This document shows positions 1 to 64,000 of a stretch of DNA of 64,000 bases, in pieces. Origin of the DNA: Candidatus Gastranaerophilales bacterium (GTDB lineage: Bacteria; Cyanobacteriota; Vampirovibrionia; Gastranaerophilales; Gastranaerophilaceae); contig CANQDZ010000003.1 of NCBI GenBank assembly GCA_947594025.1, positions 250-64,249 on the forward strand, in the 5' to 3' direction. Within the stretch, counting starts at the first letter, position 1. Every line of letters starts with the position of its first letter. The notes below the pieces were generated by a model. It was not told the origin of the DNA and searched no databases. It saw only the letters and a program-made list of their open reading frames with translations. A program made the translations under genes and the position numbers.

Positions 1-2
1 TT

Positions 3-242
3 TCACTTGCCGTAAACCGCTGGGACAGCAGAACTAAACAAGAAGTAACCGATTGGTTTAACATTGAAGTATGGGATAGACAAGCAGAATTTGCAGGGGA
101 ATGGATTAAAAAAGGACGTATGGTTGGAGTTGAAGGCAGACTTATTTCCAATAAATGGAAAGGTGCTGACGGTTCAACTAATGAAAGATTTATTATTCGT
201 GCAACAAATGTTCGTTTAATTGGCGGCAAAAAAGAAGAATAA
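3..242 (+). CDS. ssb: single-stranded DNA-binding protein (5' end cut by window edge)
   Basis: Frame 3 reads ...NRWDSRTKQEVTDWFNIEVWDRQAEFAGEWIKKGRMVGVEGRLISNKWKGADGSTNERFIIRATNVRLIGGKKEE*. This is the C-terminal half of an SSB OB-fold. The TAA stop overlaps the next ATG (TAATG). Confidence 0.8.
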   Translation, partial: SLAVNRWDSRTKQEVTDWFNIEVWDRQAEFAGEWIKKGRMVGVEGRLISNKWKGADGSTNERFIIRATNVRLIGGKKEE

Positions 243-1555
243 TGCTCACACCAAATACAATAGTTGTAATAGCTGATGATTTAACGGGCGCAAACGATAC
301 TGCTTTGCAATTTTTTGCAAAAGGTGCGGTAACTGAAATATTGCTTGATTACAATAAAATGCCCATTAAGAATATGCAGATTGATGTTTGGGCGGTTTCG
401 ACGGAAAGCAGAAATAAAGACCCCGAAGAAGCATATATAAGGACAGAAGAAGCATATACTCTTTTTAAAAATAAATTAAATGTCGATTATTTTTATAAAA
501 AATTAGATTCAACCCTTAGAGGAAATATCGGACAGGAAATTATGGCAGCCCTTAAAATAACGGAAAAGGACTGCGCAATTGTCGCACCTGCTTTTGTTCA
601 GGAAGGAAGAATTACAATAGGAGGATATCAGCTTTTAAAAGGTGTTCCTATTGAAAGAACGGAAGCCGCGCGCGACCCTCATGTCCCTGTTTTTGAATCA
701 AGCATTCCAAATATTTTAAAAAAACAAATTCCAAATGGTGAAGAACTGGTAGGCTTAATTGATTTTTCAATAGTTTCAAAAGGTGCCGCGCCTTTGGTTT
801 TAAAGATAAATGAGCTTATTAAACAAGGCAAAAAGCTTATTGTTGTGGATGCCGTGTCGGTTGTTGATATGGAGCAAATTGTGCTTGCGATTAAGAAAAG
901 TAATTATGATATTTTGCCATGCGGTTCTGCCGGTCTTGCACAGGCTTTTGCAAAAGATTGGCTTCAAGAGACAAAACCGCAAAATATCAAAAAAACCGTT
1001 CCGCCGCTTCCAAAACTTATTTTATCCGGCTCTGCAACGGAATTAAGCGCACTTCAACTGAAAAAAGTTCAAGAAGATGATGATATTGAAAACACTTATT
1101 TTATAAGTCTTAAAACGGAGGATATTTTAGAGGGTGTTTCTAAAAATATTATAAACAGGGTTGTTTCTAATCTTCAAAAGACAAATATTGTTGCAGTTCA
1201 TGTAAGTGATATAAACGTTGAACTTGAAGATGAACATTCAAGAGCAAATGAACTTTTAATAGACCAAGGTATCACAAAAGATGAACTTGCAAGCAGAATT
1301 ACAAAATATTTAGCGACTCTTGCCCAAAAAGTTAAACAAGAAAGAGATTTTGCGCTCATCACAATAGGCGGTGAAACATCATATAAATGCTGTGAAGCGC
1401 TTTATTATGATAACCTGCAGGTAATTGATATTGTACTTCCTGCAATTCCTTTATGTATGAGCTCAAACGCCCAACTCGTAATTACAAAATCAGGGAACTT
1501 AGGCACCCCGACAACACTTTTGGAAATCTTAAAATATTTTGAGCGACATGAATAA
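242..1555 (+). CDS. four-carbon acid sugar kinase family protein (DUF1537)
   Basis: 437 aa. N-terminal 'IVVIADDLTGANDTALQF' and C-terminal 'ITIGGETSYKCCEAL...ITKSGNLG' match DUF1537 kinase hallmarks as I recall them. It overlaps a PdxA-family gene by 17 nt. Confidence 0.75.
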   Translation: MLTPNTIVVIADDLTGANDTALQFFAKGAVTEILLDYNKMPIKNMQIDVWAVSTESRNKDPEEAYIRTEEAYTLFKNKLNVDYFYKKLDSTLRGNIGQEIMAALKITEKDCAIVAPAFVQEGRITIGGYQLLKGVPIERTEAARDPHVPVFESSIPNILKKQIPNGEELVGLIDFSIVSKGAAPLVLKINELIKQGKKLIVVDAVSVVDMEQIVLAIKKSNYDILPCGSAGLAQAFAKDWLQETKPQNIKKTVPPLPKLILSGSATELSALQLKKVQEDDDIENTYFISLKTEDILEGVSKNIINRVVSNLQKTNIVAVHVSDINVELEDEHSRANELLIDQGITKDELASRITKYLATLAQKVKQERDFALITIGGETSYKCCEALYYDNLQVIDIVLPAIPLCMSSNAQLVITKSGNLGTPTTLLEILKYFERHE

Positions 1556-2432
1556 AATTGCAATTACAACAGGTGATAAATTAGGAATAGGGAAAGAACT
1601 CGTAAAGAAAGCTCTTGATTTTTTAAATCCGAAAAAAGATGAAATTTTAATTATAGGAGAAAAAATCGAGGGGCTTAATTATGAAACACTTGAAATAAAT
1701 ATTGAGGATAACGGAGAATTTTGTTATCAATCTTTAATCAAAGCATGTAAGCTTGCACAAGAAGGTAAAATTCAAGGGATTGTGACGGCACCCGTTTCAA
1801 AGGAAGAACTCCATAAATCAGGACATATTTTTAACGGTCAAACGGAAGTTATAGAAAATGCTCTTAAAGAAAATGACGATAAAGCTGAAATGATATTTAT
1901 CGCTGATGATTTAAGAGTTATGCTGCTTACCCGCCACATTGCGCTTAAAGATATTTTAATTACAAAAGATATGATAATTGATAAGGTTTTAAGATTAAAT
2001 AAATTTTTAAAAGAAAAGTGCAAAATTAAAAACCCAAAAATAGGCGTCTGCGCTTTAAATCCTCATGCGGGTGAAAATGGCATTTTGGGCAGTGAAGAAA
2101 TAGAAATTATAAATCCCGCACTTCAAAATTTAAGAGAAAAAGGCATAAATTTAAGTGAGGCAAAACCTGCTGACGCTTTATTTGCAAGGGTTGGAAAAAA
2201 ATATTTAAACAATCAAAAACAAGATTATGATGCAATAATTTCCATGTATCATGATCAGGCGCTAACCGCAGTTAAAGCAATTGCATTTGATAAAGCGGTA
2301 AACACAACAATAGGGCTTAAAGTTATACGTACTTCGCCTTCCGGAGGATGTGCTTACGATATTGCAGGCAAAAATATCGCAGACCCTGCAAGCATGATTG
2401 AAGCCGTTAAATTAGCTCTTAAGCTTATCTAA
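1539..2432 (+). CDS. pdxA: PdxA-family NAD-dependent dehydrogenase (4-hydroxythreonine-4-phosphate dehydrogenase-like; PdxA2-type context)
   Basis: 297 aa. Motifs 'LTRHIAL', 'LNPHAGENG', 'MYHDQAL' and 'GLKVIRTSP' are present. It is paired with a DUF1537 kinase. Confidence 0.75.
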   Translation: MSDMNKIAITTGDKLGIGKELVKKALDFLNPKKDEILIIGEKIEGLNYETLEINIEDNGEFCYQSLIKACKLAQEGKIQGIVTAPVSKEELHKSGHIFNGQTEVIENALKENDDKAEMIFIADDLRVMLLTRHIALKDILITKDMIIDKVLRLNKFLKEKCKIKNPKIGVCALNPHAGENGILGSEEIEIINPALQNLREKGINLSEAKPADALFARVGKKYLNNQKQDYDAIISMYHDQALTAVKAIAFDKAVNTTIGLKVIRTSPSGGCAYDIAGKNIADPASMIEAVKLALKLI

Positions 2433-3446
2433 AATCTTTCCCCTTAATTGTCCGCAGGCAGCATCGATATCTGCTCCGCGTTCAAGCCTTACGGTTACTT
2501 TTTTGCCTGAACCTTCAAGTATGTATTTAAACATCATCACATCTTTTTTATCGGGCTTTTTATATTTAGTTTCCGAAACACTGTTATACGGGATTAAATT
2601 TATATTGCATTTAATGTCTTTTAAAAGCTTTGAAAGTTCAAATGCGCATTCTCTTGTATCATTAAAACCGCCAAGTAATACGTATTCTATGGTTATTCTG
2701 TCCCCTGTTTGTTCATTAAAGTATTTCAATGATTTTTTGAGTTCGTCGAGGTTATGTTTCTTTTCAACAGGCATGATTTTTTCGCGCAAATTATGGTTTG
2801 GCGCATGCAATGACAGAGCAAGAGTCGGAATTAAATCCCCTTTTGCCATATCATATATTCTTGGCACTATTCCGCAGGTTGAAACCGTTATTCGTCTTAT
2901 ACCGATTTGCAGATATTCATTTATTAATTTTATTGCTTTATTCAGATTTTCAAAATTATAAAAAGGTTCGCCCTGCCCCATAAATACAACGTTTGTAACT
3001 TTAAGACCGCTGTCTTTTTGAATTGTTAAAATTTGATTTGCAATTTCAAATGCTGTTAAATTTCTTATAAAGCCTCTCTTCCCCGTTGCACAAAAATCGC
3101 ACCCGCATGCACATCCTATTTGGGATGACACGCATGCAGTTAAATTAGCACGATTATCAAATCTCATAAGCACGGTTTCAACGCACTCGCCATCACCATA
3201 TTCAAGAAGATATTTCATTGTGCCGTCTGTGCTAACTTGTTTATTTTTAATTTTTACATCGGATAAAACGGCAATTTCTTTAATCTTTTCTTTAAATACC
3301 TTGGATAAATCCGTCATTTCTTCAATAGAATTTGCGGATTTTGTCCAAATCCAATTATGAAGCTGTTTTGCTCTAAATTTTGGCTCATTCAGTTCAAGAG
3401 CCAGATTTTCAAGTTCTTCAAGTGTTAGATTTGATAATACCTTCAT
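2412..3446 (-). CDS. rlmN: 23S rRNA/tRNA adenine-C2 methyltransferase RlmN (radical SAM)
   Basis: 344 aa. Radical-SAM cluster 'CACGCDFCATG', then 'FMGQGEPFYN' and C-terminal 'DIDAACGQL'. Confidence 0.9.
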   Translation of the reverse strand: MKVLSNLTLEELENLALELNEPKFRAKQLHNWIWTKSANSIEEMTDLSKVFKEKIKEIAVLSDVKIKNKQVSTDGTMKYLLEYGDGECVETVLMRFDNRANLTACVSSQIGCACGCDFCATGKRGFIRNLTAFEIANQILTIQKDSGLKVTNVVFMGQGEPFYNFENLNKAIKLINEYLQIGIRRITVSTCGIVPRIYDMAKGDLIPTLALSLHAPNHNLREKIMPVEKKHNLDELKKSLKYFNEQTGDRITIEYVLLGGFNDTRECAFELSKLLKDIKCNINLIPYNSVSETKYKKPDKKDVMMFKYILEGSGKKVTVRLERGADIDAACGQLRGKILDKLKS

Positions 3447-3580
3447 ATAAAAATTTTATCATGTAATTATTTAAAGATTTAAAGAACTTTTAAGTTTTTA
3501 TCTTTATACCGTATTTTACTTTTAAATTCTATCCAAATAAAAAAATTCATGATAAAATCAAAGAAAAAAAGGAATGTGTC

Positions 3581-4048
3581 ATGACAAAAATATTAGAAGG
3601 AAATTTAGTAGCAGATAAGAACGATAAATTTTGCATTGTAGTTTCACGTTTTAACGAATTTATCGGTTCAAAATTATTGGAAGGTGCAAAAGATGCACTA
3701 ATCAGGCTCGGATGTGACGAAGAAAATATTGAAGTTGTTTATGTCCCCGGTGCTTTTGAAATTCCCGTTGCTTGTTTAAAACTTGCAAACACTAAAAAAT
3801 ATTCTGCAGTGATTACACTTGGCGCAGTTATAAGAGGGGCAACCTCTCATTATGAATATGTTGCGGCAGAGGTTGCAAAAGGCGTTGCACAAGTAAGCGT
3901 ACAAACAGGTGTTCCTGTTATCTTTGGTGTTCTTACTACAGATAATATTGAACAAGCAATTGAACGTGCAGGCACAAAGGCAGGAAACAAAGGTGCAAGC
4001 TGTGCTCAAACTGCCGTTGAAATGGCAAATCTTTTCAAAAAAATATAA
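3581..4048 (+). CDS. ribH: 6,7-dimethyl-8-ribityllumazine synthase
   Basis: 155 aa. Motifs 'VVSRFNEFI', 'VPGAFEIP' and '[14 protein letters not shown]'. Confidence 0.92.
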
Positions 4049-4143
4049 ATCAATCTTTAGATTGACATATTGATTGTTCAATAGATTGATGTTTTCTTGA
4101 TTTAGAAGTTCTATCCTTTTAAGCAGGGAGAAAAGTATAAATC

Positions 4144-4788
4144 ATGAAAAACATCTTTAAAGTTTTCATATTAATTATCCTTATATGTACGGCATCAAGA
4201 GCTTATGCAAAAGATGCTGTTATATCTGATGTAACAATAAGTGAAAACAGTCAAGGATATAATATAGTATTAGATACAACTCAAAATGTTCGATATAAAA
4301 AAGTAAGTGAAAATTCAAAAACAATATATTTTGAAATTAAAGGCGTAAAAGCTAAAGAAGATATTCCCGTCAAATATGAAAATATTAAAACAATAGAAAG
4401 CGTTACTCTTCAAAAAGTTTCAAATAATAAAATCAGAATTTATATTAAGGGTGATGTAACAACAAATGGAAGATTATATATCAAGGATAGGGCAGGAAAT
4501 CCTTATTATATTGAAGCAAACAAATTTGGCGATATTGACGGAAAGAATATAATACTTCTTATCGTAAGTATTTTGGCTTTTTCGATTTTTGTAACATCAG
4601 ACAAAAAAGATGAAGCTCAAATTTCAAGAGCAGTTTATGATAATAACGTTATGCTTCAAAATATGAGACAAAATAAAATTGTAAGGATAAACGATTTTCT
4701 TGCGAAAGAAAATGCGACAAATCCTATACGGGGTGAATTAGCAAGAGAAAACAATTCTGACTTGGAGATGGCAAGAAAGAGTGCATAA
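4144..4788 (+). CDS. hypothetical membrane protein with possible AMIN-like beta-rich domain
   Basis: 214 aa. Signal-like N-terminus 'IFKVFILIILICTASRAYA', a beta-rich block of about 90 aa (DVTISENSQGYNIVLD...IRIYIKG), and an internal TM 'IILLIVSILAFSIFV'. The domain call is tentative. Confidence 0.5.
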   Translation: MKNIFKVFILIILICTASRAYAKDAVISDVTISENSQGYNIVLDTTQNVRYKKVSENSKTIYFEIKGVKAKEDIPVKYENIKTIESVTLQKVSNNKIRIYIKGDVTTNGRLYIKDRAGNPYYIEANKFGDIDGKNIILLIVSILAFSIFVTSDKKDEAQISRAVYDNNVMLQNMRQNKIVRINDFLAKENATNPIRGELARENNSDLEMARKSA

Positions 4789-4821
4789 GCACATTAAAGA
4801 CAAGGGGAAAGGAAAATAAAG

Positions 4822-4842
4822 CAGGCTTAAAGCCTGTTTTTT
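4822..4842 (+). terminator. rho-independent terminator
   Basis: Stem CAGGCT, loop TAA, stem AGCCTG, followed by TTTTTT, downstream of the 4144..4788 gene. Confidence 0.6.
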
Positions 4843-4902
4843 ATTGCTTTGAATTTATGTTTAAGGTAAAATTGGTTCATAAAGTCAGTTTATAAAGAGG
4901 TT

Positions 4903-6111
4903 ATGATTATGAAAAAAACAATTAATGATTTAGGTGATGTTCAAGGGAAAAAAGCTCTGGTTAGAGTTGATATCAATGTTCCTTTGGATGAAAACAAGAA
5001 CGTTACGGATGATACAAGAATTCAAGCAATTGTACCTACTGTTAAAGTTTTAAAAGAAAAAGGCGCAAAAGTTATTCTTATGGCTCACTTAGGACGTCCT
5101 AAAGGAGAATGGAAAGAGGAATTTTCTCTTGCTCCGGTTGCAAAACATTTATCAAAAGTTCTGGGCGAAGATGTACTGTTTGTTTCAAAACCGATTGGCA
5201 AGGGTGCGGATGAAGAATTAAAAAATATGAAAAATGGCGATGTTGCACTTCTTGAAAATATCAGATTTTATAAAGAAGAAGAAGCAAAAGATGATGATAT
5301 GACTTTTGCAGAAGAACTTGCAAAACTTGGCGACTTCTACGTAAATGATGCATTTGGCGCAGCACACAGAAAACATACTTCAACCGCAAAAGTTGCAAAA
5401 TTATTAAGTCCCGCAGTTGCAGGTCTTTTAATGGAAAAAGAATTAACAGCTCTCGGCGGACTTTTAGCTAATCCTGAAAGACCTTTCACTGCAATCGTTG
5501 GCGGTGCTAAAATTTCAACAAAAATCGGCGTTTTAGAAAATCTTTTAGACAAAGTTGATAACTTGATTATAGGCGGCGGTATGGCATATACGTTTGTTAA
5601 AGCAAACGGCGGCAATATCGGTAATTCAATTTGTGAAGATGACCAAATGGATGTTGCCCGTGCTATCGAAAAGAAAGCAAAAGTTAAATGCGTTAATTTA
5701 ATCTTAGCAACAGACGTTTTAGTTACTGACGATTTTTCAGGCAACGGAACAAATAAAATTGTCGATGTTAACGAAATTCCTGAGGGATTTGAAGGTGTTG
5801 ATGCAGGTCCTAACACTCAAAAAGCTTTTGCGGACGTTATTAAATCATCAAAAACAATCTTGATGAACGGTCCTGTAGGCGCGTTTGAAAATCCTAAATT
5901 TGCGGAAGGTACAAAAGCTGTCCTTAAAGCAGTTGTTGAAGCTACCGCAAACGGTGCAACATCTGTAATAGGCGGTGGTGATTCTGTTTCAGCAGCTAAG
6001 AAATTCCAAAAAGCTGAAGATTTCACTCACGTTTCAACAGGCGGCGGCGCTTCATTAGAATTTATTGAAGGTAAAATTTTACCCGGCGTTGATGCATTAA
6101 ACGATAAGTAA
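4903..6111 (+). CDS. pgk: phosphoglycerate kinase
   Basis: 402 aa. Motifs 'RVDINVPLD', 'HLGRPKG', 'FYVNDAFGAAHR' and 'GGGDS'. The second ATG at 4909 has better spacing from the AGAGG Shine-Dalgarno (SD) sequence and may be the true start. Confidence 0.95.
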   Translation: MIMKKTINDLGDVQGKKALVRVDINVPLDENKNVTDDTRIQAIVPTVKVLKEKGAKVILMAHLGRPKGEWKEEFSLAPVAKHLSKVLGEDVLFVSKPIGKGADEELKNMKNGDVALLENIRFYKEEEAKDDDMTFAEELAKLGDFYVNDAFGAAHRKHTSTAKVAKLLSPAVAGLLMEKELTALGGLLANPERPFTAIVGGAKISTKIGVLENLLDKVDNLIIGGGMAYTFVKANGGNIGNSICEDDQMDVARAIEKKAKVKCVNLILATDVLVTDDFSGNGTNKIVDVNEIPEGFEGVDAGPNTQKAFADVIKSSKTILMNGPVGAFENPKFAEGTKAVLKAVVEATANGATSVIGGGDSVSAAKKFQKAEDFTHVSTGGGASLEFIEGKILPGVDALNDK

Positions 6112-6125
6112 ATTAAAAATAAGGA

Positions 6126-6155
6126 ACCCCGTATTATTTAAATACGGGGTTTTTG
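6126..6155 (+). terminator. rho-independent terminator after pgk
   Basis: Hairpin CCCCGTATT...AATACGGGG followed by TTTTTG. Confidence 0.7.
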
Positions 6156-6166
6156 TTTGAAAAATT

Positions 6167-6868
6167 ATGAAAAAATTTATTTTAGCTTTTGTCAGCTGCA
6201 TTTTAAAGCTTCAAGATGAAAAACATGAAAAAAGAAAACAAGAATTTTTAACATCAAATGAACGCGGTGTTAAAACGGTTTTAATGTCCGATGCTCAACT
6301 TGAAATCAAAAATAAGGTATTGGACGATATGAAAAGAAAAGTAACGGAAGAAATCGCCCCCATAATTAAAGAAAACATCAAAACACCTGAAAAAATTCTT
6401 GATTATATTGAAAAAAACGGAACAAAAGTTTACAGATTAAAAAATGCAAAAAAAATATTAAGTGCCATAGGCGAACAAGAAGGTTTCATAACCCCAATAA
6501 GAGGGATGAAAGCAGTATATTTAAATTTTTCACTTAGAGGAAAGTTTTCAACTCGCACGGATGAAATGTTTGTTTTAAATAATTCCGAAATTGATATTTA
6601 TACAATGGCTCACCAATTCTATAAATGGTGCGGCTGGAAAGCCAAAATGCCAGGTTATGATAATCAAACACAAGAAAATTTTAAAAAAGTTTGGTTATTT
6701 AACAAAGATGTAAATATACAAAATCTGACTTACAAAGAGCTTGCAAACCTAAAGGAAGCCATTCACAGAGACATTGAAGCAATCGATTTTGTGATAAAAC
6801 TTGCTCAGGAAAATGAAGGCATAAAAAAGGGTTTTAACAACATACAAAATGGCGGAGCAGACATTTAA
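6167..6868 (+). CDS. hypothetical protein
   Basis: 233-aa ORF filling the pgk-rsgA gap in a co-directional array. I recognise no motif. The N-terminus 'MKKFILAFVSC' is weakly lipobox-like. Confidence 0.5.
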   Translation: MKKFILAFVSCILKLQDEKHEKRKQEFLTSNERGVKTVLMSDAQLEIKNKVLDDMKRKVTEEIAPIIKENIKTPEKILDYIEKNGTKVYRLKNAKKILSAIGEQEGFITPIRGMKAVYLNFSLRGKFSTRTDEMFVLNNSEIDIYTMAHQFYKWCGWKAKMPGYDNQTQENFKKVWLFNKDVNIQNLTYKELANLKEAIHRDIEAIDFVIKLAQENEGIKKGFNNIQNGGADI

Positions 6869-6906
6869 CACTTGCCCTAAAGGCTTAATTTCGCTATTAT
6901 AAAAGA

Positions 6907-7902
6907 ATGGAAACCAAACAAGGTCAAGTTTATAAAATACACTCTGATTTTTATTACGTAAAAATTGAAGGCAAAATTATAGAATGCAAGATTAGAGAAG
7001 TCCTCAAAAAACAAAAAAAACAAGTTGTTGTAGGCGACATTGTTGATGTTGAAGAAAATTCAATCACAATAATTGAGCCGAGAAAAAATGCAATTACAAG
7101 ACCATACGTTGCAAACATTGACCAGCTTGTTGTTGTATGCGCAATTAAAGAGCCTGAGCTTGATTTTGAACAATTAAACAGATATTTAATTTTTGCCAAA
7201 ATTCATAAAATGGATGCCGTAATCTGCTTCAATAAAGAAGATTTGAATGACGACAGCTCTATTTATGATGAAATTAAGAATATATATGAACCTTTAGGAT
7301 ATAAAATTTTATTTACGTCTGCTCTTAAAAAAACAGGCATTAATGAACTTAAAAAAGTCTTAAAAAATAAGTTATCCACCCTTTGCGGACAGTCCGGAGT
7401 GGGTAAAAGCTCTATCTTAAACGCTCTTAATGATAATTTGTCAATAAGAACAGGTGAAGTAAGCAAAAAACAACAAAGGGGGCGCCACACAACAAGACAC
7501 AGCGAAATTATAGATTTCGACGGCTTTTCAATAATTGATACTCCGGGGTTTTCTCATTTAAAATTTGATTTTATTCTGCCAAATGAGCTTGATAATTATT
7601 TTAGCGAAATAAAAAAATATAAAGATAAGTGCAAATTCAAAGATTGTCTTCACACAATTGATTCTAAAGGGTGCAATGTTGTTAAAAACATTGAAAACAT
7701 CAATATTTCAAGATACGAAAGTTATATTGCATTTTTAAATGAAGCTCTTGAATATAAAGAAAAAATCTCAAGAATAAGTATCAAAAAAGAACATTCCTAT
7801 AAGGAAAATTTAGGGAAAAATATGGTAAAAATAAATTCTAAAAAAAGAGAAGCTGCAAGAAACGTTAAAAAACAAAGGATTACAGATGATAGAGAAATAT
7901 AA
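6907..7902 (+). CDS. rsgA: ribosome small-subunit-dependent GTPase A
   Basis: 331 aa. Permuted GTPase motifs 'NKED', 'GQSGVGKSSILNAL' and 'DTPGF'. Zn-knuckle 'CKFKDCLHTIDSKGC'. K-rich C-terminal extension. Confidence 0.9.
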   Translation: METKQGQVYKIHSDFYYVKIEGKIIECKIREVLKKQKKQVVVGDIVDVEENSITIIEPRKNAITRPYVANIDQLVVVCAIKEPELDFEQLNRYLIFAKIHKMDAVICFNKEDLNDDSSIYDEIKNIYEPLGYKILFTSALKKTGINELKKVLKNKLSTLCGQSGVGKSSILNALNDNLSIRTGEVSKKQQRGRHTTRHSEIIDFDGFSIIDTPGFSHLKFDFILPNELDNYFSEIKKYKDKCKFKDCLHTIDSKGCNVVKNIENINISRYESYIAFLNEALEYKEKISRISIKKEHSYKENLGKNMVKINSKKREAARNVKKQRITDDREI

Positions 7903-8761
7903 AACAGAAGTAGAAGAAGTCTTAAAAAGTTATTTTGATATAAATAAATATAATTTACCCAAAAATTTTCCGCACGAAATTATAAATTCTATGGCATACA
8001 CAACCCTTCTCGGCGGAAAAAGGCTAAGAGCCATATTTTGTCTTGAAGCATGCAAAATCTTTTCTGGAGATTATAAAGCAGCGCTTCCCGTTGCTTGTGC
8101 TTATGAGATGCTTCATGCACAAAGTTTAATCCATGATGACCTGCCTTCAATGGATAATGATGATTTAAGGCGGGGAAAACCATCTAATCATAAAGTATAC
8201 GGGGAAGCAATTGCAATCCTTGCGGGAGACGCCCTGATAAGTTTTGGTGCGCAAATAATTCTTGAGAGTAATATTAAAAATAAGGAAAAAGTTTTAAAAG
8301 AATATTTAAAAAGCGCAGGCGTGTTTGGAATTGTAGGAGGTCAAACCCTTGATATTTTATCAGAAGGAAAAAAGGTTGATATCGAAACGCTTCAAACAAT
8401 TCACAAATATAAAACCGCAGCATTGTTTAAAAGCGCCCTGTTAAGCGGCGCGCTTGTAGGAGGTGCAAGTGATGAACAATTAGAAGCAATAGAAAAATTT
8501 TCTGAAAAATTTGGTCTTGCATTTCAAATTTGCGACGATATTCTGGATGTTATATCATCTTCTGAAGTTATGGGCAAAACAATAGGCAAAGATAAAGAAG
8601 AACAAAAAGCAACTTACGTTACACTTTTTGGACTTGAAGAAGCAAAATTAAAACTTGTAAAGACAATTGATGAAAGTTATGATATACTAAAGAAAAATAA
8701 TATTTATTCGGATGTTTTTAATAAGATTTTAAATTTGATTACAGATAAAATAAAGGGGTAA
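7886..8761 (+). CDS. polyprenyl diphosphate synthase (FPP/GGPP synthase type)
   Basis: 291 aa. First Asp-rich motif 'LIHDDLPSMDNDDLRRG' and second 'FQICDDILD'. Confidence 0.85.
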   Translation: MIEKYKTEVEEVLKSYFDINKYNLPKNFPHEIINSMAYTTLLGGKRLRAIFCLEACKIFSGDYKAALPVACAYEMLHAQSLIHDDLPSMDNDDLRRGKPSNHKVYGEAIAILAGDALISFGAQIILESNIKNKEKVLKEYLKSAGVFGIVGGQTLDILSEGKKVDIETLQTIHKYKTAALFKSALLSGALVGGASDEQLEAIEKFSEKFGLAFQICDDILDVISSSEVMGKTIGKDKEEQKATYVTLFGLEEAKLKLVKTIDESYDILKKNNIYSDVFNKILNLITDKIKG

Positions 8762-8762
8762 T

Positions 8763-9227
8763 ATGGTTTTAAATACCGGATATGAGGTTATACTTGCAGG
8801 GGTAGGTGGTGCATGCATCGCACAAATATTAAAGGTTTTGATATATTTTTTAACTCACAAAAAGTTTAATTTTAAAATTTTATCTACTACCGGCGGTATG
8901 CCAAGCGCGCACAGTTCAGGGGTTATAGCCCTTACAACCAGTGTCGGAATAATACGGGGTTATGATTCATTATTATTTGCGGTGTCTTTAGGATATGCAG
9001 TTATTACAATGTATGACGCTGCAGGCATAAGGCGTGCCGCAGGAAAAACTGCTGCGACTTTAAACAGATTTATAAAAGAAATTCAAGAAAATGGTCAAAA
9101 AATAGAGCCTTATGAAACACTTAAAGAGCTTTTAGGTCATACGCCCGTCGAAGTCTTTTGCGGTGCGATTTTAGGCTTTGTTTTTGCATATTCCTGTCAC
9201 ACTTTACTCGCTTTATTAGCCGTTTAA
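8763..9227 (+). CDS. divergent PAP2 family membrane protein (DUF212)
   Basis: 154 aa, multiple TM helices. Motifs 'GGMPSAHSS' and 'LGHTPVEV'. Confidence 0.8.
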   Translation: MVLNTGYEVILAGVGGACIAQILKVLIYFLTHKKFNFKILSTTGGMPSAHSSGVIALTTSVGIIRGYDSLLFAVSLGYAVITMYDAAGIRRAAGKTAATLNRFIKEIQENGQKIEPYETLKELLGHTPVEVFCGAILGFVFAYSCHTLLALLAV

Positions 9228-11849
9228 GTGTTTAATATTTGCAATCTTTGGGTCAAGCAACCTTTTACCGATATCTGCAAATTCTATTTGCAAAAGTGTG
9301 CGATTTGAATATTCTATAACTTCAAGAACTTTACCTATTCCGTATTTATCATGCTGGACGAGTTCGCCGTTTTTAAATTCGGATTTCATGGGCTTAATCG
9401 GTTCTTTTACTTCTTGAACTTCAACAATTTGAGGTTCTTCTATAACATCATAAGTCTTTTTTTCTTCAACTGCTTGGGAAGAAGGTGCGTTTTGTACCTC
9501 GGAGGTTTGTTCTTCGGGTTCATTTTCTTCGTTGTTTAAAACATCAAGAAAAGCCTCATCATCGATGTTTATATTATCTGAAATTTCAATATCTTCAATT
9601 TCTATGCCGTCCCCATCCGCTTGAATATTATCTTCAGCCTGTTCCTGAACAGGTTCTTGAACAGATTCTTGAATGGGTTCATCTTCACCGAGAAAGGCCT
9701 TCAATTGTTCATCATAAAGTTCTTCATCCTCTTGATTTTCTTCAACGGGCTGAGGGGGAGTAAGGATTTCTTCAGAAGGTTCTTCTGCGGGAGTAACAGC
9801 GGTTTCTTCAATAGTTTCAGGAGAAATAACTGTTTCTTCGGCAGGTTCTTCTGTATCATCTGCAGGCATGTCATCTTCAATTATTTCTTCGTCGATTATC
9901 TCGTCAATTTCTTCTTTAAGCTCATTATCTATCGCGGGTTCTTGAACATAAGGTTCATCGTTTTCTTTAAATTCATCGCCTAAGGCTTGTTCTTCTTCAT
10001 AAAAATCAAGCTCGTTGTCGCTTAAAAATTCATAATTTTCTTCAATTTCATCTGAAACAGGCGGGTGTTCTTCTTCAACAATTTTTTCTTCGGCTTCTTC
10101 TTCGCCCTGTTCTTCTTCAAATAAGTTTTGGAAGTTTTCTTCAAGTTCCTCTTCGTTGTTTAATTCGGGCAGCTTGCCTGTTTCATCATATTCAACATCA
10201 TCATTCGGAGTTTCTTCTTCATCCTTATATTCAACAATGTTTCTTGATTGATATCTGTTTAAATCAGCTGAAACGTCTTCAAAAACGTAGTCTTCTTCGG
10301 GGGTTGAGAAAAGCTCCTCTCTAATATTGTCATCATTCAATTGTTTTTGAAATTCTGACATATCAAAGTCTTCTTCGGGTTCTTCCTGTTTTATTTCTTC
10401 AATTAAATCGTCCTCTTTGGCGGCTTCGTTTTTAACGGGAACAATCGGAGTATTTTCAACCGTTAAATTAGGTATAACGTCCCCTTCCGTTTCAAGAACC
10501 ATATTCGCGGGTTCTTCCTGTTTTATTTCCTTAACTTCTGCTTTTTCTTCAATCTTGTCGTCTATTTTTTGGAAGTTTTCAATCTGAATTTTTCTTACTT
10601 TTTTGCGTTTTTTAATTTCTTCGTCAAGATTTACGGTATTTTGAATTTTAAAAATAAGCCCCTTTGTATCTTCACCGTAGAACAAAGCATAATTTGCATC
10701 AAGAGTTAAAATTGAAGGGTTTACAATTCCGTAGTTTCTTATAGGATTAAGGGTTGATAAGAAAATATAATTATTGAAGTTTTCCGCAAGGCTTGGAAGC
10801 TTCTTGTAGCCGTATGAAACTGAAGGAATAACGTTTATTTTTGTTTTTCCGTATATTTTATTTATGACGCCTTCATTAGAAGTGTTGTCATTTAAGCGCA
10901 TAAACAAATAAACATCTTGCTGAACGGCACTTAATATAAATTCGCAGAATGTTTTATGCCAAGCAATTTCAACGTTTGAAAAATCAATAATTGTGATTTT
11001 ATTTTCTTTAATTGTTTCAGACAAAAGTTCAATATCTTTAATATCTTGCGCAAATAACTGTGCTTCAAAATATTTAACAAGCTTGTTTCTTAAAAACCAC
11101 AATTCCGTGCTTTTTTCTTTTTTATGTTCGTCAATAATTGTTTTTAACAATAAATTGTACGGAATTGGTTTTCCTCTAAGGGTTTTAAGATAGCTTTTTA
11201 CTTCATTAAAGATGTCTTCACAAGCTGCTTGAACTTCAATTGTTGCATCTTTCATGCTATCTTCCCAAATACTGCCGATTGTTAAGTAATTAAGCGGAAG
11301 TTTAAAATCAATGCCCGCCCTTAAACGAGCGGAATCTTCAACATTTAAAGAGCCGGTATAATCAAATATAATAACGTTTTTGTATTCTGATAAAGTGTGA
11401 GCCAAATTTGTACTCAACAGATTAAAATCATCCATTTTATCAGCCAAAATAACGGGCTTATTGCTAAAGAAATCAAAGTTAATTTTCAAAGGAAGCATAG
11501 TTTTTGGATTTGTTGAAAATTCAACCGTTTCTTTGTCTGTATTAATAAAATCTTCAATTTCTTTTTGATTGCAAACCGTAATTTTTGAAGTGCGGGTGGG
11601 AGTAAAACCGTCGTAAGGGACTATTTCATTCTTTTCATTTATCTTATAGATAATTTGAACCCTTGCAAGATTTAAACTTGCATCGTATCTGTCACCTGCA
11701 AGAGAAATAACTTGAGCCAGATATTTTTCTTTTCCTTCTTCAACTATAACAAAATCAAGAAGGCAAATGCCCTCAACACTTGGGTCGAAAGTTATATCAA
11801 TAATATTATTGTTTGTGTTCTCAACTCGCATGTAACTTCCCTGTTGCAA
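9216..11849 (-). CDS. large hypothetical protein: HerA/DUF87-like N-terminal module without P-loop, hyper-acidic low-complexity region, C-terminal PcrA/UvrD-type Tudor-like domain
   Basis: 877-aa uninterrupted ORF. See the finding for this span. The C-terminus 'NGELVQHDKYGIGKVLEVIEYSNRTLLQIEFADIGKRLLDPKIANIKHL' matches the UvrD/PcrA C-terminal motif pattern. Confidence 0.7.
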   Translation of the reverse strand: MQQGSYMRVENTNNNIIDITFDPSVEGICLLDFVIVEEGKEKYLAQVISLAGDRYDASLNLARVQIIYKINEKNEIVPYDGFTPTRTSKITVCNQKEIEDFINTDKETVEFSTNPKTMLPLKINFDFFSNKPVILADKMDDFNLLSTNLAHTLSEYKNVIIFDYTGSLNVEDSARLRAGIDFKLPLNYLTIGSIWEDSMKDATIEVQAACEDIFNEVKSYLKTLRGKPIPYNLLLKTIIDEHKKEKSTELWFLRNKLVKYFEAQLFAQDIKDIELLSETIKENKITIIDFSNVEIAWHKTFCEFILSAVQQDVYLFMRLNDNTSNEGVINKIYGKTKINVIPSVSYGYKKLPSLAENFNNYIFLSTLNPIRNYGIVNPSILTLDANYALFYGEDTKGLIFKIQNTVNLDEEIKKRKKVRKIQIENFQKIDDKIEEKAEVKEIKQEEPANMVLETEGDVIPNLTVENTPIVPVKNEAAKEDDLIEEIKQEEPEEDFDMSEFQKQLNDDNIREELFSTPEEDYVFEDVSADLNRYQSRNIVEYKDEEETPNDDVEYDETGKLPELNNEEELEENFQNLFEEEQGEEEAEEKIVEEEHPPVSDEIEENYEFLSDNELDFYEEEQALGDEFKENDEPYVQEPAIDNELKEEIDEIIDEEIIEDDMPADDTEEPAEETVISPETIEETAVTPAEEPSEEILTPPQPVEENQEDEELYDEQLKAFLGEDEPIQESVQEPVQEQAEDNIQADGDGIEIEDIEISDNINIDDEAFLDVLNNEENEPEEQTSEVQNAPSSQAVEEKKTYDVIEEPQIVEVQEVKEPIKPMKSEFKNGELVQHDKYGIGKVLEVIEYSNRTLLQIEFADIGKRLLDPKIANIKHLNG

Positions 11850-11998
11850 TTTACTCTAATTATACAACACACAAGATAAATATGTAAATAATTATAAAAA
11901 CTTGCCGAAAAAGACTATCTAAAAATTAAACAAAAGGATATTTTTTTAATAAATAATTGCGTTTAATATTAAAATAACCATTTAGATATGGAGTGGTA

Positions 11999-12307
11999 AT
12001 GTTGATAGAAAAAATCTCTGATAACGCAAATAATTCAGTCAAAATGGAGTTTAAAAATGTATTGAGGGAAACCGTCCCTTGGCTTGAAGAAATTGTATCC
12101 GAATACAGATGCAAAATCGAAAAAAAAGAGTGGAAAAGCAAGTACAATCACTACGTTGTATATGATTATGAGCCTTTTTGTTCTGACGGATTTGAAATAA
12201 ACATAACAATTTCTTCAAAAGAAGCAGAATTCTTAAATTTTGTAAGATATCTGTATGAAATGAAAATGCAAACAATCAAACATTTGAATAATTGTATATT
12301 GATATAA
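11999..12307 (+). CDS. hypothetical small protein
   Basis: ATG at 11999 lies 5 nt after a GGAG. The ORF track starts it at GTG 11993. 102 aa with no recognisable motif. It sits directly upstream of the sensor kinase. Confidence 0.4.
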   Translation: MLIEKISDNANNSVKMEFKNVLRETVPWLEEIVSEYRCKIEKKEWKSKYNHYVVYDYEPFCSDGFEINITISSKEAEFLNFVRYLYEMKMQTIKHLNNCILI

Positions 12308-12330
12308 AATTATGCTAAAATATTTGCATA

Positions 12331-14088
12331 ATGAATTTGACTAAAAGAAACAGGCTGATTATTATATTTCTGTTACTTGTATCCGGAGTTCTTGTTTTTT
12401 GTACAGGGCGTTTAACAGTACAAAAAATACAAGAAAAAATGTATGCGGATTATTCAAATTTTGGTCAATTAATTACAAGAACATTATTGGTTCAAAACAG
12501 AGATACTTTTAATAAAGATAATCTTAAATTATATACCGATAATTTGCTTGAAAACAGCAGTGATATTTCATTTGTAACGTTTAAAAACTCTTTGGGGGAA
12601 GTAATCTATTCATCAGGAGTTAACGAAACAACAAACGATACAAAAATAAATGTCACATCACCTGTTGTAAGAAACGGTGAAACCATTGGTTCTATTGAAA
12701 TCGGGCTGTACACAAAAAATGTAAATGACATTGAAGCCGCAATAAGAAATTCCATATTCTTGGTGTTTGCCTTAGGCTGGTTTATCTTTGCAATAATTAT
12801 TATTTTGAACACAATCTGGGCAACAAAAGAGCTGTCAATATTGCACAGAGCCGTTAAAGAAATTGAGGACGGCAAGTTTGGCACAAAAATTGTAAATTCA
12901 AGATTTAAAGGTGAACTCGGCAGATTATTCAATGCTTTTAATGATATGTCGCAAAAACTTCACACTTATGAAGAACAAAATATTGATTCTTTAACTATTG
13001 AAAAGAATAAATTGGAATCTGTTCTTATGAGTATTGCAAACGGCGTTGTTGTGGTTGACAGTACAGATAAGGTCACCATTTTAAACACGGCCGCAAAAAA
13101 TATCCTTAACGTGGAAGAAGAAAACATCATAAATACAAAAATCCAAGAATATTGCGATAATGACGGTGAAAATTCTTTTATAGAAAAAATTGAAGAATTT
13201 AAAAACACTCCTTTAAACATTATGGAGAAAAAGCCTCTTGAATTTAGCATAAATATAAATAATAGAGTGATTAAAACACTTATGTCGCCTGTTTACAGCA
13301 AAATGCATGACTATTTGGGATATATCATTATTCTTATAGATATGACAAGAGAAGCGGAAGCAGACAGATTAAAAAGCGATTTTATCTCAAATGTATCTCA
13401 CGAGTTAAGAACACCCGTCACGGTTTTAAGAACCTATGCAGACACATTGTATTCTCTCGGGGAAGAATTCAGCTATGAAGAACAAAAGGAATTTATAGGT
13501 ACAATAAATCAAGAAGTAATAAGATTAAATAACATGGTAAATGACATTTTGGATTTTTCAAAATTCCAAAATAATGTGCTTGAAAAAGAAATTCAAGATA
13601 TCATGCCTGTTATTGAAGAAGCGGTAAATTCACTAAAAGTTTTGGCAGATGAAAAAGAATTAAGTATCTCTATTCAAAAAAAGGATGAAATACCTGATAT
13701 ACCATTCAATAAAGAGGCGATTTCAAGAGCGATTATAAATCTTATAAGCAATGCCATTAAGTATTCCGATAAAGGGGGTTCAATAAAAATAAAAACATCA
13801 CTCTATAACAACGACTATGTCCAAGTTGAAGTGGAAGATACGGGCATGGGAATTGCCCCTGAACATTTAGATAAAATATTTGACAGATTTTACAGAGTTG
13901 AAAACAAAACCCATTCTATTAAAGGTACGGGGCTTGGATTAAACTTGGTTAAAGTCACAATAGAAAAACGCCACCAAGGCGAAGTTTACGTTACATCAAC
14001 AGTCGGAGTCGGTTCAACATTCGGTTTCAGATTGCCTGTTAAACCCGTTGAAGAAAACAGCTTAGAAGAAGAAAGTATAAGTGTTTAA
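12331..14088 (+). CDS. sensor histidine kinase (TM-HAMP-PAS-HisKA-HATPase)
   Basis: 585 aa. Two TM segments. H-box 'FISNVSHELRTPVT', N-box 'NLISNAIKYS', G1 'DTGMGI', G2 'GTGLGLNL'. Confidence 0.9.
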   Translation: MNLTKRNRLIIIFLLLVSGVLVFCTGRLTVQKIQEKMYADYSNFGQLITRTLLVQNRDTFNKDNLKLYTDNLLENSSDISFVTFKNSLGEVIYSSGVNETTNDTKINVTSPVVRNGETIGSIEIGLYTKNVNDIEAAIRNSIFLVFALGWFIFAIIIILNTIWATKELSILHRAVKEIEDGKFGTKIVNSRFKGELGRLFNAFNDMSQKLHTYEEQNIDSLTIEKNKLESVLMSIANGVVVVDSTDKVTILNTAAKNILNVEEENIINTKIQEYCDNDGENSFIEKIEEFKNTPLNIMEKKPLEFSININNRVIKTLMSPVYSKMHDYLGYIIILIDMTREAEADRLKSDFISNVSHELRTPVTVLRTYADTLYSLGEEFSYEEQKEFIGTINQEVIRLNNMVNDILDFSKFQNNVLEKEIQDIMPVIEEAVNSLKVLADEKELSISIQKKDEIPDIPFNKEAISRAIINLISNAIKYSDKGGSIKIKTSLYNNDYVQVEVEDTGMGIAPEHLDKIFDRFYRVENKTHSIKGTGLGLNLVKVTIEKRHQGEVYVTSTVGVGSTFGFRLPVKPVEENSLEEESISV

Positions 14089-15434
14089 TGGAAAATGATT
14101 TTGATTTAAAAATTCATAATATTAAAACAAAAGCACTTCAAACGCTTGAAAATACTGAACTTTACAAATATAAAGGCGCAGTATCAAAACTTTTGGGCTT
14201 AACGGTTGAAGTTAAGCTTCCGGGACTTAAAATCGGCGATTTATGCTACATAGAAAACTATCGCGGCGACAAAAAAGCTGCGGAAGTCGTAGCATTTAAA
14301 GGTGATGCCGCCCAGCTTTTACTTTTGTATGACGGCGAGGGAATAGGTCAAGGAAGCCTTGTTGAATCAACGGGAGGTCCGATTTTACTTCCTGTGGGCG
14401 ACTTTTTGCTTGGACGTTTAATTAACCCCTTAGGTGAACCGATAGACGGAAAACCTTTAGATACAACAAATGCGCAGTTTGTAAATATAAACGGTTCGGT
14501 TCCTGACGCATTTAAAAGACCGATTATTAAAAAACCTATATCAACCGGAATAAGGGCAATTGATTCTTTGCTTACTATGGGCGGAGGTCAGCGTATGGGA
14601 CTTTTTGCAGGTTCCGGAGTCGGTAAAAGCACCATGCTTGGAATGATTGCAAGAAACTCTGAAGCCGACGTTAACGTGCTTGCACTAATCGGAGAACGTG
14701 GGCGTGAAGTAAAAGAATTTATTGAAGATTCGCTTGGACCCGAGGGTATGAAAAAATCGGTTATAGTCTGTTCCACAGGCGACCAGCCTCCGCTTATCAG
14801 ACAGAAGTGTTTACTTTCTGCAACAAGCGTTTGCGAATATTTTAGAGATCAAGGCAAAAAAGTATTTTTGATGACAGATACAATAACCCGTTGCGCTATG
14901 GCAGGGCGTGAAGTAGGACTTTCAACAGGGGAACCGCCCACCATGAAAGGTTATCCGCCTTCAATTTTTACTTGGCTTCAAAGAGCATTGGAACGTACGG
15001 GAAACAGTGAAAGAGGTTCAATTACAGCATTATATACCGTTCTTATGGAAGGTGATGACATCACAGACCCTATTGTTGATACGGTAAGAGGTATTGTTGA
15101 CGGTCACATATTCCTATCAAGAAAAGTGGCAGAGATGAACCATTATCCTGCAATTGATACTTTGGGTTCAATATCAAGGCTTATGACTGCAATAACAGAT
15201 AAAGAACATCAGGAAGCAGCAAGTAAAATGAGAAGAATACTTGCGTTGTACAGAGAAAATAAAGATTTGATTGACGTTGGTATGTATCAAGCAGGAACAA
15301 ACCCAAAACTTGATATTGCAATTGAGCTTATGCCTCAGATAAATGCATTTTTACAACAAAAAGTATCTGATACGGTATCTTATGATAATACCGTTACCAC
15401 TCTAAAAAATATGATGAGAAACGTTGATATTTAA
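14088..15434 (+). CDS. fliI: flagellar/type III secretion export ATPase FliI family
   Basis: 448 aa. Walker A 'GSGVGKST', then 'LIGERGREV', 'GEPPTMKGYPPS', 'GSITALYTVLMEGDD' and 'HYPAID'. The ATG overlaps the kinase stop (TAATG). Confidence 0.85.
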   Translation: MENDFDLKIHNIKTKALQTLENTELYKYKGAVSKLLGLTVEVKLPGLKIGDLCYIENYRGDKKAAEVVAFKGDAAQLLLLYDGEGIGQGSLVESTGGPILLPVGDFLLGRLINPLGEPIDGKPLDTTNAQFVNINGSVPDAFKRPIIKKPISTGIRAIDSLLTMGGGQRMGLFAGSGVGKSTMLGMIARNSEADVNVLALIGERGREVKEFIEDSLGPEGMKKSVIVCSTGDQPPLIRQKCLLSATSVCEYFRDQGKKVFLMTDTITRCAMAGREVGLSTGEPPTMKGYPPSIFTWLQRALERTGNSERGSITALYTVLMEGDDITDPIVDTVRGIVDGHIFLSRKVAEMNHYPAIDTLGSISRLMTAITDKEHQEAASKMRRILALYRENKDLIDVGMYQAGTNPKLDIAIELMPQINAFLQQKVSDTVSYDNTVTTLKNMMRNVDI

Positions 15435-15436
15435 GT

Positions 15437-16894
15437 TTATTTAAGAGCTGTTTTTATTCTGTCAACAATTTCATCTTTACCTAAAAGGTATACAATAGCG
15501 CCCATATCAGCACCTCTCGTTCTGCCTGTAACAGCAGCTCTGAATGACCACATTGTTTCTTTCGGTTTAATACCTTGCGCTTTAAAATATTCTCTGTAAT
15601 TTGCCATATCTTCATGAAGTTTTTCTTCTGAATCAAAACCCCAGGAATTAATTACATCAAGTGCATAAGGTAAAACTTTTTTAGATGTTTCACTTTCCAA
15701 AAGTTCTTTTACTTCGCTTAAATCAGGTTTTTCAAAGAAATATTGAGTATCAAATTCAAGTTCGGATAAAGTTGTAATAGGTTCTCTTGTTACTTCAAGA
15801 ATTCTTATAAGTTGTTCTTTAGTATATTTTGATGTGTCGTATTTCTTTAAAAACGGCATTGCATAATCGTATAGTTTGGTTAAATCCATTTTTTTAATAT
15901 ATTGACCGTTCATCCAGTTCAATTTATCATATTCAAAAATTGAGTTTGATGATGAAATCTTTGTAATATCAAAGTCTTGTGCAATTTCATCAACCGTTTT
16001 AATTTCTTCGCTATCTGACGGAGACCAGCCAAGAAGCGCTACGAAGTTAACTAAGGCATCTGTTAAATACCCTTTTTCAACAAATTCCGAAACCGCGGTT
16101 GCGCCATGTCTTTTTGATAATTTACTTCTGTCAGGCGCCAAAATCATACCTAAGTGGCCAAATCTCGGAACGTCAGCGCCAAGTGCTTCATAAATCAAAA
16201 TTTGTTTAAATGTATTTGAAATGTGGTCTTCACCTCTTATAATGTGTGAAATTTTCATCAACATATCATCGATTACAACCGCAAAGTTATATGTTGGTGT
16301 ACCGTTTGATTTCATAATAACAAAATCGCCGATTAAGCTTGTGTCTTGGTGAAGATTACCTTTTACTAAATCATCAAAAGCCAAGATATTGGAGTCATGA
16401 AAAGCTTTTTGAGCCTTTGAAATTGAAAATCTGATAGCGGGCTTTCTGCCTTCTTTTCTCAAGCTTTCTTTCTGTTTTTCCGTTAAATTTTCACATTTTT
16501 TTGAGTAAACGTAAGGTTGTTTATTTTTGCCCGCTTCTTCTTTTTCGGCTTCAAGTTCTTCCGGAGTGCAGAAGCATTCATATGCAAAACCCTTTTCTAC
16601 AAGCATTTGTGCATATTTTGGATATAAATCAAATCTTTCCGATTGAGTATAAGGTCCGTATTCCCCTCCAACGTCGGGACCTTCATCCCAATTAAGACCG
16701 AGCGCTTTTAAACTGTCAAAAATATTATCTATATACTCTTGAGATGTTCTTTCCGCGTCTGTGTCTTCAATTCTTAAAATGAATTTGCCGTTATTTTTCT
16801 TCGCAAATAAATAATTAAAAAGCGCCGTTCTTGCAGTACCTATATGTAAATTCCCGCTTGGAGAAGGTGCTATTCTTACTCTAATATCTGTCAT
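15437..16894 (-). CDS. gltX: glutamate--tRNA ligase
   Basis: 485 aa. HIGH-type 'NLHIGTART' and KMSKS-type 'KLSKRHG'. Confidence 0.95.
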   Translation of the reverse strand: MTDIRVRIAPSPSGNLHIGTARTALFNYLFAKKNNGKFILRIEDTDAERTSQEYIDNIFDSLKALGLNWDEGPDVGGEYGPYTQSERFDLYPKYAQMLVEKGFAYECFCTPEELEAEKEEAGKNKQPYVYSKKCENLTEKQKESLRKEGRKPAIRFSISKAQKAFHDSNILAFDDLVKGNLHQDTSLIGDFVIMKSNGTPTYNFAVVIDDMLMKISHIIRGEDHISNTFKQILIYEALGADVPRFGHLGMILAPDRSKLSKRHGATAVSEFVEKGYLTDALVNFVALLGWSPSDSEEIKTVDEIAQDFDITKISSSNSIFEYDKLNWMNGQYIKKMDLTKLYDYAMPFLKKYDTSKYTKEQLIRILEVTREPITTLSELEFDTQYFFEKPDLSEVKELLESETSKKVLPYALDVINSWGFDSEEKLHEDMANYREYFKAQGIKPKETMWSFRAAVTGRTRGADMGAIVYLLGKDEIVDRIKTALK

Positions 16895-16994
16895 ATTTAT
16901 ATCCTCTTAACTGTTTTTATTTTAATACAAATATTAAAAGAAAACATCGGTTTTGTATAGCTTTTTTGTTTTTTAAATAAGATTAGTTGTGGTT

Positions 16995-19900
16995 TTAGTT
17001 ATTTTTTGTGTCATTGTCCAACATTATTTCGTTGATAATGTTAATAAGAACATCTTGATTAAACTGATTTTTTTGAATATATGCCTTCACATTATATAGA
17101 GAAAATTGTTCTTCAAGAAATGATTTTTCGTATGAAGTCAAAACAATAATTGGAATATCATTTTTTTCTTTATCTCTAATAACCCTTGTAAGCTCAATAC
17201 CGCTCATTTTTGGCATATCGTAATCAGTTATTAAAATATCAAAGTGTTCGTTTTTTAATTTTTCAAGTGCTTCAAGTCCGTCGCAAGCTGTGGTTACGTT
17301 ATAACCATGACTTTTCAATATGCTTTGTTCGAGAGCTCTTGTTGTAAGTGAATCATCGGTTACAAGAATTTTGCATTTTGCCTTTCTTGTTTCTTCTAAC
17401 AGTTTGCCTTGTGTTGAAATATTCAAAAGAAGTTTTTTGGAAAGGTATGAAAAAATATCTTTAATATTTAAAACAAGACAGGTTTCACCGTTTGCAAGAG
17501 TTGTAACGCCTGAAACGCTTTTAACGTTTAAGAAAGGTGAAAATAATTTTTTCTGTATTATTTCTTGGTCGCCGATTAGTTTATCAACTGCGATAGCTAT
17601 ATTATTTCCTTCGTATTTAAGTATCATAACGGTATTTTTTTCAGTTTCGTGTTTTGATTTTTCAATCCCCAGTATTTGAGAAAGAGAAAATATCGGAATT
17701 ATTTTTTTGTTATGCACAAAATAGCTTTGACCGTCTTGAGCGTAGATATCACTTGATGAAATTCTTGTAACTATGTTGATATATGAGGTATCAATTGCAT
17801 AGTATTCTTTGTTTTCACGAATGACAAATACGTTAATTGTGGACATTTGAATAGGAAGTTCTATTCTGATACATGTTCCTTCATTGAATTTTGAAAAGAT
17901 ATTAATTTTACCGTCGAGTTCTGAGACTTTTTCTTTTACAATATCAAGTCCTAATCCTCTGCCTGATAATTCGGTTATGTTTTCTTCCGTTGAAAATCCG
18001 GGATAAAAAATAAAGTCGATTATGTCTTCCGTTGTATATTCTTTTTGATTATCCTTAATAAGTCCTTTTTTTACGGCGACAGAGCGAATTTTTTCAATAT
18101 CAAGACCTCTGCCGTCATCTTTTATGTCTATAAAAATCTTATTTCCTTCAACCCAGGCTTTTATTCCGATTTTTCCAATCGGAGATTTTCCTTTTTTAAT
18201 TCTTTCTTCAGGCGTTTCAATCCCATGGTCTACAGAATTTCTCAAAATATGAATTAAGGGCATTTTAATTTCTTCGAGGATTTTTTTATCTGCGCTTACT
18301 TCGCTTCCTTCAATTACAAAATCTATCTGTTTATTCCAATCGGATGCGATATTTTGCACCATTCTCGGGAACAGATGAAATATGGTTGCAAGAGGCAAAA
18401 TCCTAAGTGTTTTAGACATGGCTTCAAGTTCATTTGAAAGAGATACAAGCTTCGAATCTTCTTCTTGAAGCTGTTTTGAGATTATATAAATAAGGTCAAG
18501 CATTTTAGAACAACCTTCGCTGTGCATTTCATAAAGAGAAATGAGTTGTTTATTGTGCATAATGACGCTTTGAATATCCAAACTTATGTTTGAGCCTGAA
18601 AGATATCTCTTTTCATAATATTTAAGATAATAACCGATTTTATGCCAGCTTTTACTCCATTCTTCAAAATCGTTTTGAAGTTTCCTAAAAAGAGCAATGT
18701 GTTCGGTATTTTTAATTCTATACATGATAAGTTCATTTACTTGATTTGCAAGCTTATCAAGTTTTGATGAATCAACTCTTAAAGTCTTAATTTCTCTGTT
18801 GTCAATACTGTTAAGCCAATCGTTGCCTTTAAATGTTTGGGCTTTTGGTTCTTTTTCTTTCTTTTCTATATACGTTTTTTGTGAATGAATAAAATCGTTT
18901 TCAAAAGATTCCTCAAGAATATTGACCCTGTCTTCTATAAGTTTAAAATCATGGCAAGAAGCATTTGCATCTTCCGCTATATCTGTTGAATCCGTTATAA
19001 GCTGTTTTAAAATATCGATATTATTTTGAGGAAATATATTTTTTGAAACACACACTCCCATTACTCTTTTGACGGATTTTGCAAGCTTTTTTATTTCAAA
19101 AAATTTTGTTTCTTTAATAATTTTATCTAATTTGGTGTTAAATTCGTTTAAATAATCCGGATTTGATTTTATTTCGTCAATATCATTGTTCAATTCTTTG
19201 AGCAAAAGGAGAACTTCTTGATTTATGTCGCTTCTGATTTTTTTTATTTCAGGATTTTTAACCGTTTCTTCTTCTTTCTTCGGCTGATTTAGCTCATCAA
19301 ACTGTTTTTTGGCGGTTTCTAAAAAGTCAATTGCTTCTGCATTATTTTTAGAAAAAAGTTCTTTAATCGCTTCTAAAAATTCTAACAATTTACCGTCAAA
19401 TTGGACTTGATTTTTGAAATTAGCTTCATTCCTGCATATAACCCCGAGGGTATTATTTAAAGATGTTATTTCATCTTCAAAATTATTGGCTCTTAAGACA
19501 TTTTTAAGTTCAATCAGCTTAATTCTAAAATCATGAATACAATTTAAATCGCCGTCGTTTTTATATTTTAAATAGTATAAAACAAGCTCGGTAACTAAAG
19601 CTTTTATTTGAATAAAAGTTTTGTTTTCAGCATTTTCATCTTTGGGTAATTCTTTATTATTCTCAATAACGGATTGAAGACCGCTTATATAGGTATTTAA
19701 TTCGTCTGTATAATATTCTTGCTTGTTTTCTACGGTTTTATTTATCAAAAAAGAAATATATTCTACTGTTTGCGATAAGAGGTTTAAAACATTATTTGTC
19801 GGCTGAATTTTTTTCTCTTTCAAACATCCTATGACGTCTTCCATTTTGTGTGCAAGAGATTGGATATTATTAAAGCCCATCATTCTTGCAGACCCTTTAA

Positions 19901-20057
19901 GGCTGTGTGCAAGTCTGGATAAATTTAAAAAAAGCTCGTCATTTTGGTTATCTTCAGACAGTGCGCCTATACAGCCGTTTATAGACTGGATGATTTCGGA
20001 ACTTTCCTGTTGAAAAATATTCAAGACATTATTGAGCTCATCATCAAAAAATTCCAA
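16995..20057 (-). CDS. cheA: hybrid chemotaxis histidine kinase CheA with C-terminal receiver domain
   Basis: 1020 aa, TTG start. HPt 'RLAHSLKGSARMMGF'. HATPase 'HILRNSVDHGIE...DDGRGLD...GRGLGLDIV'. CheW-like P5 domain. REC 'ILVTDDS...ITDYDMPKMSG...'. Confidence 0.9.
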   Translation of the reverse strand: MEFFDDELNNVLNIFQQESSEIIQSINGCIGALSEDNQNDELFLNLSRLAHSLKGSARMMGFNNIQSLAHKMEDVIGCLKEKKIQPTNNVLNLLSQTVEYISFLINKTVENKQEYYTDELNTYISGLQSVIENNKELPKDENAENKTFIQIKALVTELVLYYLKYKNDGDLNCIHDFRIKLIELKNVLRANNFEDEITSLNNTLGVICRNEANFKNQVQFDGKLLEFLEAIKELFSKNNAEAIDFLETAKKQFDELNQPKKEEETVKNPEIKKIRSDINQEVLLLLKELNNDIDEIKSNPDYLNEFNTKLDKIIKETKFFEIKKLAKSVKRVMGVCVSKNIFPQNNIDILKQLITDSTDIAEDANASCHDFKLIEDRVNILEESFENDFIHSQKTYIEKKEKEPKAQTFKGNDWLNSIDNREIKTLRVDSSKLDKLANQVNELIMYRIKNTEHIALFRKLQNDFEEWSKSWHKIGYYLKYYEKRYLSGSNISLDIQSVIMHNKQLISLYEMHSEGCSKMLDLIYIISKQLQEEDSKLVSLSNELEAMSKTLRILPLATIFHLFPRMVQNIASDWNKQIDFVIEGSEVSADKKILEEIKMPLIHILRNSVDHGIETPEERIKKGKSPIGKIGIKAWVEGNKIFIDIKDDGRGLDIEKIRSVAVKKGLIKDNQKEYTTEDIIDFIFYPGFSTEENITELSGRGLGLDIVKEKVSELDGKINIFSKFNEGTCIRIELPIQMSTINVFVIRENKEYYAIDTSYINIVTRISSSDIYAQDGQSYFVHNKKIIPIFSLSQILGIEKSKHETEKNTVMILKYEGNNIAIAVDKLIGDQEIIQKKLFSPFLNVKSVSGVTTLANGETCLVLNIKDIFSYLSKKLLLNISTQGKLLEETRKAKCKILVTDDSLTTRALEQSILKSHGYNVTTACDGLEALEKLKNEHFDILITDYDMPKMSGIELTRVIRDKEKNDIPIIVLTSYEKSFLEEQFSLYNVKAYIQKNQFNQDVLINIINEIMLDNDTKNN

Positions 20058-20059
20058 GA

Positions 20060-21115
20060 TTATTCCTCATCAATAAATGTTCTGTATGTATTTGCAAGAT
20101 TGTTTAAGGATTCAATGTTTTTGTAATTTTCATCGAATGTTTTGCCGTAATTATCAAAAATTACATCAAGCTCGTTTGTATAAGATTCAAGATTTGTTCT
20201 GTCTTGTTCAACTTTTTGCCAATTTTGCATTATTGATGAGATATTGTTTGATATCTCGCTCGTAAAACCTATAAGCTGTTCAACGCTTTCACCTATATTA
20301 TTTGCAAGGTTTAAACCTGTTTCAATTTCTTTTGTTCCTTCTTCTGTTGCCATAACGGTTGAATTTGTTGTTTGCTGAATATCTGCAACTAAAGATGTGA
20401 TTTTAGCCGTTGCTTTTTTAGATTCATCCGCAAGTTTTCTGATTTCACCTGCAACAACCGCAAAACCTTTACCGTGTTCACCTGCACGCGCAGCTTCAAC
20501 TGCTGCATTTAAGGCAAGCAGGTTTGTTTGTTCTGAAATATCATCAACTATATCAATCATTGAAGATATTGATTGAATAAATTCTGAAAGCTCTAAGATA
20601 TGTTCTGCAATTGTTTGGATTTTACGTCTTAGGGCAAACATTTTATCAATGTTAGCTTTTACCGCTAAATTTTCAGTATTCGCAAAGTCAAGGGATTGTT
20701 CAGTTTTACTTTTTGTAGATACCATAAGTTCGTTAAGAAACTCAAAGCTTTCTTTTAAGTGGTCTAAAAGACCTTTGACATTTGTAAGTTTTAAAACGGA
20801 TGTGTTAACATTATCTTTTTGAGCGCTTATGACATTTTCAATGCTCTTTGTGCCTTCCGACGTTTCTTGCATAATTTCATCCACCGTTTTTTGGATTGAA
20901 TTTCTTACAAGTCTTCTGGTGCTTTCGAGAATGACCGCAAGAATAATAAAAATAAGGATAAATATTATCGCCATAATGATATCCGATAATTGAGTACGGC
21001 GGGTAATAAAATATGTTATAACAAGCACAAAAACAATGAACGCATAGTCAATTGCCTGTTTTTTGTTCAAAGTTTTATACATTAATATATTTTTGTCATT
21101 TTTACCTGCTGCCAT
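20060..21115 (-). CDS. methyl-accepting chemotaxis protein (no obvious ligand-binding domain)
   Basis: 351 aa. Two closely spaced N-terminal TM helices. Signalling hairpin '[34 protein letters not shown]'. Confidence 0.9.
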
Positions 21116-21173
21116 ATTTCCTCATTTCTTAAAATAGTGTATAATTATACCAAAATTATTATATAAAATTTTT

Positions 21174-22199
21174 TTGATAAAGGCAAAAAAAACTTTTAAA
21201 ATAGATATTATGAACGATATAATTCTAAATTCAAAGAATAAAACATATCTTTTTATTCAAACAAATAACAATCAGTATATGATTGATTCCGAATATGTAA
21301 AAAAAATAATTTTCATTCAAAATCTTGAACGCCCCAATGTTTTGCCTAAACATGTCATAGGTTTGTTAGAATATGAAGATGAATTTATAAATGTATTGGA
21401 TTTAAAAAGTCTTTTGGGACTTGATGTTACACCATATCCATTAAACAGCAAGATTATTATTATGGATTATAATGGTTTAAAATTTGCCCTTATTGCAGAA
21501 AATGTATCAGATATAAAAAGGATAAAAGCAAGCCTAATCAAAGATGCGCCTTATAATAATTCTGAAATTATACAGCAAATTTATTCACCCAAAAATGAAC
21601 TAAGCACAACGATTATAAGCTTGAGTTCAATCTATGGCATATTAAAAAAATCATTGGATGAAGAAATATTTGTTGAAAACAGAGCAAATATTTTACCTGA
21701 AAATGAAAACGCTCTTGTGGTTTTAAAGGAAAGGAGCCTTAACACAAAACAAAAAGAAGAAGATAAAAACTATCTTCCGATAAGCTCCGATAACCAATAT
21801 ACAACCTTTAAGATTGATAGAGCCGTTTATTGTATTAAAAACACACACATAAAAGAGTTTTTTAAATTAAATAAAACAAAAATCACTCCCGTTCCTTCAA
21901 CGCCGGATTTTATAAAAGGAATACTCAATATAAAAGGCGATTTTATATGTGTTTTAGATATTCAAAAATATTTTAACAGAGGTGAAGTTCTAATCGGGGA
22001 TAAATCTAACGTTATTGTGCTTACCTCGGATAAAGCAAAAATAGGAATTCTCACAAACGGTATAAGCAAAAATATAACCCTTAATGACAATGTCGGTGAA
22101 ACCTTAAATGATTATACGGACATTGTTCAAGATGATGAAGTTTATTGCGTTTTAAATATTGAAAATATTTTAAACAATGAAAAACTTTATGTAAAATAA
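21174..22199 (+). CDS. cheW: tandem CheW-domain coupling protein
   Basis: 341 aa with two CheW-like blocks ('TYLFIQTNNNQYMIDSEYVKKI...HVIGLLEYEDEFINVLDL' and 'QYTTFKIDRAVYCIKNTHIKE...FIKGILNIKGDFICVLDI'). The start is uncertain: TTG 21174 or ATG 21210. Confidence 0.8.
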   Translation: MIKAKKTFKIDIMNDIILNSKNKTYLFIQTNNNQYMIDSEYVKKIIFIQNLERPNVLPKHVIGLLEYEDEFINVLDLKSLLGLDVTPYPLNSKIIIMDYNGLKFALIAENVSDIKRIKASLIKDAPYNNSEIIQQIYSPKNELSTTIISLSSIYGILKKSLDEEIFVENRANILPENENALVVLKERSLNTKQKEEDKNYLPISSDNQYTTFKIDRAVYCIKNTHIKEFFKLNKTKITPVPSTPDFIKGILNIKGDFICVLDIQKYFNRGEVLIGDKSNVIVLTSDKAKIGILTNGISKNITLNDNVGETLNDYTDIVQDDEVYCVLNIENILNNEKLYVK

Positions 22200-22321
22200 G
22201 CTTTTCTTTATTAAATTTTTTATTAAATAAATCATATAAATACATCATTTATATGACTAAAAATTTTGCAAAATTCCCTATAATTTAAGTGTGAGGAAGT
22301 ATTAACCTCGGGGAGAAGAAT

Positions 22322-23674
22322 TTGTATAACACAACGATAAATCCTATTAATATTGTTTATCGTAAGCCTCCAAAATCGGATGAGGCAAAAAATTCTCATG
22401 CTCAAAAAGAGCAAGAACAAAGCACATTAGAAAGTAATAGGAGAGAAAGTGTTTATACTGAGATTAGCCCGCGTCCTCAAAGCGCTCACATTGATTTTTC
22501 AAAAGTCAACAACACCGTAAATATCGCACAGATTATTACAGACTTTAGAAATACAAACATTGCAATCAACGCACCTAAAGAAATCCAAGAAGAAGTTGAT
22601 ATGTATTTAGCGCTTGTTGAAAAAGAATCTCTCAAAGAAAATCCCCAAAGAAGCATTATTTTATCTAACTTAAAAAATGCATCAAGAATATCCGATAAAT
22701 ACATAACAGATGCTCTTAAAAAACCTTCAAACGTTGTTGAAGGCTGGATAGACGCTTTATTTGCTCAAAATGTTGTTTTAAAATCTGACCCGACTCAGAT
22801 AAATGAAGTTTTCCAAATTAAATTTCAAGATAAAAACACCAAAACAACAACGGAAAAAGAAGAAGAACCCGTCAAACAAGAAGAAGTTCAAAAGGTAAAA
22901 GAACAGCCTTCACCTTTCAAAAAAAGCAGTGATTACTATCTAAATGCAACGGATGAATTGAAACAAACTTTCGGCAAGGCAAAAAAATTCGCAAAAAATA
23001 GTCCGGCAGATGCACTAAAACAATATGATGAAGCATTAAAAATTGCAAGCAGTGATAATAACCAAGCATTTTTAGGTGCAATACATTTTGAAAAAGCCAG
23101 AATTTTTGACCAATATGATTACATTCCAAACGCACTTGATGAATACAATAAAGCCACTTTATCACCTGATGATAATTTAAAAAGCAGGGCTCATCTTAAT
23201 ATGGCAAAAATTTACGATGAATATGTAAAATACGAGCCTGCGCTTAACCATTATCATCAAGCTATTGCATATTTTGGTGAAGCAAATAATCCAAAAGGAC
23301 AAACAATTGCAGTTAAAAATTTAAGCGGAATGTTTGCGCAAAAATATGATAAAAAAAATACCGAAATATTTAACAGACTTTCAATTGACAGCGCAAAAGA
23401 ATGCAATGATAATAAAACTCTTGCGGATGCCTTAAGCGATGCTGCAAAAAATTATGAATACATCGGCGAAAATAAAAAAGCGCTTCAACATTACAGAGAA
23501 GCCGCAAAAACGTACAGTGCGGATGAAGAATCAATCCAAGAAGTCGCACAAAACTATCTTGACGCTTCAAAATTAATGAGAAAACTCGGCAATTATGCTA
23601 AAGCAGACTCTCTTTTAGAGAAAGCTCATCAATATTATGCACTAATTCCACAAGCGCAAAATCAACCGGCATAA
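22322..23674 (+). CDS. TPR-repeat protein with uncharacterised N-terminal half
   Basis: 450 aa. TTG start 6 nt after GGGGAG. The C-terminal ~230 aa is TPR-like (e.g. 'AHLNMAKIYDEYVKYEPALNHYHQAIAYF'). Confidence 0.7.
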   Translation: MYNTTINPINIVYRKPPKSDEAKNSHAQKEQEQSTLESNRRESVYTEISPRPQSAHIDFSKVNNTVNIAQIITDFRNTNIAINAPKEIQEEVDMYLALVEKESLKENPQRSIILSNLKNASRISDKYITDALKKPSNVVEGWIDALFAQNVVLKSDPTQINEVFQIKFQDKNTKTTTEKEEEPVKQEEVQKVKEQPSPFKKSSDYYLNATDELKQTFGKAKKFAKNSPADALKQYDEALKIASSDNNQAFLGAIHFEKARIFDQYDYIPNALDEYNKATLSPDDNLKSRAHLNMAKIYDEYVKYEPALNHYHQAIAYFGEANNPKGQTIAVKNLSGMFAQKYDKKNTEIFNRLSIDSAKECNDNKTLADALSDAAKNYEYIGENKKALQHYREAAKTYSADEESIQEVAQNYLDASKLMRKLGNYAKADSLLEKAHQYYALIPQAQNQPA

Positions 23675-24644
23675 CAAAATTTAATTTGCCGTATTTAACC
23701 TTTTTGTCGCTGTATAATGCCTTTATAACTTCATCGTAATTATATTTTTTATCAAGTTGAAGTTGAAGATTAAATTTTGACAGAAATTCAATTGATTTTT
23801 TGTAATAGTCCTCTTTTATGTATCCTTTAATAAAAGCCAATTTCAATATACATTTCATTCCGATTGCAACCGCTTCACCGTGAGTGTAAACCGTATAATT
23901 TGTAATCTTTTCTATTGCATGGGCAAAAGTGTGCCCGAAGTTTAAAACAGCTCTTAATCCGCCCTCTTTTTCGTCTTTTTCAACAACTTTTGCTTTCATT
24001 AAACAGCATTTATAAATAATTTCTTCAAAACTGTCTTCCAAATTGCAATTTGAAAGGTAATCAAAAAATGTTTCACCCTCTTTGTCAATACAATTTCTTT
24101 CTATAAATGCGTATTTCAAAACCTCGGAAAGTCCTGTTTTAATTTGCCTTTCAGGAAGTGTTTTTAAGGTATTAGGATCAATTATTACTTTTTTTGGCTG
24201 ATAAAATGTGCCGACTAAATTTTTTCCAAATTTAGTATCAATTGCCGTTTTTCCACCGACCGATGAGTCAACTTGCGCTAAAAGTGTCGTTGGAATTTGG
24301 ATTAAATCAACTCCGCGAAGGCAAGTTGAAGCTGTAAAACCCGCCACATCGCCAACTACACCGCCGCCAAGTGCTATGATTAAATCCGTTCTTTGAATAC
24401 CTGAGCTTAAAAGTTTTTCTAAAAGAGCTTTGTAGGTATCAAAATTTTTATATTCTTCCCCGTCCCCCATTAAAAAAACGTTATAGCCGTCAAAATATTT
24501 GCCATAAATATCAAAAACTGTTTTGTTGCTTATTACAAATACATTTTTATTAGGGTCAATGTAATTTTTGACATCTTTTAAAATGTCATTTTGTATGATA
24601 ATTTCATAGCTTCTTTCTTTTAAATCAACCGTTAATTTTTTCAT
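23598..24644 (-). CDS. aroB: 3-dehydroquinate synthase
   Basis: 348 aa. Motifs 'GGGVVGDVAGF', 'VDSSVGGKT', 'LNFGHTFAHA' and 'HGEAVAIG'. Confidence 0.92.
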   Translation of the reverse strand: MKKLTVDLKERSYEIIIQNDILKDVKNYIDPNKNVFVISNKTVFDIYGKYFDGYNVFLMGDGEEYKNFDTYKALLEKLLSSGIQRTDLIIALGGGVVGDVAGFTASTCLRGVDLIQIPTTLLAQVDSSVGGKTAIDTKFGKNLVGTFYQPKKVIIDPNTLKTLPERQIKTGLSEVLKYAFIERNCIDKEGETFFDYLSNCNLEDSFEEIIYKCCLMKAKVVEKDEKEGGLRAVLNFGHTFAHAIEKITNYTVYTHGEAVAIGMKCILKLAFIKGYIKEDYYKKSIEFLSKFNLQLQLDKKYNYDEVIKALYSDKKVKYGKLNFVMPVDFALVELVHNIDELSLKESLL

Positions 24645-25131
24645 TTATTTCCTTTATTATTTCTTCAATACTTTTATTTTCAGTTTCTATTATAATATCT
24701 GCAAGCTCATAGTTTGCTTTTCTTTGTTTAAATATATTTTCAAGCTCTAAAAGCGGATTTGCGCATTTTAAAAGAGGTCTTTCATCGTTATTTTTAATGC
24801 GTTCATATATTACTTTTACAGGTGCTTTTAAATAGATAACTTTGCCGATTTTTTTAAGATTATCAATATTTTCTTTATCTTTTACAATCCCTCCGCCCGT
24901 TGAAATTATAAAATTATTGCAATCCATAAATCTTTGGATTGTAACTTTTTCCATTTGTCTGAAATATTTTTCCCCTTTTTGGGCAAAAATTTCACTTACG
25001 GACATTTTTTCCTGTTTCGCGATTTCTTTGTCGAAATCTGCAAAATTCATTGCCCAAAGATTAGCCAAATATCTTCCGACCGTTGTTTTTCCTGCCCCCA
25101 TAAGACCGATAAAAACAATGTTATTTTTCAT
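24625..25131 (-). CDS. aroK: shikimate kinase
   Basis: 168 aa. Walker A 'GLMGAGKTTVGR' and 'STGGG'. Confidence 0.9.
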   Translation of the reverse strand: MKNNIVFIGLMGAGKTTVGRYLANLWAMNFADFDKEIAKQEKMSVSEIFAQKGEKYFRQMEKVTIQRFMDCNNFIISTGGGIVKDKENIDNLKKIGKVIYLKAPVKVIYERIKNNDERPLLKCANPLLELENIFKQRKANYELADIIIETENKSIEEIIKEINEKING

Positions 25132-26167
25132 AATTTGCCTTTATTTGTTCAAAATTATCAGAGCCGTATCTTTTTTGAAATTCGCTAAATAATACAATTG
25201 CAATCATATTTAAAGCGACAATTGAACATGCTTCAACCGCTGAAACATCAGAACGTTCAAAATGCGCGTCATGTTCTTTTTTTGTTTCAATATTCACTGA
25301 TTTTAAAGGTGTTTTCATTGTAGGAATTGGTTTCATATAACCTCTGACTACAAGTTCTTCACCATTTGTCATGCCGCCTTCAAGACCGCCTGCATTATTG
25401 GTTTTTCTTGTATATTTATCATTTTCGTAAAATATTTCATCATGAAAATCTAAACCGTATGCTTCAGACGCTTTTATACCCTCACCGATTTCAACGGCTT
25501 TAACTGCGGGAATACTCATCACGGCTTGAGCAATAATACCGTCAAGTCTTCTGTCCCATTGGGTGTGAGAACCAAGCCCGACGGGCAGATTTTTAAATCT
25601 TATTTCAAAAACTCCGCCAAGTGTTGTTCCTTTTTCTTTTGCGCTGTCAATTTTATCTTTTATATCATCTCCGACTGCTCCGCCAACGGATAAAACCTTT
25701 GTAGAGCCTGTTATATTAAATTTTGACAAGAAATTTTGCGCCAGAGCACCTGCTGCAACACGTGCCGCAGTTTCCCTTGCGGATGACCTTTCTAAAATAT
25801 TTCTTATGTCTTGTTGATTGTATTTTATGGCACCTGCAAGGTCAGCGTGACCCGGTCTTGGGACAAGAATTTTTTCAAATTCTTTATCAGTTGGAGAGGA
25901 TGACATTCTTTCAGTCCAATTTTCAAAATCTTTATTTTTTATTTCAAGACAAATGGGGCTTCCTAAAGTTTTGCCAAATCTGATACCTGATTTAACTTCG
26001 ACTTTATCGGTTTCGATAAGCATTCTGCCGCCTCTGCCATATCCTTGTTGTCTTTTGGCAAGCTCATCGTTTATAAAATCAATATCTGCTTCAAAATTAG
26101 CAGGTACGTCATCAATAATTACGGTTAAACATTTTCCATGGCTTTCACCTGCGGTTAAAAATCTCAT
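25121..26167 (-). CDS. aroC: chorismate synthase
   Basis: 348 aa. Motifs 'GESHG', 'RPGHAD', 'ERSSARETAARVAAG' and 'RSDVSAV'. Confidence 0.95.
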   Translation of the reverse strand: MRFLTAGESHGKCLTVIIDDVPANFEADIDFINDELAKRQQGYGRGGRMLIETDKVEVKSGIRFGKTLGSPICLEIKNKDFENWTERMSSSPTDKEFEKILVPRPGHADLAGAIKYNQQDIRNILERSSARETAARVAAGALAQNFLSKFNITGSTKVLSVGGAVGDDIKDKIDSAKEKGTTLGGVFEIRFKNLPVGLGSHTQWDRRLDGIIAQAVMSIPAVKAVEIGEGIKASEAYGLDFHDEIFYENDKYTRKTNNAGGLEGGMTNGEELVVRGYMKPIPTMKTPLKSVNIETKKEHDAHFERSDVSAVEACSIVALNMIAIVLFSEFQKRYGSDNFEQIKANYEK

Positions 26168-26176
26168 TCCAACTCC

Positions 26177-26914
26177 TTATACGTATGTCCATGGGACATG
26201 TTCTGCTGCTATAATAACTTCTGCACCCGATTTTGCAATTAAACCTTGCAGCGTTGGTAAAATTGGTCTTTCGCTTTCAAAATGACCAACGTCTAAAACT
26301 GCAAAATTTTGAGCTTCTATTGCGCTATGGAATTTAACATCCCCCGTTATAAAGATGTCAACGTCATAATTTGCTATCTTCTTAACCGAACTTCCACCGG
26401 CACCTGCAAGAATTGCCACTTTTTTAACACTTTCAATTCCTGAAGGATTAATGAGTTTTAATCTTTGACATCCAAGTGATGATTTAACTTGTTCAACAAA
26501 TTCATCAAGTCCTATTTCATCTTTAAGATGTGCCATTTTTATATATTCATCAAGAGATACAAGGTTTTTAAGCCCTAAAACACCGGCTAAAACATCGGTT
26601 GTCGAGCCGTAAGTTTTATCTAAATTCGTATGTGCGCTATATACACAAATATTATGCTTAATTGCTTGAATTATAAGGTTATTTTCAATTCTTTTAAGCT
26701 TGTCAAAAATCAGAGGATGATGAGTTACAACCAAATCGCAGTCATTTGTAATTGCTTGTTCTAAAACTTCTTGTGTAAAACTTAAGGCAACAATTACCTT
26801 ATTTGTATAATCATGATGAAGATTTATCTGCCAGCCTGAATTATCCCAATCTTCCGCCAAATCAAGAGAGGCATAATTTTCAATCATAGAAATGACATTT
26901 TCAGTTTTAATCAT
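26177..26914 (-). CDS. Nif3-like dinuclear metal centre protein
   Basis: 245 aa. Motifs 'THHPLIF', 'YSAHTNLD' and 'TGDVKFH'. Confidence 0.85.
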   Translation of the reverse strand: MIKTENVISMIENYASLDLAEDWDNSGWQINLHHDYTNKVIVALSFTQEVLEQAITNDCDLVVTHHPLIFDKLKRIENNLIIQAIKHNICVYSAHTNLDKTYGSTTDVLAGVLGLKNLVSLDEYIKMAHLKDEIGLDEFVEQVKSSLGCQRLKLINPSGIESVKKVAILAGAGGSSVKKIANYDVDIFITGDVKFHSAIEAQNFAVLDVGHFESERPILPTLQGLIAKSGAEVIIAAEHVPWTYV

Positions 26915-28106
26915 AAATCAACTCCAAAATTTTCTTTGCAATGTTTGTCTTTGAATTTTTGTCTATTTTCTTTATTTCAAGATTTTTGTCTATTATCCAA
27001 ACTTCGTTTTCGTCTGTTCCCAGCGCGGTTTTTGCTTCATTTGCAATGATATAATCGCACTTTTTCTTTTGAATTTTTTCACTCGCCTTTTGGATTAAAT
27101 CCTCAGTTCCCAAACAAAAACCGATTACTGTTTGGCGCTTTTTTTTATTTTTGCAAATTTCTTGCAAAATATCAGGATTTTTCACGAATTCAAGCGTTAG
27201 ATTTTCGTCCTTGCTTGAAATCTTGTTATTATTATATTCTTTTATTCTGTAATCTGCAACAGCAGATGCCATAATTAAACAATCGCAATTATTAAAGTCT
27301 TTATCAAGTTCTTCTTTTAATTCAAGTGCTGTTTGAACTTTTGTTACTTTATAATTTTTATCTGTGTCGAATGTACAAATCAAATGAACGTCAGCCCCTA
27401 AGTTATATGCTGTATCCGCAAGTGCAAGCCCCATTTTACCCGATGAAAAATTGGAGATAAATCTCACGGGGTCAATTTTTTCTTTTGTACCGCCTGCCGT
27501 TATTATTATTTTTTTATCTTTTAAAGGCTTATTTTTATCAAGAATTTCTTTTGTTTTTTCAAATATGGTTTTAGGTTCCGTAAGTCTGCCTTTGCCGTTA
27601 TCTCCGCATGCCAGATATCCGCAGTCAGGTTCTATTATGGTGCATCTTTCACTAAGTTTTTTTATATTTTCTTGCAGATACTTATTGTTCCACATATTAA
27701 CATTCATCGACGGTGCAATAATGACCGGAGTTTTAGTTCCTAAAATTGCGCAAGAAACAGATGTTAAAAGATTGTCCGCAATAGAATTTGCAATCTTTGA
27801 AATTGTATTTGCGCTAACGGGTGCCAAAACAAAAACATCCGCCCAATCTTCAAGAGAGATATGAACTGTGGTTTGCGCTTCTTTAAATTGATTAACATAA
27901 ACATCATTTTGAGTTAAAGTTTCAAGAGTTTTAATTGTTATAAACTGTAGAGCATTTTGGGTTAAAAGAGCTTTGACATTTGCACCTTCTTTTTTGAACA
28001 TACGGACAAGTTCAGCAATTTTGTATGCTGCAATACCGCCTGTTATACCTATTAATATGTTTTTATTTTTAATGCTCAAGATTTTTTTCCTTGTTATAGA
28101 TTTCAT
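26907..28106 (-). CDS. coaBC: bifunctional phosphopantothenoylcysteine decarboxylase / phosphopantothenate--cysteine ligase
   Basis: 399 aa. Motifs 'ILIGITGGIAAYK', 'APSMNVNMW', 'ITAGGTKEKIDPVRFISNFSSGKMG' and 'SAVADY'. Confidence 0.92.
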   Translation of the reverse strand: MKSITRKKILSIKNKNILIGITGGIAAYKIAELVRMFKKEGANVKALLTQNALQFITIKTLETLTQNDVYVNQFKEAQTTVHISLEDWADVFVLAPVSANTISKIANSIADNLLTSVSCAILGTKTPVIIAPSMNVNMWNNKYLQENIKKLSERCTIIEPDCGYLACGDNGKGRLTEPKTIFEKTKEILDKNKPLKDKKIIITAGGTKEKIDPVRFISNFSSGKMGLALADTAYNLGADVHLICTFDTDKNYKVTKVQTALELKEELDKDFNNCDCLIMASAVADYRIKEYNNNKISSKDENLTLEFVKNPDILQEICKNKKKRQTVIGFCLGTEDLIQKASEKIQKKKCDYIIANEAKTALGTDENEVWIIDKNLEIKKIDKNSKTNIAKKILELIYD

Positions 28107-28644
28107 TTAATTTTTCTATTGCAAGTTCTATTTTATCATTTACAACATTATATTTAAACTTACCTGCCTGTTTTATTTCATCTTTTGCAATATTTAATCT
28201 GTTTACAACCGTTTCTTTATCTTCCGTATTTCTGCCTGTAAGCCTTTTTTCAAGTTCTTCGGCACTTGGTGGAAGAATAAAAATACTCACACAATTTTTG
28301 CACTTTTGCATGACATTTAAAGCGCCTTTTACTTCAATTTCAAGCAAAATATCATGTCCTTCATTAAGTGCTTTATTTACTGTTTCAACGCTTGTGCCGT
28401 AATAGTTTTCGTTATATTTTGTCCATTCTAAAAATTTATTGTTTTTTATATCTTCTTCAAATTTTTCTTTTGAAATAAAGAAATAGCTGATACCGTTTAT
28501 TTCACCTTGACGGGGTTTTCTTGTTGTAGATGAAACGGAATATTCCAGGTTTGGATTTTGCTTTAAAAATTCAGCTAAAAGCGTTCCTTTCCCGACACCT
28601 GAAGGACCCGTAAAGACAAATAGTTTTGGAGATTTTTTTACCAT
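28069..28644 (-). CDS. gmk: guanylate kinase
   Basis: 191 aa. Motifs 'GPSGVGKGT', 'SSTTRKPRQGE' and 'YYGT'. Confidence 0.92.
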   Translation of the reverse strand: MVKKSPKLFVFTGPSGVGKGTLLAEFLKQNPNLEYSVSSTTRKPRQGEINGISYFFISKEKFEEDIKNNKFLEWTKYNENYYGTSVETVNKALNEGHDILLEIEVKGALNVMQKCKNCVSIFILPPSAEELEKRLTGRNTEDKETVVNRLNIAKDEIKQAGKFKYNVVNDKIELAIEKLNEIYNKEKNLEH

Positions 28645-28722
28645 AGAAGAATTTTATCACGTTATAAAAAAACATGAAAGAATTTTGCCAAAAAACCATT
28701 AATTTATAGTATAAATAGTTCT

Positions 28723-29550
28723 TTAGTACTTCATCTCCCAGCCTTCTGCCATTATACGTCCCGCGCAGCCTGTACCTTCGGAACTCGAAACTGCTGCGCA
28801 ATCCCAGGCTGGATTTTGGCAGTACCAGATGTGAGGACAAGAATTTAAGTTTTTATATTCGCATCCTGAAAATATGGCAAAATCTTCCCCGCCCCATGGG
28901 TATAACATACCGTCATTTCCAAGTTCAAAAAGGAAAAAATCACGCCCCCAGGTGTTTGGCGGTTTTGGTCCGTTAACATCAATGTTAAACCAGCCTATAC
29001 TTTCCCATAGTTTTGTGGGTGTTTGATACTCCAGTTGAAATTCTTTTAACGTTCTGCAATTTTTAGATCCGCAGTGGGTATTATTTTGCGGTCCGGAGCC
29101 AAAATCAAAAAATATAATGGTGCCGTCTGCTAAAACAACCGGATTAGAGTTTGAATAAGAATCGTCTTTGTTATTTAAAAGCTTATATTTATAGTCATAT
29201 TTTTCAGGTCTGTTATTATTATATACCGCTATAACTTTAAAGATTTTTTCAAATTCTTTTTTAAATTCAGGGTTTTTAGTTAAAAGTTCCGGTGCGGGTG
29301 TATCATAATTATTCGCCAACATGCTAAATAACCTTGTATATTCAAGTTTTGTGACTCCTTCGTTTGCCATATATGTTCTAAAACCGTTATTTATACTTGT
29401 GTATGTTTTTTTTAGCTGAGTAACATACATTTTCTTTTGGTAGTTGGTGATAATGGCAGGGATTGTAAGTGCTGCAACAACACCAATGATAGCAAGAGTA
29501 ATTAGAACCTCCGCTAATGTAAAAGCCTTTGCTTTTCCTTTATTCTTCAA
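28723..29550 (-). CDS. prepilin-type N-terminal cleavage/methylation domain protein (pilin/pseudopilin-like)
   Basis: 275 aa. N-terminus 'MKNKGKAKA/FTLAEVLITLAIIGVVAALTIP' gives a class III signal with Glu at +5. The large C-terminal globular part carries several Cys. Confidence 0.8.
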   Translation of the reverse strand: MKNKGKAKAFTLAEVLITLAIIGVVAALTIPAIITNYQKKMYVTQLKKTYTSINNGFRTYMANEGVTKLEYTRLFSMLANNYDTPAPELLTKNPEFKKEFEKIFKVIAVYNNNRPEKYDYKYKLLNNKDDSYSNSNPVVLADGTIIFFDFGSGPQNNTHCGSKNCRTLKEFQLEYQTPTKLWESIGWFNIDVNGPKPPNTWGRDFFLFELGNDGMLYPWGGEDFAIFSGCEYKNLNSCPHIWYCQNPAWDCAAVSSSEGTGCAGRIMAEGWEMKY

Positions 29551-29572
29551 AATAAAACCTCCGTCAAAACTT

Positions 29573-30151
29573 TTACAGCACGTCTTCGTTCAACGGCTGT
29601 TCAAGAAAAACTCCGTCTCCTCCAATGTATTCAACTTGTTTTCCGTCGACTTGTAAATATATAGGCTTTTTACCACTCTGACTGTCTACAGTTCTTTTTA
29701 ACTGCTTAATTCTGTTTATAATGGTTGTTGTGCCGCCGCCTTTAATAAATTTTGAATTAAGGTTAATTACAATTTTGTTAGAATACGTTGAAATGCCTAT
29801 TAGTTTAGCATCTGACGGAATTTCGCTATAAATACCTTGTTGTTGTTCTTCCTTAGTTGTTCCTTTTAAAAGCTCGCTTATTGTTTTCTCTAAACTTGGA
29901 TTTTTTATATCTCTTTTAACTTCAACTATTTCATTTTTGGAATTTAAAAAGTATATGCTTGTTGTTTTAACTATTGTATGTTCGTTATCCGTTTCAGGTT
30001 CATGCAAAGGTGTTGTATCGGATTTTGAGTAAACTTCCGTTCTCACTTTTTCAACATCTTCAAAACCGTCACCTTCAAACATAGTCCAGATTGTCCATCC
30101 AAAAAGTATGACAACGCAAACTATGAATGTTTTAATAAAAACTTTTAACAT
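29573..30151 (-). CDS. membrane-anchored GerMN-domain protein
   Basis: 192 aa. N-terminal TM 'FIVCVVILFGWTIWTMF'. The region 'LLKGTTKEEQQQGIYSEIP...KLIGIS...VINLNSKF...' is GerMN-like. Confidence 0.6.
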   Translation of the reverse strand: MLKVFIKTFIVCVVILFGWTIWTMFEGDGFEDVEKVRTEVYSKSDTTPLHEPETDNEHTIVKTTSIYFLNSKNEIVEVKRDIKNPSLEKTISELLKGTTKEEQQQGIYSEIPSDAKLIGISTYSNKIVINLNSKFIKGGGTTTIINRIKQLKRTVDSQSGKKPIYLQVDGKQVEYIGGDGVFLEQPLNEDVL

Positions 30152-30153
30152 AC

Positions 30154-30993
30154 TTATCCTTTTAAATTCTTTTCAACAACTATTATATTATCAGATATTC
30201 TTGAAATTGACACTACCTTTTTATTGAATATTAACATTAAAAATTTGTCTTCTTGTTTAATTTTTGATTTTATTTTCATTCCGTTTTTTATTTTATTATA
30301 TTCATCTTCGTCAAGATAATATTTATCAAATGGTAAAACATCTTCCATATTAATAAGTTTAAGCTCATCTTCAAGATTATTTGAGTCTTTAATATCAAAA
30401 CATCCCGCTTTTGTTCTTTGAAGTTCTTTTATATATCCGCCGCACCCCAGAACCTCACCTATATCACGGGCAAATGACCTTATATAGGTGCCCTTTGAAC
30501 AATGTATTTCAAAAGTTGTGTAAGGGAGATTAAAATCTAAAATTCTAATTTCGAATATTTTAATTTCTCTTTCCGGAATTTCAACGCTTTCCCCTTTTCT
30601 TGCAATGTCGCAGAGTTTTTTGCCGCCTATTTTAATTGCGCTGTATATCGGGGGTTTTTGCTTTATTTTTCCAATGAATTGAGGAAGAATTTTTTCTAAA
30701 TCCCGATATGTAAAATCAGGCTCTTTAATAAAAGTTTTTTCGCCCTCGTCATCGCAGGTTGTTGAAGTTTCACCAAATTTTACTTTCGCAATATAGGTTT
30801 TATCATCTTTTAAATATTCAATAAGCCTTGTGCATTCACCTACCCCAATTGGCAAGACTCCTTCCGCTAAAGGGTCAAGTGTTCCTGCATGACCTATTTT
30901 TTTGGTGTTTAATATTTTGCGCAGTTTAGAGATAACATCAAATGATGTTATACCTTTTGGTTTATTGATATTTAAGAAAAAAGAATTATTCAA
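30154..30993 (-). CDS. truB: tRNA pseudouridine(55) synthase
   Basis: 279 aa. Motifs 'GHAGTLDPLAEGVLPIGVG' and 'GTYIRSFARD'. Confidence 0.92.
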   Translation of the reverse strand: MNNSFFLNINKPKGITSFDVISKLRKILNTKKIGHAGTLDPLAEGVLPIGVGECTRLIEYLKDDKTYIAKVKFGETSTTCDDEGEKTFIKEPDFTYRDLEKILPQFIGKIKQKPPIYSAIKIGGKKLCDIARKGESVEIPEREIKIFEIRILDFNLPYTTFEIHCSKGTYIRSFARDIGEVLGCGGYIKELQRTKAGCFDIKDSNNLEDELKLINMEDVLPFDKYYLDEDEYNKIKNGMKIKSKIKQEDKFLMLIFNKKVVSISRISDNIIVVEKNLKG

Positions 30994-30995
30994 AA

Positions 30996-31346
30996 TTATA
31001 TTTCGCCGCGTGAAATTTTTTCAATAAGTTCCGTAACTCTCACTCCTCGTTCAAGTGAGTTGTCTTCTAAAAATAAAAGCTCAGGAGTAACTCTTAATCT
31101 AATTCTTTTACCTACTTCATGACGAATTCTCGGAGTATTTTTTGCAAGGGCTTCTTTTGTTTTTTCTTTTGTTTTTTCATCTCCAAAAACGCTGAAAAAC
31201 ACCTTTGCATAAGAGTTATCATGACTTACTTCAACATCGGTTATAGACACAATTCCTGAAATGTTAGGGTCTTTAATTTCTCTTAAAAGAATATCGGATA
31301 TTTCTCTCATTAACGCTTTGCGTACTCTATCATTTCTAAGTGTCAT
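30996..31346 (-). CDS. rbfA: ribosome-binding factor A
   Basis: 116 aa. Motifs 'RVRKALMREISDIL' and 'ITDVEVSHDNSYAKVFFSV'. Located between infB and truB. Confidence 0.9.
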   Translation of the reverse strand: MTLRNDRVRKALMREISDILLREIKDPNISGIVSITDVEVSHDNSYAKVFFSVFGDEKTKEKTKEALAKNTPRIRHEVGKRIRLRVTPELLFLEDNSLERGVRVTELIEKISRGEI

Positions 31347-31360
31347 ATAAAACCCTCTGA

Positions 31361-33871
31361 TTACAATGAAACACGTTCAATTTCTTTTGTAGTTGAAACT
31401 TCAATAATATCACCTTCTTGAATATCATTGAATTTAGCAAAAGACAAACCGCATTCAAAACCTTGTGCGACTTCCTTAACATCATCTTTAAAGCGTTTAA
31501 GCTGGTTAATTTCACCTTTAAAGATTTCTTCTCCGTTCCTTGTAACACTTGCGGTTGTATTTCTAACGATTTTGCCTTCAAGAACGTAACATCCTGCAAT
31601 TTTGTTGGTTTTACCAATAGTAAATACTTGGCGGACTTCCGCACGTCCGAGTTCAACTTCTTCAATTTCAGGATCAAGTAAAGAAAGCATTATTTTTTCA
31701 ATATCTTCAAGTACCTGATAGATAATATCATATTTTTTAATTGTTACTTTTCCGTATTCGGAAGAATTTAAGCAGTTTGCATCCTCTTTAACGCTGAAGC
31801 CTAAAATTGTAGCGTCTGATGCAGATGCCAAAAGTAAATCTGCTTCCGAAATATCACCCACGCCCACGTGAATAATTTTTGGAATGACTTCTTTAGATTT
31901 AACGCGTCCGATTGCTTGTGAAACAGCTTCCGCAGAACCGTTTGTATTTGCCTTAATAATTAGATTTAAAATCTTAATATCATCGTTTGTGATGACATCT
32001 TTTTTAACATGAGCTGCAGTTATAGCTTCAAGTCTTGTAGAACGAGCTTTTTGTTGTTTAGCTTCAACAATTGCTCTCATTTCTTTTTCATTTTTAACAA
32101 CTTCAAAGTTGTCGCCTGCTTGAGGAACATCGTCAAGACCTAAAATCTCAACAGGAGTAGAAGGACCTACTTTTTTAACGCTCTTTCCGGAATCGTCTAT
32201 TAAAGCTCTTATTTTACCGCCGACCGTGCCAACTACAACAGAATCTCCTATCTTAAGCGTTCCGTTTTGAACAAGTATGGAAGCCACGGGTCCTTTTCCT
32301 TTATCGAGATTTGCTTCAATTACAACGCCTGTTGCAGGGCATTTTTCAACCGTTTGAAGATTTTGCATTTCCGCAACAAGCAAAATGTATTCGAGAAGTT
32401 CATCAATACCTGTTTTTTGAAGAGCTGAAACATAAACACAAATTGTTTCTCCTCCCCATTTTTCAGGTGTAAGTCCTTGTTCCGTAAGCTGTTGAAGTAC
32501 TCTATCGGGATTTGCTTCGGGTTTATCCATTTTGTTTACCGCAACAATAATTGGAACATTTGCCGCTTTTGCATGGTTAATAGCCTCAATTGTTTGAGGC
32601 ATAATACCGTCATCTGCGGCAACGACTAAAATCGCAATATCCGTTGATTGAGCGCCTCTTGCTCTCATTTGAGTAAAGGCTTCGTGACCCGGAGTATCAA
32701 TAAATACGATTTTCTTTTTATCAATATAAACCGTATAAGCACCTATTGATTGAGTGATACCGCCAACTTCAGTTGAAACGATTTTATGTTTTGAAGCTCT
32801 TATTGAATCAAGAAGGGTTGTTTTACCATGGTCAACGTGTCCCATAATTGTAACAACGGGAGCCCTTGGAATAATAAGTTTCGGGTCAAATTTGGATAAA
32901 AAGTTTTCTTTTTCTTCTTTTTCCGTTTCTTCTTCAATATACGCTTCTAAATCTTCTTCTAAAACTTCGATTTCAAAGTTTTCAGCGACTTTTCTTGCAG
33001 TATCAACGTCTATCGGTGAATTTACCGTAACTAATATTTTTTGCATCATCAAAAATTTAATGATTTCTGCAGGTGTGTGTCCTGTTTTTTCTGCAAGTTC
33101 ATTAACCGTCATCGGTTTGTCAATGACAATTTGTTTAATTTCTATTTTCGGACCTTGGTCTTGAGTATGTTTTTTGTGTTTTCCGAGAGTAGTTTTTTCA
33201 AGACTAATGCGTTCTTGCTGTTCTTCTTTACTCATTCTGCGGTCTTTTGCATTATTTTTCTTCTTTCCTCTTGAATCTTTATTATAAATATCTTGAGAAA
33301 TAATGTGTCTTTTTATCGGACCTCTCGAAACATCTTGATAAGGAGCGGGCTGTTGGGGTTTTTCCTGTTCTTTTTTAGGTTTTTCCTCAATTAAAGAACG
33401 TTTTTGCACACGAGTCGGGAAATTTTTCTGCGGAATAGAAGCAGGCTTTGCCTTCTCCTGTTTACTTTCTTCCTTTTTAACTTCAACTCTTGGAGTTGCC
33501 TTTGGTGCCGGTTTTACTATTTCAAGTCTTGATTTAACCTTGCGAACCTCAGGAACAACGGGGGTTGCAGGTTTTTCTTCTTTCTTTTCTTCAACAGACG
33601 TTTTATCGGGATTAGCTGACGCTTCCTCCTTTTTTTCTTCAACGGGAGCGGCAGGAACAACTTCAACCGGTTTTTGCTTTTTAACTATGAATGCCTTTGG
33701 TTTTGCTTTTACTTCTTCTTTTGGTTTATAGAGAGCTTTTATCTCATCAACAGTTTTGGGGGTCAAAGTAATACTGTGTGATTTTATGTTTAAATTCAAC
33801 TCGCTGTTTGCTTTGTCTATAAGCTCTTTAGCGGTTATATTCAATTCTTTTGCCAGTTCGTGTACTCTCAT
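31361..33871 (-). CDS. infB: translation initiation factor IF-2
   Basis: 836 aa. K/E/P-rich N-terminal region. G-domain motifs 'GHVDHGKTTLLD', 'DTPGHEAF' and 'NKMD'. Confidence 0.95.
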   Translation of the reverse strand: MRVHELAKELNITAKELIDKANSELNLNIKSHSITLTPKTVDEIKALYKPKEEVKAKPKAFIVKKQKPVEVVPAAPVEEKKEEASANPDKTSVEEKKEEKPATPVVPEVRKVKSRLEIVKPAPKATPRVEVKKEESKQEKAKPASIPQKNFPTRVQKRSLIEEKPKKEQEKPQQPAPYQDVSRGPIKRHIISQDIYNKDSRGKKKNNAKDRRMSKEEQQERISLEKTTLGKHKKHTQDQGPKIEIKQIVIDKPMTVNELAEKTGHTPAEIIKFLMMQKILVTVNSPIDVDTARKVAENFEIEVLEEDLEAYIEEETEKEEKENFLSKFDPKLIIPRAPVVTIMGHVDHGKTTLLDSIRASKHKIVSTEVGGITQSIGAYTVYIDKKKIVFIDTPGHEAFTQMRARGAQSTDIAILVVAADDGIMPQTIEAINHAKAANVPIIVAVNKMDKPEANPDRVLQQLTEQGLTPEKWGGETICVYVSALQKTGIDELLEYILLVAEMQNLQTVEKCPATGVVIEANLDKGKGPVASILVQNGTLKIGDSVVVGTVGGKIRALIDDSGKSVKKVGPSTPVEILGLDDVPQAGDNFEVVKNEKEMRAIVEAKQQKARSTRLEAITAAHVKKDVITNDDIKILNLIIKANTNGSAEAVSQAIGRVKSKEVIPKIIHVGVGDISEADLLLASASDATILGFSVKEDANCLNSSEYGKVTIKKYDIIYQVLEDIEKIMLSLLDPEIEEVELGRAEVRQVFTIGKTNKIAGCYVLEGKIVRNTTASVTRNGEEIFKGEINQLKRFKDDVKEVAQGFECGLSFAKFNDIQEGDIIEVSTTKEIERVSL

Positions 33872-33920
33872 AATATAAATTTATCATAAATATGAATATT
33901 AGTACAGTTTTTATTTTTCA

Positions 33921-33929
33921 TGCTAAAAT
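33921..33929 (+). promoter_or_regulatory. extended -10 element (TGCTAAAAT) upstream of smpB
   Basis: TGnTAAAAT ends 7 nt before the ATG at 33937, and there is no SD in between. Confidence 0.35.
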
Positions 33930-33936
33930 AAGCGCT

Positions 33937-34386
33937 ATGCAGCAGGGTTCAAGAAAAATCATAGCAACAAATAAGAAGGCGTTTCACGAATATTTGATTT
34001 TTGATAGATATCAAGCAGGAATTGTGTTGACGGGAACTGAAATTAAATCAATCAGAATGGGAAACGTCAATTTGAAAGACAGTTTTGTAAAAATACTGGA
34101 CGGAGAAGTATATTTGCTTAATTGTCATATTGGCTTGTACGATAAGGGAAACCGCTTTAATCATGAAGAAAAAAGACAAAGAAAACTGCTTTTAAACAAA
34201 AAAGAAATCTTAAAAATTTTTGGGAAAGTAAAGCAGGATAACTATGCAATTGTTCCTGTTGAAATGTTTTTTGCGGGCAGTCTTGCAAAAATTGAAATTG
34301 CGCTTGCTAAAGGCAAAAAACTTCATGATAAAAGAGAATCAATCAAGAAAAGAGAGCTTGAAAGAGACATTAAAAAGTTGAAATAA
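33937..34386 (+). CDS. smpB: SsrA-binding protein
   Basis: Motif 'NKKAFHEYLIFDRYQAGIVLTGTEIKSIR' and a basic C-terminal tail. The ORF track's 33892 start adds 15 hydrophobic residues atypical for SmpB. Confidence 0.9.
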   Translation: MQQGSRKIIATNKKAFHEYLIFDRYQAGIVLTGTEIKSIRMGNVNLKDSFVKILDGEVYLLNCHIGLYDKGNRFNHEEKRQRKLLLNKKEILKIFGKVKQDNYAIVPVEMFFAGSLAKIEIALAKGKKLHDKRESIKKRELERDIKKLK

Positions 34387-34422
34387 TTTGACAACACTGA
34401 GTTTAAAGGGGATAATCAGTAT

Positions 34423-36510
34423 ATGTGGAAACGTTATTTAGCATTATCTTTTATAGGAATTTTGCTTGGTTCATCTCAAATAACAGATGCCAAAATGACA
34501 AATGAGGCAATGACTTTATACCGTCAGGCAATAACTTTTGAAGAACAAGGAAGAACAAAAGATGCTATCGATATGCTTGAAAAAGCAATTTATTCAAGCC
34601 CCGATGATTTTGCGCTTATCACAAAACTTGCAGGCTTATATTCAACAAACGGGGATTTGGATAATGCTTTGAAATATTATAGGCAGGCTCTAACTATCAG
34701 ACCGAATGACGGTTTTTTATATATCAGCGTAGGAAACATATTGCAGCAGCAAAATAAATATTCAAAAGCTTACGAAGCTTATGCCGAAGCTCAGCTTTTA
34801 ATGCCTGATTACAAATATAATTATCTTAATTTAGGTAATGTTGAATATTTTGATAATAATTTTCAAGATGCAATTAAAAACTATAAAATATTCTTAAAAA
34901 GTTATCCAAACAATTTAACTGCAAGAACAAACATGGCAAATTCTTATCTTCAGCTTAAAAATCCAAAAGCCGCAATTCAAGAATTTGAAGAAGCATATGA
35001 AATAAACCCCGACTCTTTCCGTGATTATTCCGCACTTGGTCTTGCATACATAAGAACCGAGGAATATGAAAAAGCAAAAGAAACGCTTAAAATGGCTATA
35101 TTAAAAGACCCTTATGATTATTCCGCATTCGCAAACCTTGCAATAACCGAAACTAAACTTAAAAATTATAATGAAGCTTACGATTATTTCCAAAAAGCTT
35201 TTAAAATAAATCCTGATATCCCAAATATCAAATTTGATTATGCTTGTCTTTTAGTTGAAATGGGTAAAGATGAAGAAGCAATCCAAGCATACAGAGAATA
35301 TTTAACGGAAAATCCGAATGACTATAATGCATATTTAAATCTAGGCATACTTTATCAAAAAATAAATGAAAATGAAAATGCGATAAGTGTTTTAAGCAAA
35401 GGTTTAAGCATAAATGAGGAAGATATAGCTTTAAAAGGCGAGCTTGTAAGAAGCTATTACAATAATGAAGAATATGATAAAGCACTTGAACTTTGTCAGG
35501 AAATTTTAAAACAAGATATAACTAACTTAAGAGCTCAATATTTTAAGGGCTTAATTTTATATTCACAAAAGAAATTTAAAGATGCGCAAAACATCTTTAA
35601 AAATTTGTATCTTGTGGATGAAGAAAATCTGAATAAGTTTGCCCTAAATAAAACCATGACAAAGCAGGCGCTATACAATTCCTACATAGGACAAGCGAAT
35701 GAGTTAATTAACAATAAAGAATATAAAAGCGCAAAACTTATTTATTCAAGAGCTCTTGAAATTAATCCCGAAGATTCAAATGCTTATGTGGGACTTGCAA
35801 AATCCTATGAGGGACTCGGACAAAAATCAAAAGTTATTGAAAGTTTTGAAAGAGCAATTCAGGTTGACCCTGAAAATAGCGGAATATTTATAGAATATGG
35901 GGATAGTTTATCAAATATTAATGAAGATACAAGTGCAAAAGTCGCATTTGAAAAAGCAATAGAGCTGGACAAAGAAAGTGCCGTTCCTTTGGTTAAAATG
36001 GGAGACAGTTACTTTAAAGAAAAAGACTATAAAAATGCTCTTTCAAATTATGAAAAAGCCTTCACTCTTGAGGCAAGCGATGACGGAATAGCAATTAAAA
36101 TAGGTAATTGCTATAAATATTTAGAAAATAATGAAAAAGCGGAAAAATATTATCAAAAAGCACTTGAATTAAATCCCGGTAACTTTGACGGATACTTTAA
36201 TATCGGACTTATTAAGTATGAAAACAGTGATTTAGAAGGGGCAATCAAAGATTTTAACAAAGCGGTTGAACTCAATCCCGAATTTTCTTATGCGTATTAT
36301 GCACTGGGTATTTGTTTAGAAGAAAAACATGACTTTAAAAACGCAATTTATGCTTACGAAAACTTTATAAAATACGACAAAGAAAGCGTTTTATCTAAAG
36401 CTACACAAGAAAAAATTGAAATTCTTTATAAAGAGTTAATGGGTGAAACCACAAATACAAATAAAGATGAAGAACAAGTTGAATTTGAAACAGAGGAAGA
36501 AAATGAATAA
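34423..36510 (+). CDS. secreted multi-TPR repeat protein
   Basis: 695 aa. Signal-like N-terminus 'LALSFIGILLGSSQITDA'. The TPR consensus (..A...Y..AL..NP....A...LG..Y) repeats throughout. Acidic C-terminus. Confidence 0.8.
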   Translation: MWKRYLALSFIGILLGSSQITDAKMTNEAMTLYRQAITFEEQGRTKDAIDMLEKAIYSSPDDFALITKLAGLYSTNGDLDNALKYYRQALTIRPNDGFLYISVGNILQQQNKYSKAYEAYAEAQLLMPDYKYNYLNLGNVEYFDNNFQDAIKNYKIFLKSYPNNLTARTNMANSYLQLKNPKAAIQEFEEAYEINPDSFRDYSALGLAYIRTEEYEKAKETLKMAILKDPYDYSAFANLAITETKLKNYNEAYDYFQKAFKINPDIPNIKFDYACLLVEMGKDEEAIQAYREYLTENPNDYNAYLNLGILYQKINENENAISVLSKGLSINEEDIALKGELVRSYYNNEEYDKALELCQEILKQDITNLRAQYFKGLILYSQKKFKDAQNIFKNLYLVDEENLNKFALNKTMTKQALYNSYIGQANELINNKEYKSAKLIYSRALEINPEDSNAYVGLAKSYEGLGQKSKVIESFERAIQVDPENSGIFIEYGDSLSNINEDTSAKVAFEKAIELDKESAVPLVKMGDSYFKEKDYKNALSNYEKAFTLEASDDGIAIKIGNCYKYLENNEKAEKYYQKALELNPGNFDGYFNIGLIKYENSDLEGAIKDFNKAVELNPEFSYAYYALGICLEEKHDFKNAIYAYENFIKYDKESVLSKATQEKIEILYKELMGETTNTNKDEEQVEFETEEENE

Positions 36511-36913
36511 AATTTTAAAATTATTATTTCTTTCTCTTTGCCCTTTAATTATACTCACCGGATGCAAGAGCGAAGAAAGAAAACCATTTGTTGCATTCAG
36601 CAATCGTCCGATTACGGAAAATACGGTTCCTGAAAGTACATTTTTAACCGGAAGCAGGGTTTATTACGCTGCCATAAATCCGAAAGGGTTCTCCGATAAA
36701 GTTATAAGAGTTCAAATATTTAAAGCAGGCGAAAAGGTTAATATGCTTGGTTATAGCTTTCATTCAAATAATGATTATCGCCTTGAAAATGAAAAATATT
36801 ACACTGACTATTTTGTAATACACAGCCCCGGGCATTATTATATGCAAGTTTTTGAAATCACGGACTTGCAAAAACCTGTAATACTTGGAGATTTTTGGAT
36901 TGTTGAAAGATAA
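36503..36913 (+). CDS. putative lipoprotein
   Basis: 'MNKILKLLFLSLCPLIILTGC' has lipobox LTGC. The ATG overlaps the TPR gene stop (ATGAATAA). The longer ORF-track start at 36443 lies inside the TPR gene. Confidence 0.6.
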   Translation: MNKILKLLFLSLCPLIILTGCKSEERKPFVAFSNRPITENTVPESTFLTGSRVYYAAINPKGFSDKVIRVQIFKAGEKVNMLGYSFHSNNDYRLENEKYYTDYFVIHSPGHYYMQVFEITDLQKPVILGDFWIVER

Positions 36914-37334
36914 TGCTTGGATTTTTAAAACATCAATAAAGGATTGGCTCAAATATTTTTTTAATAAATTTTCTTCATCAAAATATGTTGTAAAAGGAAA
37001 ATGCAAAAAGTGCGGGGTCTGCTGCAGGACAATTCTTTTGAGCGACGAGAACGGCTACATTAAGGATGAAGAGCATTTTAAAAAAATACAAAGTGAAAAT
37101 AAAAAATACAGAATTTTTGAAATTTCAGGGAAAATGGAAGAAACAGGCGCCCTGATGTTTAAGTGCAAAGCTCTTAAAAATAATAATCTTTGCGGATTAT
37201 ATTTTTTCCGTTCCCTTTATTGCAGGAACTACCCCGCAGTTAACTATGATTTTATAAAAAACGGGGGTACAACACTTGATGAGTGTGGTTTTTACTTTGA
37301 CGTAAATAAGAAATTTAAAGAATATATTAAATGA
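36885..37334 (+). CDS. YkgJ-family cysteine-cluster protein
   Basis: 149 aa. Motifs 'CKKCGVCCR' and 'LCGLYFFRSLYCRNYP' (CxxCxxCC ... C..Y..R...C..YP pattern). Confidence 0.6.
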   Translation: MEIFGLLKDNAWIFKTSIKDWLKYFFNKFSSSKYVVKGKCKKCGVCCRTILLSDENGYIKDEEHFKKIQSENKKYRIFEISGKMEETGALMFKCKALKNNNLCGLYFFRSLYCRNYPAVNYDFIKNGGTTLDECGFYFDVNKKFKEYIK

Positions 37335-39007
37335 AAAAAGTAGTTATTTTATTATCAATAATATTTCTTTTACTTTTATCTTATAAGCTTTTAAGCTTTA
37401 CGGATAAAAGTTATGAGGTAATAGAGGTTGTTGAGGGCGATTTAATCTACATTGATTTAAACAGAAATAAAATTTCGGATAAAAATGAGCTGTTTCATTT
37501 AAGCGGGGTTAATTCTTTCCCTTTGAAACTTAATAACAAAACTAAGATTTATATGGATAAATTTGGTTTGAGTCTTGAAGAAGTGTTCATGCTCGGCAAT
37601 CTCGGCATTGAATTTACTAAGAATAATCTATTGAATAAAGAAGTAAAATTTATTGAAAAACCAAAAGAGTATGACCCTGATTATAAGTATCGATTTGGAA
37701 AAATAAGCCGCAACAAAGAAGATTGGGGAATAACTCTTTTAAAAAACGGGCTTGGTGCCGCCTATTGGGGCAAGGAAGGTATTCCTTATTTATCTTTTGA
37801 AAACAAAGAAAAAGTAAAAGAAAATATAGCTAAAATAATCAATGCCGATAATAAGATTTCAGAAAAAGTTAAAAACAATAATATTTCAGAAGAAAAATAC
37901 AAAGAAATTATAAAAATCGAAAATTTAAGTCTTTATTTATCTAATCCGAATAAATATAAGAAACCTCAAAATGCCTGTGTCACACCTTCTTGCAAAAATC
38001 TTTTATCTGAAATTCAAAACGCGGAAGAAACTATTGATATTGCGATATACGGAATTGAAAACGAAAATGAAATATTAAACGCACTAAAAACTGCAAAAGA
38101 TAGGGGAGTTAAGATAAGATGTGCTGCGGATTCTGACGCAAATGGCGAATTTACATACGCAGATACGAAAGAACTTGAAAAGGTGTGCGAGAGCGTAAAA
38201 TATGACAATAAATATAATATTATGCACAACAAGTTTTTTATTTTTGATAACAAAAAGGTTATAACGGGTTCAACAAATATGTCGCCGACAGGAATTGGAG
38301 GCTATAATTCAAATTCTATTGTTGTGATTGAAAATAAAGATATTTCAAGCACATACAAGAAAGAGTTTGATGAAATGTTTAAGGGATTATTCCAAATTAA
38401 AAAGGAAAATAACAATAGCAGACGAAATATCAAAATAAATAATGATACATATGTTGATGTTTTCTTTTCGCCTAAAGGGGATATGTATAAAAACCTTTTT
38501 CATCCTTTAATCACAAATGCAAAAAGCTTAATTTATATAGATGTTTTCTATCTCACTCACAAAGAAATTGCGCAAGATTTAATTAATGCACACAAAAGAG
38601 GAGTTGAAATTAAAATTATAATTGATGCAACATCTGCAAAAAATCCTAAAAGCAGGCTTAAAGAATTAAGGAACGAAGGAATTAAGGTAAAAGTTGAAAA
38701 TTGGGGCGGTAAAGCACATGAAAAAACAATGAGTATTGATAATAAAATTTTGATTTTAGGAAGTGCAAATTTTACCCAAAGTGCTATGAACTATAATGAC
38801 GAAAACACAATTGCTATCTATAATTCCTATGTTACAAAAGAATATAACAAATTCTTTATTGCCCTTTATAATTCAATAGATGATAAATATCTTCTTAAAA
38901 TCCCGAATGCTGAAGGTTTTGCTTCGAAAAATTCTTGTTATGACGGAATTGATAATGATTTTGACGGCAAAAAGGATAAAGAGGACAGCGGATGTATTAA
39001 TCGTTAA
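37331..39007 (+). CDS. secreted phospholipase D-like protein with two HKD motifs
   Basis: 558 aa. N-terminal TM/signal. HKD motif 1 'HNKFFIFDNKKVITGSTNMS' and HKD motif 2 'HEKTMSIDNKILILGSANFTQSA'. Confidence 0.85.
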   Translation: MKKVVILLSIIFLLLLSYKLLSFTDKSYEVIEVVEGDLIYIDLNRNKISDKNELFHLSGVNSFPLKLNNKTKIYMDKFGLSLEEVFMLGNLGIEFTKNNLLNKEVKFIEKPKEYDPDYKYRFGKISRNKEDWGITLLKNGLGAAYWGKEGIPYLSFENKEKVKENIAKIINADNKISEKVKNNNISEEKYKEIIKIENLSLYLSNPNKYKKPQNACVTPSCKNLLSEIQNAEETIDIAIYGIENENEILNALKTAKDRGVKIRCAADSDANGEFTYADTKELEKVCESVKYDNKYNIMHNKFFIFDNKKVITGSTNMSPTGIGGYNSNSIVVIENKDISSTYKKEFDEMFKGLFQIKKENNNSRRNIKINNDTYVDVFFSPKGDMYKNLFHPLITNAKSLIYIDVFYLTHKEIAQDLINAHKRGVEIKIIIDATSAKNPKSRLKELRNEGIKVKVENWGGKAHEKTMSIDNKILILGSANFTQSAMNYNDENTIAIYNSYVTKEYNKFFIALYNSIDDKYLLKIPNAEGFASKNSCYDGIDNDFDGKKDKEDSGCINR

Positions 39008-40341
39008 ACAAATTTATATTCTTGAATAAATTTAATTGCTTCTTCTTTATTATTTACGGTTTTTAAAAGCTGCGCTTCTTTTAAGGCATCGATTATTTCT
39101 CTCAATTTTGGACCTTGGGGTATATCTTTTATTTTCATGATTTCTTTTCCGTCCAGAAGTTTTGGCAAATCTATAAGAGTGGGTTTAATTTCCTCATAAA
39201 AATTAAGAAGTTCTTTTAAATTACTCAGGTTGTTTTTAACCATAAGGTCTGAAACGGCTTCCCCCCTTGCGCTTAATCTGTCCGCACGTGCAAGTTCTAT
39301 CACGTCTTCTATATCAGGGTAAAGCCTTTTTACAAAACGTATCATGGCAGATTTTGTTCTGTCCTCGCTTGACATAAGCTGAGAGGGGTAAATATGATTT
39401 TGTATCATTTTAACAATATAATCAGTTTGTTTTTTTGAAAATTTTAATTCCTGAAGAATGGGACGGGCAAGCTCGGCTCCAACTTTTTCATGTCCTATAA
39501 ACCTGTGTCTTCCCGTTTCTTCTTCAATTTTCCAAGTTTGAGGTTTTCCTATGTCATGTAAAAGTGCCGCAATTTTAAGATATGGATTTTTAATTCTGAT
39601 ATTATTTACCGTTTCTATTAAGTGAAAGACTAAAGGCAAGTGATGATGAGTGTTTGGAGGAATTTTTTCAACCTCTTTAAATATCGGAAATATCACGTTT
39701 AAAAATCCGATTTTTTGCATATCTAAAAGACTATCAACTATAAAATCGCCTGAAAACATTTTCACAAGCTCATAATTTATTCTTTCTTTTGCGGATTTAT
39801 TTAAAAGTTCACCGTTTTCTTTTATAAAATCTTTAACGTTATTTTCTATATCAAATCCTAAAAGCGCTTTAAATCTGTATGCTCTGAGTAATCTTAAGGG
39901 GTCATCCGAAAGATTTTTCAGGTCATATGTTCTTATTTTTTTATTTTTAATATCATCTGAGAAGTTATGAGGGTCATAAAATTCTTCTTTATTTAAATCA
40001 AAAAATAATGAATTTATTGTAAAATCACGTCTTTCAATATCTTTTAAGAGGTCATTTTCAACAGGTTTTGTGATATCTAAATAATTTATTTTATCTTTTA
40101 AAACAACTCTGTATATCTCGTTTTCATTGTCTAACAGTACTTTTGTTCCCCCAATCATATTTATAATTTCATCAGCAAGGCTTGAGGGAGAAATATCCGA
40201 TACAATTAAATCTCTGTCGTTTGAAGATTTATTTAATATTAAATCACGCAAAAAACCGCCCGCCAAATACACTTTATGTTTTTGGAAAACGGGTTTTAAA
40301 GTTTTAATTATACTGTCATTTAATATTTTATTTTTCATCAT
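39004..40341 (-). CDS. cca: CCA-adding tRNA nucleotidyltransferase with HD domain
   Basis: 445 aa. Motifs 'GGFLRDLIL...DRDL', 'RDFTINS', 'DPLRLLRAYRF' and HD 'LLHDIGK'. Confidence 0.85.
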   Translation of the reverse strand: MMKNKILNDSIIKTLKPVFQKHKVYLAGGFLRDLILNKSSNDRDLIVSDISPSSLADEIINMIGGTKVLLDNENEIYRVVLKDKINYLDITKPVENDLLKDIERRDFTINSLFFDLNKEEFYDPHNFSDDIKNKKIRTYDLKNLSDDPLRLLRAYRFKALLGFDIENNVKDFIKENGELLNKSAKERINYELVKMFSGDFIVDSLLDMQKIGFLNVIFPIFKEVEKIPPNTHHHLPLVFHLIETVNNIRIKNPYLKIAALLHDIGKPQTWKIEEETGRHRFIGHEKVGAELARPILQELKFSKKQTDYIVKMIQNHIYPSQLMSSEDRTKSAMIRFVKRLYPDIEDVIELARADRLSARGEAVSDLMVKNNLSNLKELLNFYEEIKPTLIDLPKLLDGKEIMKIKDIPQGPKLREIIDALKEAQLLKTVNNKEEAIKFIQEYKFV

Positions 40342-41047
40342 TTAGCTCGTATATAACATTTGAAATGCCTGCAGTAATAGCATTTGGTGCTTTGTAAATA
40401 AGCTTTCCAAGACTCACGAGAGGATAATTTTGTTTATTGAAAAATTCAAATTCGTCTTTTGAAAAACCACCCTCAGGTCCAATCACGATAAGGAGTTCTT
40501 CATTTTTATCATAATTTTTTAGAGCGGTTTTTAAAGTTGTATTCTCGTTTTTTTCGGCAAAAATAATGATATTTTTAAATTCAGCTAAAATATCCTTTAA
40601 TTTTTTTTCTTTTACAACTTCCATTTTATCTGCTCTTTCGCATTGCTTAAAGCTTTCATCAGATATTTTTTGAAGTTTTTCGATATTTTTTAAATTTTTT
40701 ATTGCACAGTTATCGGTTATCGCAAGATATAGTTTTTTAATCCCCGTCTGAGTTGCATTTGCTGCTGCAAAACTCATCCCATCCCCTTTTAAAATGGCTT
40801 GGGCGACATTTAATTTTAAATTTAATTTTCTTTCTGATTTATATTGTTTTTTAATTTTGCCTTCCACATTTTTTTTGCTTACGGATGTAATTTCGACTTC
40901 GTAAACTATTTCATCTTCATCAATGAATTTAACTGTTTCACCTGTTTTTAGGCGCATAGCAGATACAAGATGCTTTAATAAAGAAGCATCTTGTATGTTT
41001 ACAATTTTACCGTTTATATTATTTTTTGTAATTGAAAAATGCGGCAT
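40328..41047 (-). CDS. rsmE: 16S rRNA (uracil1498-N3)-methyltransferase
   Basis: 239 aa. 'IGPEGGFSKDE' and the C-terminal knot region are typical of RsmE. Confidence 0.85.
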   Translation of the reverse strand: MPHFSITKNNINGKIVNIQDASLLKHLVSAMRLKTGETVKFIDEDEIVYEVEITSVSKKNVEGKIKKQYKSERKLNLKLNVAQAILKGDGMSFAAANATQTGIKKLYLAITDNCAIKNLKNIEKLQKISDESFKQCERADKMEVVKEKKLKDILAEFKNIIIFAEKNENTTLKTALKNYDKNEELLIVIGPEGGFSKDEFEFFNKQNYPLVSLGKLIYKAPNAITAGISNVIYELNDEK

Positions 41048-41060
41048 AACAATTTACTGA

Positions 41061-41243
41061 TTAGTAGGCATCAAACCTTTTTTGATTTTCGATTTGGCGT
41101 TGTTTAACATTTTCTCTGTTAAATAACTGTTTGGTTTCGTACCAGGTGCCATGGTCTGCATTAACCCAGTCAAACCAGCCAAAATGATTTGCACCATACC
41201 ATATAATTGCACAAAAAATTGCAACACCGAGCCAAAATTTCAT
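41061..41243 (-). CDS. small membrane protein, unknown function
   Basis: 'MKFWLGVAIFCAIIWYGANHFGWFDW...'. ATG at 41243 is preceded by GGAGAAAAAG. The longer ORF-track start would overlap the gyrB 3' end. Confidence 0.5.
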   Translation of the reverse strand: MKFWLGVAIFCAIIWYGANHFGWFDWVNADHGTWYETKQLFNRENVKQRQIENQKRFDAY

Positions 41244-41253
41244 CTTTTTCTCC

Positions 41254-43722
<2,469 letters not shown>

Positions 43723-43732
43723 TTATAATTAT

Positions 43733-43760
43733 ATTGTACTACAAAAACGGCATGTGGCAA
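43733..43760 (-). promoter_or_regulatory. sigma70-type promoter for gyrB
   Basis: On the minus strand: TTGCCA, 16-nt spacer, TACAAT. An AAGGGGAG SD follows before the ATG. Confidence 0.45.
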
Positions 43761-43797
43761 GTTTTTAAAGGTATTTTAAGTATTTTTTTTAATAATT

Positions 43798-45594
43798 TTA
43801 CTCGCTTACAACTTGGTTTCTGCCATTTTCTTTAGCAACATATAATCTTTTATCACAAGCTTGGATTAAATCCTTTGGAGTAAGCCCATCTTCGGGCATT
43901 GTAGCAACACCTACACTTATGGTTACGTTTACAATATCGCCGGTTGCAAGAGTAACCTTCGTGTTTCTTACTGTTTCGCAAATTTTATTTGCAGTTGAAA
44001 TAGCATCTTTTTTATTTGTGTTGGTTAAAATAACAGCCATTTCCTCACCGCCGTAACGACATGGAATATCTGTCGACCTTACGCATGATTTCATAACATG
44101 AGCTACCTGTTTTAAAACCGCATCTCCGCTTTGATGACCGTATGTATCATTAAACTTTTTAAAAAAGTCGATATCTGTCATAATAAGTGAAAATTCTGTT
44201 TGATAACGATTATAATTTTGTGTATTTAAAGTCATTTGTTCTTGGAAGTATCTGTGATTATAAAGCTGAGTCATAACATCAGTTACCGCAAGATAATAAG
44301 TTTGCTCATAATCTTTTTCTTTTAGGATGTATTTTAAAATGTATGATGTAATAAAGAAAATTGTGACACCTGTAAAAGGAAGTATAATTCCGACCCATAT
44401 ATCAAATATGCTCATCAAAGCGTATGCGGTAATGCAGTAAATACCAAATATGCCTAAAGTATAGAGCAAAGATTTTACAATGTTATTTATTTTATTTACA
44501 AAAATAACGGCAATAAATCCAAGTATAAAAGCAATCAACACATCAACAAACAGAGGAACATGATAAATAAAATCGTTGTTGATAAAGTTTGCAAAATATG
44601 TTGCATGCACTTCAACCCCAGGAATTAAAGATGAAATGGGGGATGACTTAATATCGTTTAATAATGAGGCAGTTGCGCCTATATAGATAACTTTATCTTT
44701 TATATTTTTTTCTAAAAATTCTTTATCGTTTTTAGAAATTGCCTTATGAATATCACTTAAAGAAATATTTTGAAATGCATCTTCCTTATACCAATTCATG
44801 ATAGCTCTTGCCGTATCATTTATTGGTATTTTATGTTTCAAATCAATATTTATGAAATTATTTTTAACTTCAAAAGAGTTAGTATCTTTACCCAAATATT
44901 TAAGCGCAGATAAAGTTGACATATTTTTGTAAAAACTGCCTTTATAATATACAAAAACAGGCATGTAGCGGATAATACCGTCTGATTCTCGTGTAAAGTT
45001 CACGGAACCCGTGTTTGTAGATTTCTCTAATATTTCATTTAAAATAGGCTGGCAATTTTTAAAATTTATTTGCGAATTATTTTGAATAATTTCTCCGTTT
45101 TTTACATTGTTTTGAAGTGCAAGCGGAAGGTTTTTCGGGGTTCTGTTTTCTTCTTTTTCAAAATCAAACAGCATGCCTGTAATCAAATTATTGTTAGAGT
45201 TTACGGCATTTATAAATTTAATATCCGATTTACTGCCGCCTTTATTGCTTTTTTTGGGAAACATAAAATCTATTACAATAAGTTTTGGATTATATTTTTC
45301 AATCTCGTTGATTAAATCCGCCCAGTATTCCCTTTTGACAGGCCATTCTCCGTAAGTATCATTTATAAATTCATAGCTTTTAGTATCAAGTGCCAGAATT
45401 TTAATCGGATTATCTTTGGGGATTTTATGCTTTGATGTTATTTTTTGTCGTAAATCAAAGGTTTTTCCTTCAAAAGCGGATGAAAATTCATACAAAAAAG
45501 AAACCTTTGTGAATACAAAAATTAATAAAACAAAAATTACACTTATCGAAAGATATATAAACAGATTGGTTTTATTCGTTTTCATACGTTTCAA
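43798..45594 (-). CDS. CHASE2 sensor-domain diguanylate cyclase (GGDEF)
   Basis: 598 aa. N-terminal TM, extracytoplasmic CHASE2-like region, three TM helices. GGDEF domain 'IDFFKKFNDTYGHQSGD' and 'RSTDIPCRYGGEEMAVIL'. The start is TTG 45594 or ATG 45585. Confidence 0.85.
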   Translation of the reverse strand: MKRMKTNKTNLFIYLSISVIFVLLIFVFTKVSFLYEFSSAFEGKTFDLRQKITSKHKIPKDNPIKILALDTKSYEFINDTYGEWPVKREYWADLINEIEKYNPKLIVIDFMFPKKSNKGGSKSDIKFINAVNSNNNLITGMLFDFEKEENRTPKNLPLALQNNVKNGEIIQNNSQINFKNCQPILNEILEKSTNTGSVNFTRESDGIIRYMPVFVYYKGSFYKNMSTLSALKYLGKDTNSFEVKNNFINIDLKHKIPINDTARAIMNWYKEDAFQNISLSDIHKAISKNDKEFLEKNIKDKVIYIGATASLLNDIKSSPISSLIPGVEVHATYFANFINNDFIYHVPLFVDVLIAFILGFIAVIFVNKINNIVKSLLYTLGIFGIYCITAYALMSIFDIWVGIILPFTGVTIFFITSYILKYILKEKDYEQTYYLAVTDVMTQLYNHRYFQEQMTLNTQNYNRYQTEFSLIMTDIDFFKKFNDTYGHQSGDAVLKQVAHVMKSCVRSTDIPCRYGGEEMAVILTNTNKKDAISTANKICETVRNTKVTLATGDIVNVTISVGVATMPEDGLTPKDLIQACDKRLYVAKENGRNQVVSE

Positions 45595-45836
45595 TTATAT
45601 CATATATTGAATTTGTTGAAACATTTTTTATATTAACGTTGAATTTATCAAGCAATTTAACAAATTGTGATTCGCGTCCAAAAGACATATCGTCTTTTTG
45701 AGATAAAAATTTTAGAAGCGACTCTTCGTTTAAACTCGTAACCATATGGTTATTTTCTAATATTTTCTATTTTTAAACATCAATCATTTGAACAATATAT
45801 TTTGTAAAATATTCAATCTTTTATATGATTTGTTTA

Positions 45837-45865
45837 TTGTAAAAACAAAATTTCAAGGATATAAT
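45837..45865 (+). promoter_or_regulatory. sigma70-type promoter (TTGTAA-17-TATAAT)
   Basis: -35 TTGTAA (45837-45842), 17-nt spacer, -10 TATAAT (45860-45865). The ATG at 45872 lies 6 nt downstream. Confidence 0.4.
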
Positions 45866-45871
45866 CATTTT

Positions 45872-46507
45872 ATGCATTTTAAAGATTTAAACTTAGACAT
45901 TGACAAAAAAATCTTTTTTGGAGGAATTTCCCTGTCAAGTTCCGTAAATTATGATTCGGGGATTGCTATCTTAGACAAAAACAAGCAGATAATAATGCTT
46001 GATAAATTCTATAATACTGAAGATTTGGACATATTTTTAAAAAACTTTAATTCAATAGGAAGTACCGTTTTTTGTGTATCCATTCCAAGTGATACATCAA
46101 TGCTTGAAGGAAAATGGAGAATACACTCTAAAAACTATAAAATGTTGAATGATAAATTTAAAATTAACAGAAATAATTGGACAAACAGATTATCTTCAAG
46201 AGGATGTGAGGTTTTAGATAAATATAAAGAAAAAGGAATGGTGTATTTAAGGTATGATATAGGGCAATTACGCTTGGCATATAATATTATGCCTACTTAT
46301 TCTCTAAGGTCATCTCTTGATTGTAAAAGTATGCACACGGCATTAAAACTAAAATATGATTTTAGACAATTGCCTGATAATATGCTCCCTGCGTCAAATT
46401 TTGAGGCAATTTTAGGCGCAATGTTTGCTTATGATATAGCACATGGCTCAAAGTTTGAAAAAGTCTCAACATTTAATAATACTGACTTACTTTATAAAAC
46501 AAATTAA
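45872..46507 (+). CDS. hypothetical protein (weak resemblance to DUF429 / RNase H-fold proteins)
   Basis: The ORF track starts at TTG 45788. The ATG at 45872 ('MHFKDLNLD...') follows a good promoter. The block 'FFGGISLSSS...SGIAILDKN...VFCVSIP' and the later 'EAILGAMFAY' recall DUF429, but I cannot verify this. Confidence 0.5.
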   Translation: MHFKDLNLDIDKKIFFGGISLSSSVNYDSGIAILDKNKQIIMLDKFYNTEDLDIFLKNFNSIGSTVFCVSIPSDTSMLEGKWRIHSKNYKMLNDKFKINRNNWTNRLSSRGCEVLDKYKEKGMVYLRYDIGQLRLAYNIMPTYSLRSSLDCKSMHTALKLKYDFRQLPDNMLPASNFEAILGAMFAYDIAHGSKFEKVSTFNNTDLLYKTN

Positions 46508-46544
46508 TATATTCAAATGTCGAAAAATATGATAAAATCAGATT

Positions 46545-46931
46545 ATGGAATACAATATTTGTGAAGAATATATACACATTATCAGGTCCAAAATTAGAAA
46601 CAGAGAATATGATAAGGCTATAATCAGTGCTAATAAGGTTATAGAATACAGACCCGAATTTTCAATGGCATATTATTTAAGAGGAATATGTTACTATGCA
46701 AAAGGGGAATTTATAAAGTCAATCAGCGATTATTCATATGCAATTGCTTTTTCAAAAGATTTTGCAAAAGCGCATTTCAATATGGGTGTCGCAAAATACA
46801 AATTAAAAAAATATGATGACGCAATTGCAGATATTAAATCTGCGCTTAATTTATTCAAAGAAAAAAATGACCAAATTGCAGCAAGAAAATGTGTCGAAAG
46901 CCTTCAAATCATTGAACAAGAGAAGATATAA
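46545..46931 (+). CDS. small TPR-repeat protein
   Basis: 128 aa. About three TPR units ('AYYLRGICYYAKGEFIKSISDYSYAIAFSKDFAKAHFNMGVAKYKLKKYDDAIADIKSAL'). Confidence 0.7.
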   Translation: MEYNICEEYIHIIRSKIRNREYDKAIISANKVIEYRPEFSMAYYLRGICYYAKGEFIKSISDYSYAIAFSKDFAKAHFNMGVAKYKLKKYDDAIADIKSALNLFKEKNDQIAARKCVESLQIIEQEKI

Positions 46932-47915
46932 TTGTCTATTTTATTATTTATTTTCATATTACTTTCAATATCTTTTTTAATTTGCACAATTTGTTTATTG
47001 TTCAAATATTTGATATTAATAAAAAAACTTGAAACCAGAGATTTATTTTTAAAAAAAGCAAAAAATGCCATAAATTCCGTTAGATACGGTAATATTTACG
47101 AACGGCTGGAAGATACGAATAATAAAGATATTAAAGAAATTACGGGCATTTTAAATGAACTGTTTGAAAGTATAACGGACAGAGAAAAAATGATTAGGGA
47201 AAATATTGAAAGAGAAAATGAAGCCAAAATTTTAAAAAATGATTTTATGGCAACGTTAACTCATGATTTAAAAGTCCCGATTATTGCGCAAGATAACACT
47301 TTTGACTTGTTTTTAACTAAAAAATTCGGCGAAATCACACCAATTCAGGAAGAAGTCATTAAAAAAATGAAAATATCAAATATTGATTTAAAATATTTGG
47401 TTGATACCCTTCTTGAAACATATAAAATCGAACAAACAAACATTGAAATAAAAAGAACAAATGTTGTTTTAGAAAGTTTCATAAAAGATATTATCTCTCA
47501 GCTTGAAAGCATATACAGCCTTCATGGCAAAAACGTTAATTTCAAAAATGAATTACCCTCGGGGGCGAGTGCGGATTTGGATAATTTTTTAATAAAAAGA
47601 GTTATACAAAATCTTATTTTAAATGCAATTTCTCATAGCGGACATTCTGAAAATATTGACATTACTTTGAAAAAAAATGATAAAGACTCTTTTAAAATAT
47701 CTGTTCAGGATTATGGTTTAGGAATTGATAAAAGAGAGGTTGAAAAAATATTTAAAAAGTATTATTCGGGTTCAACAAAATTTTCACGTTCAGGTGTCGG
47801 CTTAGGATTATATTTGTGTAATAAAGTCGTAAAACTTCATGGCGGAAAGATAGAGGTTTCAACCAAAGAAAATAAGGGAAGCAAATTTACCGTCACTTTG
47901 AATTATAAAGAATAA
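46932..47915 (+). CDS. membrane-anchored sensor histidine kinase
   Basis: 327 aa. TTG start immediately after the TPR gene stop. One N-terminal TM. H-box 'MATLTHDLKVP', N-box 'NLILNAISHS', G1 'DYGLGI', G2 'GVGLGLYL'. Confidence 0.85.
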   Translation: MSILLFIFILLSISFLICTICLLFKYLILIKKLETRDLFLKKAKNAINSVRYGNIYERLEDTNNKDIKEITGILNELFESITDREKMIRENIERENEAKILKNDFMATLTHDLKVPIIAQDNTFDLFLTKKFGEITPIQEEVIKKMKISNIDLKYLVDTLLETYKIEQTNIEIKRTNVVLESFIKDIISQLESIYSLHGKNVNFKNELPSGASADLDNFLIKRVIQNLILNAISHSGHSENIDITLKKNDKDSFKISVQDYGLGIDKREVEKIFKKYYSGSTKFSRSGVGLGLYLCNKVVKLHGGKIEVSTKENKGSKFTVTLNYKE

Positions 47916-47950
47916 AAAATCGGCAAACTAATGAGGAGTGCCGATTTTTA
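47914..47950. terminator. bidirectional rho-independent terminator
   Basis: Hairpin ATCGGCA...TGCCGAT flanked by an A-run and a T-run, between the convergent kinase and rpsT genes. Confidence 0.6.
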
Positions 47951-47971
47951 AAAACTTATTTTGCCTCAAAA

Positions 47972-48244
47972 CTATTTCTTTTCAGCTAATAATTTTGTAA
48001 TTGCAATTGTAAGTCTTGATTTTTTTCTTGCAGCTGTATTTTTGTGTAAAACACCTTTAGATACCGCTTTATCGCAAAGTTGATAAACTTTAGATAATGC
48101 CTTATCTAATTCTTTTTTGTCACCATCAACCAGTGAAAGAGCTTTTTTAATTGCTGTTTTAATTGATGATTTAAAAGCCGTGTTTTTTAGAGTGTTACGT
48201 TCAGCTGTAAGAACTCTTTTTTTAGCAGATTTAATATTTGCCAT
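47972..48244 (-). CDS. rpsT: 30S ribosomal protein S20
   Basis: 'MANIKSAKKRVLTAERNTLKN...'. The ORF track's upstream start adds 6 residues. Confidence 0.92.
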   Translation of the reverse strand: MANIKSAKKRVLTAERNTLKNTAFKSSIKTAIKKALSLVDGDKKELDKALSKVYQLCDKAVSKGVLHKNTAARKKSRLTIAITKLLAEKK

Positions 48245-48347
48245 TTTTCTTTTTCCTTTCACAAAATAAACTGTTTAACGTTTATCTGCAGAGGTTTGAG
48301 TAATGTACAAAGATAATATTATAAAAAAAAATAATAAGCAACATGAA

Positions 48348-49901
48348 TTATAAAACTGAATTTAAAATTGATTTTAATCTTACGGCAGGTTCAAATTCAG
48401 GGTTTAATTCAATTGCATTTTCAAGATTTTTAATGGCACTGTTTTCTTGTTTTTTATATATGTCAACCAGTGCGCTTGTATAGTAATAGTTATATCCTAT
48501 ATCTCTGCTTAAATAAACGGCTTCCAGAATATTTTGAGTAAGAGATAATTGCCCTTTATCAAGTTCTCTTTTCGCAAATTCAAGCCATGAGATATTCCAA
48601 AACGGATTTAAAGATATTGCTTTTTTAATGTATTCATCAGAAAGGCTGACTTTATCTCTTAAAACAAACTTTGATGTTGTTGTTCCGATATTATAGAAAT
48701 CATAAAAATGAGAATCGGTCTCTTTTGAATATATTTTAGTCATTTTGACTGCGGTTTCAGGTTCTTGTGAGAAAATAGATGCCAAAATAATTTTATTTAT
48801 CAAAACAGAATTATGTTCATCTTTTTTGTATGCTTTTTGATAATAATTGAGAGCATTTTTGTATCTGTAATTAATAAATTCTATATCTCCCATGCCGGAA
48901 AGCGCAAAAGATGAATTCTTTTTAATTTCGTATGATGATTTGAAATTTTCTTCCGCTGAATTAATATCATTTAATTTTAAATTACAAAACCCAAGCAAAT
49001 TAAGAGCTTTCAGGTTTGTTTTATCTGCTGCAAGAATTTCTTCAAGGATTTTTTTAGCGCCGTAAGTATCATCTTTTAGGATAGCGATTTCCGCTTTATA
49101 AAAAAGTTTTTCTTCTTCATTTTTTGCTGTATTTAAAAGGATGTTTTTCTTTTGGATTTCAAAATCGGATAGGAAAGCAATTTTAATTAAATTTGATTTT
49201 TCAATTTTTTCCGAATATTTTAGCGCCGTTTTATAATCTTCTTGAAGAGTAAGTATTTTTAATTTTAAAAGTATGTATAAATTATTGTTTTGGTTTATGG
49301 AAATTGCTTCATTTATTGAAAACAGGGCTTGTTTATACTGTTTCATCTGAACATAAGCCAAAGACATTACATAATTTGCCCTGTCAGACTTTGCAAGAAT
49401 ATCTTCATGTTTGTTCAAATCAAAAATAGTTTCAGCTGCGGAATTATCATAAAGAATTGAAGACAACGCTTTTCCTAAATAAATTTCATCGTCTTTGCTT
49501 AAATATTTGGCTGATGCGGACAATTTTAAATCGTTAGTGAGCTTTGCCATTTCCGTTTTTTGCTCAATTCTGTTCAAAGCATTTTCGCCAAGTGAGAAAA
49601 AACCGGTTGTGTAAAGAGTTTTGGCTAAATTTAAAAGACCAAAGTCAGTTTTTGTCATATCAATAAGTTTTGAAAAATCATCGTATGATGCGCTGACATT
49701 TCCCTGATTAAATTTCATTACCGCATCGTTAAAAACTTTTGTTTTATCTTCAGCCATAGATGAAGAAATTTTATTTATTTCCGCTTTTAAAAAAGTTTCC
49801 GTTAAGTTTGTAATGTCGAAAAATGCAGTTTTTTCGATAGTTTCAGAGTATGCAGGGAGATTAAACAGGGTTATAAGAAGTATAAGTATTATTTTTTTCA
49901 A
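48348..49901 (-). CDS. secreted TPR-repeat protein
   Basis: 517 aa. Signal-like 'IILILLITLFNLPAYS'. TPR-like repeats throughout. TTG start 2 nt after the HD-GYP gene stop, preceded by GAGG. Confidence 0.75.
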   Translation of the reverse strand: MKKIILILLITLFNLPAYSETIEKTAFFDITNLTETFLKAEINKISSSMAEDKTKVFNDAVMKFNQGNVSASYDDFSKLIDMTKTDFGLLNLAKTLYTTGFFSLGENALNRIEQKTEMAKLTNDLKLSASAKYLSKDDEIYLGKALSSILYDNSAAETIFDLNKHEDILAKSDRANYVMSLAYVQMKQYKQALFSINEAISINQNNNLYILLKLKILTLQEDYKTALKYSEKIEKSNLIKIAFLSDFEIQKKNILLNTAKNEEEKLFYKAEIAILKDDTYGAKKILEEILAADKTNLKALNLLGFCNLKLNDINSAEENFKSSYEIKKNSSFALSGMGDIEFINYRYKNALNYYQKAYKKDEHNSVLINKIILASIFSQEPETAVKMTKIYSKETDSHFYDFYNIGTTTSKFVLRDKVSLSDEYIKKAISLNPFWNISWLEFAKRELDKGQLSLTQNILEAVYLSRDIGYNYYYTSALVDIYKKQENSAIKNLENAIELNPEFEPAVRLKSILNSVL

Positions 49902-49903
49902 TT

Positions 49904-51661
49904 TTATACCTCGCTTCTTCCCTCATAATATTTTGCAAAAACTTCGATAAATTTCTTCTCGTCCCCCGTATAGTCTTTTTCTTCTTTTTCGGCTAAAAGA
50001 TTATAAATATTAATTAAAGCGTGCTGATGTAAGATTTTTTTATCCTCATCCGTTAAGGTCATTTTTACATCAACTAAAAATACATTCATAATATAATCTG
50101 CAGGAATTGACAAAAAAGCATCAACAATTTTTGAATCAAAATGAGTGCCTTTTCCTTTAATTAAAATGGAAATTGCATCTTCTATGTTCATTTTAGAACG
50201 ATAGTGCCTTTTTGATGTAATTGCGTCAAAAACATCTCCGACTGCAATAATTCTGCCTCCTAAAGGTATATTTTCGCCTGAAAGTTTTTTATAATATCCG
50301 CTTCCGTCATATTTTTCGTGGTGAGAAGATGCAATGTCTGCAACTTCTTGGAAATCTTCCGAGCCGTAAATTCTTGTTAAGATATCATGCGTAATTTTTG
50401 CATGTTCTTGAATGTGTTCATATTCTTCGGGAGTAAGTTTTCCTTCCTTTTGAAGAACAGAGTCTCTAATTCCTATTTTGCCTATATCGTGAAGCAAAGA
50501 TGCTTGTCTTATAATGTCTTTTTCTTTCTCGGACAAATTTAGGTTCTCACAAATAAGTTCCACAAACATAGTTACACGTTTTGAATGACCTGAGGTTATT
50601 TTATCTCTTGCATCAATTGAAGCTGAAAGAGTATCTACAAAGCCTGATAACAAGTCTTTTTGCTGCTGGATAAACTTTTCTTGTCTGCTGAATAAATTTG
50701 CATTTTCTATCGCAATACCTGCTGATGAACCTATCGCAATAAGTAGGTCTTCGTCTTTGTGTGTAAAATTTCCTTCGTTTTTATTTAAAACCTGAAACAC
50801 CCCTGTTATTTCGTGGTTCATGTTTCTTATCGGCATACATAAGATGTTTTTTGTTTTATATCCTGTCTGCATGTCAATTTCTTTGTTAAAACGAAAATCA
50901 GAATATGCGTCTTGAATGTTTATGGTTTCACCGGTTTGTGCAACGTGCCCTGCAAGTCCTTTTGTTGCATCAAATCTAAGTTCTTGGGTATCAAGACCGA
51001 GTGCCACTTTAGACCAAAGCTCATTTTTTTCCTTATCCAAGATAAAAACAGTACATCTGTCTGCATTTAAAACAAGCTTTATCTCTTGTGCAATTATTTT
51101 TAAAAGCGCGTCGATATTTGTTTCAACGGCTATTGTTCTGCCTACTTTTAAAAGTGCAAGAAGCGGGTCTTCTTGATTATTTGAGGAAAGTGTTTGCACA
51201 TCTTTTTGCCTTATCAGCATTTCGATTTTATTTTTTAAATCAATAATTTTTGGATTAATGATTTTATCTTCATCACAAACGGTATTAAGTCCGTATTGTG
51301 TAAAATTAAGCGCTGAAGTGTAGTTTTTTTCGCTAATTTCTGCCAAAGATAATATGTACAGATTTATTTTTTTCGCTAAATCGGAAGAACAGGAAGAACT
51401 TAAATATTTTGCGTCATTTAATGTGCAAAGCGCTTTATAATATCTTTTCGGCTCTTTTTTAAGCTCAAGATATCCTAAAACAGACATTGAAATCGAAACA
51501 AGGTCATAAGCTTTTAATTTAACTGCTTGTTTGTGAATAAGATTTATCTCGTCAAAAGATAATATGTTTTTTTCATCACAAATATTGTTAAACGCATCAA
51601 AGAGAAGATTTTTTAAATCTTCATAGCCGATTTCTTCAATATCTTTATCCAATAATTTCAT
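49904..51661 (-). CDS. GAF-domain HD-GYP phosphodiesterase (c-di-GMP signalling)
   Basis: The start is set at 'MKLLDKDIEE' (ATG 51661). A GAF-like region is followed by 'HSKRVT...LLHDIGKIGI...HHEKYDGSGYY...GGRIIAVGDVFDA'. Confidence 0.85.
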   Translation of the reverse strand: MKLLDKDIEEIGYEDLKNLLFDAFNNICDEKNILSFDEINLIHKQAVKLKAYDLVSISMSVLGYLELKKEPKRYYKALCTLNDAKYLSSSCSSDLAKKINLYILSLAEISEKNYTSALNFTQYGLNTVCDEDKIINPKIIDLKNKIEMLIRQKDVQTLSSNNQEDPLLALLKVGRTIAVETNIDALLKIIAQEIKLVLNADRCTVFILDKEKNELWSKVALGLDTQELRFDATKGLAGHVAQTGETINIQDAYSDFRFNKEIDMQTGYKTKNILCMPIRNMNHEITGVFQVLNKNEGNFTHKDEDLLIAIGSSAGIAIENANLFSRQEKFIQQQKDLLSGFVDTLSASIDARDKITSGHSKRVTMFVELICENLNLSEKEKDIIRQASLLHDIGKIGIRDSVLQKEGKLTPEEYEHIQEHAKITHDILTRIYGSEDFQEVADIASSHHEKYDGSGYYKKLSGENIPLGGRIIAVGDVFDAITSKRHYRSKMNIEDAISILIKGKGTHFDSKIVDAFLSIPADYIMNVFLVDVKMTLTDEDKKILHQHALINIYNLLAEKEEKDYTGDEKKFIEVFAKYYEGRSEV

Positions 51662-51768
51662 ATAGCTTGCGTAATCTTCTTTTTTATAAAAAGTATACAC
51701 TATTTGACAAAAACTTGCAAAAATAGTTTTATAAAAACCAATAAAAACAAGTTTTTTGCCAAATCTTA

Positions 51769-53085
51769 TTATTTGTTTTTTGTACGCAAAATTGAAAATA
51801 AAAGACCAAACGACATCAAAACGGGATAAAACATTCCTTTTAAAATAGTAAATGAACTTACCCCGATTGTTGATGCTAAACTTGTTGCAATAAGAATTTG
51901 TGCTCCGTACGGGATAAGCCCTTGGACAACACAAGAAGTTGTATCCAATAAACTTGCCGTTCTTACCAAATCTACTTCATATTTTTTTGATAATTCTTTT
52001 GCAATTGAACCTGACGTAATGATTGCAACGGTATTATTTGCGGTAAATAAATTTATAATTCCTACTAAAAAACAAATACCTGCTTCACAAGTTCTTTTAT
52101 TTTTAATGAGTCCGCCTGTTTTTTGAATTATGTAAGTAATTCCGCCATTATATCTTACAAGAAGCAACAAACCGCCTGCAAGCATAGCAACAATAAGTGT
52201 TGTTGCCATACTGACCGTGCCGTCGCCTATATAACCAAAGGCATCAAAAATATTAAACATTTTATATGAAATGCCTATTATAATATTTAAAACCGTACCA
52301 AAAAATAGCAGGAACATAACATTTACGCCTGAGATACCTAAAACTAAAAGTAAAATGTAGGGAGTTATTTTAATAAAATTATCAAGCGTTAAAACTGTTT
52401 CATTTATATTATGCGTTGAACTTCCAAAAACAGGGAGAGTGTATAATAAAATACATAAAATTGCAGGAATTGTGATAATTCTTAAATTAGAGAGCATTTC
52501 ATCCCTCATTTCAACGTTTTGTGTCCTGCTTGCAGCAATTTTTGTGTCGGAGATTAAGGACATATTATCCCCAAACATTGCACCCCCGACAGTTGCGCCA
52601 AGCACAAATGAGGGATTAATTCCGAATGATTGAGAAATAGAGATTGCAATGGGAACAATGGCTGCGATTGTGCCGCAAGATGTACCTATTGATAATGAAA
52701 TAAGAGCGGAAATTATAAATAAACCTAAAACCATATATTGAGCAGGGACAAAATGCTGTGCAATTAAAACAGCTGCTTCAACTCCTCCTACCGCAGCGGC
52801 ACTTGCAGTAAATGCACCTGCGAGTATAAAAACAAGGCACATAATCATAATATCTTTGTTGCCCATACCAAGCGCAAATAATTCTATTTTTTTAGTAAGT
52901 TTTTCCTTGTGATTGAGAATTAAGGCAACGGCTGATGAAATTATAAAAGCGACGGTCATGGGTATTCTTGAAAAATCGCTTGTCCAAAGAGAAAAACCAA
53001 AATAAAAAATGACAAAAACAATAAAAGGTATTATTGCTTTAAAGCTTGATTCTCTCCACTGTATATTTTCTTTGTTGTATTCCAC
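51769..53085 (-). CDS. Na+/H+ antiporter NhaC-family membrane transporter
   Basis: 438 aa, polytopic (more than 10 hydrophobic segments). The overall pattern resembles the NhaC family. The call is by resemblance only. Confidence 0.7.
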   Translation of the reverse strand: MEYNKENIQWRESSFKAIIPFIVFVIFYFGFSLWTSDFSRIPMTVAFIISSAVALILNHKEKLTKKIELFALGMGNKDIMIMCLVFILAGAFTASAAAVGGVEAAVLIAQHFVPAQYMVLGLFIISALISLSIGTSCGTIAAIVPIAISISQSFGINPSFVLGATVGGAMFGDNMSLISDTKIAASRTQNVEMRDEMLSNLRIITIPAILCILLYTLPVFGSSTHNINETVLTLDNFIKITPYILLLVLGISGVNVMFLLFFGTVLNIIIGISYKMFNIFDAFGYIGDGTVSMATTLIVAMLAGGLLLLVRYNGGITYIIQKTGGLIKNKRTCEAGICFLVGIINLFTANNTVAIITSGSIAKELSKKYEVDLVRTASLLDTTSCVVQGLIPYGAQILIATSLASTIGVSSFTILKGMFYPVLMSFGLLFSILRTKNK

Positions 53086-53699
53086 TAGCTTTCCCCTTTT
53101 ATGTATTCGGCAAGTTTTTCTGCAATAATTTTATGTGATTTTTTATCATAATGAAGCCCGTCATGCGTTGAAGGGGCTGTAAAATCATTAAAATCAAATA
53201 TTTCTAAATTGTAAATTTTAGCCAATTTTTTATATATTTTACCTATCTTTTTTGATTTTGAAATACTTGTCTCATCAAATTGAATTTTAAAATATCCGTC
53301 GAGTATGCAATCTGAAAGTTTTACAGGCGGAATAAGTATAATTCTTTTTGCTTTTCCTTTTGCCGTTTGTATTAAGTTTTCAAGACCGTTTTTAATTTTA
53401 TGAAAACTTAAATTGTACTGAAACTGCAAATCATTTGTGCCTATTGCAAGAATTAAAATGTCAATATCTTTTATTTTTGAAATAAGTTTCGGAAAATGTT
53501 TTGAGCCTGAATATAAAAACCCGTCTTTATTATTTACAAAACCTGTTCTATTGTTAGCACCTTCCTCAATAACTTTAAAATCATTTCCTAAATTAGCTTG
53601 CAAAAGTGCACTCCACCTTGTTTGTTCGTCATATCTCAAACCGTCAAGAGGATTAAATCCAAATGTATTTGAATCGCCATAACATAAAATTTTTTTCAA
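53085..53699 (-). CDS. SGNH/GDSL-type hydrolase
   Basis: 204 aa. Block I 'ILCYGDSNTFG', block III 'GTND', block V 'DGLHY'. TTG start. Confidence 0.8.
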   Translation of the reverse strand: MKKILCYGDSNTFGFNPLDGLRYDEQTRWSALLQANLGNDFKVIEEGANNRTGFVNNKDGFLYSGSKHFPKLISKIKDIDILILAIGTNDLQFQYNLSFHKIKNGLENLIQTAKGKAKRIILIPPVKLSDCILDGYFKIQFDETSISKSKKIGKIYKKLAKIYNLEIFDFNDFTAPSTHDGLHYDKKSHKIIAEKLAEYIKGES

Positions 53700-53810
53700 T
53701 AGTATTAACCTTAAGAAAAGAAGATTGTTGTTTTTGTTAATGCTTTTTCATACATAAAGTTATCTTCTTTTCGGTTATTATAGCACATGGTTAAAAGAAA
53801 ATAAAACATT

Positions 53811-53838
53811 AAAAAAGAGCCCGGAAGGACTCTTTTTT
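53811..53838 (-). terminator. rho-independent terminator after tRNA-Asp
   Basis: Minus-strand hairpin AGAGUCC-UUCC-GGGCUCU followed by a U-run. Confidence 0.6.
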
Positions 53839-53841
53839 AAA

Positions 53842-53918
53842 TGGCGGGGACGAAGGGGCTCGAACCCTCGACCTTCTGCGTGACAGGCAGACGCTCTAAC
53901 CAGCTGAGCTACGCCCCC
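53842..53918 (-). tRNA. tRNA-Asp (anticodon GUC), CCA encoded
   Basis: 77-nt cloverleaf folded by hand: GGGGGCG TA GCTC AGCTGGTTA GAGC G TCTGC CTGTCAC GCAGA AGGTC GAGGG TTCGAGC CCCTT CGTCCCC G CCA. Confidence 0.9.
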
Positions 53919-54047
53919 ACACCATTAAATCTATTCGGTTTTCAATTTTCCACGGCTTCAGGGCTCAGCTGGTTAGTTTTCTGCTTTCGCAGGTTGACCT
54001 CGTAAACTCGGTCAAGTGAGCTACGCCCCCACACCATTAAATCTATT
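53905..54047. repeat. 31-nt perfect direct repeat (53905-53935 and 54017-54047)
   Basis: 'tgagctacgcccccacaccattaaatctatt' occurs twice, 112 nt apart. With a 3-nt indel the repeat extends into 'ttttcaat', the rpmA 3' end. Confidence 0.85.
53951..54030 (-). pseudogene. decayed tandem copy of tRNA-Asp
   Basis: It shares the 17-nt leader plus the first 14 nt of the tRNA exactly. It keeps a CTGC/GCAG stem capped by GAAA, and a GAGCCC segment. It has no intact cloverleaf, acceptor 3' strand or anticodon loop. Confidence 0.45.
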
Positions 54048-54303
54048 TTTCAATCGCGTAAACGCTTACTTGTTTTCTTGTTCTTCTATATGGTTCAAAT
54101 TTTACAACACCGTCAATTTTTGCAAATAATGTGTTATCTGAACCCATACCTACATTTACGCCGGGATGAATTTTAGTACCTTTTTGTCTGACTAGGATAT
54201 TTCCTGCAAGCACATTTTCACTGCCGTATTTCTTTACGCCAAGACGCTTGCTGTTACTGTCTCTACCGTTCTTACTTGAACCTACGCCCTTCTTATGTGC
54301 CAT
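54043..54303 (-). CDS. rpmA: 50S ribosomal protein L27
   Basis: '[24 protein letters not shown]...'. There is no N-terminal propeptide. Confidence 0.95.
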
Positions 54304-54305
54304 TG

Positions 54306-54659
54306 TTATTCTCCTTCAACTGCTGTTGTTTCTTCTTTTTTAGCAGCCTTTGTATTGATTTTGTTAATCATAACTCTTGTGAAGTCTTGTCTGTGTCCTT
54401 GTTTTTTTCTATAGCCTTTTTTTGCTCTTTGTTTATAAACAAGTACTTTTTTTGTTTTATCGTGTTTTAAAACTGTTCCGACAACTGTTGCATTTTTAAC
54501 ATATGGTTGTCCGACTGTTGATTTTTTGCCGTTAACAAGCATTACAACTTTGTCAAAAGTGACTTTTTCATTTTCCTTAGCGTCGATAAGCTCAACATCA
54601 AGGTATCTGCCTTCTTCGAGCTTATATTGTTTTCCGCCTGCTTCAACTATAGCGTACAT
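54306..54659 (-). CDS. rplU: 50S ribosomal protein L21
   Basis: '[17 protein letters not shown]...[20 protein letters not shown]'. Confidence 0.95.
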
Positions 54660-54734
54660 TTTAATGTCCTTTCTTTTAAGGAACCGTAGTTACAAAGTAA
54701 CATTTAAAACGGTCAACCTATCTTACGTCTCTTA

Positions 54735-54763
54735 AATATACCCTAGACAAAAATCACTGTCAA
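54735..54763 (-). promoter_or_regulatory. sigma70-type promoter for rplU-rpmA-tRNA-Asp
   Basis: On the minus strand: TTGACA, 17-nt spacer, TATATT. Confidence 0.55.
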
Positions 54764-54793
54764 GACATGATTTGAAAGGATTTTAAAGATTTT

Positions 54794-55798
54794 TTATTTT
54801 TCCCATCTTCCGCAAGTGCCGCCCCAGCGAGCAATAATATTTCCTTTTATATCTTGGATTTTTCCGCCATTTTTAAAATCCGGGGCAGTATAATCACCTT
54901 CCAGAATGGTTACAACTTCGCAATTATTGCTGCATCCGTTGCATGCTGCCGTCACTGAATGGAATTCCATATCTTTAACATTCCAGCCTTTGAACTTAGT
55001 TTTTTCATTTGTATATTGGTGATTTTCCATAGCTAAAAGTGCTGCGCCTATCGCACCCATTGTTTGGTGATTTTCAGGAACAACAATTTTTGTATTTAGT
55101 GCTTCTTCAAATGCTTTTACCATTCCGACGTTTGCAGCAACACCGCCTTGGAAAGTAACAATAGGCAAAATTTCTTTTCCGAGTGCAAGATTTGATAAAT
55201 AGTTTCTGACAAGTGCTTGGCACAATCCATACAATAAATCTTCCACACTATAACCTAATTGTTGTTTGTGAATTAAATCTGATTCCGCAAAAACACCACA
55301 TCTTCCGGCAATTCTTGCAGGTGATTTTGATTGAAGAGCAATTAGCCCGAAATCTTCTATTTTAACATTTAATCTTCCTGCCTGTTGGTCAAGAAAACTT
55401 CCCGTTCCTGCGGCGCAGACTGTGTTCATTGCAAAATCGGTTACAATACCGTCTCTTAAAATGATGATTTTGCTGTCTTGTCCGCCTATTTCAAGTATTG
55501 TTTGAACTCCCGGAACATAGGTGCTTGCTGCAACTGCGTGAGCCGTAATTTCATTCTTTATAATATCAGCACCTACGAGCGCGCCTGCCAAGTTACGGCC
55601 TGAACCTGTTGTGCCCACTGCCATAACTTCCCAATCGTCATTTTTTTTGTTGTATAGCTCTTTAAGTCCGTTTTGCACCGCCCAAGTGGGTTTTCCGGAT
55701 GTTCTCAGCATGTAGCTGTCTACATATTTACCTTTTTCATCAACAAGTGCAATTTTTGTTGTAACAGAACCAACGTCAATTCCTAAAAAAACTTTCAT
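54794..55798 (-). CDS. BadF/BadG/BcrA/BcrD-type ATPase (acyl-CoA dehydratase activase-like)
   Basis: 334 aa. Motifs 'LGIDVGSVTTK', 'IGGQDSK', cluster-Cys contexts 'VCAAGTGSFLD' and 'RCGVFAESD'. The C-terminal extension has 'CNGCSNNCEV' and 'GGTCGRWEK'. Confidence 0.8.
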   Translation of the reverse strand: MKVFLGIDVGSVTTKIALVDEKGKYVDSYMLRTSGKPTWAVQNGLKELYNKKNDDWEVMAVGTTGSGRNLAGALVGADIIKNEITAHAVAASTYVPGVQTILEIGGQDSKIIILRDGIVTDFAMNTVCAAGTGSFLDQQAGRLNVKIEDFGLIALQSKSPARIAGRCGVFAESDLIHKQQLGYSVEDLLYGLCQALVRNYLSNLALGKEILPIVTFQGGVAANVGMVKAFEEALNTKIVVPENHQTMGAIGAALLAMENHQYTNEKTKFKGWNVKDMEFHSVTAACNGCSNNCEVVTILEGDYTAPDFKNGGKIQDIKGNIIARWGGTCGRWEK

Positions 55799-55799
55799 C

Positions 55800-57182
55800 T
55801 TATACCCTGCCGTATATATCTTTATATCTTACAATGTCTTCTTCAATAAGTTTGTCGCCCTTTTGAACTTCAATGATTTTTAACTCAGTCGGATAAGGAT
55901 TTGCAAGAGAGTGTTTTGCTTGAATTGGAATATCAATGCTTGAACCTGCTTTCAGCATAAATACTTTATCGTCAAGAGTTATTCTTGCTGTACCTGACAA
56001 TACAACCCAGTGTTCTGAGCGGAAATTATGAGATTGTAAACTCAATTGTGCATTTGGGTTTACGCTTATCATTTTTGTCAAATATCCTTCACCTTGATTT
56101 AGAACCGTATAATATCCCCAAGGACGATATACTGTTGTATGAATTAAGTGTGTATCATCTTTTATTTCTTTTAATTTTTCAAAAACTTTTTTAACATCCT
56201 GTGTCATGTCTTTTTTACAAGCAAGAACAGCATCGGGTGTTTCAATCACAATCACATTATCAAGTCCTATTCCTGCAATGAGTCTGTTTGAGCTAAAGAA
56301 CAAAGAGTTTTTGGATTTTTCCGTAATAACATTTCCTATTTTTACATTGTTTTCTTTATCTTTTTCATTTGTGTCATATATTGCTTCCCAGCATCCGAGG
56401 TCATTCCAGTCGCTTTTAAGGGGGACAAGAGCAATATTTTTTGTTTTTTCCATAACTGCATAATCAACGGATATAGAAGGCATATTATCAAATAAAGTAT
56501 AGTCAATAGTATCATTTCCGCCAAAATTAAATTCTTGGAGATTTCCATATATATCTTCCGCGCATTTTTTAAGTTCATTTAAAAATACTGAGGCTTTGAA
56601 CATGAATATACCTGAATTCCAGTAATAATTTCCTGACTTAAAATATTCTTCGGCCGTTTTTTCATCCGGTTTTTCTTTAAATTCATCAACCTTAAATCCG
56701 TCAAGGGTTTTTGATGTTTTAATGTAACCGTAACCCGTATGAGGTGATTCCGGTTTAATGCCAAATGTGACTAAATATCCTTTTTTTGCAAGTTTTTCAC
56801 CTTCTTCAACCGTTTTTTTGAAGGCTTTTGTATCTTTTATAAGATGGTCTGAAGGAACAACCAAAATAACATCGTCTTCAAATTTATCTAATATGTACTT
56901 AACACTGACTGCAATTGCGGGAGCAGTGTTTTTCGCGGCAGGTTCAGCTAAAATTATTGATTGAGGATACCACTTTGCAAGTTGTGTTTTAACGCTTACT
57001 ACATGTTTTGTGTTTGTGATGCTTATGATATTTTCGAAAGGCATTATTTCTTTCAGCCTTAAAAAAGTGTTTTCCAAAAGACTTTTTTCGTCATTCAGTT
57101 TTAAAAGTTGTTTTGGATATAACTCTCTTGATAAAGGCCAAAGTCTTGAACCGCTGCCGCCTGCTAAAATAATACCGTACAT
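55800..57182 (-). CDS. manC: mannose-1-phosphate guanylyltransferase / mannose-6-phosphate isomerase
   Basis: Start at 'MYGIILAGGSGSRLWPLSR' (ATG 57182, GAGGA SD). C-terminal cupin 'RPWGYY...SLQSHNFRSEHWVV'. Confidence 0.88.
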   Translation of the reverse strand: MYGIILAGGSGSRLWPLSRELYPKQLLKLNDEKSLLENTFLRLKEIMPFENIISITNTKHVVSVKTQLAKWYPQSIILAEPAAKNTAPAIAVSVKYILDKFEDDVILVVPSDHLIKDTKAFKKTVEEGEKLAKKGYLVTFGIKPESPHTGYGYIKTSKTLDGFKVDEFKEKPDEKTAEEYFKSGNYYWNSGIFMFKASVFLNELKKCAEDIYGNLQEFNFGGNDTIDYTLFDNMPSISVDYAVMEKTKNIALVPLKSDWNDLGCWEAIYDTNEKDKENNVKIGNVITEKSKNSLFFSSNRLIAGIGLDNVIVIETPDAVLACKKDMTQDVKKVFEKLKEIKDDTHLIHTTVYRPWGYYTVLNQGEGYLTKMISVNPNAQLSLQSHNFRSEHWVVLSGTARITLDDKVFMLKAGSSIDIPIQAKHSLANPYPTELKIIEVQKGDKLIEEDIVRYKDIYGRV

Positions 57183-57296
57183 ATTAAAATCCTCATTTTC
57201 TAAAAGAATTATACACAAAAATGCAAAAGTTTAAAAGTATGTTATATCTTGATTTTGTTTTTTAATTTTTTAATTGTTTATAACCGGTTTTATAAT

Positions 57297-57329
57297 AAAA
57301 AGACCCTCACAAAATATGAGGGTCTTTTT
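57297..57329 (-). terminator. rho-independent terminator after the aminotransferase gene
   Basis: Hairpin AAAGACCCTCA-CAAAATA-TGAGGGTCTTT with flanking A/T runs. Confidence 0.7.
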
Positions 57330-57346
57330 ATATATTTTTATTTTAT

Positions 57347-58471
57347 TTACGCACAAACACAGTCTTTTGCTTTTTCAACACATTCAATAAGAGTTTTTGC
57401 GACTGTTTCTTGTTCTTCTTCCGTTATTTCCGCAAACATGGGAAGGCTGAGTACAAGTTTTGTATCTTTTTCCGTATTAGGAAGCATGCCTTCTTTGAAA
57501 TTGTATTTTTCATGAACTTTTTGAAGGTGTAAAGGAATAGGGTAATAAATCATAGCTCCAATTCCGTTTTCTTGTAAAAGTTTGTGAACAGCATCTCTGT
57601 TTGGAACTTTTACTGTGTATTGATGATAAACACAATATGTATTATTAAGTTCTTTCGGAGTTTCAATGTCAGCATTTGATGCAAACAATTCATTATATTT
57701 TTGAGCGTGAGCTCTTCTTTGTTTGTTCCATTCATCAACGTATGGAAGTTTTACTCTTAAAATCGCAGCTTGAATTTCATCAAGTCTTGAATTAACACCG
57801 ATTTCATCATGATGATAACGAACGGCACCACCGTGGTTTCTAAGTGCGATAATTCTATCTTTAAGTTTTTCATTGTTTAATACGCAAGCACCGCCGTCAC
57901 CCATTGTACCGAGGTTTTTAGTAGGATAGAAGCTATAACATCCGACATCGCCGAATGTACCTACTTTTTTGCCTTTGTATTCGGCACCGATTGCTTGGCA
58001 ACAGTCTTCAATTACATATAAATTATGTTTTTTGGCAATTTCCATAATTACATCCATATCGCATGGCTGTCCGTACAAGTGAACAGGGATAATTGCTTTT
58101 GTCTTTGGAGTAATTGCCGCTTCAATTTTAGAAGCATCAATGTTAAATGTGTCAGGATTAATATCTACAAAGACAGGTTTTGCGCCAACAATGCCAATTG
58201 ATTCTGATGTTGCGACAAATGTAAATGCCGTAGATATAACTTCATCATCCGCACCGATATCTAAGGCTCTAAGCGCTAAATGAAGTGCATCGGTTCCTGA
58301 GTTTAGAACAACTGCATAATTCGTTCCTATATATTTTGCAAGTTCTTCTTCAAGCGCGTGGCAGTTTTTGCCCATAATGTACGAACCGCTTCTCATAACT
58401 TCTAAAACAGCCGGTTCCAATTCGTTTGCTATTTGTTGATATTGTCTTTTTGAATCTAAAATAGGTATCAT
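57347..58471 (-). CDS. DegT/DnrJ/EryC1/StrS-family sugar aminotransferase
   Basis: Start at '[11 protein letters not shown]' (ATG 58471, GAGGAG SD). Motifs '[10 protein letters not shown]' and PLP-Lys context 'SFYPTKNLG'. Confidence 0.88.
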
Positions 58472-58584
58472 ATTTTTCTCCTCATTTATATATTTTATCA
58501 TACCATATATTTTATTCTCTTTATATAATCTTTATTTTCGTGGTATTATAAAACCGAAAAAGAAACTTAAAAAAGGAGTAAATT

Positions 58585-59358
58585 ATGGCAAGAAAACCAA
58601 TTATTGCAGGAAACTGGAAAATGCACAACAATGTGAGTGAAAGCATTGAATTAACAAAAGGAATAATTAAAGGAGTTAAAGATTTAGACAAAAATACTTT
58701 ACCTGAAATCGTTATAGCTCCTGTGTTTACATCTTTATATCCCGTATCAAAAGAACTTGAAGGATGTGATAAAGTTTCTTTAAGTTCTCAAAACTGCTAC
58801 TTTGAACCAAAAGGAGCTTTCACGGGTGAAATTTCAATCGATATGTTAAAAGATTTAAATGTATCTTACATAATTATCGGACATAGCGAAAGAAGACAAT
58901 ATTTTAAAGAAGATGATGAACTCATAAACAAAAAAGCAATTGCTATCTTAGAAGCAGGCTTAACTCCAATTATCTGCTGCGGTGAAACATTGGAACAAAG
59001 AGAAATGGGCGTTACTGACTCTCACATTTCATCTCAAATTGTAAAAGCTTTAGAAGGTATATCGCCTGAAAATGTTGAAAAAACAGTTATTGCATACGAA
59101 CCTATCTGGGCAATCGGTACAGGCAAAACTTGTGACAGTAAAGAAGCAAACAGAGTTATACAACAAATAAGAAAAACTGTTGCACAGGTTGCAGGTTCCG
59201 CTATTGCTGAAAAAGTAAGAATTTTATACGGCGGTTCTGTTAAACCTGCAACAATTGTTGAACAAATGGCTCAATCAGATATAGACGGTGCGCTTGTAGG
59301 AGGTGCAAGTCTTCAGGCTGAAAGTTTTATTGAAATCATTAAAGGTGCAATAAAATAA
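58585..59358 (+). CDS. tpiA: triosephosphate isomerase
   Basis: 257 aa. Motifs 'AGNWKMH', 'IIGHSERR', 'AYEPIWAIGTG' and 'GGASL'. Confidence 0.95.
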   Translation: MARKPIIAGNWKMHNNVSESIELTKGIIKGVKDLDKNTLPEIVIAPVFTSLYPVSKELEGCDKVSLSSQNCYFEPKGAFTGEISIDMLKDLNVSYIIIGHSERRQYFKEDDELINKKAIAILEAGLTPIICCGETLEQREMGVTDSHISSQIVKALEGISPENVEKTVIAYEPIWAIGTGKTCDSKEANRVIQQIRKTVAQVAGSAIAEKVRILYGGSVKPATIVEQMAQSDIDGALVGGASLQAESFIEIIKGAIK

Positions 59359-59383
59359 CCTATACAAAAATTAAAAACGTAAA

Positions 59384-59416
59384 AAACGGTCTTTCTATTT
59401 TAAAGACCGTTTTTTA
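59384..59416 (+). terminator. rho-independent terminator after tpiA
   Basis: Hairpin ACGGTCTTT-loop-AAAGACCGT followed by TTTTT. Confidence 0.65.
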
Positions 59417-59470
59417 TTATTTACTTGCCGTAATTATGTTTTTTAAAAAACCGTGTACTTAATTTTTGTA

Positions 59471-59496
59471 AAAAAAGGCACGATAAGTCGTGCCTT
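59471..59496 (-). terminator. rho-independent terminator after the 62-aa ORF
   Basis: Minus strand: AAGGCACGA-CTTA-TCGTGCCTT followed by TTTTTT. Confidence 0.6.
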
Positions 59497-59530
59497 ATAA
59501 CTTTCCTTTAAGTAATGTAAGTAAAAAATC

Positions 59531-59719
59531 CTAAGCTATAAAATTATTTCCGTATTTTAAAGAACCGACAAAATAGCTTTCTTCAAGCATTTTTATCATG
59601 TCTTTATAAACTTTTTTCTTTGGTGGTTGGCAAGCTTCAAGAATACCGTTAATAGCTTTTTCATATTCGTTAGCTACAACTGAATTTGTCATAAATACAT
59701 TTTCTTGAAAATTAGCCAT
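59531..59719 (-). CDS. hypothetical small protein
   Basis: 62 aa. SD AAAGGA lies 9 nt upstream of the ATG, and it has its own downstream terminator. I recognise no motif. Confidence 0.45.
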   Translation of the reverse strand: MANFQENVFMTNSVVANEYEKAINGILEACQPPKKKVYKDMIKMLEESYFVGSLKYGNNFIA

Positions 59720-59843
59720 CTGTTAATATCCTTTTAAATTTTTAACTCTCTCTTACATTTATATAAAAAATAAGTTCTTAAAAATATTGATATTTTATCT
59801 AAGATATATATATTTTTTGTTACATAACTTAACAAATTAAAAG

Positions 59844-60845
59844 TTATTCAATAAGCATACAGTCGCCATAACTGAAAAAACGGTACTTTTGAGCTATTGC
59901 TTCTTTATATGCTTGAAACACAAAATCTTTGCCTGCAAGCGCTGACACAAGCATGATGAGTGTTGATTTTGGAAGATGAAAGTTGGTTATTAATTTGTCT
60001 GTCACTTTAAATTCATAAGGCGGATATATAAAAATATCCGTTTCTTCCTTGCAGGGGATAATTTTATTATATTTTTGATATGTAGCTTCGAGGGTTCTTA
60101 CAACCGTTGTCCCGACTGCTATAATACTTCCTTTTGTATTGTTTATAATATCTGCGTTTTTTTTATTTATTTCATAACTTTCTTTGTGCATTATATGTTC
60201 TTTTATATCTTCCGTCTTAACCGGCAAAAATGTGCCAAGACCGACATTTAATGTAATATAAGCTATGTTTACACCTTTTTCTTTTATTTTTTTAAGCGTT
60301 TCTTTATCAAAATGAAGACCTGCGGTAGGTGCTGCAACAGAGCCTATGTTTTTTGCAAAAACAGTTTGATAATCTTCTTTATCGTCGGCATTTGCTTCTC
60401 TTGTAATATAAGGCGGAAGCGGAGTTTTACCTGTTTTTTCAAGTATTAGGTAAATATCCCCTTTATAAATAAGCTCGACTTCTGTCTTATTTATAATTTT
60501 TATTTGAAGATTATCAGAGACGTTTAAAATTTCATTTTCTTTTAACCTTCTTGAATTTTTTATAAGGCAGCTCCAATTAGAATTTTGAAGGGGTTTTAAT
60601 AAAAATATTTCAACATTTGCACCTGTATTTCTTTTACATAGAATTCTTGCGGGAATAACTTTTGTATCATTTAAAACAAGGGTGTCACCTTTTTTTAAAT
60701 AATCTAAAATATTATAAAAATGTTTATGCTCAATGGTCTTATTTTTTTTGTTTATAACTTCCATTTTACAGGAAGTTCTGTTTTTTAAGGGAAATTGTGC
60801 TATAAGTTCCTTAGGAAGTTCATAATCAAAGTCACTTGTTTGCAC
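59844..60845 (-). CDS. queA: S-adenosylmethionine:tRNA ribosyltransferase-isomerase
   Basis: 333 aa. Motifs 'FDYELPKELIAQFP', 'APTAGLHF', 'VGTTVVRTLE' and 'FFSYGDCMLI'. Confidence 0.93.
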   Translation of the reverse strand: MQTSDFDYELPKELIAQFPLKNRTSCKMEVINKKNKTIEHKHFYNILDYLKKGDTLVLNDTKVIPARILCKRNTGANVEIFLLKPLQNSNWSCLIKNSRRLKENEILNVSDNLQIKIINKTEVELIYKGDIYLILEKTGKTPLPPYITREANADDKEDYQTVFAKNIGSVAAPTAGLHFDKETLKKIKEKGVNIAYITLNVGLGTFLPVKTEDIKEHIMHKESYEINKKNADIINNTKGSIIAVGTTVVRTLEATYQKYNKIIPCKEETDIFIYPPYEFKVTDKLITNFHLPKSTLIMLVSALAGKDFVFQAYKEAIAQKYRFFSYGDCMLIE

Positions 60846-62206
60846 TATTTTCTCCTTAAATCAAGGTTTCTTGCGGCATAAACTTCATCTACCTTTTTAA
60901 CGATTGTTTTTGAAGGATAGTTTTTAAAATTTTCAGGATTATTATCTATTTCTTTTGAAATATTCTTCATAACTTCAATAAAATTATCAAGCGTTTCTTT
61001 ATTTTCGGATTCGGTAGGTTCTATCATCATTGCTTCATGGACAATTAAAGGAAAATAAATTGTAGGCGGATGAATATCAAAATCCATTAATCTTTTTGCA
61101 ATCTGCAAAGTTGAAACACCTTTTTCTTTTTTGCTTTCACCTGAAATTACAAATTCATGCATACATTTTGTATTATGAGAAACATCATAATCTTCTTTTA
61201 GTTTTTCTTTTATATAGTTTGCATTTAAGACAGCTCGGGCGCTTATTTCCTTAAGTCTTTTACCGTAAGTTAAAATGTAAGTGTAAGCTTTTACCAAGAC
61301 TGAAAAATTACCAAAGAATGTGCTTATTTTACCTATTGAGTTTGGTCTGTTGTAATTTCTAAAATATTTATTTCCGTCAAATTCAACAGTCGGTTTTGGT
61401 ATAAATTCTCCGAGTTCTTTGGTTACACAAACAGGGGCAGCACCCGGACCTCCGCCCCCATGCGGAGTGGAAAAGGTTTTGTGTAAATTAAGATGAACTA
61501 CATCGAAACCCATTTTTCTCGGTGTTGTATAACCCATAATTGCATTTAAATTAGCTCCGTCGTAATAAAGAAGGGAGCCGTTTTTATGCATTAAATTTGA
61601 TATTTTTAATATATTTTCTTCAAAAATTCCAAGAGTATTCGGGTTTGTCATCATGATTGCCGCAACTGTTTCATCAAGCAACGGTTTCAAATCTTCAATA
61701 TCTACTTGTCCAAATTCATTTGATTTAACTTGTATAATCTGAAAACCACACATTGAAGCACTCATTGGATTTGTGCCGTGTGCGCTGTCAGGAACTATGA
61801 CTTTTTTTCTTTTAAAGTCTTTTTTATTTTCAAAATATTTTTTAATTATCATCATCCCTACAAATTCACCATGAGCTCCGGCACAAGGCTGGGTTGTGAC
61901 ATAATCCATTCCTGTTATTTCTTTTAAAGATTCTTGAAGATTATATATAATTTCCAGAGAACCTTGAATATCTTCATCTTTTTGATTTGGATTTATATTT
62001 AAAAATTTATCAAGGTTTGCACAATATTCATTTATTCTCGGATTATATTTCATGGTGCAGGAACCGAGAGGATAAAATCCTTTTTCTACGCAGAAGTTTT
62101 TATCACTTCTTTTTTTATATTTTCTCATAACATCAAGTTCTGAGTTGTTTTTAAAATTTAATTTTTCTTTTCTTTTATTGTTAAATTTAATTTCTTTTTT
62201 TATCAT
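60845..62206 (-). CDS. gcvPB: glycine dehydrogenase (aminomethyl-transferring) subunit 2
   Basis: 453 aa. Motifs 'FYPLGSCTMKYNP' and PLP-Lys context 'HLNLHKTFSTPHGGGGPGA'. Confidence 0.88.
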   Translation of the reverse strand: MIKKEIKFNNKRKEKLNFKNNSELDVMRKYKKRSDKNFCVEKGFYPLGSCTMKYNPRINEYCANLDKFLNINPNQKDEDIQGSLEIIYNLQESLKEITGMDYVTTQPCAGAHGEFVGMMIIKKYFENKKDFKRKKVIVPDSAHGTNPMSASMCGFQIIQVKSNEFGQVDIEDLKPLLDETVAAIMMTNPNTLGIFEENILKISNLMHKNGSLLYYDGANLNAIMGYTTPRKMGFDVVHLNLHKTFSTPHGGGGPGAAPVCVTKELGEFIPKPTVEFDGNKYFRNYNRPNSIGKISTFFGNFSVLVKAYTYILTYGKRLKEISARAVLNANYIKEKLKEDYDVSHNTKCMHEFVISGESKKEKGVSTLQIAKRLMDFDIHPPTIYFPLIVHEAMMIEPTESENKETLDNFIEVMKNISKEIDNNPENFKNYPSKTIVKKVDEVYAARNLDLRRK

Positions 62207-62247
62207 AAAATTATTATATATTATAAATTTTAAAAGGTCATATTTTT

Positions 62248-62895
62248 ATGTTTTTTAAAAATATTTTTTACTACATTTTAAATTCTATTTATAAAAATAA
62301 TTGTTGTTTATGTAATTCAAATAAAGCAGTTGATTTTTTGTGTAAAAGCTGTGCAAAAACTTTTAATTATTTACCTTATTATTCTTTAAATAAAATAGAG
62401 GGAGTAAATATTTATTCTTGTTTTTTATATGAGGATAATATTAAAAAATTAATTCATAATTATAAATTTAAAAATAAAAAGAATTTATCCTTTCATTTTG
62501 CATCTTTTTTATATAAATACTTTAATAAATTAGATATAGATAAAAATAATTTAATTATAGTTCCTGTTCCTTCTCATAAAAATAGGATAAATAAAAGAGG
62601 ATATGACCATATTTTAAATATAGTTAAAGATTTTTCAAAATTATCTTGTTTAAAATACAACGATAAATTACTTATAAAAATAAAAGATACAAAGCCGCAA
62701 TTTTCTTTAAATAAAAAAGAAAGAAAAGAAAATATAAAAAATTCCTTTAATATAAATTTAAAAGAATATAAAGGTGAAAATATATTAATTATAGATGATA
62801 TTATAACAACGGGTTCAACTTTAAATGAAATAATAAATGAATTTTATAAAAATAAAATTTATAATATAAATTGTTTAACTTTATCAAAAGCTTAA
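62248..62895 (+). CDS. comF: ComF-family phosphoribosyltransferase-like protein
   Basis: 215 aa. N-terminal Cys pairs 'CCLCNS...CKSC'. PRTase motif 'ILIIDDIITTGSTL'. Confidence 0.8.
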   Translation: MFFKNIFYYILNSIYKNNCCLCNSNKAVDFLCKSCAKTFNYLPYYSLNKIEGVNIYSCFLYEDNIKKLIHNYKFKNKKNLSFHFASFLYKYFNKLDIDKNNLIIVPVPSHKNRINKRGYDHILNIVKDFSKLSCLKYNDKLLIKIKDTKPQFSLNKKERKENIKNSFNINLKEYKGENILIIDDIITTGSTLNEIINEFYKNKIYNINCLTLSKA

Positions 62896-63028
62896 TAAAA
62901 AATTATAAACAACCATGCCCCTTCTTACATATAAATAAAAATAATTATAAACAATTTTTTTAATCTTACTTATATTACTATTTTATTTATAATATAATAT
63001 ATTTAATAATAAATTTAAGGAAAAAATA

Positions 63029-64000
63029 ATGAAAATAACATTGAATAAAGAAGCTTTTTCAAACGGAATTAAAATAGTTGAAAAATCAACGGCACAAAGA
63101 GGTATTCAACCTGTATTATCAAATATATTAATTGAAACAATATCAGATAATAAAGTCAGATTTTGTGCAACAGACCTTAATCAAACAATAACTCTTGATT
63201 TAGATGCAAATGTTGAAGAAGAAGGTAAAATTACATTAAATGCAAAAAAATTAAATGAAATATCTTTAAAATTGCAAGAAAAACCTATTGTTATAAGCAA
63301 TGATGTTGATACAAACGTAATTAAAATAACATGCGGTAAATCAAAATTTGAAATGAATTCAATTGGAGTTAGTGATTATCTTCAAATATTTAAAGATAAT
63401 AAAAATGAAGATGAAAATGAAAAAGTATTTGAAATAAATAAAGAAATATTTAATAAAGCAATTAAACAAACAATGTATTGTTGTGCACAATCAGAATCAG
63501 CAAGTATTTTAGGTGGTGTTTGTGTAAATATTAAAGAGAATACACTTGAAGTTGCCGCAACCGATGGTAACAGATTAACAAGAGTAATAAAAGCAATAAA
63601 TTCAAAATCTCAAGAAGAAACATTTATTATTCCTTTAAAAACTCTTCAAGAAATTGCAAGAATTTCATCAATAGTAAATGATAAAGATTTAAAAATTAAA
63701 ATAAATAAAACAAAAATATATTTTATATTTGATAATATAAAATTTTCTTCTAAATTAATTGAAGGTATTTATCCTAAATATCAACAATTAATTCCGACAA
63801 CAAATGAAAAAATAGTTAAAATAGATAAAGAAGAACTTATAAATTCAATAGAAAGAGTTTCTATTATGGTTAATGAAAGAACAAACATTATAAAATTTAT
63901 GTTTGAAAAAAATAATTTAACCCTAAAAGCAGATGCGCCTGAAGCCGGTATCGGATCTGACGAATTAGAAATTGAATATAATTATGATGATATAGTTATA
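63029..64000 (+). CDS. dnaN: DNA polymerase III beta sliding clamp (3' end cut by window edge)
   Basis: ATG at 63029 follows AAGG. The translation begins 'MKITLNKEAFSNGIKIVEKSTAQRGIQPVLSNILIETISDNKVRFCATDLNQ...' and contains 'EGIYPKYQQLIP'. The frame is open to the window end. Confidence 0.9.
   Translation, partial: MKITLNKEAFSNGIKIVEKSTAQRGIQPVLSNILIETISDNKVRFCATDLNQTITLDLDANVEEEGKITLNAKKLNEISLKLQEKPIVISNDVDTNVIKITCGKSKFEMNSIGVSDYLQIFKDNKNEDENEKVFEINKEIFNKAIKQTMYCCAQSESASILGGVCVNIKENTLEVAATDGNRLTRVIKAINSKSQEETFIIPLKTLQEIARISSIVNDKDLKIKINKTKIYFIFDNIKFSSKLIEGIYPKYQQLIPTTNEKIVKIDKEELINSIERVSIMVNERTNIIKFMFEKNNLTLKADAPEAGIGSDELEIEYNYDDIVI

Follow-up and report, generated by a model that had tools for sequence, protein, structure and literature searches.

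What might a protein do that joins a HerA-like module to several hundred acidic residues and ends in a Tudor domain of the PcrA/UvrD type? The question is raised by an open reading frame on the reverse strand of the window (the whole 64,000-nucleotide stretch analyzed), present at 9216..11849 in the ORF list and its translation. The earlier note had described the product as a protein of 877 aa: the frame is real, but the start probably lies elsewhere. An ATG at 11831 is preceded by a ribosome-binding site read from the sequence (GGGAAG; 11841..11836, reverse strand) and, further upstream, by a promoter-like site that matches the consensus at 11 of 12 positions (TTTACA-18 nt-TATAAT; 11859..11888, reverse strand, by consensus scan); the alternative start, a TTG at 11849, is only 9 nt past the -10 hexamer. 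On the strength of the ribosome-binding site and the promoter-like site we reassign the start to this ATG, giving a complete gene (9216..11831, reverse strand) of 871 codons and a TAA stop (9216..9218). The exact 871-aa sequence is already in public collections (an NCBI assembly). The promoter-like site – a match to the consensus only – implies a putatively monocistronic gene.

The N-terminal module (aa 1-405; 10617..11831, reverse strand) was delimited with AF2, Foldseek and a family profile. In the AF2 model (pLDDT 84, rising to ~96 with a deep alignment) a HAS-type beta-barrel at aa ~1-88 leads into a RecA-like core that bears a helical insertion. Foldseek aligned this model to Sulfolobus HerA (PDB 4d2i) with an E value of 1e-16 and a TMq of 0.69, and the top 50 matches all belong to the HerA clade (TM 0.65-0.71). 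Searched against the PDB, the family profile recovered the same structure (E 3.8e-5 and 1.7e-6), while the Pfam DUF87 and HAS-barrel models gave sub-threshold matches only. The profile alignment pairs HerA 'ILAATGSGKSNTV' with 'ILADKMDDFNLL', a segment quoted in the earlier note, and places HerA 'VLIFDYHGEY' opposite 'VIIFDYTGSL', in agreement with the position that the note had given to its 'FDxxG' strand. Profile and predicted structure together show the module to be a HerA-fold domain, as had been proposed for residues ~1-400. Compared with Sulfolobus HerA and the bacterial SIR2-HerA and DUF4297-HerA defence ATPases, it has the same succession of HAS-type barrel and RecA-like core with the HerA helical insertion (TM ~0.65-0.7), and keeps both the 'DxS' strand and, behind the P-loop helix, the 'hhhhD-x-x-G' strand. 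It differs in being ~100-150 residues shorter than bacterial HerA, in having an acidic surface (the module has a pI of ~5), in its fusion to a disordered polyacidic stretch and a Tudor domain, and in the family's lack of Walker A, Walker B and a nuclease or effector partner gene.

The loss of the Walker motifs is evident from column counts over the family alignment. HerA 'AATGSGKS' lies opposite 'LADKMDDF', within the degenerate Walker A position ILADKMDDFN (aa 128-137; 11421..11450, reverse strand), and at this P-loop position none of the 133 aligned members has GxxGxGK[ST] or a Gly-Lys-Ser/Thr. The family consensus there is (I/V)(C/F)(S/A)-D-(K/N)-x-(E/D)-(N/Q), the position of D131 being D or E in 121 of the 133. 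A loose Walker A match occurs at another position in a single aligned member. The strand and loop equivalent to Walker B, YLFMRLNDNTSNE (aa 308-320; 10872..10910, reverse strand), were assigned by strand order in the model, not by residue-level structural superposition; the strand so located follows the family pattern Y-L-F-x-x-L-N-D/N-x-N-S-D-K, and hhhhDE is absent from it. Judged by these motifs, the family columns show that the module has lost both nucleotide binding and hydrolysis: the P-loop that the earlier note took to be dead is dead throughout the family, and had been located correctly. Other positions of the module are still invariant (among them DFKLPL, D157 and residues of the barrel), which shows that selection maintains a role other than catalysis.

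Of 155 sequences, 136 combine an N module, an acidic linker and a terminal Tudor domain; the remainder look truncated. This architecture is conserved in at least 136 sequence clusters and is present in at least 98 species-level genomes (98 genome loci), nearly all from Melainabacteria; the family also has a divergent sister branch. A number of entries in the databases are fragmentary. The N-terminal module lies outside every Pfam and NCBIfam model, the PADLOC defence-system scan returned no match, and the sources found use the name 'hypothetical protein' throughout, so that the combination of domains is, as suspected, undescribed: this is an undescribed protein family of Melainabacteria (Vampirovibrionia), non-photosynthetic relatives of cyanobacteria. 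Across the window, nine further contigs and the 98 genome loci there is no conserved operon partner and no NurA, SIR2, DUF4297 or TdpB-type effector nearby. The commonest neighbours – nadD, yqeK, fmt and def – are housekeeping genes that offer no defence context, and the neighbourhoods give no consistent functional hint. A chromosomal, lineage-wide protein of housekeeping type is the best explanation. By structure, the protein might be a genuine HerA-type DNA translocase or an anti-phage HerA system (of NurA-HerA, SIR2-HerA or DUF4297-HerA type), or an inactive subunit of one, its nearest structural matches being without exception HerA hexamers of such systems. However, with both Walker motifs lost family-wide, an acidic N module, a housekeeping chromosomal context, no PADLOC match, and neither a nuclease, SIR2 or DUF4297 partner nor a second HerA gene nearby, we consider this highly improbable.

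At the other end of the protein is a PcrA/UvrD-type Tudor domain (aa 818-871; 9219..9380, reverse strand), identified by Pfam, PDB profile searches and AF2. The Pfam model PF21196 (PcrA_UvrD_tudor) matches with 24.3 bits, just over its cut-off of 23.9 (E 2.9e-5; aa 828-865 in the 877-aa frame), and the family profile matches the C-terminal domains of UvrD and PcrA in the PDB (9dqs, 4c2t, 7egs and 6yi2; E 1e-5 to 5e-4). The predicted domain is all-beta, with strands at 824-827, 831-841, 844-851 and 855-859 (pLDDT 93-97), follows a disordered linker, and in almost every family member leaves just 0-5 residues to the C-terminus. The protein has no Pfam or NCBIfam match to an SF1 helicase core (UvrD-helicase, UvrD_C), and the NCBIfam UvrD models match the last ~80 residues only. 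In PcrA of G. stearothermophilus, the substitutions H681A, W684A, K712A and L714A reduce binding to RNA polymerase (PMC5397179). The family equivalents are H, Y, R (or K) and L: here H821, Y824, R851 and L853 (H827, Y830, R857 and L859 in the 877-aa numbering), kept together with the LLDP signature. The His and the Leu of LLDP are at least 90% conserved in the family, and aromatic and basic character is retained at the other two positions. With PcrA tails from Obscuribacterales and Caenarcaniphilales – that is, within the phylum of the Melainabacteria gene – the alignment is gapless at 33-45% identity, and the ending G[KR][KR]LLDP is common to both. The PcrA/UvrD-type C-terminus recognized in the earlier note is thus confirmed by domain model, structure profiles and family-wide conservation.

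Set beside the reference domains (PF21196; PDB 5DMA, 6yi2, 7egs and 9dqs), the Tudor domain belongs to the same domain family, sits likewise at the extreme C-terminus behind a disordered linker, and has the histidine, aromatic, basic and leucine residues needed for binding RNA polymerase (PMC5397179, PMC8318588). It differs in having KYG for KFG and a Tyr in the I-x-Y-G-N-K turn, and in what it is joined to, a dead HerA-like module in place of an SF1 helicase; the linkers also differ, that of the family being polyacidic and 60-980 residues long, whereas in the Obscuribacterales PcrA tails compared here (L012, L035) the linker is rich in Gly, Ser and Tyr. CarD/CdnL and Mfd (TRCF) share a Tudor-like fold that binds RNA polymerase (PF02559), but the sequence signature of the family is that of PcrA/UvrD, and PF02559 matches weakly and below threshold (19.4 bits against a cut-off of 23). 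The targets are distinct as well: CarD and Mfd bind the β1 lobe, the PcrA C-terminal domain the SI1 hairpin (PMC8318588).

A domain so like the PcrA tail could make the protein a decoy or antagonist of PcrA/UvrD, one that occupies the Tudor-docking hairpins on UvrB and/or RNA polymerase and regulates recruitment of the helicase in nucleotide-excision repair, R-loop removal and replication-transcription conflicts; ring and arm would then do no more than add bulk or repel DNA. The gapless alignment to the phylum's PcrA tails, with contact residues kept, fits such a role, as does the competition of RNA polymerase and UvrB for the PcrA C-terminal domain via one motif (PMC8318588). So do some neighbours: uvrB, encoding a motif-like hairpin, lies ~2 kb downstream of the family gene in three related loci, and recA, ruvX and rarA adjoin it in other lineages. 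These repair genes are, however, few and lineage-specific, the housekeeping genes named above being the commonest neighbours, and a decoy has no need of a conserved ~400-aa pseudo-ATPase or of a linker of several hundred residues. We regard this reading as unlikely.

The linker itself (aa 406-817; 9381..10616, reverse strand, delimited by composition and AF2) begins with a short basic patch at aa ~400-430, after which 382 aa carry a net charge of -123 (36.9% D+E, 4.7% K+R; longest run free of K and R, 79 aa). The hyper-acidic region of ~400 aa in the earlier note is therefore real, and the pLDDT below 50 along its whole length predicts that it is disordered. It does contain an exact DNA repeat encoding EIKQEEP: a pattern search found two exact 21-nt copies (0 expected by chance), one at 10377..10397 (aa 479-485), as reported, and the other at 10509..10529 (aa 435-441), not at ~10508 (both reverse strand). 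Identity to the closest homologue is 29% in the linker as against 69% in the N module and 76% in the Tudor domain. Both ends of the protein are under purifying selection, and the linker diverges fast with its charge kept: across the family its length varies over ~60-980 residues and its net charge from ~-30 to ~-135 (median -71), with values of -30 to -48 in the sister branch at 52-54% GC.

Acidic low-complexity DNA can hold reading frames open, and with some database entries being fragments the whole frame could have been an artefact of assembly or gene calling, either chimeric or over-extended. This explanation is effectively refuted by the conserved architecture: more than 130 clusters, drawn from independent samples, share the order of the three parts, as do the ~98 genome loci, and both ends are under purifying selection.

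Nucleoplasmin combines an oligomeric core with polyacidic tails. By analogy, the acidic protein might chaperone basic ligands or serve as a sink for them, be they nucleoid-associated proteins, ribosomal proteins or polyamines, and be merely localized by its Tudor domain. A linker charge of about -30 to -135 with very few basic residues would suit this function, and the predicted oligomeric core would give many tails per particle; but the linear motifs, and a Tudor domain kept strictly at the terminus, suggest that docking is specific and not a bulk buffering of charge, and we hold the idea to be very unlikely.

Two such motifs are conserved. LSDNELDFYEEE (aa 603-614; 9990..10025, reverse strand), identified in the family alignment, is the window's copy of the acidic-hydrophobic motif [ST]E[DE][DE]LD[FY][IF]; DDLDF-like patterns occur in 89 of 136 linkers, compared with 15 of 136 shuffled ones. 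P[IV][YF] is present in 121 of 136, where it precedes the Tudor domain by a fixed 13-18 residues; the window's own protein is without a canonical PVY motif. By their conservation, the PVY and DDLDF motifs point to additional partners. They may also imply further docking within a self-assembling scaffold or condensate organizer unrelated to RNA polymerase. Each copy would then use its Tudor domain and both motifs to hold on to the N modules of its neighbours, or to other partners, giving rise to a brush or matrix of polyanionic character. Scaffolds typically pair multivalency with a long disordered region, and the Tudor domain of UvrD1 can dock onto its own helicase body (PMC11912403). Against this, the conserved surface residues of the Tudor domain are exactly those with which PcrA binds RNA polymerase (PMC5397179), and in the AF2 model of the monomer no linker segment docks in an ordered way, pLDDT staying below 50 across the linker, so that we think a scaffold of this kind quite unlikely.

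The reading that we favour – tentatively, for it falls short of being probable – is that of an ATPase-dead oligomeric hub with acidic arms, the terminal Tudor domains of which dock on RNA polymerase β or UvrB. The N module would survive as a platform for assembly, most likely as a HerA-like ring, a prediction drawn from the retention of the fold and the strong conservation of barrel residues. Each subunit would project a disordered arm of ~60-980 residues bearing roughly 30 to 135 net negative charges, and the Tudor domain at its tip would dock on the target of the PcrA Tudor domain, the 'TGE' beta-hairpin (helicase interaction motif) of RNA polymerase β and/or UvrB. The PcrA C-terminal domain binds a [VIL]DxxTGE[VIL][VILT] hairpin in both RpoB and UvrB (PMC8318588), and the UvrB encoded beside family genes carries INPVTGEII or IDPVSSEII. 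Docking would raise the local concentration of a polyanionic, nucleic-acid-like chain to a very high level beside the partner's DNA/RNA-binding surfaces, where it might disfavour non-specific or stalled nucleic-acid binding, or fill the PcrA docking site; a multivalent hub could also collect several polymerases. PcrA/UvrD Tudor domains have several partners, that of UvrD1 docking back onto its own helicase (PMC11912403), and the partner here need not be RNA polymerase. Against the hub also stand the acidity of the N module itself (pI ~5), the conserved PVY and DDLDF motifs with the further partners to which they point, and gene neighbourhoods without a consistent hint of function. The hypothesis put forward in the earlier note, in which a polyanionic tether is fixed to RNA polymerase on one side and to a pseudo-ATPase ring on the other, is strengthened by the retention of the polymerase-contact residues and the near-identity to the phylum's PcrA tails.

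Under the hub model the arm would act much like the acidic tail of the Gram-positive RNA polymerase δ subunit (RpoE) or σ70 region 1.1. The likeness – a folded anchor with a disordered polyanionic tail – is an analogy of mechanism only, as there is no relationship of sequence or fold. In δ, a folded domain carries an acidic disordered tail with a net charge of -47, which acts on the nucleic-acid-binding sites of the polymerase (PMC7749165); its anchor is HARE-HTH-like and not a Tudor domain, whereas the tail of the family is up to ten times longer and is mounted on a probable ring. Taken to its furthest, the hub would become a class-wide, hitherto unrecognized RNA-polymerase accessory factor: a hexameric HerA-derived pseudo-ATPase that would tether up to six polymerases or UvrB through its Tudor domains, using polyanionic arms hundreds of residues long as DNA/RNA mimics to strip, recycle or cluster transcription complexes. 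This would make it the Melainabacteria counterpart of the niche of the δ subunit and HelD in Firmicutes, a proposal that we offer as doubtful.

No HerA-fold pseudo-enzyme with a scaffolding role was found described in the literature, and if the mechanism holds, this would be, to our knowledge, the first. It would also represent a new class of bacterial factor associated with RNA polymerase or repair that re-uses a helicase docking domain: the PcrA/UvrD Tudor domain and the TGE hairpin would then form a portable docking system extending beyond helicases, and the linker would be a natural case of a disordered polyanion of great length (about -70 to -130 charges) that acts on nucleic-acid enzymes. 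Melainabacteria are a poorly studied sister lineage of the oxygenic cyanobacteria, common in animal guts and mostly uncultured. The family appears to be widespread among them, and provides a concrete, expressible target for their biochemistry.

An open frame without interruption spans 9216..11849 on the minus strand (ORF list and translation), as the earlier note had it; the start did not stand. The TTG that gives an 877-aa product lies merely 9 nt past the -10 hexamer of a strong promoter-like site (a consensus match, TTTACA-18-TATAAT, 11888..11859, minus strand). GGGAAG stands suitably spaced ahead of an ATG at 11831, and the 871-aa product that begins at this ATG is identical to a sequence recorded in a public NCBI assembly. 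For these reasons the ATG was preferred and the gene placed at 9216..11831 (minus strand), with a putative promoter of its own.

The window is a chromosome segment (32% GC) with genes for housekeeping and motility, among them pgk, ribH, rsgA, ispA, gltX, fliI, cheA, infB, gyrB and dnaN. A convergent ORF (8763..9227, plus strand), encoding a 154-aa membrane protein, lies tail-to-tail with the gene and overlaps its 3' end by 12 nt; nothing resembling a terminator was found between them. A histidine-kinase gene at 12331 is divergent from the gene and belongs to a motility and chemotaxis block adjoining it (12331..22199): the histidine kinase (12331..14088), a FliI-type flagellar ATPase (14088..15434), CheA (16995..20057), an MCP-like protein (20060..21115) and a double CheW-like protein (21174..22199). 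The block is consistent with a flagellated Gastranaerophilales genome. Two further large plus-strand ORFs of 450 aa (22322..23674) and 707 aa (34387..36510) seem to encode repeat proteins, possibly TPR-like, the longer ending in an acidic tail (…EEQVEFETEEENE), and a tRNA-Asp (GTC; 53842..53918, minus strand; ARAGORN and Rfam) is the sole RNA gene detected in the window.

Single-sequence searches of the N-terminal module gave nothing significant in Pfam, NCBIfam, PADLOC or PDB: the relationship to HerA emerged solely through family profiles and fold comparison. Against PDB, a profile of seven homologues matched the Sulfolobus HerA structure 4d2i (E 3.8e-5), as did a profile of 133 members (E 1.7e-6). 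In the profile alignments the HerA P-loop 'ILAATGSGKSNTV' is aligned to 'ILADKMDDFNLL' of the gene product, and HerA 'VLIFDYHGEY' to 'VIIFDYTGSL' – exactly the P-loop position and 'FDYTGSL' strand pairing that the earlier note had proposed. AlphaFold2 modeled the module with a pLDDT of 84 from seven sequences and of ~96 (residues 1-405) from 133; the predicted strands and helices come in the order of a HAS barrel and, after it, a RecA-like core that carries a helical insertion. A Foldseek search of PDB with the model, a check suggested at the outset, returned exclusively HerA-clade chains as top matches, with 4d2i first (E 1e-16, TMq 0.69), followed by SIR2-HerA, DUF4297-HerA, TdpAB and NurA-HerA.

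Active-site columns were counted over the 133 family members. The consensus at the P-loop position is (I/V)(C/F)(S/A)-D-(K/N)-x-(E/D)-(N/Q), with D or E at the aspartate in 121 members; [AG]xxxxGK[ST] matches a single member, and there at another site in the protein. The strand equivalent to Walker B reads ...L-N-D/N-x-N-S-D-K and lacks hhhhDE. The catalytically dead ATPase-like fold suspected from one sequence is therefore a property of the family: a HerA fold with a dead nucleotide site. Other positions are (near-)invariant (the DFKLPL motif and D157; Q40, N54, A56, G75 and P78 in the barrel), which rules out a decaying pseudogene. Because these positions persist while the active-site motifs are gone, the module is, on the column counts, a conserved and selected, catalytically dead derivative of HerA. 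If the protein were instead a true HerA translocase or a defence system, it would be one with both motifs replaced; no nuclease, SIR2 or DUF4297 partner and no mobile-element context was found in the family neighborhoods, PADLOC gave no match, and this reading is so improbable as to be essentially excluded. Phage origin was likewise rejected, the viral structure library having yielded no more than weak matches of the VirB4 and A32 types.

The profile search that had been proposed as a check on spread and domain order was run exhaustively on 1.84 billion representative proteins and yielded 419 clusters at E <=1e-3 (281 of them at E <=1e-30). Among the matches listed, all carry the module at the N-terminus and are 500-1400 residues long. 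A terminal Tudor domain is kept in 136 of the 155 sequences examined; the other sequences appear to be gene calls cut short. When one genome per GTDB species was scanned with a degenerate DNA pattern, designed by hand on the family Tudor signature, at least 120 stretches of DNA matched; counting nine contigs retrieved beforehand, at least 98 loci have a single ORF that contains both the N-terminal module and the Tudor domain. Their labels are, with few exceptions, Gastranaerophilales, Melainabacteria or Vampirovibrio (GC 27-42%). Closest to the window, among the matches listed, is 'Cyanobacteria bacterium SIG30' (76% nucleotide identity), whose homologue is annotated hypothetical. The order of module, linker and Tudor domain is thus conserved family-wide, and an artefact, with next to no probability left to it, is essentially excluded.

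A divergent sister branch (proteins P0155-P0157) has the same architecture, both linker motifs included, and its N-terminal module is homologous to that of the family (hhalign probability 96.6%, E 5.5e-10). Its loci (L109, 1-3082; L130/L131, 10001-12001), on contigs of 52-54% GC, encode a dead module of HerA type, a linker rich in Pro/Glu in which the motifs 'LLDEFDFDL' and 'VPVY' occur, and then the Tudor domain; one member, from a 3-kb MAG contig, is labelled Oculatellaceae cyanobacterium, the taxon label being the record's own. Matches to the Tudor-signature pattern also come from nine records (L017, L021, L026, L027, L038, L082, L099, L100, L108) that carry the label uncultured Gammaproteobacteria, Acinetobacter or Muribaculaceae. 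Most hold complete family genes (L027 the C-terminal part only), and since their context is low-GC and Melainabacteria-like, these MAGs are probably mislabelled or contaminated.

The linker (residues ~406-817) opens with a short basic patch and is, as the first reading of the sequence had it, acidic and of low complexity with few Lys/Arg: 382 of its residues comprise 36.9% Asp+Glu and 4.7% Lys+Arg (net charge -123), with one Lys/Arg-free stretch of 79 residues. With AlphaFold pLDDT below 50 along its whole length, the linker is disordered and polyanionic. A 21-nt direct repeat coding twice for EIKQEEP is exact, its first copy at 10377 as noted before, its second at 10509 rather than ~10508. 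Family linkers range from 57 to 980 residues (~30% acidic, ~5% basic, median net charge -71) and diverge far faster than the folded parts: identity to the closest homologue is 29% in the linker, against 69% in the N-terminal module and 76% in the Tudor domain. A linker charge of -30 to -48 is kept in the sister branch of 52-54% GC, which argues that negative charge is under selection and not a by-product of base composition. Such a polyanion might make the protein a nucleoplasmin-like acidic chaperone, a reading we hold very unlikely.

Two short motifs stand out. Of 136 members, 121 have P[IVLT][YF] 13-18 residues ahead of the Tudor domain (vs 4 of 136 shuffled controls); at this position only a degenerate KPMKSE is present in the window protein. 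An acidic-hydrophobic motif resembling [ST]E[DE][DE]LD[FY][IF] is found in 89 of 136 (vs 15 of 136 shuffled controls), with LSDNELDFYEEE and EEDFDMSEF as the window copies. Through such motifs the protein could be a self-assembling scaffold; the full-length AF2 model showed no ordered docking of them, and we consider this decidedly unlikely.

At the C-terminus, the PcrA/UvrD Tudor-like domain recognized in the earlier note is borne out by Pfam (PcrA_UvrD_tudor, 24.3 bits vs a gathering score of 23.9), by family-profile matches to C-terminal domain structures of M. tuberculosis UvrD1, D. radiodurans UvrD, E. coli UvrD and PcrA (E 1e-5 to 5e-4), and by an AlphaFold prediction of a small all-beta domain (pLDDT 93-97). 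In G. stearothermophilus PcrA, mutation of H681, W684, K712 or L714 lowers binding to RNA polymerase (PMC5397179). The family has His, Tyr, Arg/Lys and Leu in their places – the His and Leu at least 90% conserved – and the domain is thus a Tudor domain of the PcrA type that retains the contact residues.

The DNA scan also caught PcrA/UvrD helicases from Melainabacteria, Obscuribacterales and Caenarcaniphilales among them. These helicases end in tails that align gap-free with the family Tudor domain (33-45% identity) and have the ending G[KR][KR]LLDPxxAxxxK in common with it, so the most likely source of the domain is a copy of the PcrA of this lineage itself; the domain would, by inference, recognize the same target. 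The PcrA/UvrD proteins of six loci (L012, L035, L036, L071, L073, L129) have a Tudor ending specific to the lineage, G[KN][KR]LLDPxFAKLxK(L). PcrA tails of Obscuribacterales (L012, L035) follow a Gly/Ser/Tyr-rich linker, whereas the linker of the pseudo-HerA family is polyacidic. Given so similar a tail, the protein may be a decoy or regulator of PcrA, which we think unlikely. A Tudor-tail profile search of the protein collection returned only proteins of 33-107 aa; the two checked as candidate stand-alone Tudor proteins were fragments of broken gene calls (L132, 2408-5001, a family gene uncalled save its last 58 codons; L133, 2512-5261, a PcrA gene split in three pieces).

Family gene neighborhoods vary by lineage, and a conserved operon partner was looked for in them and not found. 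In ~25 loci nadD-yqeK lies upstream, with fmt and def nearby; recA adjoins the gene in two lineages and ruvX in one, uvrB lies ~2 kb downstream on the same strand in three gut or rumen MAGs related to one another (L051, L103, L105), and the sister-branch gene is next to rarA (MgsA/RarA). These DNA-repair neighbors were rejected as a functional hint, being lineage-specific and too few. PcrA's C-terminal domain recognizes a TGE beta-hairpin, the 'helicase interaction motif', in RpoB SI1 and UvrB (PMC8318588). A strict form of the motif was found neither in the window nor in any fetched locus, rpoB lying outside these data; relaxed inspection revealed motif-like hairpins in the three neighboring uvrB genes, whose UvrB domain-2 hairpin, at the position anticipated, reads INPVTGEII or IDPVSSEII, a sequence similar to the PcrA motif. 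These hairpins lend partial support to the proposed docking of the Tudor domain on a TGE hairpin.

We tentatively favor a composite model; its chief alternatives, in falling order of likelihood, are the PcrA decoy or regulator, the self-assembling scaffold and the nucleoplasmin-like chaperone. The N-terminal module would still assemble as a HerA-like ring, because conservation extends to its fold and its barrel residues and because HerA relatives, to our knowledge, all form rings. The Tudor domain would dock on the TGE hairpin; the acidic arm, kept beside the partner, may then compete with nucleic acid or shield a site. The proposed analogue for the arm is the acidic tail of the Firmicute δ subunit (net charge -47; PMC7749165).

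The gene product lacks the catalytic and partner features that define HerA as well as the helicase core of PcrA/UvrD, and so belongs to neither family. Our literature search – incomplete in coverage, and so absence of evidence – found no paper describing it, in line with the earlier note. It represents an undescribed family, built of known parts: a HerA-derived pseudo-enzyme joined to a helicase docking domain. The structural reading of the protein is solid and its function entirely inferred; the family occurs widely in a lineage that has been little studied.
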